DNA from: Callorhinchus milii
Lineage: Eukaryota
NCBI RefSeq assembly: GCF_018977255.1
Contig: NW_024704870.1
Location: 1-64,000 of the forward strand
Length of the DNA stretch: 64,000 bases
Reading direction: 5' to 3'
This document shows positions 1 through 64,000 of this stretch, in pieces. Each line of letters starts with the position of its first letter. Position 1 is the first letter of the stretch. Under the pieces are notes generated by a model. The model was given only the letters and a program-made list of their open reading frames with translations, had not been told where the DNA came from and did no database searches. A program made the translations under genes and the position numbers.

Positions 1-530
1 CTGCTGGACAGCCAATGCCGAGTGCCACGGTGAGCCCGGCGGAGGATTCCCAGACTGGAGCAGAGGGAGGTTGTGGCAGGGTCAAGTGGGGATAGAAGAC
101 GAGAGGGACGGAGAGAGAGGAGGAGAGAGCGGGAGAGATGCAGAGGGGGGAGGGTTTGGGGGAGAGAGGAGGGGGGCGGGAGGGAGGTGGTGAGGGGGCT
201 CGGGTCAAAGCGGCAGCCATAGTGCGCACGCGGGGACCGGGAGCGAGCGGTCAGGTGGATGGCATTATCCCGCAGATTGGGGCATCGAACCCAACAGGAC
301 CATAGTGGGCTCTGATGTGAGCCCTGGGGGGGGGGGAGGCGCAGGGTTTTTTTTTTTTTGTGCACGCGCACGTACCTGAAAACTAATCTATGACGTCGCA
401 GATCCCCCGCTCCGTCCCCCCCCCCCCCCGTCCCCCCCCCACCCGGGGGCTGAATTCGCTCCGGCGTCGAGTTTAAGTACCTGGGTCAGTAGGCCCAGGC
501 TCCTCCCCGCGCTGTCCTGCCGCCGCTCCC
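1..530 (-). mobile_element. 5' terminal fragment of an L2-clade LINE
   Basis: Colinear similarity to 36400-36900, the 5' end of the near-full-length L2 (e.g. cagccatagtg...ggaccgggag..agcg.tcagg, and aggcccagg.tc.tccccgcgctgtcctgccgccgctccc at 491-530). Confidence 0.75.
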
Positions 531-1455
531 TCTGTAAGAGACACAGAGACACAGGCAGAGACACAGAGAGACAGACACTCAGAGAGAGACACAGAGACAG
601 AGAGACACAGAGACAGAGACACATAGACACAGAGACAGAGATACCGAGACAGAGACACAGAGACATAGAGACACAGACAAAGAGGCAGAGACACAAAGAG
701 ACAGAGATACACAGAATGAGACACAGAGAATGAGACACAGAGACACAGAGACAGACACATGTCCACATTCTCTCTCTCTCTCTCTCACACACACATACAG
801 TCTCTCTCTCACACACACATTCTCTCATTCTCTCTCACACACAGTCTCTCTCTATCTCACACACAGTATCTCTCACACACGCAGTCTATCTCTCTCACAC
901 ACACAAACTCTCTCTCTCTCTAACACACACATACACAGTCTCTCTCTCTATCTCTCTCACACACACAGTCTATTTCTGTCTCTCTCTCTCACACCCACAA
1001 TCACTCTGTCTCGCTCTCTCACACACAGTCTCTCTCTATCTGACACACACAGTCTCTCTCTCTCTCACACACACACTGTATCTCTCTCTCTCTCTCACAC
1101 AGTGTCTCTCTCCAACGCACACACACAATCTCTCTCTCACAAACACTGCCTCTCTCTCACAAACACAGTCTCTCTCTCACACACACTGTCTCACACTCTC
1201 ACACACAGTCTCTCTCTCTCACTCACACACACACACACAGTCTCTCTCTCTTCTCACACACAGAGTCTCTCACACACACACACACTGTCTCTCTGTCACA
1301 CACAAACACAATCTCTCACACACACACAGTCTCTCTCTTTCACACAGTCTCTCTCTCTCACACATTGAGTCTCTCTCTCTCACACACGCACACAGTCTCT
1401 CTCACAGACACACGCAATCTCTTTCTCACACACACAGTCTCTGTCTCACACAGAG

Positions 1456-1490
<35 letters not shown>

Positions 1491-3245
1491 GGCACACACA
1501 GTCTATCTCTCTGTCATACACAGTCTCTCTCTCTCACACACAGTCTCTCTCTGTTACTCACACACACACACAGTGTCTCACTCTCTTAGAAATACACAGT
1601 CTTTTTCTGTCTCTCGCTCTCACAAACACACAGTCTCTTTCTGTCTCTCGCTCTCACAAACACACAGTCTCTCTCTGTCTCTCACTCTCTTACAAACACA
1701 CAGTCTCTTTCTGTCTCTCGCTCTCACAAACAGACAGTCTTTTTCTGTCTCGCACGCACAGTCTCTCTCTCTGGCTCTCTCAGACACAGTCAGTCACACT
1801 CTATCACACCAAAGCACAGTCTCTCTCAGTCTCACACACACACCGCCTCTATCTATCTCTCTCACACACAATCTCTCCCTCACTCTCACGAACACAATCT
1901 CTCTGTATCTCTCTGACACACAGAGTCTATTTCTGTCTCTCTCACACACAGTCTCTCCCCTCAACCCCCACCCCCCAGCCCCCAACCCACACACGGTGTC
2001 TCTCTTCGCCTCTCACCACACAGTCTCTCTCTGTCTCTCTCACACTCACACACACAAAGTAACTCTCTGGCTCACATGTGCACAGTCTCTCTGTCTCTCA
2101 CAAACACACGTCTCTCTCTCTGTCACACACATACACACATACATACAAACACGGTCTCGCTCTCTCTGTCTCACAACGAGACTCACACCGTCTCTCTCTG
2201 TCTACACACACAATCTCTCTGTATATCACAGACACACAGTCTGTCTCTGTCTCTCACACACATCGTCTCTCACTCTATGTTTCGCCACAAGCAGTCTCTA
2301 TCTTTCTCTCTCTGTCTCACACACACACAGTCTCTCTCTGTCTCTCATACAAATTGTCCCTCTCTGCCTATTACACACAGACACTGTCTCTGTTTGTCTC
2401 TCTCGCTCTCTCTCTCTCTCCCACATACACATTCGATCTTTCTCTCTGTCTCATACACACATACACCCTCTGGCTCACTCATACACACTCTCTCTCTGTC
2501 TCTCACACATATACTGACTCTCTGTTTCTCTGTCATAAACACACACCCATTATGTATCTCGCATACCTACAGTCTCCTGTCTCTCACATACACAGTCTCT
2601 CTCTGTCTCCCACACACGTAGTCTTTCTCTTTCTCTCTCTCCCTCTCCCACACACAAACACGTATTCTAACTCTCTCGCTCTGTCTCACGCAGACAGACA
2701 CTCTCTGCCTCACTCACACACTGTCTCTCTCTGTCTCTCTCACATACACACAGTCTCTCTCTTTCTCATACATAGTCTTATTCGGTCTCTCGCAGAGAAA
2801 CACGGTCCTCCTCTGTCCTTTGCACACACATAAAGTCCCTCTCTTTCACACCCACACAGTCTCTCTCTGTCTACCTCTCACACACACAAGCAGTCTTTCT
2901 CTCTCACACTCATGCAGAGACAGCAGCTCTGTTTCTCACACAACAACAACAGCAACAACAAAATTGCACTGATTGATTGCACACATGTAGTCTCTCGCTG
3001 TCTCTCACTCACACAGTCTCTGTCACATACACACAGTCTACCTCTCTCATACACACAGTCTATCTGTGTGTCTCAGACACACAGTATCTCTCTGTCTCTC
3101 ACACGCACAAACTCTCTCTATCTCTCAAAAACACACACGGTCTCTTTCTGTGTCTCTCACACACAGTCTCTCTCGTTCTTTCTCTCTCACACACACACTC
3201 GCAGTCTCTCTCTCTCACACGCACACACAAACGGTCTCTCTCAGA
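531..3245. repeat. Compound (CA/CT/GA) microsatellite, low-complexity tract
   Basis: Degenerate acacagtctctctct-type units throughout. All ORFs here are S/L/H/T-rich artefacts. Confidence 0.95.
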
Positions 3246-3247
3246 TT

Positions 3248-3573
3248 GTGGAGTCCTGTAGCTCAGTGGTTAGAGCACTCGCTTTGCAAGCGAGAGACCT
3301 GAGTTCAATTCCAGGTAGAGGGCGAAACCTTGGGCAAGTTTCCTTACTCCACACAGAGCCTAATAATAGTCCATCCAAAACCAAAACCAAAAATAAATTG
3401 GTCATTTTCAATCTATGACTGTTTGTGGCACATTGCTGTGCGCATTTGGCTGCCGCGTTCGCCCACAATTATACAGTCGATTCACTTTACAGCGTGTTCC
3501 GTGAAGCGCTTTGGGACGTCCTCGCGAAGTGAAAAGCGCTATATCAAATGCAAGGATTATTATTATTATTATT
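3248..3573 (+). mobile_element. Young full-length tRNA(Ala)-derived Deu-domain SINE with L2-type 3' tail
   Basis: A box TAGCTCAGTGG, anticodon arm CTCGC-TTTGCAA-GCGAG, B box GAGTTCAATTCC, Deu core gctgtgcgcatttggctgccgcgttcgcc, tail gaagcgctttgggacgtcc...gcgctatatcaaatgcaagg(att)n. Confidence 0.9.
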
Positions 3574-3589
3574 TCATGTATTCAGGACT

Positions 3590-3945
3590 TCCCAAGGCAA
3601 TGAAAACTCAGGGATTTGGACCCGAGCTGGAGTTACGGATCCGGCCTGAAGGAGTGGAGGGAGGGTGGGAGAAGCCTTTGTCGAATAGGGGTGTTTTGAG
3701 ACACACCTTAAAGTATGATAGCGAGGATGCAAGGCGAAGTGATGTGGGAATGAGTTCCATAGGAAGGGGCAGAAAGGCAGATAGCGGCTACAGTGGAGCT
3801 GTCCAGTCGGGGGACGTGGAGTAAGCCAGAGACTGCCGAGCGGAGCAAGTAGACAGATTGTTGTGGGTTCAGCAGATAGCTGAGTTACGGAAGAGGAAGG
3901 CCGTGAATGGCCTTGAAGGCGTCAGCGAGGACTTTGAACTCTACA
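3590..3945 (-). mobile_element. L2 LINE 3' fragment
   Basis: Similar to 33540-33950, the C-terminal ORF2 and tail of the long L2. Confidence 0.6.
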
Positions 3946-4227
3946 TTCTGAAATCATGATGACATGTGGAAGAAACGTATTGTCTATTTGTCATTCAAAG
4001 GACTTTTAATCTTTGGGAATCAATTATTAACTGGCACGTCGTGCCGAAGTGAAGGAGGCTATACAAATATAAATTGTTTTGTATTATACAGCATAAGCGA
4101 TACATAAAACCAGTTGATTATGACATTCATGATAATAAATGCAAGGGTTATTATTTAGCTTAACTTCCCACTCTCTGAGATGGATATCAGGCTGTGCCAC
4201 TGTTAAGCAATCTGAAAAGAGTAAAGT

Positions 4228-4520
4228 TTCGAGGAAAGGTTGTTTAAACTTGGATTGTATTCCCTTCAGTTGAGAAGGTTGAAGGGTGATTTGATTGACG
4301 TATTTATAATGACCAAGAGACATGATAGCTTAGATAGATCAAAAACAAGCGGAAATAGTCTTAAAGTTAGAACTATGCCATGAAAGAGTGAAATCGGGAT
4401 GTATTATTTAACTTAAATGCTGAGAGAAATATAGAATTCTTTTCCCAAAAGACCGTGGATACCGGACTCACAACGTTCAGAGTGAGTATGACAGATATTT
4501 GGCAGGTCAGGTTTTTAGGT
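4228..4520 (+). mobile_element. CR1 LINE ORF2 C-terminal fragment
   Basis: Translates EERLFKLGLYSLQLRRLKGDLIDVF, the typical CR1 ORF2 C-terminal motif. Confidence 0.7.
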
Positions 4521-7500
4521 TTTAAGGATTATTATCAATATTATTTAAAAGCAGATTGGGTATTCGAACCAGTTAAATGTCAAAGGAAGTGAAGAGTCAA
4601 AATTTCTCTTCAGAAATTCTGCTGTTGAGTTCAGTTGTTTGCTCTCTTTTGCTGTTAAACTTGTGAACCCTATTTGCTGTGTGTTATGTGGTTTATGCTT
4701 GATAGCCTGTGACGCTGCTCAGCTTTCACAGCTACACATCAGCCTTTAACATTTGAAACTGTTTCCATTATGAACCCTTTCGATCCGTTTTCAGCTCAGC
4801 CTGTTTATCTCACCTGTTTTTCCATTTTCAGTTTCTCGCAGTTTGTCAGTTTTTAGTTTTACTATTTGTATTAATTTCCACTAAATAAATGACAAGCTGA
4901 AGTGATGTGGTGTCTGGTGATGCTCAACGGCAGAGTCAGGAGTTACGCATAGGTTTACGCTTAGGATACTGGTTACGATGAGGTTTGGGGATAAGGGGTA
5001 TGAATGTACCAGGCGGAAGCTGTGTACCAAGGAACGGGGGCTTCACATATATTGAGGTACTATATTAATCCTTACATTTGATGAAGCGCCTTAACATAGC
5101 ATTGAGATGTCTTATATCGCTTCACAATAAACACTTTAAGTGCACAGCAGTGTCACAATCACAACTGCGCACAAGTGTGCACAGCAGTGTCTCACAAAAT
5201 GTCGTGGATATAGTGAACAATTAAGCTTTACTATTGTTTACAACAGGATTTAGGTTTATTGGTTTACCAGGAGAACAGGCAGTACCAGTGGGCGTGGGTT
5301 TACCAGGGGAACGGGGCTTCACAAATATTGAGCATTATAATAATCCTTACATTTAGCAAACAGTGCCTTATCGCCTCTTCGAGACGTCTCAAAACCCTTG
5401 GGAGGATATAATTTTAAGTATAGTGAATGTATATTTTGTGGGCCTAACACGGCAGACAATTGCCAACCACAGTGTCTCACAAATAATCGTGGATTCGTTG
5501 ACCAAATTGCTATTATTGTTTTTATGTGAAGGTATTATTTCCCCCGGAAAGTGATCAGCCAATTGACTAACAAGGGAGATGCTCTTTGCTGCTAGGAAAA
5601 CAGAGGTGTGCTCGTGGAATAAGGAAACTTTACAGATGATTTGGCTGCCTGGGAATCGAACTCAGATCCTCTCACTTGCGACGTGAGTGCTCTAACTGCT
5701 GTTCTCCAGGACTGCATATTGACCTACAGTTGACTAGTTTCGCTCGCTCTCCTCACTAAAAAATGCGCGTTTGGTGAGCTGCCCTTCAGTTCTCTGATAT
5801 GAATACATATTATTCTTAATACTTCTCCGAAACACCTCGAAGACGTGATAGATCGGTAAAACAAAGCCTAGGATTTTTAAAATTATTATTATGATTATTA
5901 TTAATATAAAAGAAGATTTTAGATTCAAAACGATTCTTAGTGCAGAGAAATGAAGAGACAACATTTCTCTACATCAATTCGGATGTTGTGTTTAACTGTT
6001 TCATTTGCTTTTGTAGTTAATTGTTTGAGCCTTTTTTTGCAGGGAGGTTTGATTATTTTGTGCTTTATATCCGGTAACGCTTCTCAGCTAATATTAAAAA
6101 AGTATTTTAGCTATACAGCAGCCTTTGCCATTTAACATCATGTCCAATAATAAATACACATGAATTGAGCCTGCATGAAATCTAACACCTGGATAAATTC
6201 CGTTCTCTTTCCGCAATAGCACTGCAAGATCCCTAATATTTGGCCTGAACAAGGCATACACTGGTCCTCAGTTTATCATCTCATCTGAGAGGCTCAGAGA
6301 GACACAAAGAGAGAGAGAGATTGAAAGTATGAGTGGCACAGTATGTGTGTGTGTGTGTGAGATGGAGAGAGAGAGAGAGAGAGACTTGAAATGTGAGATA
6401 CTGAGAATGTGCGAGAGAAATGTGAAAGAGGCAGAATGAGAGTGTAAGAGACACAATGTGCGAGAAAGAGAAACTGAGAGTGTGAGAGAGTGGGGTTGTG
6501 AGTGTGTGTGTGTGAGAGAGAGAAGCTCAGAGGCAAAGTGACACAGCGAGATTTCTGAAAAAAAAAGACAGACTAACCGGCTTGGTTTGCTGCTGGTAGC
6601 CTGTGAAGCGTGCTTAGCTGATCTGAAGACGTGTTAATGGAAACGTTCGCGTATCTACATACAAAGAAACCACAGAGATCCGTTTATAGAGATCGGTTTC
6701 TTTACCACACCACCTTTTTTCCACTCTTAGGTTCTCGCAGTTCGTCTGTTTATAGTTTTTTCTCTTTGTGCTAATATTCTCCAGGAAAATGATAACCCGA
6801 GGTACGGTCTTGAGTCGTGAGTCTCAGCGTCAGTGTCAAGGGATAGGTATAGGTTTATGATTGTGGTCACGATTAGGTATAGGAATAAATGTTATGAATA
6901 TACCAGGGGAAAGGGATATAAGAGGACGAGGGATTTGTACTTGTGAGTGAGGGATTCACAAATATTGTGGTACTAAAATATTCGTTACAATTGATGCAGC
7001 GCCTTACCACAACTTCGAGACGTCTCTTAGCGCTCCACACTATATACTTTACCTGTAGTGACTGTATGTTTTGTGGATCAAATGCGGCAGACCACTGTGC
7101 ACTTCAGTATCCACAAAAAAACATGGATAGTGTGAGCAAATAATAATTATTATTTTGAGGAGGGCTTACGTTTCTGGATTTTCGAGTGGGCAGGGAAGTA
7201 CCAGGAGGAGTGCGTGTACCAAATAATGGGGCTTCACAAACATTTAGTATTATGATAATCTTTACATTGAGTAAAGTGCCTTTTCACATTTTCGAGAAGA
7301 CTCAATGCGCTTCACAGGATACACTTCAAAGTAAAGTGACTGTATATTCTGTGGGCAAAACTTGACAGAGAATTGCACACCACAGTGTCCCACAAACAAT
7401 TCTGAACTGATTGACCAATTTATTATTTTTGTCATTTTGTGAAGGAATTATTTCCCCTGAAGTAAACAACGCCGTGAGCGTGGAGCTCAGTAACTTGCCT

Positions 7501-10500
7501 AATGTTTTGCCTGCCTAAGAATCGAACCCAGGTCTTCTCGCTTGCGAGGTGAGTGCTCTAACCACGATTCTGCAAGACTCCATATTGGACTGCAGTTGAC
7601 TCGTTTCTCTCGCTCTCCTCACTAAAAAATGGGCGTTTCGTGCGCTGCCTTTGAGTTCCCTGATGTGAATGTATATTATTCATAATATTGCTCAGAAACA
7701 CCTCGAAGACGTGAGAGGTCGACATATTAAATGTAAGGATTATTATTACCATTATTATTAAAAAGCAAATTGGAGATTGACAAAGGTGTTCTGCCCAGAG
7801 AAAATAAGTGAAAACATTTCTATACATAAATTCTGATGTTGTGGTTAGCTGTCTACATTCCTTGGCAGCTAAAAATATGAGCCCATAATTACAGAGAGAT
7901 GCGTATGGTTATTGCATTACATCCGGTAACACTGTTCAATTAAAATTGGTTCAGCTGCGCATCAGCCTTTGGCGCTTGATACACTGTCCAATATTAACAC
8001 GTTCATATGCTTGAATTGAAGGTCTTTGGACTCTAACACATAAAAAAATCCCTGGTCTTTCGGCAATATTTGGACAGCGTGTTAAATGATCTGATGGTAT
8101 ATTGAGCGAAATGTAAGCATATCTATCTACAGGGAAGTCAGAAGGATCCTTTTGTCACAACTAAGCACCTTTGTGTCACTTCTCTTCCTACGCACAGCTG
8201 TACACAGTTTGTCAGTTGTTAGTTTTTCTCTTTGCCCTGATGTCCACCAAATAAACGCGAAGTTGGGGTGAGGGGGTGACGTGTGAAGCGCAGGGTTAGG
8301 TTCTGTGGTTAGGTTCTGGATTAAATTTAAGGGATAGGTCGGGTTCAGAGATATGGATGTATCAGGGGAAGGGTTGTGTCTGGGGGTGGGGTTGTACTAA
8401 GTGGAGGTCGCTTCACAATCACTGATTTATCATAATACTTCTTGAGTTTCATCAAATGGCTAATCGCGTCTTCGTGAAGTCTCAAAACGCTTCACATGAT
8501 ATACATTTAAATGTACAGACTGCATATTTTGTGCAAGATTCAAAGCTGTTTTCCGTTCGGAGAAATGAAGAGACAAAACTTCTCTGCACCAATTGTGGTG
8601 CGTTTGATTGTACTTCTTGCTCTTGCAGTTGAACGTTTGAGGCTTTTTGCTGCAAGGTCGATGTGGTTTGCGCTTTGTATCAGGTAGTACTGCAAAGCTA
8701 ACACCATGCCTATTATTAACCTTTACGTGCAGCTTAAATTGAGCTGATATGCATTCTAAAAGCATGAGATACTCACTTCTCGTTCCCCCAAAGCGTAGCG
8801 AGATCTTTAAAATCTGTTCTGAATATGGCACAAACCGAAACTAAAGTTGCCGTCTCAAGTGAGAGGAAGGGAGAAACATAGGGAGAGAGAGAGAGAGAGA
8901 GATACACTAAGAGTGAAAGAGTGAGGAAGAGAGAGAGGTGAGAGGAAAAAGTATTTTTGTGAAAATGAGCATATGAGAGACACAATAAGAAAGAGAGAGA
9001 AAGCGAGAGACAGAGTCGGTGGTGAGGTGTGTGAGGGGTTGGAGGGGAGGTGAGTGGGTGGGGCGAATGGGTGGTGGCGTAGAGGCGAGAGTGAGTGTGG
9101 CTGAGAGGGAAAGATAGACCCTGGGAGAGTTCAGAAAGAATGACAGAAGGTTTTCTTTGCTGTTGCTAACCCTGCAAAGCAGATTCTATGATTTGATGGT
9201 GTGGTAAAGTTAAGCACATCTACCCGCAGTGAAAATACAGAAATATTTTGTTACAGCTCAGCCTCTTTGCCTCCCCACTTTTGCCACTTTTAGCTACTCT
9301 CAGTTTGTCTGCTTTTAGCTTTTTTCTTTGTTTCCACCAAATAAACGAGAAGCGGATATGGGGTGATGTCTGTTGAGGTTCAGAGTTAGAAATTTTTTTT
9401 TTCAAACGCTTTACGGGATGTCTGGTTGAAAAAGGGGAATGGCTTTCACAATATTGAGATATTAAAATCGTCCTTACATTAGATAAAGACCTTTATCACC
9501 TTTCGAGACGTCTCAATGAGCTTGACAGGATGTAATATAAAGTGTAGTGACTGTATAAATTGTGGTCTAAATGCCGCATACAATTGCGCACAACACATTC
9601 CCACAAATAGTTGAGGATAGAGTGAACAAACAATTATTGTTATTATTTAGTGTAGGGGTGTTAGTATTTTACCAGGGTGAACGTGTGTAACAGGGGATTT
9701 GGGTGTAACCAGCGGAGGGGGCTGCACAAGCATTGAGATATTATAATAATTATTTTATCTGTTAACGTGCGTTTCACGTTTTCGAGACGCCTCAATGCGC
9801 TTCACAGCACACATTCTAAAGTGTAGTGACCATATATTTTGAGTTGTTTCGCTTGTTCTCCGTATTTAAAATAGACATTTCATGTGCTGCTTTTCAGTTC
9901 TCTGACGCAAACAGTATTTTGATTATTAATATGACTCTGCAACGCCTCGTAATGCGACATATCAAATGCAAGGATTAGTATTATTCAAACGCATATTAGA
10001 GATTCAAAGCGATTTCGGGTCCAGAGAAATAATGAGACAAAACTTCTCTACGTGAGCTCAGATTTTATGTTTGGTTGTTTTTCTTCCCCTCGCAATTAAA
10101 TAGTGGAACAAATTATGCAGCGGATTGATGTGGTTTGTGCTTTATATCCGGTTCCACTGCAAAGCTAATACCACAGCAGCGTTTCACATACATATCACCC
10201 TTTGTTGTTTCACACCATGTCTGATATCAACGTTTTCATACAGCTTGGTTTGAGTTGATATGGACTCTAACACAATGAGAAACTGCCTTCTCTTTCCCCC
10301 AAAGCGTAGCGAGATCTTTAACATCAGTCCTGAAAATGGCACAAAACTGGATCTAAACTCATCGTCTCATCTGATAGGTCCTTAGAAACAGAGGGAAAGA
10401 GAGAAAGAGAGAGAGAGTAGATTGTGTGTTTTCTGCACTACATCCGGTAAAGCTGCTCAGCTCACACAGCAACAGTGGCTCAGCGACACACCAGGCTTTG

Positions 10501-11964
10501 CCATTTGACACAATTTCCAATATTGAACCTTTCATACGTTTGAATTGAGTTTGTATTGACTGTAACACCAGGGGAACCTCTCTGCTCTTTCGGCAATATC
10601 GTCTCGGGTTGTTTAACATCTGTCCTGAATCCGGCACAAACTGCATTTCAATTTACCATCGCATATGAGAGGTCCAGACAGACAGAGAGAGAGAGAGATG
10701 TAGACACAGAGGGAGTGTGTGTTTGTATGTCTGTGTGTGTGAGAGAGCGCGCGCGAGTGAGAGAGAGAGTGATAGGCAGAGAATCTGAGAGGGAAAGAGT
10801 GTCACATAGAAACTTTAGAATGAATGACAGACAGACACATAGGCATTGTGTGCTCTTGGGGGGCACAGCGTGTTAAATGATTTGACGTCACGGTGAAGGA
10901 AATGCAAGAATACCTATCAAAAGGGGAAATAGAAAGATCCTTTATCATAGCTCCACCACGTTAACTCACTTTTGATCCATTTTCAGCTGCTCATGTGTTG
11001 TCTGTTTCTAGTTTTTTCTCTTTGTGTTAACTTCCACTAATTAAATGAGAAGCTGACGTGAGGGGTAACCAGTGAGGCTCAGGGTTAGGATCAGGGGTTA
11101 GGTTTACGGCTTACGTCAGGGTAATGGTTGTACAACGATGAAGGTCTGTACCAGGGGGAGAGGATCTACTTGGGGCAGTTAGCTTCACATACGTTGCGAT
11201 ATTATAATAACCCTTAAATTTAATAAGGTGACTTATCACCTCTTCGAGGTGTATCAAAACGCTTCAGAGGATATACTCTGAAGTGTATGGAATGTGTGTT
11301 TTGTTAGCCAAATGCGGCAGACAATTGCACAACGCAGAATCAAAGATATAGTCATGGATTGAGTGACCAAGTAATCATTATTATTATTTTTGCGAAAGGA
11401 TTATTTCCTTCAGAAAGCTATCGGCTAATTGTTTAGCAAGCGGGTTGCTACTTACAGCCAACAAAACAGAGACGTGTGTGTAGAATAAGAAAACTTAATT
11501 TATATATTGAGCTGCATGGAAATCGAACCCAGGTCCTTTTGCGAGGTGGGTGAGAACTCTAACCAGTGTTCTACAGGCCTCCATATTGGCCTATAGTTTA
11601 CTAATTTCGCACTTGCTCCTTATTGAAAATGGGCGTTTTCTGTGCTGCCTTTCATTTCTCCGACACAAATGCACTTTGATTCTTAATGTTTCTCTGAAAC
11701 GCCTCGAAGATTTGATACGGTACTTTATCAAATGTAAAGAGACGTCTCGTTACTGAAAAGCAGATTGGAGATTATAAGCGGTTTTCTGGCCTGCGAAATG
11801 AGGAGACAACATTTATCTACATCAATTCTAATGGTTCTAATAGTTTTTCTTCCTTTTGAAGATAATTTTTTTGAGCCCCCTTTGCCTTGAGTTTGATATT
11901 GCTTGCGCTTTATATCAGGTAGCCCTGCAAAGCTAAAACAACAGCAGTGGTTCATCTGCATCTT

Positions 11965-12148
11965 TCTCTTTGACCGTGCATTCAGCTCCCCTCTCGACTC
12001 TCTTCCTCATCCTCGCTCCCTCCCTTCCCTCCCCTCACCCTGACCATTTCCCCCCTGCCCGGGTCATGACCCAACTGTGCAGCGCCTTGGGACGTCCTCC
12101 TGACGTGAAAGGCGCTCTATAAATGGAAACTTGTTGTTGTTGTTGTTG
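11965..12148 (+). mobile_element. L2 3' tail fragment
   Basis: cagcgccttgggacgtcctcctgacgtgaaaggcgctctataaatggaaac(ttg)n tail. Confidence 0.8.
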
Positions 12149-12418
12149 CATATCAACCTTTGTTGCATGAAACCATGTCCAACATTAATTCTTTCCTACT
12201 GTCTGAATTGAGCTGGTATGGACTCTAGCCCACTGAGAAGCTCCTTTCTCTTTCCACAATAGCGATGCGAGATGTTTAGCATCTATCCTGAACACGGCAC
12301 AAATTATAATTCCATTTATCTTCTAATCTGAGTGTTCCAGAGAGAGAGATGGGGGGGAAATAGAGTGCGTGAAAGAGTTCGAGTGTGTGTAACTGAGAGC
12401 GAGCGAGCGAGAGAGAGA

Positions 12419-12477
<59 letters not shown>

Positions 12478-12547
12478 GGGGAGAGAGACTGAGAGTATGG
12501 AAGACACGATGTGTTTCTGAGAGTGAGTCTGTGAGATACACAGTGAG

Positions 12548-12693
12548 NNNNNNNNNNNNNNNNNNNNNNNNNNNNNNNNNNNNNNNNNNNNNNNNNNNNN
12601 NNNNNNNNNNNNNNNNNNNNNNNNNNNNNNNNNNNNNNNNNNNNNNNNNNNNNNNNNNNNNNNNNNNNNNNNNNNNNNNNNNNNNNNNNNNNN
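12548..12693. other. Assembly gap (146 N) next to a (GA)n tract
   Basis: Run of N. Confidence 1.
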
Positions 12694-14711
12694 CTGAGAG
12701 AGAAAGGTGGACACAGAGAGAATTCAAAACAAATGTCAGACAAGCAGGTTTTATTTGCTGTTGGGCGGCCTACGAAGCGTGTTTACACGATCTGATGGTG
12801 TGCTGGTGAAACGTAGGCGTATCTATCCATATGGAAAAAAGGGAGATGCTTTGTCACAGTCTAGCAACTTTATCTTAAATTTTTCCACTTTCAGCTACTC
12901 ACAAAATTAGTTTCTAGGTTTTCTTCTTTGTTAATTTCCACCAAATAAACGGAAAGCTGAGGTGAGTTGTGTCTGTTGAGGCTCAGCGGTAGTGTCAGCG
13001 ATTATGGTCAGGGTAACCGTTCGGGTTAGGATTAGAGTCAGTGATAGGGTTAGGAGTTAGGGTTATGGATGTATCAGGGGGAAGGGCTGTATCAGGGAGA
13101 AGTGGTGTAATAGGGAGAGGCGGCTTCACAAATATTGAGATATTATAATGGTACTCACAGTTGATGAGGAGCCTAATCCCGAAATCGGGAAGGTTTCGAA
13201 GCCCTACACAAATCAACTCTAGAGTGCGGTTACCTTATATTTTGCAGGGGAAATGTGACTGACAGTCGTCGGTACGACGATCAAATAATTATCATTGTTA
13301 TTTTGTTGTGGTTTTAGTTTTATCAGGTTAACAGAGAGAAGGGCTGTTCCACTGGGAGTGGGTGCACCAGGTGCAGGGGGCTTCATAAACATTGAGATAT
13401 TATAATAATCCTTACATTTTATAAAATGCCTTATCACAACTTCGACACGTCTCAAAGCGTTTCAAAGTATATATTATCAAGTGTAGGGAATATATATTTT
13501 TAACCAACTGTGGCAAACAATTGCGCATCTCAGCGACCCACAAACAGATGCGCATTGAGCCAATAAATAATTATTATTATACACTATTTTTCTGAAGTAA
13601 TTAAATTCCCCAGGAAAGCGATCCGCCAATTGACAATCAAACGGTTTGTTACTTAACGCTAGGTCAACAGAGGCGTGTTTTTGTGTAGTAAGGAAACTGG
13701 CCTAATGTTCTCTCCTGGCTGCGCATCAAACCGTGATCCTCTCGCTTGCGTGGTGGATGTTCTTAAAACTAGCACGAAGGTCTCCGCATTGACCTGTAGT
13801 TGACAAGTTCCGTCGATTCTCCGTATTAACAATGTGCGTATCATTTGCTGCCTTTCAATTCTCTAACATGAATGGAGTTTCATTGTGAACATTTCTCTGA
13901 AGCGTCTCGACGTCTTGATAAGATGCTATATCAAACAAAGTGATTATTATTATTAGAAAACAGATTGGCGGTTCGAAGCAGATTTATGCCCAGTGAAATG
14001 CAGAAAAAAATCACTTCTGCAGAAATTCTGCTATAGTATTTAGTTGATTTTCTCCGTTTTGCTGCTAGGTGCTTGAGCCCATCGTCCCATCGGCCAAAGA
14101 AAATAGTTTATCCCTATCTATTCTAACAAAACATCTCATAATTTTGAACACCCATACTAAATCCACACTTTACTTTCTCTGGCTCTAAGTGGAACAATCC
14201 CAGTATTTTAGTCTCTCCACTTAACTTTGTTTCCCATCCCTAGTATCACGCATGCAATTCTCCTCTGCAGCCTCTCCACGACATTGCTATGCTTCCTAGA
14301 GTTGCACGTATCTGGTTGCTTTTAACAAACTAAAATAACACCGCCTGTTCCCTGTGGATACTGGTGAGCTGCCACTGTATGTCGAGCTCAGACCCCACCA
14401 GCGCATTAGGGTTCACAGGGTTAAGAACTACTGCAGATGCACACAGGGCGGAGTATGTATATGAAAGGAGTGTTGTGTTTCCACTATAATACATCATGGG
14501 CTGCTTTTCTGTGGTCAGTGGAGAGAGAGAGAGAGAGAGTCTCAGGTTGTGTGTGTCACAAATAATTTGCTGTAGGTTGATCAAAGATCACATATATCGC
14601 CAGAAGCTGCTCCTGAAATTACCTACGTGTGGCTTATCTCCAGGTTTTCTGAGACCCCTCCCCCATATAGACCCAGGATTTGATCCTTACCATTTCCTCA
14701 TCATCCTCAGG

Positions 14712-14739
14712 ATGAAGCCATTTTTTGTTTACGTGCTCG
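14712..14739 (+). CDS. SRCR-Ig receptor exon 1 (signal peptide part 1, MKPFFVYVL)
   Basis: ATG at 14712, hydrophobic codons, phase-1 donor G|GTGAGT at 14740. Confidence 0.75.
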
Positions 14740-14809
14740 GTGAGTATTGTTTCTAACTGAATCACAGAGATGTTTCTCGCGTCCTGTTCGACACTCATTT
14801 TTCCTTCAT

Positions 14810-15530
14810 AGGTCCTTCGAGCCCTATATCTATGCCAAGACCAGCTTCGCTTTTCCGCTGCTCTGCAGCATTGCTGGTGTCCGCCACTGTCTCTCAGGCG
14901 GGTGGGATTTCAGCCTCTCTGCCAAAACACACTGGAACTCCATTCCATAATCACTCCATCATAGAGAGCTCAAGAGCCTGACTTCGAACAGTGTGCAAGG
15001 ACTTGCGTGGTGGGGGTGCGGAGTGTGTGGTGGATGACAGGGTGGCGGTGCAGAGTCAGTTAGCCGTAAGCCCGGTATAGAGGAAAGTTTTCAGGCGGAC
15101 TTGAAAACATGGAGAGAGAGGGCCCGCCGTGGGTTGAGAGAGAGTATTGCAGAGTTTTGCGGCGTGTAGCCTTGTAGCACGAACTCTGATGACGCGTTGG
15201 AGCGTATATGAGCAGGAAATCGGTGTCAGTCGATAGGACGCGCCGGGTGTTGGTTTGTTAAGTGAGGAGATCGGAGTGTTAGGGCCACGGATTGAATGGA
15301 TTTGACACGAGTGTGAGGATATTGAAGTCGACCCTTTCTTTGTTTGGGATCCACTGGATCTCGGGCCAGAACTGGTGAGATGGAGGTAATGAGATTTGTC
15401 CGTCTCAGTATGTGGGGGACAGAGTTCTGAATGATCTGGATCTGGTGAATTGTGAACTGGGAAGACCGGTCTGGAATGGGTTGGTACGTCTCAAGAGCTT
15501 GCTCTTCGGATCCCTGACTCTCAATCAACT
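14810..15530. mobile_element. Old L2 fragments (+ at ~14810-14990, - at ~15000-15530)
   Basis: The minus frame reads IHQIQIIQNSVPHILRRTNLITSISPVLA, homologous to the L2 ORF2 C-terminus (LQxIQNxAARIL...HITPVL). The plus piece resembles the FSxxAPxLWNSLP region. Confidence 0.6.
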
Positions 15531-16305
15531 TGTGACGTTTTTCTGACGCGAAAAGCGATGTGTCGAAGTAATTTGTTGTTGTTGTTGTCCCGGTCAAAGA
15601 GAGAGGAGCAAGGAGAGATTGGAAGTGAGAGAGAAGCTGGGAGAGTAGAGATGGGGGAATAAAGGGACAATAGAGAGGGTAGAGGAGAGAGGGGAGAAAC
15701 GATGTAGGGGAGGGAAGAGTAGAGGAGAGAGTAGAGAGGTGAAAATCGAGAGGGGATGCGAGCGAAGAGATAGGAGAGATGGGAAATAAGAGGACAGGAT
15801 AGAGATGACAGATGATAGAGGAGAGAGATGAGGAGATAGGGGAGATGAGAGGGGAAAGTGGCGATGTGGGAGGACAGACGAGAAGAGAGATTGGTGAGCA
15901 GAAAGTGGAGGAGATGGGAGAGGAGAGAGGAGATGCCAGAGCAGAGTGGATAGAAGAGCGGAGAGGGGAGACGAGAGAAGAGAGCAGAGGGAATTCCAGA
16001 TTTGTATCAGGTTTTGAGGTCGTGTTCGCTCCTCGACTGGAGCTTTCCATTCTAAACCCTTTCCCTGCTATATCTCTGACTCCGTATCGAGTCTGTGCTG
16101 GTGCTCCCACCACCACTCTAATTCGACACCCTGCCTCACTCTCTCTGTCATGTCTATGGCCTTTTTGGTGATGATTTTACATTGCTGCCCTGTAGTTAAG
16201 GAGCGAGCATTGATGGTGCGAGAGACGGCGCAGATTAGCTCACCTACTGTGAGAATTATCGTTTTAATAATTCCTGATTTGATCTTGTTTTTTTCTCTTG
16301 TACAG

Positions 16306-16341
16306 TGATATATCTGGAGAGAAAGGCGGTGGAATGTGCAG
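16306..16341 (+). CDS. SRCR-Ig receptor exon 2 (36-nt signal-peptide mini-exon, (V)IYLERKAVECA)
   Basis: Strong acceptor ttttttctcttgtacAG, donor GTCAGT, phase 1/1. It joins exon 1 to the SRCR exon in frame, giving MKPFFVYVLVIYLERKAVECAESVRLVNG. Confidence 0.65.
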
Positions 16342-17527
16342 GTCAGTGACACAATTTCATAGAAAAAAGGTGCAGTGGAAACATTAGCAGCTGAGAGTGA
16401 GACTCAGCCTCTCTTCACCCCCATGTGGGGAACAGGAGGAAAAACCATCGCATCGTCCACAGGCTACATAGGACACCTTAGTAGTCTGGTTCCGATCTTC
16501 CGCTTGTCTCTCGTGCCGTCCATTCCAGCAACGGTGACCGCACTTTTATCCACTTAGCCCCGAAAACCTGAAACACTCTTCCTCTATTGCTCCATCTTGC
16601 TACTTCATTTTCCTTCTTCAGTTGGTGTGAAGACCTTCTTATTCGCCCGTGCTTATGGATTCATGCTGCTCCTCTGCCAAGCGCTCTGGGACGCTACCGT
16701 GTTTGAGGGGCGCTGCGTAAATACGTGTTCAGTGTCTAACTCTCTTTGTGTGTAAATTGTGTAACTTGGCCTGACACAAACCAGAGCTAATAATATACTC
16801 ATAAAATGACTAAGTATTTGTCTGTATCTGTGCATCTGCCAATAGCGGAATAAACGATTGAGCTGCATCCATGAATTATACCTCAACAGAAATATCTTGC
16901 AAGGGCTAATATCATGGGCGTAGTTTCCAGGATATCCTTTAGTGGTTGAGCTATATATAACATAACATTGTTTATTTTAGCCGCTTTAATAATGTATGCA
17001 TGGTATTCTGCGACAAAGCAGCGACAGATACAATCTCACATCGTTCTCGTGTATCTGTATTAATATATTCTGCACCACGGTGGAAAACCATGGACATAAT
17101 TTTTTGGGTGAATATATATTACTATGTGAAGCAAAGTAATCTGTATAAAGTATGATAATATAAAATGTATTAATCTAATATAGACAATAATAATCCAATA
17201 TAAATTATAATATTATCAGGTATAATGCTATAATAACGTATAACAATCTAAAGTGTATTAATATAACATTTGTTTGCTTGCAAGCGTAGCTTTTACCGGT
17301 ACTGCTAGTTTTGTAATGAACAGGTACCGTAACGGGCTGTGGACTGTGCGTAACCAACAGTCACTGCAACCATTATAATGATTAATATTGTTGTTGGATT
17401 GATTACCCCCACAGACACCCACTCAATATGACAGGCGCTCTGTACATATACATTGTATCGTATTAGCCTGGTTAACCGGTAGTCAAACAGGAAATCCAGT
17501 CGTAATACTGCGTTTGATGTTTTGCAG

Positions 17528-17839
17528 AGAGTGTGAGGCTGGTGAATGGCAGCAGCCAGTGCGCCGGGAGAGCGGAGGTTTCCCATGGACGGCAATGGGG
17601 CACCGTGGATGGCTTTGGCGGCTGGGATATGAAGGACGCGGCTGTGGTGTGTAAGGAGTTTGGCTGTGGATCCGCGCTGTCAGCACTGGGAGGAGCTCAC
17701 TTTGGCAAAGGATCAGGCTTCATTGTGGCATATAATGTTCAGTGCAGAGGGAGCGAGTCTGCTCTGAGGGATTGTGCTTCAGGGACCTGGGGTCACTATT
17801 CCTGGCCACACTCCCATGATGTCGGGGTTATCTGCTCAG
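17528..17839 (+). CDS. SRCR-Ig receptor exon 3: group-B scavenger receptor cysteine-rich domain
   Basis: VRLVNGSSQCAGRAEV..GRQWGTV..GWDMKDAAVVCKEFGCG...FGKGSG.I....VQCRGSESALRDC...WG...HSHDVGVICS. Acceptor ttttgcAG, donor GTAAAT, phase 1/1. Confidence 0.95.
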
Positions 17840-17949
17840 GTAAATAACTGTGTCTCTTTCATCACCTCGTTTTTTGAGGGGCGGGGTGTGGTGGGGCCGA
17901 GGTGGTGAACATTATGCTTGTTGGGGGGGCGACGTGACCATGGAAAGGA

Positions 17950-20900
17950 ACCCGAGGGGTGGCCAGCAGGTCGGATAGAACTCGGGGTGCAGTGAGCACG
18001 TGGGAAACCACTGGGAATTGGGCAAAGGGAGGGGCTGAGGACAGTGAGTGGGGTTGTGCACAATACTGATGCGAACGAAAGTGTAATGGGCACAAGGATG
18101 GGTATTAAGCACAGGGTGAACACAGGAGTACAGCGGGTGGCTCTCGGGGGTGGGGTGAGAGGTTGTTTCAGCACGAGGTCCCGCTTTTGGCACAAAAGTG
18201 TGGAAAACGCGTTTGTGTTTGAGTGAGAATGGGTAAGAGAAGCAAAGGGGGTTGTGAGTGTAGGGGAGATGAGTAATAATAATATTAACAATAATCCTTG
18301 CATTTGATATAGCGCTTTTCGGGTCGGGAGGACGTCCCAAAGCGCTTCAGAGAACATACTGTAAAGTGAATTGACTGTATATTTGTGGGCGAACGCGGCA
18401 GCCAATTGCGCACAGCAATGTCCCACAAAGAGTCATAGATTGAAAATGACAAATTTATTATTGTCCTGTTTTGGAGGGATTATTATTAGGGCTGTGTGTG
18501 GAGTAAGGAAACTTGCCCAAGTTTTCGCCCTGACCTTCCGGGAATTGAACTCAGGTTTCTCGCTTGCAAAGCGAGTGCTCTAACCACTGAGCCACAGGAC
18601 TCCACAAGGGGTTGAGCACAATTACGGTGTGCACAGTGGGGCAAAGGACGTTTCGCGAATGGGGTTGAGCAAAGGGCAATGGACGCATGGGTGTGCAAAA
18701 GTAGGGAGCGCATTTGGATGTGTGAGCACTGGGTTTGTGGTTGAGCGTTGATGGAACACAGAAGGAGGGTTGAGCATAGGGAGGGTATTTGAACACATGT
18801 ACAAGTGTGCAGTTGCTAGGGTCTGCGCACACGATTGGTGAACCCAGTGAGGAGTTGAACAGAGGGGTTAGCACATGGGTTGAGCAACCGGAAGGAGTTG
18901 AGAATAGGGGTGCTGAGCAAAGTGGGTTTGATTACGCAGGGGTAAGCACAGTTGTTGAGCACAGTGGAGTTAAGCAAAAGGGGCTGAATACAGGCGGGAG
19001 TGCGAGCACGAGGGTAACACTGGAAGGTTGAGAACAGCAGCGTAAGCACAGAGATAGATCACAAGCTGAACAGCGAAAGGAGCCAGCACAGAGGGGTGCA
19101 AACGAGGTGAGCATAGTGGTGAGCATAGGAGATTGAGCAGTGGTGAATTAAAAATGGGATGTGAGCAAACGATGGGTGAGCAAATCATGAGGGTGAAGAG
19201 GTTGATAGCCACAGGTGGATGAGGACAGGGAAGGGTGGAGCCGAAAAGGTGAGCTCAAGGTGGTGTGAGCACAGTGTAGGGGTGAGTAAAGTGGATGCTG
19301 AGCACAGGGGCTGAGAAAAGGGGTGAGAATATGGCTCTCAGCATAAGTGAGTAATCACAGGTAGGGGGAGCAAAGGTGGGGGCTAATGGCAGTTGGGCGT
19401 GAAGAAAGAGCATGGTTAGAAAAGGCGATTGAGCAGAAGTGGGGTTTACATAGGAAGGGATATAGATTGAAGTGGCGGGAGCACCGTCGAAGGTTATAAC
19501 ACAGCGAGAGGCGCTGAGCACAGAGGTGTATGAACTATGGGGCCGGGGCACATGTAATGGGTGGATGAGGAAAAGAGTTGAGCACGGGCAATGAGCACAA
19601 GTGGGAAGTGAGCACAGGCGTTGAGCAAAGGGGGAACAGCGTGGGGGATAGAGGGTGATCAGTGCGAATTGAGCACAGTGGGTTGGCATGGGGATGCATA
19701 GGTGTTTGAGCACAGGCGGGTGAGCATATGATGGGATGAGCACAGGGTTGTTTGAGAAAAGATTTGTCCGAGCACAGAGGTGTGAGTAAAAGGGGATGAG
19801 CACAGGTGAGTGAGCAAAGGAAGGGGGGAGCACAGAGTGCGTTATCACAGAGTGTGGGAGCAGGGGTGGGTGTGGACTAGGGAGTGAGCAAAGAGAGCAT
19901 TCTGAACATACGAAGCGTGAAAAGGACAGGGTGGTGAGCAGAGGAACTGAAAACATGATGTCAGCAAAGCTAGAATGGCGAGAATGAGTAAAGCAGGGTA
20001 AGCAAACAACAACGTAAACAAAATTGCATTTAACGAGCATCCTTCAGGTCGGGAGAACGTCCCAAGGCGCTGGCCAGTCAGGGTCAAGAACAGAACATGG
20101 GGACGAGTGGCGTAGGGATGACGGAAGGCATAGAGTTTGTAGGTCGACGGAAAGCAGCATCGAAGAGGACGGTATTGAGACCGGCCTTGAAGGAGAGAAG
20201 GGAGGAAACGAGCCGAAGGTAGTGTGGGATGGAGTTCCAGAGAGTGGGAGCCGAGAGGCTGAAAAAGGCTGTTCGGGTGGGAGACATCATAATAATAATC
20301 CTAATAATCCTTCCATTTCTTGCAGCGCTTTTCAAGTCTTCTAGAGGTCTCAAAGCGCTTTCACGGACTAAACTGTAAATTGAATTGACAGGCGTGCCAC
20401 ACAGAGTCGTGGATTGAAAATGGTCTACTATTGTTTTTTTTGGAAAAATAAAAAAAAGTGGGGTTGAGCACAGGGCCTGAGAACGGGGTCGCGGGGGTTG
20501 AGCACAGGGGCGTTCAAGAGAGGAAGGTGAGCACAGATTGGGAGCATAGAGGGGTGTTGAGAACAGGAGATGGTGAGCCCAGTGGTGTGTGAGCTCAATG
20601 GGATGATCAATGGTTGTGAGCACAGGAGGGAGCGTCCACCGTGGGGGTTGAGCAGAGGAGGCCGAGAACGGGGAGGAAGTGAAAACCGTGTGTTGATCAC
20701 AGGAGGTGTGAAGACAGGTAGGCAGGTTTGAACGGGGTGTGCATGGAGAGTGGATGAGCGGGGGTTGTAAACGAAATGGGTGTGCACAGGGTTGAGTACA
20801 GGAGGTTGTCCTCAATTCGGTGAGTACAGGAGCGTGGAGGACAACGGGGTAACGCAGGGCGTGAGCACAGTAGGGTAGAAAGGGGCTGAAGCCAAGTTTG

Positions 20901-23830
20901 TGAGCACAAGATTGTGAGCATGGTGTTGGTCGTGAACGCCTTGGATGGGTTGAAAGCAGGGACTTGTTTAAAGAAGTGTGAGAACAGGGTTTTGAGATAC
21001 ATCTGTTAAGCACAGGGGCTTGAGCACAGGGAAGGGATAAGCATATGGACAGGGAAGCAAAGAGGGGGAGAGCACAAGAAGGGGAACACAGTGGGAGGTG
21101 TGAGCACAGAGGCGTGAGCACAGGGGTGAGCAAAACGAGGGTAACCACAGGGTTGTCAGGACAGTGTAAAGCAAGAACAGTGGGTCGAGCATATCGCCTA
21201 CGCAGAGAGGCGGAGCAAATCGGGATGAGCACAAGAGAATGAGCACAGGTTGTGTCGGTGGAGAAACAGTTGGGGATGGACGCAGGGAGTTAGCACGGAG
21301 AAGAGAGCACAGGGTGTGGTCAGCACAGGGGCGTAAGCAGCGGGGGTGTGAGTACAGGGTGTGATAACATGGGGTTGAGCTTAGGCGAAGTGAGCACGGG
21401 GTGGTGAGTACAGGGGTTGAGCATCGGGGAGCACAGGAGGCAGGGGGAGCATAGTGGTTGGGGTGAGCACATGGGGCGGTGTGTGCACAGGGGGTGAGGA
21501 AAGGGGTTTCCACACGGGGCTGAGCGCTGTGGCGTGAGCATAGGAGTGCGTGAACAAGTGGCTAAGCCCATAGTAGAGAATAGAGAGGGTGTAGCAAAGG
21601 GGAAGAAAACAGGATGGGGAATTTCGCGGGGATAGCACAGCGGTAGTGAACAGGTTAGAGAATACAGCGTGAAAGCACAGGTGGTGTGCAGAGTGTGTGC
21701 ATGAGCTCAGTGGAATTAGCACAGGTGGGGGTGCTCACACTGGTTGTTGAGCACTGGGGGCTGAGAACGAGGAGGGGTAAAAAGAGTGGGGAGGACAGGC
21801 GGGTTCAACACAGTTAGGGGGTTTGAGCAGGGTGTGGTGGGCAAGGTGGTTAATCATGGAGGGTGCATGAGCATAGGCGGGGGTTATGCGCATACGAAAC
21901 TGGCAGCAAAGAACGTTCGAGCAAAGGGGTGATGAGCACAGGGTAATGAAAATTGTGTGAACACTGTAGAGGGGAACAGAGATTGCTGAGCAATCGGCGA
22001 TGAACACAGGAAGGTGAGCACAAAGGAATTGAACACAGGATATGAGCCAAGGTGAAGGGTAAGTAAAGCCGCGTAGGACATATGGGGGTTGATTCCACAG
22101 GTGTGAGGATAGGTTTCAATGAGCTCAGGTGGGGGGGGGGGTGGGGGGAATGAGAAAAGATGGTTTGAGAAAAAGGCGGTTAGCGCAGGGTGAATGAGCA
22201 CAGTGCCTTGAGCAAAGCGGTGAGAGTAACCACAGCGTGGATAAAGCGAGGTAAGCAAAGGCGGGTGAGCACAGGAGGCTGAGAATATGGCGGGTGAGAG
22301 CAGTAGGGCTGCGCAACAACAACAAAAACACCAACATTGTATTTGTGTAGCTGGGGGAGCACAGGGGGTTAAGAGCATGGGGGGTGAGTACAGGACTTGA
22401 GAACTGGGGAAGCGCACAGGGTGTTGAACACACGTGAGGAGAGAGTGGTTGAGCAAAATTGGGAGTAAGCATTAGTGGGAGTGAATATGGGGTGGGGGAG
22501 TGAGCACAGGGTGTTGAGTACGATGGGTGGTGGGGTTGGACGAGGACAAGGGAGTGAGCGCAGATGTAAGCACAGGGAGTTGTGTACATCGGGCTGAGCA
22601 GCAGGATATTAGAACCAGGTAGGTGAGCAGGGTGAGTTGAGCAGAGTGGGTACTGCTGAGTTGGTTGAGTACAGGGGAAAGTTAAGCACAGAGGGGATCA
22701 CCGCAGAGCAGCACAGGTGCGGTGAGCTCAATAGAGTGAACAGTGGGGTGAGCACGTGGGGGGGGGGGTGGGAATGGTGTGAGGACTTTGAGCACACGAA
22801 GAAGGGTGAGCACGTGGGGGTGGTGGGGATGGTGTGGGGACTTTGAGCACACGAAGTAAGGTGAGCAGAGTGGGGGCAAAACGGGCAGCATAGGTGGGGA
22901 GAGAACTGTGGATTGAGCACGCGGGCGGGTTTGATCAGCACATCTCAAAAGTGGAAGGAGAGCTGTTGTGAAATAAGTGGGTTTAATGCAGCGCGGTGAG
23001 CATATGGGGAGGTAGAACATGGGGATGAGGATAGGTGTAGGGTGAGTCCAAGGGGTTGAGCACAGCGGAGGTGAGCAAATGTGGGCAAGCAAAGGATAGG
23101 GAAGGTCATGGGTGGTAGCATATTGGGTGAGCACAGAAGGTGACCGAAGGTTTGTGTACACAGGGATGGTGAGCACCGGGGTGTGAGCACAGGCGATTGT
23201 ACACAGGGTGTGGATCGCATTACGAGAGCACAGTGTGGGTGAACAAAGCGCGGTGAGCACCAGTTGGGTGGGCACAGGTTGCTCAGCAAAGCGGTGTGAT
23301 CGCAGGGAGGGGAGCACCGGGGGATGATAACATGGGAGTGTAAGCTCAGAGGTTTGGACACAAGGTTGGGAGCACAGGGCAGTGTAAGCACATGGATGTG
23401 AGCATAGAGGTGTGATGATAGCGGGTTGAGAGCGGTGGGGGTGAGAAAAGTTATTTGAGCATAGAGAGGGGGAGCACAGGAAGAGGGGGAGCACAGAATG
23501 GAGAGCACAGGACGGGTGAGCATAGCACGCGTGTGAGCATTGGAGAAGGAAAGCACAGGGTTGATGAGCAAAGCGGTTTTGGTCAGCGTAGTCGTTGAGC
23601 ACAATGGGTGTGAGCACATGCGGTTGAGCAGATGGGGAAGCAGGGGTGGTGGGAAGCACAGTGTGGAGGAGCACAGGGGGCGTTAGCTCATGTTGGTGCT
23701 AAGCACAGGGGAAGCACAGGGTGGGGGACTCAGCACAGGGAGTGGGTGAGAAGACTAGTGTAAGCATAGGGTGGGAGCAAACCGGGATGAAAGCACAGTG
23801 GGCTGATAGTACATAGTGTTGAGCACATTG
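17950..23830. repeat. Degenerate G-rich satellite with a (T)GAGCACAG(G/T)G core, inside the SRCR-Ig1 intron
   Basis: gagcaca-type cores recur every few tens of bp with strong G skew on +. Interrupted by a SINE (18274-18605) and L2/SINE fragments (~20005-20460). Confidence 0.9.
18274..18605 (-). mobile_element. Young full-length tRNA(Ala)-Deu-L2 SINE
   Basis: Near-identical reverse complement of the 3248-3573 copy. Confidence 0.9.
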
Positions 23831-23839
23831 AGGATGATC

Positions 23840-24860
23840 AACAACAACAAAATTCCATTTTCGACTGCCTTTCACGTCAGGAGGACCTCCCAAGGCGCTG
23901 TACAGTCAGGTGTGGGGACGCAAACATGGGGGTGAAGTGGTGTAGGGGTGACGGAAGACAGAGGTGACGGGGGGAGAGGAGACCAAGGGCACGGTCGAAA
24001 GAAGGGTCTTGAGACAACTCGTTCCACCTCCCCTTGGAAAGGAAGGGGAGGTTGGAGATGGGCCGGTAGCTTCATAGCTGCGACGCATCAAGGGAGGGTT
24101 GTTTTAAGGTGGGAGTGATGGTGGCAGTTTTTAAGGGAATGGGAATAGAGCCAGAGGAGAGGGACAGGTTGACGATGTCTGTGATATGTGGGGCAAGGAG
24201 GTGGAGCTGGGAGATGTGGAGTGGGGATGGGGACAAGGGAGCAGGTGGTAGATTTCAGGGAGAGGATGCGTTTGGTGACAGAGGATGGGGAAACGGGTAC
24301 GAAGGTGTGTAGGGGAGGATGGGTAGGAGTCGTAGTGTGGGAAGGAAGGGGTGGGTGGTGGGTGGATGTTGGAGGGGAAGTGACCGCGGAGCATATTCCC
24401 TTGATGTTGGATTCAAGGAAATCCAGCATCTCCTCGCAGTGAAGGTTGGAGGAGAGGACCTGCGCGGGGTGGCGTGGGGGCGAAGGAGGAGTTGGGATGT
24501 GGTAGAGAACAGTAGCCTGGAGTTATCCTTCGCCTCCAGGATTATCCTGGAGTAGAAGTACGATTTGGCCGAGGCTAGCGTGGAGCGGTAGATTTTCAGG
24601 AGGTCCAGACAGATTTGTCGGTGGACCGTTAGGCCAGATTTCACCCAGGTGCGTTCAGCGGCCCGCACCTGGCTCTTCAGTGAGCGGAGGTGGGTGGTGA
24701 ACCAGGGGGAGGAGCGAGAGTAGGTGACAGTACGGGAGGTGTTAGGGGCAAGAGTGTCAAGTGTGGAGGAGAGGGTGTTGCGGAGGAAGAGGGGTCGGTG
24801 AGGGTTGAAGGCCAGAGGGAGAGGAGTTCAGAGGACTACAAGGGAGGGACATAGCATAGG
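23840..24860 (-). mobile_element. Internally deleted L2 LINE (3' tail fused to the pre-RT part of ORF2)
   Basis: Tail at ~23840-24010. It joins directly to RPISNLPF/ERVV-type pre-RT sequence and LRSLKSQVRAAER..SGLTVHRQ...SRIILEAK, homologous to 34700-35500. Confidence 0.8.
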
Positions 24861-25279
24861 GGGCGTGGCTGAGGGGCCTGGGAAAGCGCTGAGCAAATTG
24901 TGAGGGGCTAATCACAATGAGAGTGTCTGAGAACAGTGAGAAGTATTTAGCACAAGTGGAGGGCCTGAGTTCGGGAGGACGGGCAGACACAGCGGAAGGG
25001 GATAAGCACAATGACGCCGAGCTCACACTGATCACGAGGTCACACTGACCCGAGCTCAAACTGACCCCGAGCTCACAGACAAGTGTTTCATTTCAGCAGA
25101 AACCCAGCGTCCAATGAAGACCCGGATTAAAACTGTCAACATTTCTTCATTGTATTGAACTTCGAAAGAAACAGTCTCACAGGTTGAGGCTGGGCTCACT
25201 GTCGATCGTTATGATCTGTGTCACAGCACAGATCTGTGCGAGTGTTTGTTACGTTATCTTTACTGTGTTTTTATTCCAG

Positions 25280-25564
25280 ATCCGCTCCATAAACCCAACG
25301 TATCCCTGAAGCCAGACTCCCGTGTGGTGGTGAAGGGGGAAAGCGCTGAGATCTCATGTTCTGGGGATTATCCTGGCAGCAACTTCTCTTTATACAGAGA
25401 CGGCGAGTTTATAGCATCACAATCAGCTCCAGAGAATAGCAATACAGCAACATTCACCCCTTCGGTGATCATTGCAGGAAATTACTGGTGCAAATATGTT
25501 GCACACATAGACGGCCGAGAGTTCAAATCACCAGCAAGCGAGCGAGTGAGAATCTCTGTGTGGG
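25280..25564 (+). CDS. SRCR-Ig receptor exon 4: C2-type Ig domain 1
   Basis: (D)PLHKPNVSLKPDSRVVVKGESAEISCSGDYPGSNFSLYRDG...ATF...AGNYWCKY...SERVRISVW. Acceptor ttattccAG, donor GTAAGA, phase 1/1. Confidence 0.92.
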
Positions 25565-26494
25565 GTAAGAGCGAGTGTCTGGACTGTCTTGCTAATGACT
25601 ACTCACTGCCCCCTTGTATCCAATCACAGTGAACACAGCCTGTTAACCCCATCCACACTTGTGTTCCACACGCTCTGTGACACGAGTCTCTCCCCATTCC
25701 TCCCTCACTCCACACATTCTATTGATCCTTCCCTCCCTTCTCCCCTCACACTCCGTTCTACGCACCCCCACATCCTTTATTACACACGCCCTCCCTCCCG
25801 CAGCCTTCCTCCCAAAACTCGGTCCTCACTTCCTCGCACATCTTATATTCCCCTCTCCCCAACTTCATCCCTTTCTCCATATCCTCTATTCCACTCTCAA
25901 CCACTCCCTATCTCCCACACTCTCTACTCCCTCTCCGTCACTCTTTCGCTCCTCCATTCCACACCCCCTGATGCTACATCCCTCCACATACTCGATCCCT
26001 CACGTCCCCTGCCTCACCAAATCTCTATTCCCCTCAACCTCCAATGAAGGTCCGGCTTCCTATTGAATGTATCTAGAATATATCTGATTCCCCGCCAGCA
26101 TTAGGCAACAAGTCCCTCCATCTCACTCCCCTCAGTGTGACGTAATTACTGCTAACTTCTCCGTTTGACCCGCTGGTTGCGATCTTATCCTTTTGTTTAA
26201 AAAGACGTCTCAAGTTAACACGAGCAGTTCAGAATGAGTTCCCGTCCTCCCGTTCGTGCCTGGTGCTGTGTGCTACATCTGTCCACTGCACCTAACCCCG
26301 AACCATTGCTCCGCCTCTGTCTGTGTAAAGAAACACGAACCGGGGTTTGCCCTAAACCTGACCCTCAACCCTTCCACCTTGTCCCGACGCCACCTCAACG
26401 TTTAGAAACAAGCAAATGGTCATTTTTACTCAAACTTGACCTGTGTTCATATCACGAGTGTCTGTGAGATTATATTTATGTGTTTTAATTCCAG

Positions 26495-26779
26495 ATCCGA
26501 TACGAAAACCCACCATTTCCCTGATGCCAGATTCGTTGGTGTTTGTTAGAGGGGAAAACGCTGCGATCTCGTGTTCTGGGAATTATCCTGGAAGCAATTA
26601 TTCTTTGCATCGAGAAAGCGAATTTGTGACATCAAAACCAGCTCCAGAAAATAACAAAACGGCCACATTCACCCCGTCGGAGATCATTGCAGGAAACTAC
26701 ACGTGTAAATATACAACAAATATAGACGGACGAGATTTCACATCAGCAGAGAGCAATCGAGTCGGAATCTCTGTGTGGG
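26495..26779 (+). CDS. SRCR-Ig receptor exon 5: C2-type Ig domain 2
   Basis: (D)PIRKPTISLMPD...GENAAISCSGNYPGSNYSLHRE...AGNYTCKY...GISVW. Acceptor aattccAG, donor GTAAGA, 285 nt. Confidence 0.92.
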
Positions 26780-27806
26780 GTAAGATCTGGAGCCTGGACT
26801 CTCTCACCAATGGTCAGTCACTGCCCCCTAGTGTCCAGTCACCTCGATTACAGCACACCTCCGCCCCATCCTGCACTGTCTTTATCGAACCATAGAATGA
26901 TACAGCCCAGAAGGAGGCAATTCAGTCCATCATATCAGTGTCGACTCTTTGAAAAGGACCACTCGATTCAATCCCAATCCCCCGTTTCTCTTCTATCTCT
27001 GGAAACTTTGCATCCCCAAATAATTATCTTCTTTCACTCGATTTTTTGACAAGCGTCAGTCCCCGTTCCTACCTTCTTTCCTTCAGCTGACTACCTATTT
27101 TCCTACTACAACAAGCTCCCTCATCCTCACTTCCTCCAACTACCTCTATGCCACCCTCTGTCCCACATTTCTCATAAACTCCATACCATAATATACTCCC
27201 ACACACTCATTGACTCCCACACCCTTTATGACTCCCAATCCGACTGTTTCTCTGTCCCAAACCCTGGCTCCCTCCCAAATTTTCTATTGCTCTCTCCCTC
27301 ATTCTATCCCACAAGCCGTCACCCTTCAAAACCCTCTCTTCTCCTATCCGTCATGCGAAGGTCTCACTACGTGTTGAATGTATTTACACTATCTGATTAA
27401 ATTCTAGTTTCAGGCAGTGAGTTCCATCATATCAATTCCCACTGTGTGAAGCCCCTGCTTCTCAATTCTTTGTTGGATGCCCTGTTCTAAAGTGCTATTT
27501 TAAAAAACGGCTGAAGATCGCACGCGAGGATCAGACTGAAATCCCGTCCTCCCTTTCCAGGCTGGAACTCTAAGTTTCCCAGCCCTCTTTGGTCACTCCG
27601 CTCCCAGCGATTCCTCCCCCTCCCTCTGTGAAAAAAAAACCCTACCTTGTGTCTGTCCTGTGCCTGTCACTCAACCCCTCCCAATCGTTCTGACGCCTAC
27701 TCAAGACTGAGAATCAAGCAAATGGCAACAATTACTGTGACCTGAAGTGTTTTCATCCCACAGAGCGAGTCTGTGTGAGATTGTCTTTGCATTGTTTGAA
27801 TTCCAG

Positions 27807-28094
27807 ATCCGCTGCAGAAACCCAACATTTCCCTCAAGCCAGATTCCCGGGTATTTATGAGCGGAGAAAGCGCTGAGATCACGTGTTCTGGGAATTATCA
27901 TGGCAGCGATTTCTTTTTATACAGAGACGACGTGTTAATCACATCAATAACCGCTCCTGTGTGTAAAAACACTGCCACATTCACCCCATCGGAGACCAAG
28001 GCAGGAAACTACACGTGTATATATATTACATATATAAACGGACGACAATTCACACCACCAGCGAGCGAGCGAGTGGGAATTTCTTTGTCGGCGG
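27807..28094 (+). CDS. SRCR-Ig receptor exon 6: C2-type Ig domain 3
   Basis: (D)PLQKPNISLKPDSRVFMSGESAEITCSGNYHGSDFFLYRD...PVCKNTATF...AGNYTCIY...GISLSA. Acceptor aattccAG, donor GTAAGA. Confidence 0.92.
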
Positions 28095-28965
28095 GTAAGA
28101 GCTCAATAAAATCTCACAAATTTATCTGTTTGCATTTTGACCATTTAGAATATCTTCTGTTGTAACCGCACTTTGCACCAGCGATCATATTTGCATATTA
28201 TCTCCTGATGTTGGCTGGAGTGTTTGACCCAGGCGGAAACCCATCCCCGCGATGAAAGTTTCCAAATCCTAACTCCCGAGCGATCCCCACACGGCTGAAC
28301 ACTCCGTCCTTTTCCCAGAGGGAGAGACGCGAGTGTTCAACATAATCGTCGTCACATTTAGTGTTTCTTTTTTTCTTCGAGGCAATATTTGTTCAGCCCA
28401 GGTTTTCCTGTTACATATCAGCTGTCACTTATTCAACCATACCACACAGCTGGTCATTCAGCACAAACTAGTACACAAACCCTTCCTCTCTAGCGAGGAT
28501 CACCCGATCGAGTTGACTCCAGAAATTAAGTCAAGTCGAAGAATCCGAGCTCCTAGTGACCAATCTTCTACTCAATCTCTTGCCGATGGGACAGGCTGGA
28601 CTGTTGTGCCATCAGCAGTACCCTGCAATATTGCAGATCCGGCTGGCTCTAGGATTCGACTGGAGACCACCATCAAGTTTTTGACTCGAGTGCGATCTTT
28701 CACAGCTTGGCAGGTCACAGGCGCAGAACCCAAAGAGAATCTGCCCAGCTCCCCTTCCCAGAGATAGGGAGCGAGAGATTTTTCTCTTGAAGACAGACTA
28801 TGGGAACTTGGATTTTTTCATTGCAACAGACAAACCTTTGGTTTCCATAGCACTTTCATATCAAGATGTGAACAAACCTGAGTTTGCTCTTAAAAATGAT
28901 GAACTATTCCCCCATATTAGCTCTTCAAAGTCGTCAAATTACTGTTTCTCAATTTCTCTCTCCAG

Positions 28966-29064
28966 CAAACTGTACCGAGAAGCATACTATCGGACTGGCT
29001 TTGGGGACTTTCACCGCGATCGTGATCACTTTGTTTATAGTGGGATTCTGCGTGTATAAGAAAG
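28966..29064 (+). CDS. SRCR-Ig receptor exon 7: short stalk plus transmembrane segment
   Basis: (A)NCTEKHTIGLALGTFTAIVITLFIVGFCVYKK. Acceptor tttctctctccAG, donor GTAAGT, phase 1/1. Confidence 0.88.
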
Positions 29065-30390
29065 GTAAGTGGACAGTAATGCCAGTGCATATAGTTTACA
29101 ATTAATGGGAATAAAGGAAGTGAATTGACAGCAATAGAACTAACCACTGTGTATTGATTTTTTCTGTTGTATCCGTGAGGGCAGATGGGGACCTGAGCAC
29201 AAAGATACCAAATCAGTGTTCTGTGTTTAACAACTCATTTATTATTGGGAGAGATCAGATAGCATCATGATTCCGGGTTAGAAAGACATGTCACCGAATA
29301 TATCAGCACAATCGGTAATGGGCAGTTCCATACTTAATTTAGGCTACATGACATTATAGGCTGTACTCGAGGATCATCTTGGTTTGTAAGCCCCTGGAAT
29401 TCCTTTCCTCACTACCTTCGCCTCGTCCTCTCTCTCCCTATTTTCAAGTCTGAGCTGAACACAGTTGTTTTCTACCGCACCTTTAGTCACCTTCCTCCCC
29501 CTCCCCTTGGCTCGGCCCCTGGATCCGTTTCTGTGAATCGCTCAGAGACGACGTCCGGCCTGGAATGCGCTATATAAATCCAAGTTACTGTTTTTGTGCT
29601 TTGTTGCTCGAGATAATTGTTAGCTGTACAATGTAGAATCTACTGTAGTTTGAAACTATTGGTTTAATGTTATGTTTTTCCTTCTGTACCAGCGGTAAGA
29701 CCGTTATACTGAGGTCCTAACTGCGTGAACAGGGGGCGCCACAGATTGCAGCAGCATTCGAAAATATAATAGAGATTCTCTCAGTATCAATATCAATCAG
29801 TATCAATAACAACAATACCCAATAATACCCGAAATAAAATTGGTCACTCACTCCATGGATCTTTGTGGGACATGGTGATCAGGCATTGTTTTAAATAGAA
29901 GGATCAGTATTTTGTTATTTTATCTTGGGCGAATCCAATGCCGGAGAAGACTATCTGCAACGACTTTGCTCAGTTACATTCTGCACCAAAAAGCTCATCA
30001 TATTCCATTATAGTCAGCAGATTGTGATTCACAACCAAATGCAATAATATAATAAAATATAATATAGAGTGTATAATAGAATAAACTATAATAATAAATT
30101 GCATCGTGCATTAAGCTGAATAGTAGTAATAATATTAGGCACGGTTCAAATCATGGGTCCTGAGGGGTGAGGGTGGGAGCGGGACTTCTGGGATGTATTT
30201 GGAGAGGGCAGGGCGGAGTTGCTGAAGGGAATCCACCTATGGCAGTAGTGGTTGGAGTGGACAGCTATTGCTAACCATCCCTGTGAAGGGCTTTGACGCC
30301 GGATGTAATGCGGTTATTATCCGTAAAACCACAAAAGTATACAACCAGTGCTAATGACTATTTGACATTTATTACATTTGGTACTTGCAG

Positions 30391-30417
30391 GTAAACAGAA
30401 CAGTCTAAGTGGGATAG
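30391..30417 (+). CDS. SRCR-Ig receptor exon 8: 27-nt cytoplasmic mini-exon ((G)KQNSLSGI)
   Basis: Acceptor ggtacttgcAG, donor GTGAGT, phase 1/1, open frame. Confidence 0.6.
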
Positions 30418-31960
30418 GTGAGTACATGTCCTATACAATCAATGTTCTCCCCTTCCTGCCTTTGCAGGTGCTTCCACCCCCACTGGAGCTCACTATACTT
30501 ATCCCATTCCTGCTCTCACCCCACCGTGTCTGTGCGGCTTCTCGCACCCCACTGGAACTCTCCACTGTAATCCTATTCGTGCTCTTATTCTGAACTGATG
30601 CTCACTCCCACATTCATCGACAAGACGTGGAGAGCAGACAGACACCGGGGGCAAAGATTCCTCCCAATCAGCACCTGTTACCCTGCAAGACAATTCCTTA
30701 ACGGGTAGGATGTTCCTAACACGACAAGCAGTAGAAGCTTGACAGACACACTTCCCAGTGGCAAGCTATGTGGTTTTAGCAGATGAGGCCCCAGCAGTTT
30801 TCCCAATGTACAATTTGAGGACGCCAAACCCTGATTCTCGGCCAGGCTTTGTTTTTTGCCCGTGGTAATTAGTTTGGCAGAGATACTGCACATTCATTAG
30901 AAACGCAGGAATTTCCATGTATAGGATGCATGACTGAAACTCATCGTCTTGCGTGGATACTTGTAACCGTGGTGATATGTTTCAACAAAATCGAATATCT
31001 GGCTAAACTCCGCAATCCAGCTTTTGAAAACACCGTCAGACTTTTCTATTTTTAAAACATCCTGGTGCTTTTTTCCAACGGTAGCACCAGAGACAGAAAT
31101 AGCACAGAAGGCAGCCATTCAAACCCAAGTGTCTGAGCTGTTCATTCAAGTGTAATTCTGTCAGTGCCATTTCCCCGTCCTTCCCGTCAGATGAGAGACA
31201 ATAGTTGGTGGTTAGCCTGTGACAAGCCCAGTTCTGAGTTCTTTAATTATCATCAGTAAAACAGCAGTGAATTCATCGCTCACTCCTCTCTATGCTTTTG
31301 CTCTCAGGACCGTAACCACAGTTGGCGGCCCACAAACCAGCAACATCACATGAGAGGGAATGGCTTCCTAGTTTTGAGCAAAGAGGGAAAGGAGCTGATC
31401 ACAATTGATCCTGGTCAGCCGTGTCCCCGAGTACTGCACACCCATCCGTGATCATGATCCTCCCACAAACAAGAGGCCATTGACCTCTTCGCCTCTCTGT
31501 CTCGCTCTGTCTCTCGCCTTTTCTCTTAGTTTGCGTTTCTGTTTGTCTCCTCTCTGCTTCCCTCTTATTTGGGTAAATCTGTGTGTCTGTCGCTCTCCTG
31601 TCTGCATGTCTGTCTGTGTGTCTTTCTCTGTGCTTGTTTGTGTATTTGTCTGGCTGCAAGAGAGTCAGTGTGTCTGCCTTAATATCGCTTCTCCCAAATT
31701 GGTACAGTTTAAATCCTTCAGATGAGATGACAGATCGAGGTCCCGTCTGCTTTTTCATTAAAGTTGCCGCGTCGCTTTTCAAAAAAGTTAATTTCTCTCT
31801 CCCGGACAACAATCCCTCTCTCGCACACAATCCAGAAGAAAACATTCTTCACACATTGTACTTGTGTTTGTGTGGAAGATGGCCACGGAGGCCTTTCGTG
31901 TTTCACTGACAAAACAGACTGTGACCGCTCCACGTCGTCAATCCTTTGAAACGTTTTCAG

Positions 31961-32262
31961 ATATCTTGATATCAAGATCAGGTGTTATTTCAAACGAAAT
32001 GATTATTAATGTGATACTCCTTCTCTTATAATTACTTTCATGATCATTCATAGCTATTCATTGTAATCAAAGATACCATTAATAATATTGCGGAAAAGTT
32101 ATGTTATTGAATTGTGCTGGTCTTAAACCCGTTTCAGTTTGTTTCAGATGCAACGGTGAGAATTACTCCAGCGATGATAGTTACGGGATCATTGAGCCTA
32201 TGCCCAGGCCCTTATTCAAATTAGCGCAACCCAATGTCAGCCCAGTTCAGAGGCTGTGTTAG
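31961..32262 (+). CDS. Candidate terminal cytoplasmic exons of the SRCR-Ig receptor (structure uncertain)
   Basis: Acceptors at 31960 (cgttttcAG) and 32147 (gtttgtttcAG). The phase-2 reading gives YLDIKI-R-CNGENYSSDDSYGIIEPMPRPLFKLAQPNVSPVQRLC*; the phase-1 reading of the last exon gives DATVRITPAMIVTGSLSLCPGPYSN*. The phase link to exon 8 is unresolved. Confidence 0.25.
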
Positions 32263-33504
32263 CCCAAATCAACCGTGTGTCGGCCTGGCTCAGCCCAGCT
32301 CAGAGGCTGTATCAATTTCGCTCAGGCTAACATGGCTCAACCCAGTTCAAGCGCGTTGTCTCTCTGGCTCAGCCGGCAGCACTGAGCCACAGAGACAAAG
32401 AGCTTGAGCTTAAAAAAGAGCTTGAGCTTGAAAGTCATGCGTTAATCCCCAATGTCGGGACCTTGACAATACTGAGAAAGAGAAGGGAAAATCTCACATT
32501 GTCCTGGCCGAATTTAATTGTTCGCGCATTTCATCAAAATAATAATTATCCTGGCCTTCGATTTAGATCATTTTGCATGATAGGGATATCTTAAGAGCCT
32601 CACAGGATTTATTGCATAGAGGAGTCACAATTGCATAGAGTTTCTGTGCACAATTTGACTGCTGCTTTAGGCTATGGTTATAAAGTTCCTGCAATTGATA
32701 ATACATTTTCTCACCGTGAAAAGCATGTGTGCTTGTGCATGTCTGGCGGTCTGTCTGTTCATGTGTTTGTGTCTGTGTGAGTGGGTCGGTGTCTGCCTGT
32801 TCAACAGTGCTTGTGTGTGTATGTGATTGTGTGTCTGTGTGTGTATCTGCGTATGTTTAAATTCTTCATTCAAACAATGCCATTCCCCTCAGAGGGAACT
32901 ATTAAATGCAAGATGTCCCACTGATCTTTAGCAGATGTGTTAATTGTTGGCCTTTGTGTAAGACGCTGATATCTTCTGCGCCAATCTGGCATGAGGAAAT
33001 ATGAATGAGCCAGGTTGTGAGGAAGATATTGCAGTCTACGCCGCAGACAGAATTTAGGGCCGCGGCTAATAGCCATGAGCTGCTTTCTCTTCCTGTTCTG
33101 CCAACTCATCATCACCCTTATTCATTTCCATCTTCAGTCTGACTTCAATGGGGCGCTCACATCATCTGTCACCCTGACCCAGATAGAGAATGGTTTCGAG
33201 ATTGAGATCGAATGAGTGAGGGAGAGAATGAGTAAGAGAAACAGAGACTGAGTTAGTCTGTGTGAGAGAGAAAGATAAAAAGAGCCTGAGTGAGAGGAGA
33301 GACTGAGAGTGAGAGGTGGAGTGAGAGATTGAGAGACGGAATGAGACTGAATGAGTGAGACTGAGTGACAGGGAGTAATTGAATGAGACTGATCGAGAGA
33401 CTGAGTGAGAGAGAGAAAGTGAGGGAGAGAGAGAGAGAAAAAATGACTGCAACCCAGACTGAGTGAGAGAGAAAGTGGGTGAGTGAGAGTGAAAGAGAGA
33501 GAGA

Positions 33505-36500
33505 TACAACAACAACAAGATTCCATTTATAGAGCGCCTTTCACGTCGGGAGAACGTCCAAAGGCGCTGTACAGTTGGGTGAGGACCCGAGCAAGGAGGA
33601 AATGGTCAGGGTGAGGGGAGAGAAGGGAGGGAGCGAAGACGGGGTAGAGAGTCGAGAGGGGAGCTGAAGGCACGGTCAAAGAGAAAGGTCTTGAGACCGG
33701 CCTTGAAGGAGGAATGGGCGTAAGCAAGGCGAAGGCAATGGGGGATGGAGGCGCAGAGCCTCGGGGCTGAGAGGCTGAAGGCCCGGCCAACGATGGTAGG
33801 GCGGTTGGGGCGGAGGATGTGGAGCGGACCGGACTCAAAGGATCGGAGGGTACGGGCATGTAAGTAGGGGGATAGCAGATCAGAGACGTAGGTGGGAGCA
33901 AGGCCGTGAATGGACTTTTAGGTGAGGATGAGGATCTTGAATTCGATCCTCTGGGGAATGGGGGGTGAGGGGTGAGGTAGTGCCGTAGTCTGGCGACGTT
34001 CCGGCGGTGGTGGAAGGCGGTACCAGTTGTGGCCCGGATATGAGGAAGAAAAGACAGCTCAGGTTCGAACAGAACCGAGGTTCCTGACCGGCTTTGAGAG
34101 GTGGAGAGTGCGGCCTTGGATGTTGATGTTGTCAGCGCCTGAGCTGCGGAGGCGCTAACGTGAGCCAATCAGGAAGGCCTCAGTTTTACGCACGTTGAGC
34201 TGAAGAAAGTTGTCTCTCGTCCAGGACTCGATGTCAGACAGGCAGCTGGTTGTCAGGACATCGGTGGTCGTGGAGTTCAGGGTAGAGGAGGAAAGGTAGA
34301 GATGGGTGTCATCCGCATACATGTGGAAGTTATCCCCATGTCTGCGGATGATGTCACCAAGGGGGAGCATATAGAGGGTGAAGAGGAGGGGACAGAGGAC
34401 AGAGCCCTTAGGGACACCGCATGAGGCAGTGAGGGGGCTGGAGGAAAAGCCGTTTGTGGAAATAAAATGAATACGGTAGGAGAGGTATGACTACTCAAGG
34501 ACAGGGCATTGAAGGTTGAGGTGGGAGGACAAGCGGTGGAGGAGGATAGAGTGGTCGACAGTATCGAATGCTGCCTATAGGTCGAGGAGGACGAGGAGGC
34601 AGAGGGAGCCCTGGTCACAGATGGTCAAGTTGTCATTGGTGACCTTGACCAGGGCGGTTTCTGTAGGATGGGCAGCAAGGAAATCCGACTGAAGGGCTTC
34701 GAATAATGCATAGGTGGAAAGGAACGAGCTCATCTGGAAGCTGACAACTCTTTCTCGGTCCTTGGACAGGAAGGGGAGTTTGGAGATGGGCCGTTAGCTT
34801 GATAGTTGCGATGCATCAAGGGAGAGCTTTTTCAACGTAGGAATGATGATGGCAGTTTTTAGGGGAATGGGAACAGAGCAAGAGGAGAGGGAGAGGTTGA
34901 TGATATCTGTGATAAGTGGGGCAAGGAGGTGGAGCTGAGAGCTAAGGAGTGGAGATGGGGTCAAGGGAGTAGGTAGTGGGTTTCACGGACAAGATGAGTT
35001 TGGTGACAGAGGGTGTGGGAACGGGTTCGAAAGTGCCCAGGCGAGGATGGGTAGGAGTCAGAGTGTGGGAGGGATGGGGTGGGGGGTGGGTGGAAATTAG
35101 TGGGTGAGTGACCGCAGAACGTATTCCCTTGATTTTGGATTCAGGGAAATCCAGCATCTCCTCGCAGTGAAGGATGGAGGAGATGACATTCGCGAGGTGG
35201 TGGGGGGGGACGGAGTAGTTGGGATGTTGTAAAAAACAGAAGGCAGAGGTTGTTCTTCGCCTCCAGAATTATCCTGGAGTAGAAGGACGACTTGGCCGAG
35301 GCTAGAGTGGAGCGGTATATTTGGAAGAGGTCCAGCCAGATTTGTCGGTGGACCGTTAGGCCAGAATTGAGGCAGGTGCTTTCAACAGCCCGCACCTGGC
35401 TCTTCAGTGAGCGGAGGTGGGTCGTGAACCACTGGCAGGAAAGAGAGTAGGAGAGAGTACGAGAGGTGATGTGGGCAAGAGTGTCGAGTGTGGAGGAGAG
35501 GGTGTTGTGGAGGAGGGTGAGAGCAGAAGAGCGGTCAGTGAGGGATGAAGGCCAGAGGGAGAAGTGTTCAGAGGACTTCAAAGCAGCGGTTAGGTATTGT
35601 AGGGGTAACTTCTTCCAGGGGCTGTAGAAGATGGTATTGGGTCTGGTGGAGGTGAGTAGGGGGATGGAGGTGGTGAAGGAGATGAAGTGGTGATCGGAGA
35701 CGGCCATGTCGGTAATGGTGACATCCGAGTCACTGAGGCCCCGGTCGATCACCGAAACGAGTGGGTTGCCGTGACTGTGAGTCGCGGAGTTGATTTGGAG
35801 GGAGAGATTTAGCGAGAAGAGCAGGGATGAGAAGTCCGAGAAGATGGAGCAGAAAGGGGTCAAGTTCAGGCTGAAGTCGCCAAGGATGATGAGGCCATCA
35901 GAGCAGAAGCAGAGAGATGAAAGTAGGGTGGAAATATCGGAGATGAAGATGACGAGGTGAAGAGGATTCAGGGGTCCGTTAAAGGAGGAGGAGTTTGAGT
36001 GAGAGGAAGGAGGAGAGGGTGAGGTGCTGAAAAGAGAGAAAAGAGCCAGAGGAGTAGGGGGATAGGGCAATTGGTGTCCTTGAGCTGAGGGCTACACCAC
36101 CGCCACGGCAGTTGGGGCGAGGGATATGGGTGGAGGTGTATCCGGCCGGTGTGGCCTCCGTGAGGGGGATGGTGTCGCCTGGGGTGAGCCAGGTTTCCGT
36201 TAATGCCATGATGTCAACGCTTTCATTAGTGTGAGATCTTTGATGGCCAGGGCCTTTTTACAGAGGGAGCGGACGTTTTGTAGTCCGATGTGGAGGGAGC
36301 AGTTCACAGAAGGGTGTGTGTGGAGGGAGTGGTCTCCAGGTTGTGAGGCAGGGGTGGGGGGAATGAAAATGGACGGCGAGAGAGGTGGACAGAGTGGTAG
36401 AGATGCAGAAGTGGGAGACTTTGTGGGAAGAGAGGAGGGAGGAGGGAGGGGATGGGGACCTCGGGTCAGAGCGACAGCCATAGTGAGCATGTGCGGACCG

Positions 36501-36901
36501 GGAGTGAGCGATCAGGTTGGTGGCATTAGCCCATACGCTGGGGCTGGGGCAGTCAACCCGACAGGAACATGGTGGGCCCTGTTGACAGCCCCGGGAGGTG
36601 TGGGGGGGGGGGGGGGGGGGGGCGCAGAGGGTTTTTGATTTTCTTTGCGCGCGCACATTCCGGAAACTATACTATGAAATCAGCAGTTCCCCCGCTCCGC
36701 CCCCACAGTCCCCCAACCCCGAGCTGAACTCCCTGCCGCCTCGTGCTTAATGCTACCTGAGAAGGTAGGCCCAGGTTCATCCCCGCGCTGTCCTGCCGCC
36801 GCTCCCCGTGTGGCTGAACTCCCTGCAGCCTCGTGCTTTATACTAAATGAGAAGGTAGGCCCAGGCTCCTCACCGCGCTCTCCTGCCGCCGCTCCCCGTG
36901 T
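33505..36901 (-). mobile_element. Near-full-length degenerate L2 LINE (APE endonuclease + RT)
   Basis: LQNVRSL / MALTETWL / GDF / SDHH endonuclease motifs, PQGSVL-type RT motif, YADD at 34308-34319, (ttg)n tail at ~33505, GC-rich 5' end. Several frameshifts and stops. Confidence 0.92.
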
Positions 36902-36909
36902 TAACCCAT

Positions 36910-37945
36910 TCTATCCGGCTTCCGCGCTGACCACAGAACGAAAACAGCACTGGTCAAAGTCACTATTGATATTCTGAACATCTGTGATCCGGGCTCCCTC
37001 TGCCTCCGTGTCCTTTCCGATCTCTCTGCTGCCTTCGATACTGTCGACCAATCCATCCACGTACACTGCCATTCCGCTTTACTCAATCTACACGGCCTTG
37101 CCATTGCCTGGTTAGATTCCTGTCCCTCTCAACGTCTCCACTTTGTTACCTCTAACGTTTCCCCTCCAGCCTCCGCACTGTCACGTCTGGCGTCACCCCC
37201 AGGACTCTGTCCTTGTCCCTCTCCTCTTTAGTACCTGCATCCCCATTGGCAATATTACCCGCAGATATGGAGTCAACTTCCACATATATGCGCATGACAA
37301 CCAACTCTATCTTTCTGTCTCCACCCTCAACTCCAGGACCACTCCTGTCCTGACAGACTCCCTGTCGGACAACCAGTCCTCGATGACGGCAATTTTACTG
37401 AAGTTGAATGTGAACAAGACTGAGTCTCATCTGATTGGCCCGCGCCAACGTCTCTGCATCTTAGGCTCTGGCAACATAAATCTCCATGTTTGCATACTAC
37501 AACTCAACAAGACCCCATCACCCTAATTCCCGGCTCCTGTGTGTATCCTTCAGAGGATCCAGTTCGTAATCCTGCTTCTCATCTGCAAAGCCCTCCAACC
37601 CATCACCCACCCTATGTTTGCGACCTCCTAATGCCCTACCAGCCCACCCGCCAGCTCCCTCCGCTCAGCCGGCTCCGGCCTGCTTCACGTCCCACAACAC
37701 ACCTGTCCCACAATTGGCGGAACAGCCTTCAGACACTTTGCCTGCAACCTCTAGATTTCCGTCCCCTAATCATTCTACATCGTACCCTCCTTAGCCGCTT
37801 TCAAGTCCCACCTCAAGACCCTCCACTACGACTATGGCATCGGCCACTCCCCTTTCCGTCCCCTCCCTTCTCTCTCACTGGTATCACCTCGGTTCTCAGT
37901 TGCTATTAACTATCCAGCGTTCTGGGATGTCCTCCCGATGTGAAA
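36910..37945 (+). mobile_element. 5'-truncated older L2 (RT region to 3' tail), head-to-head with the previous element
   Basis: TALVKVT..DLSAAFDTVD, PQDSVL and YAHDNQLYL (degenerate YADD), then tail gggatgtcctcccgatgtgaaagg. Confidence 0.8.
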
Positions 37946-38850
37946 GGAGAAAGGGAAAGCTGAAGAAAATGACTTCAAGGTGTGGCAAAGATCCAAACCC
38001 CAGCTCTGACGCAAACTCTGGACAGCCATTTGATATAAGTGTAAATGGATCCATCCTTTGTAGGATCCGTTGAACCAAAAGAAAAAGTGGAAATGACCAA
38101 ATCAATTTAATTGCATGTATCCATGGCTGTTTGTGGACATTGCTGTGTGCAAGTGATTGCGTTTGTTAGCCCACAAATCCACAGCTACTGCACATTGCAG
38201 CGTATCATGTGAAGCTTTGGGGGGAATCCTCCCGATGTGAAAGTTGCTTCATCAATTGCAAGCATTGTTATCAATATTATTATTGTTGTTATTATGTCTT
38301 GTTTCTGTTTTATGTTTTTGATTGCAGTTTTTGTGAGTAAAATTTACTTTAAAGAAGGAATAATGTCTTTACTTTCTGTGACTAAACTTGACATGTTTCG
38401 GAAACTGACTCCTAAATGTTTTAAGTCAGTTTTGGTTTCATTATGTGAAACAAGTACAACATTATTTTTGATTCGGGTCATGATCAGTTCATCATCCCAC
38501 GTGATTACATGCCTCAAAAGAAAATCAGGATACTTTCGCGCATTGCAGACGCTTGTAAGAGATACAGATTTTCAATTACGGTCGCGATAAACATAATACG
38601 AAATCATTAGTTTTGTTTTTTTATTTCATGACCGATTGCATTAATTTAAATGTCATACTTCACAGATTAACGATCACTAATTCGATTGTTCAAAAGATTG
38701 TCACTAATTGCAGCTTGTGAGACCTGCACATCACACTGGGAATTCTTCTAGCAGTTTAAATAAAGCACTTTTTTCAGCCGTCGGAATGAATCTCTTTTCA
38801 TTGGAACCCGGTCAGCCTGCACCAGCAATTCTGTCTGATTTTCACAGAAA

Positions 38851-38923
38851 ATGCATCGACAGGAATTTGTTCTTCCAACAACTTACATTTACTATCCCAT
38901 TCTCGCAGCCATTCAGGTCCCCA
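38851..38923 (+). CDS. Class A orphan GPCR exon 1 (MHRQEFVLPTTYIYYPILAAIQVP)
   Basis: ATG in good context (gaaaATGc), YYPILAA start of TM1, phase-1 donor A|GTAAGT at 38924. It joins exon 2 in frame. Confidence 0.8.
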
Positions 38924-39808
38924 GTAAGTGTTTACAGTCGCGGAGCACTGAGCTAATCGTATAGCGATTCTGATTATGTAACACATGCATACATTGATGA
39001 GTGGCCTTTTCCTGGACCTGACAGCCTGGCTCAGTTGGTTGTGCTGGGGTTGCCTCGAGTTGTAGAAAACTGTAATCATTCCGAGAAGACGTTAACTCGA
39101 GTGCAGAATTTCAGTAGACTACTCTGCTGGAGGTGAGCTCCTTTCCATGAGCAGTAAACTGACACTCCCCATCCCCACTGTTTATGATAATATGGATATT
39201 GCAGATAGATTGCATGGCCCATCCTCTGCGTTTGCTAAATATTTTACGCAAAATGTTAGAGCAGAAGGACCGAGATCAGCTTTGTTTGACGAACTTGTTA
39301 CCATTGCATTGCAAATCAGATGAGATGGGAGAGGTTTGGCCTTTTTTCAAGGCGAAAGATCTTTCAAGACTGGAGCTAATAGATGTGTTTCTAATTATAA
39401 AATGATTGATGAAGAAAGCGTAAATGGTCCTTTGTTTGATGGGGAGTGCATAAACACGATACAGTGACTTCAAAGGGAATAGGTGAGAATGGAGTAGAGT
39501 GAGCGATGAGTCGGGGAAGGGGATTAACGTTATGTAAAATGACTGCCACAGAATGGTTGGACCGAGTGGGCTATGTCTGTGCTGTGCAGGTTTTGTAAGA
39601 CTTTGAAAGAGCTTGGGAAAGAGCAGAGTCTTTTCAGCCCAGTCCAGCCTGGTCTGGTTGAGGAGTAAATTATAGTAAGATTTTCATGTATCGACCCAAG
39701 ATCTAATTCCATTTATTTTGCACAGTGACTTCTTAAGTAGCAATACACTTGAATTCAAAACATTGCAATTTTACTTTGTTCAAACTGTATTCTCTCTTTC
39801 TCTTCCAG

Positions 39809-40722
39809 TAAACCTTGTGGCAATCGTGATTCTGTACAGAGGAAAGTGCGGTCTCTCCAAATGCATCACTCGCTACCTGGTGGCCATGGCAGCCGCGGAC
39901 CTGATGGTGACTATATTTGATGTGACATGTTACCGCACTGGGTACCTTTACTTTGCCACCACGGTGCTGAATATCACCCCAGTTTGCCGCGTCAATATAG
40001 TCCTTATCAGGGCCTCCACAGATTGCTCTGTGTGGTTCACAGTCGCTTTCACCTTCGACCGCTTCATGTGCATTTGTCGCCAAAAGTTGAAATTAATATT
40101 TGCTACTGAACAAACCGCGGTCAAGGTGCTCGGTACATTCTTTACAATAAATTGCTTGAAGAACATTGGGGATTATTTTGCATTCGGTCCTCGCTACGTT
40201 ATTGGCAACGTCTCATGGGGCTGTGTCCACACTGAAAGCTTTACCTTGTTGCTTGGATGGAAAATCTATGCCTACATTACATACATTTGGAATCCTTTAC
40301 TCCCGTTCCTATTGATTCTGCTATTGAATGCGCTGACTGTGAGACACATTCTGGTGAGCAGCAAAGTCCGTATAAGACTCCATGCTGGCAATATTGGCGG
40401 CAAACGGAAAGATCCCGAGATGGAGAGCCGCAAGAAGTCCATTATTTTACTCTTCGCTGTTTCAGGCAGTTTTATTCTCCTCTGGATGACTTATGTGGTC
40501 AATGGTATATATGGCCGAATCACGAAAAACTACTATTACTCAGGTTTCGACGATCCGTTGTTCATCAGACAAGAAGTGGGGATTATGCTCCAGCTTTTCA
40601 GCTGCGGGACGAACACATGCATTTATGCGGTGAGCCAGAGGAAGTTCAGAGGGGAGCTGAGAACTTGCGTGCTTTTTCCATTCGTTCAATTTCTTAAACT
40701 GATAGCCCTGGTAAAGCGTTGA
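39809..40722 (+). CDS. Class A orphan GPCR exon 2, GPR139/GPR142-like (spliced protein about 328 aa)
   Basis: Acceptor tctctttctcttccAG, NLVAIVIL-RGKCGLSKCITRYLVAMAAADL, TFDRF (DRY-like), PLLPF, DPEMESRKKS, SFILLW, NTCIY (NPxxY-like). TGA at 40720-40722 is followed immediately by AATAAA. Family assignment is by motif recall, not by search. Confidence 0.9.
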
Positions 40723-43700
40723 AATAAATGTATGGTGGTTTTCCAATGTCTGACATCGAACCTTGGAACAAGATTATTTTCGCAAATATCTTCGCTGCGC
40801 TGTGCGGAATAATGATAATAATAATCCTTGCATTTCATATCGCGACTCATCACGTTCTCGAGAATACTCAAATCGCTTCGTGGATTGATTATATAGTTTG
40901 TGGGAGGTTTACGGCAGCCAACTGTAAACACGCGAGTCCCACAAAAAGTTGTGAATTGAGTGACCAACAATTATATTTTCTTTTTCTTATTGAAGGAATA
41001 ATAAGCCCATAAATGTGGTCAACCAGTCTATCAAAGCACTGTCCTAATAACTGGTAGGTAAATAGCACTGTTGGGAGGGAGAGAATTCGCCTCGGGTATA
41101 AATCTAATCAAGTGTTAATCGGATAATTTATCAATCAATCAATTAATTAGTTAATCAATTCTTACTAATCAAGTAAGAATCGAACAAAAGTAATATTGTT
41201 TATGAGGCTAGTGCTTCAAGAAGCATGACAATCCAACACCTGCAAATCTCAGTTCAAGAATGCCCAATTCGGCCACAAAATGTTGGCCAAATTACGAGAC
41301 AATTGAAATAAAAAATACCGCTGCTCTGTAAATAGTTATTGTTTCCTGTCTTTTATTTGAGGGTCAGACAGTGGTGGAATCGTGGTTTTGATACATGCAT
41401 AAATCTATTGCCATGCATCAGTGTCTCCAACACAGACTTAGAAATTTGTGACTGCGAATTGCCACACAGCGGTTGTCAGAAATATACTGTTTATATTCGT
41501 CTATATATTTTTCGGCGAAACGCCGAACTTAACACAGAATTGTCACACAAACAATCGTCGAGTGAAAGACCAAGTCATATACATAATACATATATATGTA
41601 TACATCTACCAAATAAGTAATAGTTTCTGGAGGATTAAAGCAACTGCTTCAGCACCAGTATGCCAGAGATATCCTGTATGCTTCACCTAAAAAGTGCAAG
41701 AAAATTAATTAAATTGCCAAAAAAAAGCCAGCAATGGAGCACAAATTCGAAAACGCGGCGCTAACATCTTTTCGAAAGGGTCGATAATTTGTAAAAGTCT
41801 GTACGAATGGGATAGACCCATCTAGTGACAGCAATTTCAACAGAATGGCCTAGCCATATATATATCTAAGTAAATCAGAGGTAATAATTAAACCATCAAC
41901 ATTTTGTGGCAGTAGATTCTCAATTCCATTTCAAATCTATGGGATCAATCCTGAGAAATTTGCTTTGAATGTTCAAGAGCTCTAAGTTCTACAAACAATT
42001 ATCAAATGATTTGCTTTTTTGTGCAATACGCAGTGCGGTAAAATACGTGTTCAAGGAAAGATCTGTACCTTTTAACCACAGTTTAGTTCATGCTTTAAAG
42101 TAACCACTAAGCGGTGCTGCAGGATCATTTCGGAAAGTTGAACATTGTCATTGCTGTTAACCAATGATAGCAATTTGGACGCATGAGCTTTTTGAGCAGC
42201 GGGAAGCTTGACTTGCTTTTGGCTCTTGTGTTTTTTTCAGGGGAACAGTAACAAAAATACTTTGCTTTATCTTATCGCTGATCCAATGACTTATTGATAA
42301 GCAAACTCTGCAACCATAAACTAAAAAATATTACTAGCGCTTCTATATTTCAAATTCATGCATTGCTTAATAGAACGATCAAAGAACCTCAAAGATCAAC
42401 CCATCCATCTGTTCATTCATCTGTGAATTCACTCAGCCGTTTTTTCATCGATCCACAACAGCATACATACAACTCAACCTATCCATACTTCCATCCATTC
42501 TTCAACCTAATCTATCTATCCTTCCGTCCAAACGTTCAGCTTGCTCTTGAAATGAACTACAAGCGGAATATTAAAAGAAGACAAACGATGAACAACAGAG
42601 CTGCTGTTTGTAAACGGATCCAAGGATCCATTTATGAGACCAGATAGTCGGAATCTGTGAGACCATCTTGTTTTAAAATTTGCATTGCCATGTGGAAAAT
42701 TAAGTTTGTAAAGTAGAGAGCTCTGTCTGATTTTTTTTCACAAAAATAAAAACTAAGAATATGACGTTTAAAAAAAAAAAATTATTTGAATGATTGTGAG
42801 CTGATGCTCCAATTGATGTTTCAGCTTATTTCAATGGGATTTGTCTCTTCAAATGTAATCGCATCCAATGAGAGAGAGATTCGCACGGTCACTGTGGCTG
42901 GAGAAGTTCTCCAACTAAGGCGATTTTCATCTGCAGATGAAAGGAAACGGCTCACTGCCCAGATAGCACAGGTTTCTGCAGACAGCAAATCTGGCAGATA
43001 TTGTGTGTATCTCATTGCAACTATACGTTTGTTCATTATTTAGAAAAAGTTTTCATTCTCAGATAATAAACATTAATTATCCATGCATATTATGTGGCGC
43101 TTTCACGTCTTCTGGACGTCTCAAAGTGCTACACAAAATATTCTATGAAGTAAATTCGCTATATATTTGTGGATAAAACGCGCAGCCAATTGCGCACAGC
43201 AGTGCCGAGACACATTGCTGGACGGAAGTTAACAATTTATAAAATATTTGTTCAGGAGTTATAATTAGGTGAGTGGAATAAGGAAACTTAACTCGTGCAT
43301 CGCCCTGTCTGGAAGCGAACCCAGGTATCTCGCTTGCAAGTCGAGTGCTGTTAATATTGACCGCCGTCATTTCCCACAAAATACACAGACAATTCAGTTT
43401 ACAATGCTTTGTGCGTAGCCCTATGAGACGCCTTGAAGAAGTGATCAGGCACTCTATCAAATGAAACGATTACTAATATTATTCTATAGGTAATATATTG
43501 TTCATTATGGGGATTTTCGGCCAGAATATCTTGAGATATTCCTTTTTATAAGCAGCGTTATGGGAGCTTTAACCTCTAAGGAAACAGACAGACCAAATCT
43601 CCTACGGTACAGTTCACGATATGTACTATACTGCAATGCACTGAGTTCAGAATCTCAATGTGGGGATTGAACATGTTTGAAAATGAAATCAGCCAACTCT

Positions 43701-43974
43701 GCAAGGAAATAACGGCAATTCCTCTAAACCGATATTAGACTGTTTTATTATTATTCGTTCGTTATTCCCCAATATCCCGATGGGTCAGACCAAAGGCCGG
43801 TACAATCAACAGATATTATAAGAGAATAACACCGCTATAGATATCTCGAGTTCAAGAGTTCAACACTGTGTCTTTCCTGTACACAAACTTGATTCTTCAT
43901 GCTTTCAGTCTTCTTGCTTACAGCTTTCAATCTTCCATCTGATATCCTCAGTCTTAGTGTTTCCAGCTCTCAGT

Positions 43975-44135
43975 CTTCCATCTCCTTATCCTTGACTCCG
44001 CAGCCCCGGATGGCCCCGTCTCCCGTATCCTTGTCTCCACGTCCCAGGATGGCTCCATCTCCCGTATCCTTGTCTCCGCGACCAGGGTCGGCTCCATCTC
44101 CCTTGTCTTTGTTTCCGTGACCCGGGACGGCCCCG
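43975..44135. repeat. 39-bp minisatellite, about 4 copies
   Basis: Unit starts at ~43975, 44013, 44052 and 44091 (gc(t/c)cc(a/g)tctcccgtatccttgtctcc...). Confidence 0.85.
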
Positions 44136-44849
44136 TACACAAAGTTATCGAAACTCTTATACCAATGTTCATCCAATCATGGTGCGGACATTAGATCACC
44201 TGGTCGAAATCATGCCGGGTTCACGTGAACACCTCATGGGGTGTACGTGCCTCACACACACAACCACACTGTCCTTGAGACAGTCCGTTATCTCGTGTCC
44301 GTGCAGGGAGTTTCAGTCCCGCTGCCCACAACACACTTAACTTAAAAGTTCACCCGTTCGCAACATCTATTGTGATTCTAACATTATACAAAAAGTGTAA
44401 AATTCGAACTCAGTTGACGTTCATTGAGACCAAAGGCCTAAAGTGCCGTTGGTAAATCGGAAAAAATACTGAGAGAGACGGACATCGCAAAGCATTGCAC
44501 ATGGTGTAATGTTTAGTGTATTGACTGTATCTTTCAGCAAATTCGCAGCAACTTAGTTTTCCAGTGTATTTGTGACGACCTTTGAGACGTCTTGAAGTCG
44601 TGATAATGCGTTACATTAAATCTAAGGATTACTATTATTTATTTTACTATTTTACATTGCATGAACCACTCTATCACATTTTCCTTCTGGTTGGGAATTA
44701 GTCGCGTGTTTCCTCTGAGAGACACAGCAGCAAAGTCACAATTTTTGAAATAGGTCAACTGACAGGAATAACATCTGTTCTGAGATTAGACTCTTTCACT
44801 CCTCGTTGGAGGTTTATGCACAGTGGTGCAGTCTGACAATAACAGTGTG

Positions 44850-45160
44850 CGTGTGATGGCACAGTAATATGTGACCATGTCTGATAGAGCCACGGGGAAC
44901 ACAAATACAGTGGATCTCTTCCTGCTCGTGTCCAGATTTGGCCTTAAAGATTGCGTTGCAAATTCAGCAGTGAATGTCGCCCCTTCACAATCGTGTCTCC
45001 TTGTGTACAGAGGAGGTTCGCATAGATGCTGACGGCACCAGAATATTAAAACATTGGTGAAATCAGCAGAGTAGCTAAGCTCAGGGTCACAGTCTCTCCT
45101 TGAATAACAGATACTTCCATCCATCTGTCATGGTTCAACACTGACTCCATTCCTCGCCCC
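44850..45160 (-). pseudogene. TCR alpha/delta V pseudogene (paralog of the 57.5 kb V) with a 23-RSS at 44811-44849
   Basis: FW-RQ and TYYCAIT motifs. In-frame TGA and a frameshift that removes Cys23; acceptor AG lost. RSS CACACTG-23-GCATAAACC. Confidence 0.85.
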
Positions 45161-46169
45161 GGTAACCAGAGAGAACATGTTATTCGCTGTCACACAAAGC
45201 CTAATTGTTTTAAGGGTGAGAGAGAAAGACGTAAACATCAGGCCCAATAATAGTGAATTTCACATCCCGAAGGGGAACAGCGCAAATACGCTGCCGTGTT
45301 ATCTTTCAAAGCACGTAGCAATTCAACCTCACTGTAAAATCATTTGAAGTGCTTTATGTTATACTGCATACCGAAAAGCGATAATATGTAAAAGCTGTTG
45401 TTCCTTCATTTCCAGGATTAATTTTCCATACTTGGTTGTCAAAAAAGATGAGCCTAGGGTGCTGAAGTAAGTCAAGTAAGAACCAAGTCTGCCTCAAACC
45501 CCGTACGTTTCTTTATTTCAGTTATCCCGTCAATGCCATTTCAAATCATTGATCATCTTGAATTCTTCAACCGTAAATAACATTAAAATAAACGTTGTCT
45601 TTGATGGAGCGATTGCATATTTTCTAATGGAGCATGAGTCTCCAATAAACAGTCGTGGATTGAGTTTCCATAATGTTATTATTTGCCTATGCTTTGCAGC
45701 TTTATTACCCTGGAAAATTAAGCACTAATCGAATAACAACCAGTTTCCTACTCGGCTATAGGCCAAAAGAGTCGTGTGTTTTGCACAAGTAAACTTGAAA
45801 ACATTTCTCCCTTCCTCAGATCCGAACCCAAGTCCAATCGCTTGCGAGGCGAGAAATCTAACCACTGAAGTATAGGACTCCATTGACATTATAATATAAT
45901 TTCACAAAAATGCTGTGTGTGAAGTGATTATCGTACATAAAGCACTGATTTGTAGATCATAATATTAATTTATCGACCATAAGCGTACAGAATTGCGAAG
46001 GTTCTCTCTCACTCTATCCAATGAACAACTGGCTGTGGCGTTTTGACTATAAAATATACACTCAATTAAGCTTGAAATGTATTCTGTAAAGCACATTGAG
46101 CGGTCTCAATGAAGTGACAAGGCACGAAATCAAACGCAAGGAGTATTATACTTGTTATTATATTTTAGC

Positions 46170-46705
46170 CTCTCAGCCCAGAGGCTCTGGAACTCCATCC
46201 CCCAGTGCCTTCGCCGCTTCCTCCATTTCCTCCTTCAAGGACGGTCTCAAGACCTTTATCTTTGACCTTCAGCCTTCAGCTCCCCTCTCGACTCTCTACC
46301 CCCTCCTCGCTCCCTCCTTTCCCTACCCTCACTCCGACCATTTCCCCTCCTCGCTCCCTCCCTTCCCTCCCCTCACACTGATCATTTCCCTCTCCTCGTT
46401 GATTTAATTCCCTCCCCGCACCCTGACCATTTGCCCTCTCCTCGCTCCCTCCCCTCCTCACACTATGACCACTCCACTCTCCTCGCTCCCTCCCCTCCCC
46501 TCACCCTGATCATTTCCACCCTCCTCGCTCCCTCCCCTCCCCTCACCCTGACAATTTGCCCCCTCCTCGCTCCCTCCATTCCGTCCCCTCACCGTGACCA
46601 TTTGCACCCGTGCTCGGGTCCCGACCCAACTGTCCAGCGCCTTGGGACGTCCTCCCGACGTGAAAGGTGCTCTATAAATGAAATCTTGTTGTTCTTGTTG
46701 TTGTT
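46170..46705 (+). mobile_element. L2 3' end with an internally amplified ~40-bp unit
   Basis: Repeated ctcctcgctccctcccctcccctcaccctgaccatt units, ending in cagcgccttgggacgtcctcccgacgtgaaaggtgctctataaatgaaatc(ttg)n. Confidence 0.8.
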
Positions 46706-46971
46706 CTTTTGTTAATGTTTTCATCAACTTCCAAAAACATTCATCTGCATCTGGGATCTGTTGATGAATAACATTTCAAATCTACAGTAAGAAAACTATC
46801 ACATATTTAATTGTCTTGATGTGAACTTAATCATGTTCAGCCTACGGTGGCAGTTGGGAGAGGATTAGTTTAACTGTCTGTCTGTCTGTCACCAACTGTA
46901 CCGTATATTTTCTCAGCTTTGGTTGTGATGAGGGTTCTTGTACGAGGCTTCCTATGATGTGTATCACTGTG

Positions 46972-47276
46972 GTGCAGACCGAGTGCACAGTGATACATAG
47001 CGAAGTCTATCAGTCGCAGGTCGGCGATGGTTAAATCGCTGATTTTCTTGGCAGTGTCAAGAGAAGCAGAAATGTGATCTCCAGTGGGCTTTCCTTCCTC
47101 TACTGAGGGGTTTATGTGTGAGCAGATATTTCAATGCCTCGCCGGGGGATTGAAGGTAACAGGAGACGCAGAAATCCTGTCCACACAATTGTGAATATCA
47201 GCAATAATTTGATCCTCTCAGCAGCAAAAGCAGTTTGTTCAGGCGGTGACTGGGAAGCTGTGTACCTCGTTTCTCT
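46972..47276 (-). pseudogene. Pseudogenised local duplicate of the supporting Vdelta, with a 23-RSS at 46933-46971
   Basis: Highly similar to 47943-48244 but with frameshifts, TGA after Cys23 and Trp41 TGG>TGT. RSS CACAGTG-23-ACAAGAACC is intact. Confidence 0.9.
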
Positions 47277-47942
47277 CTGGACTAAATTACCGGTTTCCTA
47301 GTTTCACCGAATCACAGAAACATAAAATCATTCCAGTTGATTTAGCGCCTTCTCGCATCTTGCAGACGTCTCAAAGCGATGCACAGAATACACTACGAAG
47401 TGAAGTGACTTTGAATTTTGTGGGCGAAATCCATCAGTCAATTGCTTACTGCAGTTTGCCTCTCGCAGTTCCAGATTGCGTGTCTTCATTATTATCAACA
47501 GTCATATTTGAAGGGACTAATACCCCCGGAAAATCGATCTGTCAGTCGACAAGCATTCGGGTGCCTACTTTCTGCGAGGAAAATAGACGCGTGTGTGAAA
47601 CATGTGCATCAAATCCGCTTCTCGTTATATTGTGTGAATTATACTGAAACATGTCAGTGGCATTAGGAGGCGCGATTTTAATTGCAAGAATTGTTGTCAG
47701 TATTATCATAAATAAATCCCAATAAAATTTCACAACAATCTAACATCTATGGGTGAAAAACTTCCCAAATGTAGAGTCACATATTTTAGTTCACTTGCTA
47801 AAAACTCAGTCATGTATAAGCTACGGCGGTAGTTGTGAGAGGGTTTGTTACACTGTCTGTCACTAACTGTACTATATTGTTTCCCAGCTTTCGTTGTGAT
47901 GAGGGTTATTGTACGAGGTTTCCTATGATGTGTATCACTGTG

Positions 47943-48244
47943 GTGCAGACTGAGTGCACAGTGATACATAGCGGAGTCTGTCAGCCGCAGGTCGGCGATG
48001 GTTAAATCGCTGATTTTCTTGGCAGTGTCAAGAGAAGCAGAAATGTGATCTCCAGTGGGGTTTCCTCCCTCTCCTGAGGGGTTTCTGTGGAGGAGGTATT
48101 TCAGTGTCTCCCCAGGGGACTGTCGGTACCAGGAGACGCTGAAGTCCTGTCCGCAGAATCCTGAATATTGGCAATGTACATTTATCGTCTCACCAGCAAA
48201 AGCAGTTTGTTCAGGCGGTGACTGGGAAACTGTAAACCTCGATC
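47943..48244 (-). CDS. Leaderless supporting TCR Vdelta of NAR-TCR cassette A (intact), 23-RSS at 47904-47942
   Basis: SRFTVSQSPP...VHCQYSGFCGQDFSVSWYRQ...DSAMYHCALSL, with an extra Cys in CDR1. Acceptor ccttctgcAG, RSS CACAGTG-23-ACAATAACC. The nearest upstream donor is the NAR J, not a leader exon. Confidence 0.92.
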
Positions 48245-48677
48245 CTGCAGAAGGCACATTAAAAGTCACATATTATCATGGAATTATGAAATGTTAACCA
48301 CAGAAGTAGGCAATTCGACCCATTTTGTTTGAGCCAGCTTTCTGAAGAGCTGTCCCACCAATTCAACTCCCACGAGTTTTTCACATTACCTTTTACTTTA
48401 TTCCCCTTCTGAAATTTATTATCGAATCTGCTTCCAGCTCCCTTTCACAGATTGCAAATAAATCCTCATCATCTACCCTCGTGTTGTTTAATCGTACAAA
48501 TAGGTTCTCTAATTACCGAACCACTGGCGAGTGGAAACATTTTAATCGGTCAACTGGTTTGTTGAAATGGCTCAGTTGTATATATTTGGGAGTAGTGACT
48601 TCGAATAAAGCATTTTACTAATTCATGTGAATAAAATTGATGTGAACTGCAAATTTGCAGATGTATTTCTCACTTAC

Positions 48678-48731
48678 TTTTCGTTACGGTTACTTTGGTT
48701 GGTGATCCATCTTCGGTATATTCTTTATCAC
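48678..48731 (-). CDS. NAR-TCR J segment, cassette A (DKEYTEDGSPTKVTVTK), 23-RSS at 48732-48770
   Basis: RSS CACAGTC-23-GCAAAAACT. Phase-1 donor A|GTAAGT splices in frame to the supporting V. Confidence 0.9.
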
Positions 48732-49084
48732 CACAGTCACACGGCTCTCAATCTACAAGGTGCAAAAACTGTGCAATCAGTTCATGGTGTAATACAGTCA
48801 CCAATAACATCATTTGATTTCAAATTGGTCATTAATTGCTATCACTCCAACACTGTCCCATCTTCCAATATTTGGTGCTTCCAAATCATGTTTAATTTCG
48901 ATATTATTTCCACCCAAACACAGACAAAGTGCACGGCAATAAGAACATTTTTTCTATAAATCTCCAGCAAACATCTGCTAGAAGTAATATATTTCGAAAG
49001 CAAAATTTCAACACATTGAACAACGCAGAATAGGACACCATCATCAGTGACACGCCCGATGCATTTACAAGTAAATACCTGTAC

Positions 49085-49155
49085 GGTATTTGTGCTGATG
49101 TTTTCCAGTGTGCCTTCCCCAGCCAACACATTGTTTCACCGTCAACACAAAAAAC
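49085..49155 (-). other. NAR-TCR D segment, cassette A (14-nt core 49113-49126) with flanking 12-type RSSs
   Basis: Core TTGGCTGGGGAAGG (minus strand). J-side RSS CACACTG-12-ACAAATACC; V-side RSS CACATTG-13-ACAAAAAAC. Confidence 0.88.
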
Positions 49156-49518
49156 AATGGTTTGAAGAAACAATTAAAATGTTTCCTGCCATTTAAAAAT
49201 GATCAATCAGTGATATATCTGTAAAGTTCTTTAGTATATTGTCCATGGAGGTCTTTGCATGCTGTCTGTCTTGGTAATAAATTGCTACTTACATGAATCC
49301 AAGAAAAGCTCTTACGTCAGGTTCATACTCACTTACTTTTCCTAAGTATTCTTAAACAATAGTCGTTTCCTGAAGGAAGTGCTATTACACATCATTGTGC
49401 ATCACATACCAGCGAGGAATGTGTATTGAAACATTGAGGAGTTCACATTTTCTGTGATTTTCCTGTGAGTTGATGAAGGGGTTTTTTGTATTGTCGGAAG
49501 CCCTGATACAGCACTGTG

Positions 49519-49801
49519 GTATACACGTATCGAGCTGTACATCTGTAGTCAGCGCTGTCTTCCACTTTCAAATCATTAATTTCCAGAGAAGACGACTTCG
49601 ATCCCGTGTCTGTCTTCACAACAAACCTTCCTTCACGAGGGATGGGATTCCAGTTTGCCCCCTTTCCAAATTGCATAAAAAATTCCATGTTCATGAAACT
49701 ATCATAGTACCCTTCTTCAAAGACACAGCTGATGGTCAAAGCCTCGCATTCTTCTTTCCTAAGAGAGGATGGGGTCTGCTTTACTGAGGCACTGAAAACA
49801 T
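49519..49801 (-). CDS. NAR-type V exon, cassette A (intact), 22-nt-spacer RSS at 49481-49518
   Basis: ASVKQTPSSLRKEECEALTISCVF...GRFVVKTDTGSKSSSLEINDLKVEDSADYRCTARY. IgNAR-like short domain lacking a conventional CDR2, with an extra FR1 Cys. RSS CACAGTG-22-ACAAAAAAC. Confidence 0.92.
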
Positions 49802-50201
49802 CTGAAAATTATACACAGCATAACATCAGTCAAAAACGTCTGCAATGCTGTCCGCTTCTATAACATTTACATCCCAAGCTTTGGCTTGATATTGATTGAT
49901 ATCAATTAACATAATATAATCACGATGTACAATAAATTATAATATCAATTCATATAAATCATTTAATATATAATATAATTATCAGAATATAATTAAAACC
50001 AATTCCCTGTCTAATTCCCGCCACAAACAACGTAGTTATTTCACTTCACAATGTATTCCGAGAAGAACCTTAAAACGTCTCATCGAAGTGATAAAGCAAT
50101 ATATCAATGCAAGGATCATTATTTTAGTTGTTATATCGCACATTGTTAGGATGATATTCACTGGTGCTGTGTAGTGCTGTGTTATGGAAACAAACACTTA
50201 C

Positions 50202-50244
50202 ATTGTAAGAAGAGGAAGGAGATGGAGATACAGAGGAGAGGCAT
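50202..50244 (-). CDS. Leader exon of NAR V, cassette A (MPLLCISISFLFLQ)
   Basis: ATG, hydrophobic core, phase-1 donor GTAAGT, in frame with the V exon. Confidence 0.9.
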
Positions 50245-52324
50245 TCTCTCACCGCTGAGAGATACCGTCAGCCCCGTACACCTCAGAGTGACTGCGAGTA
50301 ACACAGAGCTGTTCTGTGACTGAGAGCAAAAGGCGGAAGACGAGGCTTTTTTGTTGAATTTTGACCACTCAATTAGGAATGAATGGACAACTGACGAGGA
50401 CCCGATAAGAGGAAGTCAATAAACTAACACCGGGAATAGGACAAAGTCTGTGTTATGGGGCTCCTCAACGACATAATAAGGTACTGTTTGAAAATCAAGA
50501 CTTATTATTTATCTGTGGCTTGGCCAATATGTCTGTCTGTCTGTCTGACTGTCTTTCTTTGAAACCTTAGGAACGTTTCCTTTCTCAACACATACATATA
50601 TACACACACATACACACACACTCACACACACACACAACTGTCTATCTGGCTGTAAGTGGGAACCCGCTTGGTTGTTAAATGTTGATTCGCTTGGCATGGG
50701 CAAAAATCCCAGCATCATAATAATAATTTGGTTGCTTAATCCATGACTGCGTGTGGGACGCCGCGTTTTCTAGGCGAAATGCACCAAATGTTTGGCGCGT
50801 TTTGCCCACCAAACATACAGTCACTACGCTTTACTATGTATGATGTGAAGCGCTTTGTGATTGTATGGATGACATGATGAGGCGTTGTATAAAATGCAAG
50901 GAGTGTTATTATAATTAATTATTTTCTCAAACGTTGCTATCCTTGAACATTGACCTGATTTAAAGGGTGTGAGAAGAAGCTGATTACTGATGTTATCAGT
51001 AGTTTGGGATGAGATCTTCTCTTGAACTATGGACTTGGAGGGCAAAGCAGTTTGGCAGTGTGTGTGAGCTATAGGCAGTAGTTTTATCATTGGAGCCAGT
51101 TTTCGCTATCTATCATGCTAACGCTTGCACAATATATGGATCGATTTCATGACCCAAACCTTTTCACAAATTATATTGAATAGTTGATTGACTTTACATA
51201 TTGTTGGTAAATTGAATCGGATAATTGTGCGTAGCAGTGTCCCACAGTGAGTCGTGGATTGAGGGACGGAATTCACATTTTACTTATGTATTTACGGACA
51301 TTTTAAGTAAAATAATATATTTGGATTATTGACCCCCCGGTAAGCGATCTGCCAATGGACTGACAAGTATGTTCCAACTTACTGTTAGTTAAACGAAGGC
51401 GTGTATGGAGACAGGAATCTTACCTGGGAAACCAATCCTGCACGACCCAAGTCCTCTGACTTCCTCTAACCATTAATCTACAGGACACCGCATTACTTAC
51501 ATTGCTAAGTGCTTAAGAGGAGTGCTCCCGATGTGTAATCCGCTGTATAAGAGTCAGTATTATTATATTGCTGATGGCGGCACCTAATGGTGATTCAGAA
51601 GAATGTCAGTGTCTGTGTTGTCTCGGGATGAGTTTATTGGTGAAACATGCAAATTGGTTTAGATTTACCCGGGTACCCATTGAGAGCAGACACGAAGCCG
51701 TGCACCATCAGCATTCCTCTCTGATAAACACACTCCATCTGAGCAACCACCTCTTCAACCACCGCTTCCCAACGTGTTTCCTTCTTTTTCCCAGGAAGTT
51801 CCCCAGCTACCCACCGCCCAAGCTTCCACCCCCTCCTCCCAGCTCACCATGTACAGGTCGCAAGCTGCCCAGCTCTTACCACAAGCTCTCACCCCCTCCA
51901 AAACTCCAACCCATCCAACCCACCAATGATATGGAATTCCCTCTTCTTCCTTACAGTCAAACGAACAATATTCAACAACAACTACAAAAACAACTTGGAT
52001 TTATATAGGGCCCTCCATTCCGGAGGACGTCTCAAATTTTCGAAATGGGTTGGTATTGTTGCATTTTCAGAGCACAGTTAATCAACAGAAGCGTGGACTG
52101 CTGCAGCTAACTGCCTATCAACTTGACTCTCAGCAGTTACTGTGACACACAGTTAGGAGGATCTTCAGCAGACAGACTGAATTGTGGTAGATGTGGCTTC
52201 CCCTGAAGCTCGCTGCACACAAAGATTGAGTCTGAACACGCACAGGGTTGATCAGATAGCCAGACCAAGCTCAGAATGCCAGTTTAGTTATTGTACGAGG
52301 CTGTGGTTGGTTCCCATCACTGTG

Positions 52325-52642
52325 AGGATATAGGGAGAGACAGCAAAGTGATACACAGCGCTGTCAGACACCAGCAGCTCAGAGATGGATAATCTGGTGA
52401 CAGATTGGGAAGCGTCAAGCTGAGAAGTGAAACGATTTCCAATTCCATCTCCTTTCCTTTCCTCTTCGTAACGTGAATATTTTCGCACTATAAATTGTGG
52501 CTGTTTGTCTGGGTAATGTCGGTACCAGAACAGATAGTAATCGCTTTCAGTCGTGGAATAGGTACATTCAAAAGTCACGGTTCTCCCACTTTCTTAAACA
52601 TCACGGCACCTTTCTGACTGACAGGGTCCCCACGGCAGAGTT
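52325..52642 (-). pseudogene. TCR alpha/delta V pseudogene (leader at 53285-53330, 23-RSS at 52286-52324)
   Basis: VTFECTYS..YYLFWYRHYP...RF...DSAVYHF. 1-nt deletion in FR1 (~52580) and Cys104 TGT>TTT (52345-52347). RSS CACAGTG-23-ACAATAACT. Confidence 0.9.
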
Positions 52643-53284
52643 CTGTAATAAACATGGAAGATAACGACGTTATATTATTAAAAATTGCCTGAATTAATTT
52701 CTCAGCGCCTTTTGACGTTATCTGATGAGAAAGAGTCCATGTAGACTTCAATTGTAATGAAGTAACAGTAATAATCGCTGTGTTTAACATATCGGATTAT
52801 CGCATTGTTGGGAATTCTGAAAGCGCTGCACACAATATTACTGTAAAGTGAATTGCTGAGTATTTTTATTGGCGAAAGGCAGCAGCCATTGCGCACAGGA
52901 GTGTCCCACAATTAGACGTGGACTGGGTTGTCATATTTTATTTTTAATTCTGTGAGGCCTTTATTATCCGCGGTAAAGCGATCCGCCAATCCAGTAAAAA
53001 GGTTTGAGAAATTATCACCAATTGGAAGTTATTATTAGCACATTGTGTTCAAAGGGTACTGAAGGAATCAGTGTCGTTCTTGTTAATAGATGACCACAGA
53101 CTTGTGACTGGAGTATCAAATTTGACAAAGGTTTAGTCGTGTCCTGTCCGGGAATCGAACCCACGTCCTCTCACTTGAGAGTCGAGTGCTGTAACTACTG
53201 AGCTACAGACTTCCCTCCAACAAATGTTGTTGTAATGGAGCTCACCATCAGCAGCAATACGGAATCAGCTCAACAGGGCCTCAC

Positions 53285-53330
53285 CTGACATGAAGGTTCC
53301 CAGCACCAGACAGACAGCAAACAGCCTCAT
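53285..53330 (-). pseudogene. Leader exon of the 52.3 kb V pseudogene (MRLFAVCLVLGTFMS)
   Basis: ATG, hydrophobic, phase-1 donor GTGAGG. Confidence 0.85.
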
Positions 53331-54135
53331 TGCTGCTCTTCAGTCTGTGTGGTGGTGTCTGTGGCATCAGTTTGCTGATAACCCGCAGTGATTGTCGGCA
53401 TTGGCGGAGCCACAGTCTCACGTCACCTCATTGGCATCTCAGCCGCGTTTCAATACAGTATCCAATTGCTTTCAGAAAGCGGTTTTCACCAGTCACAGGG
53501 GAAGGGAATCCTCCCTTCAGCTCCTGGTAACAACGAAGGCCATAGCCCTAACTAGTAGACTGATCATCAAAATAAAATAACAATAATCGTTCAATTTGAT
53601 GTAGGATATTATCACATTTTCCAGAAGACCGAAAGCGTTTCACATAATCTATTACATAGTGTAGTGACTTTGTATTTTGTGAGCGTATCAAGGCATACGA
53701 TTGCGCACAGCAGTGTACAATAGATAGACGTGGATTGAGTGACCAAATTGTTTACCCCTTATTAATCTTTTAAGGGAAATATTAACGGCGGAATAGGAAT
53801 CCGCCAGTCAGGTTCATATCTACTGCTCGCTAAACGGCGGTTTGTGCAGTAAGGAAACTTGCCCAACATTTCGCCCTATCGGGAATCGAACACCTGTCCC
53901 TCGCATGCGAGGTATGTGCTCTAACCACGGTTATTGCATAAACAGTTGAGTTCATGGGATCATTGAGTTGGTTGTTTGACAGTCAGATGAGCCGTCAATG
54001 TAATGTTCTCTTTGTGTCTCTGTCTGGTTTCCTTTCCTACAGGCAATCGCTGCTGCGGCCTAGAGAGACAGAAGCACAAACCCACTAAACGCTGATAGTT
54101 TTTGTACGAGTCTCTGTCTTGTTCCCATCACTGTG

Positions 54136-54443
54136 TGGTTGGAGAGCACAGTAATACACAGCGCTGTCAGACAGCTCCAACAGGGAGATGGTTAAACTGC
54201 TGAATTTTGTCGAGGTTTGGAGCTCAATAGAGAACCGCTTTTTAGCAAAGTCTGCTTTATCTGTATAACCACCCGAATACTTTTGAAGCACATACTGTAG
54301 TTGTGTTTCTTGTTGTTCCCGATACCAGTTTAAATAGTAGCTGCTCAGAGACGTATCATAATGACATTCCATGGTCACACTTCCTCCTTCTTTCCCAATC
54401 ACTGAAGCCACCTTCTGTGTCACAGCGTCTCCCTGGGTCAGGC
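54136..54443 (-). CDS. Intact conventional TCR alpha/delta V exon, 23-RSS at 54097-54135
   Basis: GDAVTQKV..GKEGGSVTMECHYDT..YYLNWYRE...RFSIEL...LSDSAVYYCALQP. Acceptor ttgtcttccAG, RSS CACAGTG-23-ACAAAAACT. Confidence 0.93.
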
Positions 54444-54458
54444 CTGGAAGACAAGACC

Positions 54459-54540
54459 GTGGAGTCCTGTAGCTCAGTGGTTAGAGCGGTCGCCTCGTAA
54501 GAGATACGACCCGGGTTCGATTCTCGGAGAGGACAGGGCA
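54459..54540 (+). mobile_element. Isolated SINE tRNA-like head, abutting an L2/SINE tail on the opposite strand
   Basis: gtggagtcctgtagctcagtggttagagc...gggttcgattc, then (caa)n-gattccatttatagag (reverse-strand tail) at ~54550-54600. Confidence 0.8.
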
Positions 54541-54985
54541 CAATCCTAAGCAACAACAACAACAACAAGATTCCATTTATAGAGCCCCTTTCACGTCATT
54601 TCCTTAACGCACTCTCCTCTGGTTAACCAACGCTAAGTAGAAATCTGTTGGTTAAACAATTAGCTGATCCCTATCCGGGAAGAATATTCCGTTGAAAAAG
54701 AAAATAAAAGACATTTTTGAAATGTAGTCAGTGAATCGTTGATTATTTGGGGGACACTACTGTGCGCAATTGGCTACCGAGTCTCCCTCGCGAAACAGAA
54801 AGTCTCTGCAGTTGACAGTATATTACTTGAAGCGCCTTGAGACTGCTCGAAAACATATTGAAGCGCCATATAAAACGCGATTACAATGATTATTATGTTT
54901 AATAATATGAGCAGAAAAGGAAACCGATTCAGTTAAATGATTTTAAAAAATAACTGAAAGATGTATAATTCTTATAATAAATTAC

Positions 54986-55037
54986 CTATTAAAATGGCAG
55001 CGAGAACCAGACACAAACTGGTTCCCTCCAACCCCAT
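54986..55037 (-). CDS. Leader exon of the 54.1 kb V (MGLEGTSLCLVLAAILI)
   Basis: ATG, hydrophobic core, phase-1 donor GTAATT, in frame with the V exon. Confidence 0.88.
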
Positions 55038-57459
55038 CACTTACTCCACAACTGAGCTCTTGAGTGGATAAGTTATTGGTGTTGATCGTAGGAGTATGGC
55101 TTTGAGTCTGGTTGGCACTTGATCGCTATGACCTCAGTTCCTAATCAAGTGACGCGAGCATCGTCTGCTCAACGTTGGAGGGAAGTTAAAGTGTCACAGT
55201 TTATCTTCTGGGGGGAAGTAAGAGTGAATTTCCTTCGAGCCCATTCAATTTAGTGACAGGCTTGACACAGAAAGGAAGACCAGATTTGTTGGTTTCCATG
55301 ATATCACAGAGGTAGGATTGTAAATAACCAAATAGGGATTTAAAGGTGAGTGTGAGGATCTTGAATTCGGTCTGAGGCGGTTGAATTCGCTGGCGAATGG
55401 GAGCGAGTAGATTTGGATAGGTTCAGATCAAAAACTAACGTAATCGTGTGTGAAAGTAACAGAACATACAGATTTTTGGATAGTATGCAATTTGTGAAGG
55501 GAAGGGGCAGGTTATTGAGTAAGCAGACACTTTGTGTAATCTTGCCTGGACATGATCAACGCAAGAATTTAGATGTAAAATCAAGGAAACCAGCAGCCGA
55601 GCCTGAAAGAATAAATGTTCGCCTTCCATCATCTGAGGTGAATTACTTTTAGTTGTACGTTCTCTTATCTGTCAGAATGTTTTTGGTTCAGGATTCAAGT
55701 TGACAATTTGAGATCAAATTCTAGATTGAAATTCAAATTCATGAAACAATAATTCTTCATAAACTGTCATTCATGACAGCCGTTGCTCCCGTATCATAAT
55801 GGAAACTAAAAGAGTAATTCGCAATCATTTTGCCAAAAGTCCCATGCGATCATTATCTTCCACGTGAACAGACAAGTCAGTACCTCAGTCGAATAACAAT
55901 AACAAACCTTTCATTTGATAAAGCACATTATCTCGTGTTAAAGACGTCTTAAAGAGCTACATTGAAAATATTGTAAAGTGAATTCATGGTACGTTTTGCG
56001 TCATCCAAGAATTGAATTTTTTTTATCTTTTATTTGAAGGATTTATTACCGACCCGGAAAAGTGATACAAAACGTTGGAAGGCCGCCGGATATAATTCTC
56101 TCTTCCAAATGATGCTCGACTTCAAAATACTCCGCTTCAAATCCCCTTCTGGATTAAAGATGACAATTTGCAAATGCTTAAATTTAGCTGGCAGCCTTCT
56201 ATGATTTCTTGATCAGTTGGACATTAATAGGAAAGTGTCGCCCTCTGAAGGCTAATGTGCCACAATTCATCACTGCTTCATATTTCATGGCAAACTTGAA
56301 GTAAAGCAGTGATTGTAATAATAATGTGTTGAGGTTCCCAGTGGCTTATATTACTGAGGCTCAGAGTACAGTAACACTCCCCGCTGTCAGACACTGTGAG
56401 ACCACAGATACTGAAGCCCCCCCTCCCACACACCAAATCCTCGCCTCACAATTATGTTGATCTGTTCTGAGCCCCAAAGGGCATTTTTTCATTATAATAG
56501 TTTACATTGCAACACAGAATTGAGCCAATCTTGCCAACGGCAATTGTACATTGTTGTACTTGCGGACTATTTAACCAGTAATAAATAGGAATCCGTTGTT
56601 ATTCGATTGACGAACCACATTCCGGGTTAATAATCTCTCCGAAAGGTGTTGGTCACTGCTCTCCACCAATCGACTAACAGATGAGTTCGTACTTACTGCT
56701 TTTTAAACAGAGGTGTGTGGAATAAGGAAACTTGCCCATCGTTTCCCCGTGAGTCGAAACAGGTCTCTCACTGTCGAGGTGAGTGTTCTAACCACTGAGC
56801 TACCGGACTTCGCAGAAATAAACTTTGAATCAATATTGGTCATTGATTGGAACATTGGCACATTGAAATACCGAACATTTGTTTGTCAATCTGAAACTTT
56901 AGGAAACCCATCGCCAAGCTATAGAGACTCCAAATATCGCTACCTCCCATCTCCTCATGGAAATCACTGAAATAGTCTTTTTGAATGGAATGAGCATTCT
57001 CCTCCCTTATGGAACTGTGCAGTTTAGCTAAATCCGTCAATGATTAGCCACAAGTTGGCGAGAACCAAGGCTTGAGGACACCACATTACGCTTTGGGGTA
57101 ACTGTTGCTGTATAACCAGCTAATGCCACATAGTTTCCCGTTCACACCGCCAATTCGCAGCAACTTCTTTTCGCAGTATATTTTGTGAAGCCGTTTGAGA
57201 CATCTCGAAGTCGCGATAAGGCGCTACATGAAATGTAAGATTCACTGTTAATTCGTTCACTCTTTCCCTACACGAACTGTTCCATCACATTTTGCTTGTG
57301 GTTGGCAATCAGCCGCGTGTTTCCTCTGAGAGACACAGGAGCAAAGTAAAAAATGTGAATTAGGTCAACTGTCAGCATTAACATCTGTGCTGAGATGAGA
57401 CCCTTTCTCTCCTCTTTGGAGGTTTATGCACAGTGATGTAGTCTGACAGTAACACTGTG

Positions 57460-57766
57460 TGTGTGATGGCACAGTAATGTTTGACCATGTCAGGTAGAGC
57501 CACGGGGAACACAAATAGAGTGGATCTCTTCCTGCCCATGTACAGATTTGGCTTTAAACTTTGCGTTGCAAATTCAGCAATGAATATATCCCCCTCAGAA
57601 TCATGTCTCCTTGTGTACAGAGGAGGTTCGCTTGGATACTGACGGTACCAGAATATTAAAACATTGGTGGAATCAGCAGAGAAGGTGCAGCTCAGGGTTA
57701 CAGTCTGTACTTCAGTAACAGACATTTCAACCTCTGATGGATCAACACCGACTCCATCTCCTGTCC
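57460..57766 (-). other. Divergent TCR V segment with open frame (ORF class, no recognisable leader), 23-RSS at 57421-57459
   Basis: TVTLSCTF..LIFWYRQYPSEPP...DMVKHYCAIT. Acceptor ggctatAG, RSS CACAGTG-23-GCATAAACC. FR3 is atypical. Confidence 0.8.
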
Positions 57767-58904
57767 CTATAGCCAGAGCAAACATGTTTATCAGTGTCAT
57801 ACAAAGCCCGGAGGTAAATCCACTAATTGTTTCAAGGGTTAGGGAGAAAGATTTAACATCATGCACAATAAACGTGAATGTAACATCGCAAAGGAATTAA
57901 CAGCGCAAATGTGCTGCCCTGTTAACCACAAAGCACATAGCAACTCAAATTTGCAATCAAAATATGTGAAGAGCTTTAAGTTATACTCTATACCGACAAA
58001 CATATAAGGACTGTTGTTCCTTCATCTCCAGGATTTATTTTCTATGCTGGGTTGTCAAAACATCAGCCTTGTGCTCCAACTTAGGTCAAGTAATACCCAT
58101 TGATTATCTTGACTTCATCTGCTGCAAGTAACATAATAGCAATGATTGCATTTGATGGAGTGATTGTACATTTTCATCTGGAGCGCACACCTGTGTCCTG
58201 CAAAAACAGTCGTGGATCAAGAAACAAAACTATTATTTGCCAATTAGTTTTGTAGTTGTCATTACCCCAGATAATAATTTGACAGTCGACCAGCAAACGC
58301 GTTCTCACGTACTGCAAGAAAAACAGAGGCGCGAGTATGGAGTAAAGAAACTTGACCTACTTTTCGCACTGCCTGGGATTCGAACCCATGTCCTCTCACT
58401 AACGATTAAGGTACACGTCTCCACTGACATTAAAATATCACTTTAAAACAAATCAGTGTGAAAATATATGTAACAGCATTTCAAGTGCCCGCTGTAACAA
58501 ACAAAAAATTGGATTAGGCATTTTTACTGCAAAATATACAGTCAATTCAATTTAAAGAATAATCTGAGAAGCGCATTGAGAAGTCTCAATGAAGTGCTGC
58601 GACTAAAAGTCAAATGGAAAGATTATTTTAATTGTTATTTTCTTTTTATTACTATTATTATTAACATGTAAAACTTCCAAAAACATTTATCACAATCTTC
58701 TCTCTGTTGGTGAAGAACATCTCAACTATACAGTAAGAAAACTATCACATATTTTAGCTGACTTGACAAACCTCAACAAGATGTGAGCTATGGTGGCATT
58801 TGGCAGAAGGTTTGTTACATTCTCTGTCGCTAACTGTACTGTTTCCCAGCTTTGGTTGTGATGAGGGTTATTGTACGAGGCTTCCTATGATGTGTATCAC
58901 TGTG

Positions 58905-59206
58905 GTGCAGACTGAGTGCACAGTGATACATAGCGGAGTCTGTCAGCCGCAGGTCGGCGATGGTTAAAACGCTGATTTTCTTGGCAGTGTCAAGAGAAGC
59001 AGAAATATGATCTCCAGTGGGGTTTCCTCCCTCTCCTGAGGGTTTTCTGTGGAGCAGGTATTTCAGTTCCTCGCCAGGGGACTGACGGTACCAGGAGACG
59101 CTGAAATCCTGTCCGCAGAATCCTGAATATTGGCAATGTAAATTTATCCTCTCACCAGCAAAAGCAGTTTGTTCAGGCGGTGACTGGGAAACTGTATAAC
59201 TGGATC
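58905..59206 (-). CDS. Leaderless supporting TCR Vdelta of NAR-TCR cassette B (intact), 23-RSS at 58866-58904
   Basis: Near-identical to 47943-48244, including the CDR1 Cys (HCQYSGFCG). Acceptor gtcccgcAG, RSS CACAGTG-23-ACAATAACC. Confidence 0.92.
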
Positions 59207-59231
59207 CTGCGGGACGCAAATTACAGTTTAC

Positions 59232-59790
59232 TTAGAGTCATGGAATCATTGAATCTTTCAGCACAAAAAGAGGCCATTCAGCCCATCGTGTCTGTGAAAA
59301 GAGCTTTGAAAAAAGCCAACCAATATAATCCCGCTCTCTCGCATGAACACATAGAACTTTATAATTCCTTTTGATGCATCCAGCCAATTCCATACTGAAA
59401 TTATCTTTCGAATCTGTTTCCACCACCCGTTGAGGCAGCACATTGCATTCAATAGGAATTTTCAGTGAAAATAAATCCTTCTGCTCTCCCCTCTTGTTCT
59501 TTTACCACTTATCATACATTTGGGTTCATTGGTGACTGAACCACTTGCCAGTGGAAGCATGTTATCCTTCTCTGCTCTATCAAAAACACTCACAGCTCTG
59601 AACACTTCATCTAAATCTCCGCTAAACCTTCGATGCTCTCAGGAGAAGATTGCCAGATTCTTCATACAAACTAATTCCCTCTGTCTTGGTATCATTTTGC
59701 TAAATGGCCTTTGCACCCTGTCCAAGGCCTTCACGCATGTGTCCGTGAAAGGTACAAAGACAATTGTAGGATTAATGTTACATCAACAGT
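59232..59790 (-). mobile_element. CR1-type LINE 3' fragment
   Basis: agagtcatggaatcattgaatc...gaggccattcagcccatc resembles a reverse-strand CR1 tail. A similar piece lies at ~48285-48600. Confidence 0.55.
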
Positions 59791-60189
59791 GGAAGGAGCA
59801 ATGGGATGTATTAAAATAGGCATTTCTTGTAGCTGAGCCATGTTTTATTGCAGACGCAAACCTTATTTCTATGACTGTATACCATTGATATGATCTCTCA
59901 TAAATGAACCGTTTAATTAAGGTTTGTTTCTCTAATCTTATATTTGTTTGCTGTTGCGGTTTGTCGACATTGAGGCTTTGGGTGTCTGCGATCATGGGAA
60001 TGTTTAGCAGAGAATCAGGTGTCAGGTTGTACCGTTAACTTCAGCGCGTTTACAGTTGAAGCAAATGGAAAGCTTCTCTGCTGTAAATATCGTTACTTTA
60101 ACATCGCTGCTGAGGAGATTTATTCTCTGGTTTGTTGCCAATATCAGTTTCCCTCTCAGTCTGTGGGCTGCTCATTGCAGTTTCACTTG

Positions 60190-60535
60190 NNNNNNNNNNN
60201 NNNNNNNNNNNNNNNNNNNNNNNNNNNNNNNNNNNNNNNNNNNNNNNNNNNNNNNNNNNNNNNNNNNNNNNNNNNNNNNNNNNNNNNNNNNNNNNNNNNN
60301 NNNNNNNNNNNNNNNNNNNNNNNNNNNNNNNNNNNNNNNNNNNNNNNNNNNNNNNNNNNNNNNNNNNNNNNNNNNNNNNNNNNNNNNNNNNNNNNNNNNN
60401 NNNNNNNNNNNNNNNNNNNNNNNNNNNNNNNNNNNNNNNNNNNNNNNNNNNNNNNNNNNNNNNNNNNNNNNNNNNNNNNNNNNNNNNNNNNNNNNNNNNN
60501 NNNNNNNNNNNNNNNNNNNNNNNNNNNNNNNNNNN
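60190..60535. other. Assembly gap (346 N) in the J to supporting-V intron of cassette B
   Basis: Run of N. Confidence 1.
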
Positions 60536-61056
60536 CTTTCTTTCTTTCGTTCTGTCCCTCTTTCTTTCTTTCTGTCCCTCTTTCTGTCTAATTCTTTTTT
60601 CATTCTTTCTTCAAATGTCATGGCTTACATTTTCGCAACATGCAGTGTTTTTGCAGGCTTGCATATTGACTTGCTTGTTGGTGTAGAATAAAGCAGAATT
60701 ACCTGGGATCTCTCAGCGAATATGGAGAGAGGAAAGTGTGTTAACGTTTCAGGTGGATGAACTTGATTCAGAAATTTAGACCCCACTTTTCGGGAGAACA
60801 GAGGAGGTTATTGATGATAATACATCATTTTACCCAGCTCAAGTACAAATTCATTACCCAATTAATATCAATTTACTCTGGTCATGTTCCTTTGGAACTA
60901 CTATGCAATCCAAATCAGTGACTTTCAAAACATGGAAATAAAAGTTGGTCATTTGAGAAACAAACCTTGATGTAGTATTCGGTTAGAATAATGTTTTTTG
61001 ACAAACTCACGTGAATAAACTTTTATGTTAATTCGTTAGAAATGTTTCGCACTTAC

Positions 61057-61112
61057 TTTTCGTTACAGTTACTTTGGTTCCTGATCCATCTTCTGTATAT
61101 TCCTTATAATAA
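61057..61112 (-). CDS. NAR-TCR J segment, cassette B (YYKEYTEDGSGTKVTVTK), 23-RSS at 61113-61151
   Basis: RSS CACAGTG-23-GCAAAAACT, GxGT motif, phase-1 donor GTAAGT. Confidence 0.92.
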
Positions 61113-61465
61113 CACAGTGACACAGCTCTGATTCTACAAGGTGCAAAAACTGTTCCATCGAGTCATGGTTTAATCCTGGCACCAAAACAAGCAAATGCAG
61201 ACAAATTGTTAATAAATTCCTATACTTATACCACAGTCCCATTTGTATAATATTCGTTTGTCCAAATCATGCTTATTTTCAGTAAGTTTTCCACATAAAC
61301 ACAGTCAAAGCGCAAAGACCGAAGAACATTTTTCTGCAAATAATTCTACAAAATATGTGGAAATAATTAATATTGAAAGCTAACTTTCGATACTTTCTGG
61401 AGCACAAAACAGGACAATGTTAGCGATGATCACGTCTCATGTATTTCCGTAAAAATTAGCAGTTC

Positions 61466-61536
61466 GGTAATTGTGCTGATGTTTTCCAATGTGGCTTCCC
61501 CAGTCAAGCACAATGTTTAATAAGAACACAAAAACA
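61466..61536 (-). other. NAR-TCR D segment, cassette B (15-nt core 61494-61508), 12/12 RSSs
   Basis: Core CTTGACTGGGGAAGC (minus strand). J-side RSS CACATTG-12-ACAATTACC; V-side RSS CACAATG-12-ACAAAAACA. Confidence 0.9.
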
Positions 61537-61898
61537 CAGGTTTGCAAAACAATTCAAATGATTTCGGCTATTTATAAATGATCAATTAATCACATAACGT
61601 GTAACATTCTTTTGAATATTTTCTCAGTAAATTTGCATGCCGTCTGTCCCTTGCAATAATTTATAAGGTATATGAATCCAAACAACGTAGTAACTTCAGA
61701 TTGATACACACTCACTTTTCCTAAGTATTCATAACTGACAGTCGCTGCTTAAAGGAAGTATTCTTAAACATAGCTGCACATCACACACGAATGAGGAACA
61801 TGCACTGAACTCATCGGCAATTTCACATTCTCTGTGTTTTTCCTGTGAGTTGGTGACGGGGCTTTTTGTATTGTTGGAAGCCCAGATACGGCATTGTG

Positions 61899-62183
61899 TT
61901 ACTCCAGTCATATCGAGCTCTACAGTTATAATCAGCGCTGTCTTCAACTTGCAAGTCATTGATTTCCAGAGAAGAGGACCACGATCCCATGTCTGTCTTC
62001 ACAACAAACCGTCCTTCACGAGGAATGGGCTTCCAATTTCTTTCATTTGGAAACCGCCTATAAAACTCCATACTTTTGAATTTGCTTAGAAAGCTTGCTG
62101 AGAAGACGCAGTTGATGGTTAGAGACTCGCATTCTTCTCTTCTAATAGAGGATGGCGTCTGTTTACTGAGGCGCTGAAAACAT
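61899..62183 (-). pseudogene. NAR-type V exon, cassette B, with a 1-nt FR1 deletion; RSS at 61861-61898
   Basis: gta aa- cag versus gta aag cag in cassette A. The restored frame gives QTPSSIRREECESLTINCVF...MEFYRR...EDSADYNCRARY. RSS CACAATG-22-ACAAAAAGC. An assembly error cannot be excluded. Confidence 0.85.
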
Positions 62184-62567
62184 CTGAGAAATTATGCACA
62201 ATATTACATCAGTTTAACAGATTTTCAACGTTGACCACTGCTATTACAATTTCAGTGCAACTTTTGGTTTTATCTCCCTTGATATCAGTTGATATAATAT
62301 ACTCAGGATTATGTAGTATCATTATTATATTAATTAATAATATGATTATAATATATAATAACAAAAGTAAAATAATTGCCTGTCGCGTTTCGCCCATCAA
62401 AATACTAAGTTATTTCAGTACAAAATTATTATTTGAAGCGATTTGAGACGTCCCATCCACATCATAACGCTATACATCAATTACAAGGATTAATTTGTAG
62501 TGTAGTTACAGTACTGATGACATTCACTGGTGCTGTGAAGTGCTGTGTTGTGGAAACAACCACTTAC

Positions 62568-62610
62568 ATTGTAAGAAGAGGAAGGAGATGGAGACACAGA
62601 GAAGAGACAT
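62568..62610 (-). CDS. Leader exon of NAR V, cassette B (MSLLCVSISFLFLQ)
   Basis: ATG and phase-1 donor GTAAGT; paralog of 50202-50244. Confidence 0.88.
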
Positions 62611-63393
62611 CCTCTCACGCTGGGAGATACCGTCAGCCCCGGACACCTCAGAGTGACTGTAGGTAACACAGGGCTGTTCTGTAAGAGCGTTGGAGACTTG
62701 GTTTTTTATGATGAACAGCGTCACATCATGGCTGGTGTCAGCGGCTTTGAGGGTGGGAGGGGTGTGGTTCGGGGGTGGAGGGAGAAGAACATACATGAGG
62801 AAGGGGACTGACTCACTGTGCCGAGAGCAATGGGCAGAGAGGGGATTTGGGATGACTGTTCGAGGCTCATTTAGGTTTAAATGGACAACTGACGGGGAAG
62901 CCAACGAGATGGAGTATAACCTGTCACTGTGAAGGGACAAAGGCTGTGTGATGTAGAGAGGGACTTCACTGAGAATTGGGAATGACACAGAAATAAACTA
63001 TTTACACACCTTTGATCTTGGAGTGAGTTCTATTGAAGTGACCAGCAGCAGGACGGGGAAGCCGGTCAATGCAGCAGTGAGATAGTGAGATATGTGATGA
63101 TGGGTAAGAAGGAGGAGGGAGAAATAGGGGTAAAGGAGTATGTGTTGGGTGATATATATTTCGTGGGGATTGAAGGGTGACAAGGAGATGAAGGGCTGCG
63201 GGGACATGGAGGAGGAAGAGAAGGCAGCGAAATGATGATTACTATTCAGCATATCATGTGAAGTGGTTTACAACGACTTAACGTTATGGTAATTCACTTT
63301 ATGATAATAATAATTATTCTCATTGTTATTAATTCACTTTGTTACATACAACCATTATTATTAATAACTAATGTCTCGGACTATCTGGTCCAC

Positions 63394-63449
<56 letters not shown>

Positions 63450-63854
63450 TTCGCTGGCTCTCTTTATTTAGATCCTCAGGAAATTTTCCTGCTGCACACA
63501 CACATCCACACAAACACAAATATACACATACACAAAACAAACACACACACACACATATACACAAACCCAGACACACACCCTCTGTTTAGCGGTAAGCACA
63601 AATCTGCATATTTTTCGAATGTTGGACCGCTTTGTCTACAATGTAATAATGATAATAATTTGATTACTTAATCCACGACTGTGTAGAGGAAGCGGCCTAT
63701 GTTTTTCCTTTTCGCTTAAAAAACAATCATTACCCTTTGCAGCATGTTCGGTGAAAAGTTTTGGGGCGTCTCGTTGACGTGATGAGACGCTGTGTAAAAT
63801 GCAATGAATGTTATTTTTATTAAGTCCTTTCACGCAGGTCCTTGGTTTTGAGCA

Positions 63855-64000
63855 CGTAACGTGAATATTTCGCACTATAAATTGTGGCTGTTGTCTGGGT
63901 AATGTCGGTACCAGAAGAGATAGTAATAGCTTTCATTCGTGGAATAGGTACATTCAAAAGTCACGTTCCTCCCACTTTCTTAAGCATCACGGCACCTTTC
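63855..64000 (-). pseudogene. 3'-truncated V pseudogene, paralog of the 52.3 kb V (runs off the window end)
   Basis: Matches 52470-52615. FR3 and RSS are missing, the FR1 frameshift is shared, and there are additional 1-nt deletions. Confidence 0.85.

What the first reader, a model, noticed from the sequence alone, without database searches (positions are those of the whole stretch)
14712..30417. Chimeric SRCR + 3xIg + TM receptor gene next to the TCR alpha/delta / NAR-TCR V array
Seen: eight exons splice in frame through phase-1 GT-AG introns into leader-SRCR-Ig-Ig-Ig-stalk-TM-cytoplasmic (453 codons up to exon 8, no stop). Known: mammalian CD163/WC1/SCART/CD5/CD6 ectodomains are SRCR-only, and WC1 is a gamma-delta TCR co-receptor; LRC/FcR-type receptors are Ig-only. 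Inference: this is a hybrid immune receptor, possibly a T-cell co-receptor or pattern sensor, lying about 14 kb from the last V segment. Automated pipelines would probably mislabel it as DMBT1/CD163-like.
Basis: partly seen in the sequence, partly recalled or inferred. Interest (0 to 1): 0.85.

Follow-up and report, generated by a model that had tools for sequence, protein, structure and literature searches.

The report
Tail-less SRCR-Ig shark immune receptor gene
The window holds a real elephant-shark gene for a membrane receptor that joins one scavenger-receptor (SRCR) domain to three LILR/KIR-like Ig domains, one copy of a multigene family found from chimaeras to a caecilian and so far named only by annotation pipelines, and this copy has lost the inhibitory tail its relatives carry.

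Summary
Eight + strand exons (14712-30417) join through phase-1 GT-AG introns into exactly 453 codons: split leader with a 36-nt mini-exon, SRCR, three Ig domains, transmembrane segment, start of the tail.

Exon 8 is one base shorter than in an ITIM-bearing paralogue, so exon 9 reads Gly-Pro-stop. The ORF is 455 codons with a 13-residue tail. The former ITIM exons downstream are decayed. This copy is therefore a tail-less receptor (my preference, about 0.5) or a young pseudogene (about 0.35).

The organism is Callorhinchus milii, judged from best hits. The Ig domains are LRC-type (PirB, LILR, KIR, NKp46). The SRCR lacks the C2-C7 cysteine pair.

The architecture is not unique. 38 of the 150 best Ig relatives also carry SRCR domains, in sharks, rays, bowfin, teleosts, coelacanth and a caecilian. 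All have pipeline names, and I found no paper on them. Mouse FCRLS is a published Ig+SRCR chimera, so "FcR-type receptors are Ig-only" is wrong.

No transcript of this copy was seen. Nothing supports a functional TCR link. This scan already found the family on other DNA of this genome.

The parts
14712..14739 (+). Exon 1: start codon and first half of the signal peptide (MKPFFVYVL), donor GTGAGT, ends in phase 1
   Evidence: Homologous to the N-termini of paralogue models and to the P0285 leader.
16306..16341 (+). Exon 2: 36-nt mini-exon, second half of the signal peptide (VIYLERKAVECA)
   Evidence: Matches FLERK.VE.A in annotated paralogues and is 67% identical to P0285 residues 63-74. A paralogue RNA contig in run X6 joins this exon to the SRCR exon (joint 16342>17529).
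17528..17839 (+). Exon 3: one complete SRCR domain. It has six cysteines and lacks the C2-C7 pair (WGTVD in place of WGTVC).
   Evidence: Pfam PF00530 at E=1.6e-25, covering model positions 1-100 of 100. PDB hits are CD163, PIT54, CD5L, CD6 and DMBT1. Cysteine pattern.
25280..25564 (+). Exon 4: Ig domain 1 (C2/LRC type)
   Evidence: Pfam Ig_3 and Ig_2. The profile's best PDB hits are PirB, LILRB1/2, KIR3DL1 and NKp46. dN/dS against the L001 paralogue is 0.25.
26495..26779 (+). Exon 5: Ig domain 2
   Evidence: dN/dS 0.27.
27807..28094 (+). Exon 6: Ig domain 3
   Evidence: dN/dS 0.63.
28966..29064 (+). Exon 7: short stalk plus transmembrane segment (no charged residue in the membrane span) plus KK stop-transfer
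   Evidence: The Kyte-Doolittle maximum is at residues 419-441. Homologous to the TM exons of paralogues.
30391..30417 (+). Exon 8: first cytoplasmic exon (GKQNSLSGI). It is 27 nt where the ITIM-bearing paralogue has 28 nt, a 1-nt deletion that shifts the frame.
   Evidence: DNA alignment with L001. A DNA contig of run X1 covers 29838-30600 with no gap (table 8, record 8).
31308..31315 (+). Exon 9 as now read: Gly-Pro-TAA, the end of the 455-codon ORF. In the ancestral frame it encoded the stretch leading into ITIM 1, and its old donor GT is now GA.
32963..33057 (+). Remnant of the last ITIM exon. The ITIM-2 tyrosine is now Cys, there is an in-frame TGA and a 9-nt deletion, and ITIM 3 is degraded (AVYAAD).
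   Evidence: tblastn with paralogue tails, DNA alignment with L001, translation. Identity to paralogue tails is 0.48-0.58, against 0.65-0.76 among the paralogues.

Best explanation
This is a single nine-exon gene of the elephant-shark SRCR/LRC-Ig receptor family. It encodes a type I membrane protein: a split signal peptide, one SRCR domain at the tip, three LILR/KIR-like Ig domains, a stalk, an uncharged transmembrane helix, and a cytoplasmic stub of only 13 residues.

Its relatives end in three ITIM-like tyrosine motifs, so they are inhibitory receptors. In this copy a 1-nt deletion in the first cytoplasmic exon shifted the frame, and the ITIM exons have since decayed. That much is shown.

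The rest is inferred. The extracellular part has stayed open and has diverged no faster than other family lineages, while the tail rotted. The gene is therefore most likely kept as a tail-less, non-inhibitory variant. It would bind whatever the SRCR/Ig ectodomain binds but could not recruit phosphatases. It would then act as a decoy or competitor of its inhibitory paralogues, or signal only through a partner chain that remains unknown.

Its position 15-17 kb from antigen-receptor V segments is treated as genomic neighbourhood, not mechanism.
For: Gene structure and domains.

Same leader, SRCR, Ig and TM order in annotated Callorhinchus paralogues at 57-69% identity.

Three ITIM-like motifs in the paralogue tails.

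Lesions in this copy: frameshift, loss of the old donor, decay of the ITIM exon, and a stop either through exon 9 or by skipping it.

Evidence for constraint on the ectodomain:
- All 16 splice dinucleotides are intact.
- The paired cysteines of every domain are kept.
- dN/dS against the L001 paralogue is 0.43 overall, and 0.25 and 0.27 in Ig1 and Ig2.
- The ectodomain is as close to other lineages (0.57-0.69) as they are to each other, while the tail remnant is clearly further (0.48-0.58 against 0.65-0.76).
- Under neutral substitution alone, the ORF would stay open with probability 0.10, 0.016 and 0.0045 at 5%, 10% and 14% divergence.

Short-tailed members (P0001, P0020) and a member with an Arg in its TM (P0285) exist in the family, so it has paired-receptor diversity.
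Against: No RNA contig matching this copy at 99% or better was seen on its exons in four RNA runs, while paralogue-like contigs were seen.

No protein of this gene turned up among annotated proteins in two database searches that should have admitted it.

The TM has no charged residue, so the usual route to an activating receptor is missing.

dN/dS is 0.63-0.70 in the SRCR and Ig3 exons. The pairwise value cannot be assigned to this lineage alone.

The date of the frameshift is estimated from only about 100-200 nt of tail.
Confidence: 0.5

Rival explanations
1. It is a young pseudogene. An inhibitory SRCR-Ig-ITIM receptor copy was disabled by the frameshift in exon 8, and its ectodomain has simply not yet picked up a stop.
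For: Frameshift, lost donor, in-frame stop and lost ITIM tyrosines. No exact-match transcripts in RNA runs that do show paralogues. Not found among annotated proteins. No charged TM residue to compensate. Multigene immune families carry many pseudogenes (general knowledge).
Against: The tail carries several independent lesions and is more diverged than tails are between lineages, so the disabling event looks old. Over a comparable time a neutral 1.36-kb ORF with 16 splice dinucleotides would rarely stay intact (0.016 at 10% divergence, before counting indels). Ig1 and Ig2 have dN/dS of about 0.26.
Confidence: 0.35
2. It is a T-cell (gamma-delta / NAR-TCR) co-receptor or pattern sensor functionally coupled to the neighbouring TCR V array, analogous to WC1/SCART.
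For: V-set segments with RSS-like heptamers lie at 47958-59135 on the minus strand. Earlier notes of this scan report other family members among TCR V segments; I did not check those notes.
Against: The ectodomain is not SRCR-only. The tail has no signalling motif. A GPCR ORF lies between the gene and the V segments. Three other family loci show no V segment in 47-76 kb. There are no expression data at all for this copy.
Confidence: 0.05
3. These are two separate genes: an SRCR gene (exons 1-3) and an Ig-TM gene (exons 4-9), joined only on paper.
For: A 7.4-kb repeat-rich intron separates the SRCR exon from Ig1. No read of this copy spans that junction. Ig-only members of the family exist, for example P0281.
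Against: The phases match. The only leader exons lie upstream of the SRCR exon. Pipeline protein models of several paralogues, including an Ensembl-derived UniProt entry, run leader-SRCR-Ig in one chain. Examples are P0057, P0163, P0164 and P0158. The L001 paralogue has the same exon order and spacing.
Confidence: 0.05

Closest known systems
Callorhinchus milii predicted SRCR-Ig-ITIM receptors (LOC103173597 = P0198, LOC103191288 = P0002/P0163, LOC103172721 = P0012/P0244/P0158). These are pipeline models with no paper found.
   Same: Same leader with mini-exon, same 6-Cys SRCR, same LRC-type Ig exons, homologous TM exon, and 57-69% ectodomain identity.
   Different: Those models end in three ITIM-like motifs (VTYATV, IIYANL, PVYATV). 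This copy stops 13 residues after the membrane because of a 1-nt deletion. It has one SRCR, where some members have two or more.
LILR / PIR / KIR / NKp46 receptors of the mammalian leukocyte receptor complex
   Same: The Ig-domain profile hits PirB (1.3e-11), LILRB2, LILRB1, KIR3DL1 and NKp46 first. There is one phase-1 exon per Ig domain. The signal peptide is split, with a 36-nt second exon; that this is the KIR/LILR rule is my own knowledge and I could not confirm it in a paper. The family mixes ITIM-bearing, short-tailed and charged-TM members.
   Different: No mammalian LRC receptor has an SRCR domain. Orthology and LRC synteny are untested. This copy has neither an ITIM nor a charged TM.
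[quoted passage not shown]
   Same: It is a published chimera of Ig-like receptor domains with a group B SRCR domain, thought to have arisen by recombination between neighbouring genes (PMC7940838).
   Different: FCRLS has FCRL-type Ig domains, a C-terminal SRCR, no TM (it is secreted) and the FcR-type 21-bp second signal exon (PMC7940838, PMC2413239). Here the SRCR is N-terminal, the Ig domains are LRC-type, the mini-exon is 36 nt and the protein is membrane-anchored. This looks like an independent invention.
WC1 / SCART / CD163 / DMBT1 group B SRCR proteins
   Same: The SRCR exon aligns end to end with CD163, CD5L, CD6 and DMBT1 domains. Chondrichthyan multi-SRCR proteins score nearly as high as family members.
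   Different: Those ectodomains are SRCR-only with 8-Cys domains. Here a single 6-Cys SRCR caps an Ig stalk.
SRCR+Ig mosaic membrane proteins predicted in sharks, rays, bowfin, teleosts, coelacanth and a caecilian
   Same: Signal peptide followed directly by SRCR, related Ig domains (30-36% identity over SRCR plus 3 Ig) and a TM.
   Different: They are much larger (700-3200 aa, some perhaps merged models). SRCR and Ig domains often alternate. Their SRCRs have 8 Cys. Their tails have no canonical ITIM. Whether there was one ancient fusion or repeated exon shuffling is open. The window's SRCR is closer to chondrichthyan SRCR-only proteins than to their SRCRs.

Membership tests
SRCR superfamily, group B | SRCR domain of about 100-110 residues encoded by one exon | tested here: met
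   A 312-nt exon. Pfam PF00530 at E=1.6e-25, covering model positions 1-100 of 100.
SRCR superfamily, group B | Eight conserved cysteines (C1-C4, C2-C7, C3-C8, C5-C6) | tested here: not met
   Six cysteines. C2 (WGTVD, not WGTVC) and C7 are both absent. The same holds in all Callorhinchus family members checked, while other species' SRCR-Ig proteins mostly have eight.
LRC-type Ig-like receptors (LILR/PIR/KIR-like) | Ig domains most similar to LILR/PIR/KIR/NCR1 rather than to FcR/FCRL domains | tested here: met
   The top PDB profile hits are PirB, LILRB2, LILRB1, KIR3DL1, NKp46 and LILRA. No FcR or FCRL chain is among the 60 best.
LRC-type Ig-like receptors (LILR/PIR/KIR-like) | Split signal peptide with a 36-bp second exon, and phase-1 exons with one Ig domain each | tested here: met
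   36-nt exon 2 and all junctions in phase 1. The 36-bp rule for KIR/LILR is from my own knowledge. The contrasting 21-bp rule for FcR/FCRL is in PMC7940838 and PMC2413239.
LRC-type Ig-like receptors (LILR/PIR/KIR-like) | Signalling module: cytoplasmic ITIM(s), or a charged TM residue for adaptor pairing | tested here: not met
   13-residue tail without tyrosine and an uncharged TM. ITIM exons are present only as decayed remnants.
LRC-type Ig-like receptors (LILR/PIR/KIR-like) | Orthology or synteny with the leukocyte receptor complex | not testable with these tools
   Only a 64-kb window and three short loci were available. There were no LRC marker genes in them.
FCRLS | FCRL-type Ig domains, 21-bp second signal exon, C-terminal SRCR, no TM | tested here: not met
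   LRC-type Ig domains, a 36-nt mini-exon, an N-terminal SRCR and a TM exon. Definition taken from PMC7940838.
WC1/SCART/CD163 co-receptor type | Ectodomain made of SRCR repeats only, and a cytoplasmic tail with tyrosine/serine signalling motifs | tested here: not met
   One SRCR followed by three Ig domains. The tail is 13 residues with no tyrosine.
Elephant-shark SRCR-Ig-ITIM receptor family (pipeline-annotated) | Homologous leader with mini-exon, 6-Cys SRCR, LRC-type Ig exons, homologous TM exon | tested here: met
   57-69% ectodomain identity to P0198, P0164, P0002 and P0244. Exon-by-exon colinearity with the L001 paralogue.
Elephant-shark SRCR-Ig-ITIM receptor family (pipeline-annotated) | Cytoplasmic tail with three ITIM-like motifs | tested here: not met
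   The 1-nt deletion in exon 8 leads to Gly-Pro-stop, and the ITIM exons are decayed.

The most novel reading that the evidence does not exclude
SRCR-headed LRC-type receptors are an old, undescribed paired-receptor system of non-amniote jawed vertebrates, with inhibitory, charged-TM and tail-less members. In the elephant shark they are physically interleaved with TCR-delta / NAR-TCR V segments. Their expression or retention would then be coupled to T-cell receptor rearrangement, making them a WC1-like co-receptor or pattern-sensor arm of gamma-delta-type T cells. On this reading, the copy here would be a selected, non-inhibitory partner of the ITIM forms.
Probability: 0.07. Interest if true: 0.85.

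Novelty: new variant of a known kind. Interest (0 to 1): 0.4.

Why it matters
Receptor families that pair inhibitory with non-inhibitory members (KIR, LILR, PIR, CHIR, LITR) are central to innate recognition, but almost nothing is described for cartilaginous fishes.

This gene shows an LRC-like Ig receptor scaffold capped by a scavenger-receptor domain. That combination is known in mammals only from the unrelated, secreted FCRLS. It belongs to a family present from chimaeras to a caecilian, and databases label that family misleadingly as DMBT1-like, CD163-like or IGSF1-like.

This copy also records how an inhibitory receptor loses its ITIM tail while keeping its ectodomain, which is the first step in making a decoy or activating partner.

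The value is mainly for annotation and for the comparative immunology of the LRC. It does not, on present evidence, reveal a new TCR co-receptor.

Tried and rejected
RNA support. Two run searches found only DNA-like holders and same-species RNA runs with no words of this gene. Laying four runs on 25200-30600 and four on 14600-17900 gave only paralogue-like contigs at 90-95% likeness and no joint of this copy. The SRCR>Ig1 junction (a 7.4-kb intron) could not be spanned within the 6000-letter limit.

Searching for this gene's own annotated protein. It was not among the hits. The closest hit was 67% identical.

Second SRCR, mini-SRCR or charged-TM exon in the window. None was found by tblastn with the model or with P0285.

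Alternative route to an ITIM. Skipping exon 9 also ends in a stop.

Cross-species synteny with TCR V segments. Heptranchias (L002) and two Callorhinchus loci (L001, L003) show no V segment. The flanks are only 10 kb and my V scan is a simple motif search.

Literature. Nine searches found no paper on fish SRCR-Ig receptors and no citable source for the 36-bp LRC signal-exon rule.

Recent recombination with the P0285 locus was rejected. There is no extended DNA similarity outside repeats.

Full report
OBSERVATION. On the + strand I recovered eight exons, all with AG/GT borders and all junctions in phase 1:
- exon 1, 14712-14739
- exon 2, 16306-16341
- exon 3, 17528-17839
- exon 4, 25280-25564
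- exon 5, 26495-26779
- exon 6, 27807-28094
- exon 7, 28966-29064
- exon 8, 30391-30417

Joined, they give 1360 nt, which is 453 codons plus one base, with no stop.

Pfam scores exon 3 as a full SRCR domain at E=1.6e-25. Exons 4-6 score as Ig_2/Ig_3 domains and are 64-66% identical to each other. Exon 7 holds the only strong hydrophobic span after the leader, at residues 419-441. tblastn of the model against the window finds no second copy and no further SRCR exon.

ORGANISM AND FAMILY. A profile of the three Ig exons was searched against 1.84 billion representative proteins. It gave 794 hits at E of 1e-3 or better. The best are Callorhinchus milii predicted proteins, so the window is elephant-shark DNA, judged by best hits. 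The closest proteins are 57-69% identical over the ectodomain. None is this gene's own product.

The N-termini of several pipeline models read M-ESLF..-FLERK.VE.A-..VRLVNG, the same two-exon leader followed directly by the SRCR. Models such as P0057, P0158, P0163 and P0164 run leader-SRCR-Ig in one chain. The paralogue in locus L001 (scaffold MU249884.1, assembly GCA_018977255.1) has the same exon order: SRCR, Ig, Ig, Ig, TM and four cytoplasmic exons. This is the main argument that the SRCR and Ig exons here form one gene.

WHAT KIND OF DOMAINS. The Ig profile hits PirB (1.3e-11), LILRB2, LILRB1, KIR3DL1, NKp46 and LILRA chains first in the PDB, and no FcR or FCRL chain among the 60 best. Together with the 36-nt second signal exon, this places the Ig part with the LRC type rather than the FcR type. 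The 36-bp KIR/LILR rule is my own knowledge. The 21-bp rule for FcR/FCRL is in PMC7940838 and PMC2413239.

The SRCR aligns end to end with CD163, PIT54, CD5L, CD6 and DMBT1 domains but has only six cysteines. Both partners of the C2-C7 disulfide are missing. All Callorhinchus family members I checked share this, while the SRCR-Ig proteins of other species mostly keep eight.

Paralogue proteins end in a tail with three ITIM-like motifs..SNVTYATV....DADIIYANL.. and ..GPVYATVRV.

In the window, exon 8 aligns with the paralogue's first cytoplasmic exon but is 27 nt instead of 28, GGG-ATAG against GGGGAAAG. A DNA contig of run X1 covers 29838-30600 without a gap, though it may come from the same animal as the assembly.

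The next exon has its acceptor AG at 31306-31307 and is then read as GGA CCG TAA. The ORF is therefore 455 codons and ends ..CVYKKGKQNSLSGIGP.

In the ancestral frame the same exon still spells RTVTTVGGPQTSNIT, but its donor GT has become GA. The last ITIM exon survives at 32963-33057 with several lesions: the ITIM-2 tyrosine is changed to Cys, there is an in-frame TGA and a 9-nt deletion, and ITIM 3 is degraded. Skipping exon 9 also ends in that TGA. The TM has no charged residue. Neither a charged-TM exon nor a mini-SRCR like those of P0285 exists in the window. Whatever this gene does, it cannot signal through ITIMs.

ALIVE OR DEAD? Four points favour a maintained gene.
1. All 16 splice dinucleotides and all paired cysteines are intact.
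2. dN/dS against the L001 paralogue is 0.43 overall: 0.25 in Ig1, 0.27 in Ig2, 0.63 in Ig3 and 0.70 in the SRCR.
3. The ectodomain is as similar to other lineages (0.57-0.69) as those lineages are to each other (0.56-0.69). The tail remnant is clearly more distant (0.48-0.58 against 0.65-0.76) and carries several independent lesions, so the tail seems to have been unconstrained for a long time.
4. In a simulation of neutral substitutions, the ORF stays open with probability 0.10 at 5% divergence, 0.016 at 10% and 0.0045 at 14%, before counting indels.

Against a maintained gene, four RNA runs of the species hold paralogue-like contigs on the Ig and SRCR exons. These include a contig that joins the mini-exon to the SRCR exon (joint 16342>17529 in X6). 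They hold none matching this copy. No annotated protein of this gene was found. The estimate of when the tail died rests on few sites.

I put a maintained tail-less receptor at about 0.5 and a young pseudogene at about 0.35. The family also contains short-tailed members (P0001, P0020) and a member with an Arg in its TM, P0285. The leader and SRCR of P0285 are the closest to this gene's (74% SRCR identity). A mix of inhibitory, activating-type and tail-less forms is therefore plausible. There is no sign of recent recombination with the P0285 locus.

HOW SPECIAL IS THE ARCHITECTURE? It is not unique. 38 of the 150 best Ig relatives carry one or more SRCR domains. They come from:
- Narcine, Pristis
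- Scyliorhinus, Chiloscyllium/Hemiscyllium, Heptranchias, Cetorhinus
- Amia
- Sardina, Salminus, Leuresthes, Engraulis
- Latimeria
- the caecilian Geotrypetes

Most begin with a signal peptide followed directly by an SRCR and have a TM. All carry pipeline names: uncharacterized, IGSF1-like, DMBT1-like, M130-like or WC1.1-like.

The window's SRCR scores higher against chondrichthyan SRCR-only proteins (130-142 bits) than against the SRCRs of other species' SRCR-Ig proteins (70-94 bits). Repeated exon shuffling is thus as likely as one ancient fusion.

In the literature I found no description of these fish proteins. Mammalian FCRLS is a published Ig+SRCR chimera (PMC7940838). It differs in every structural respect, having FCRL-type Ig domains, a C-terminal SRCR, secretion rather than a TM, and a 21-bp signal exon.

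This scan has already reported members of the same family on other pieces of this genome. New here are the single-SRCR form and the loss of the ITIM tail.

TCR NEIGHBOURHOOD. Three V-set ORFs followed by heptamer-like motifs lie on the minus strand at 47958-48173, 54148-54366 and 58920-59135. Their best PDB matches are VH-like, with V-delta and TCR-mu among the hits. They are 15-17 kb from the gene's end. An intronless class A GPCR ORF (39718-40722) lies in between.

Two other Callorhinchus loci of the family and one Heptranchias locus show no V segment in 47-76 kb. I found nothing that makes the adjacency more than neighbourhood. With no expression data, a T-cell co-receptor role is unsupported (about 0.05).

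VERDICT. This is a real, correctly assembled chimeric receptor gene. It is a new variant within the LRC-like Ig receptors, a member of a pipeline-annotated but apparently undescribed SRCR-Ig family, and in this copy it lacks its inhibitory tail. It is of moderate interest for comparative immunology and annotation. The striking readings (a unique hybrid, a TCR co-receptor) are not supported.

Noticed in passing
window 39718-40722 (+): Intronless 334-codon ORF with a rhodopsin-family 7TM domain (Pfam 7tm_1, 1.1e-13). Its nearest solved relative is only GPR139 (2.4e-5). It lies between the receptor gene and the V segments.
   Followed up: partly
window 47958-48173, 54148-54366, 58920-59135 (all minus strand): Three V-set gene segments, each followed within 12-15 nt by a CAC.G.G heptamer. 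Two are near-identical (CQYSGFCGQDFSVSWYRQ...). Their best PDB matches are VH-like, with V-delta1 and TCR-mu among them.
   Followed up: partly
window 18000-24900 and 33500-36400: Long G-rich, strongly skewed low-complexity tracts (GC skew up to +0.5) fill intron 3 and the region after the tail remnants. Parts are 86-92% identical to tracts in L001 and L003. The NCBI model P0198 translates such a tract as a bogus 380-residue N-terminus.
   Followed up: partly
window 29363-29905, 16487-16819, 15377-15487: Short stretches inside introns with very high contig depth in every DNA and RNA run and many loose ends. They look like high-copy interspersed repeats (SINE-like), not exons.
   Followed up: no
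P0285 / L003 (Callorhinchus scaffold MU249866.1): The relative with the closest leader and SRCR has SRCR + a shortened second SRCR + one Ig + a TM containing Arg (..NVARLIVVITLPL..). That is an activating-type member of the same family.
   Followed up: partly
window 17528-17839 and Callorhinchus proteins P0002, P0057, P0158, P0198: All elephant-shark family SRCR domains checked lack both cysteines of the C2-C7 disulfide, while SRCR-Ig proteins of sharks, rays, teleosts, coelacanth and the caecilian mostly keep eight. This looks like a lineage-specific 6-Cys SRCR variant that differs from group A.
   Followed up: partly
P0004, P0244 (Callorhinchus isoform models): Some paralogue isoforms end ..SNVTCE*, which is read-through of the donor of the ITIM-1 exon into its intron. 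ITIM-less short-tail products may therefore also arise by alternative processing in intact family members.
   Followed up: no
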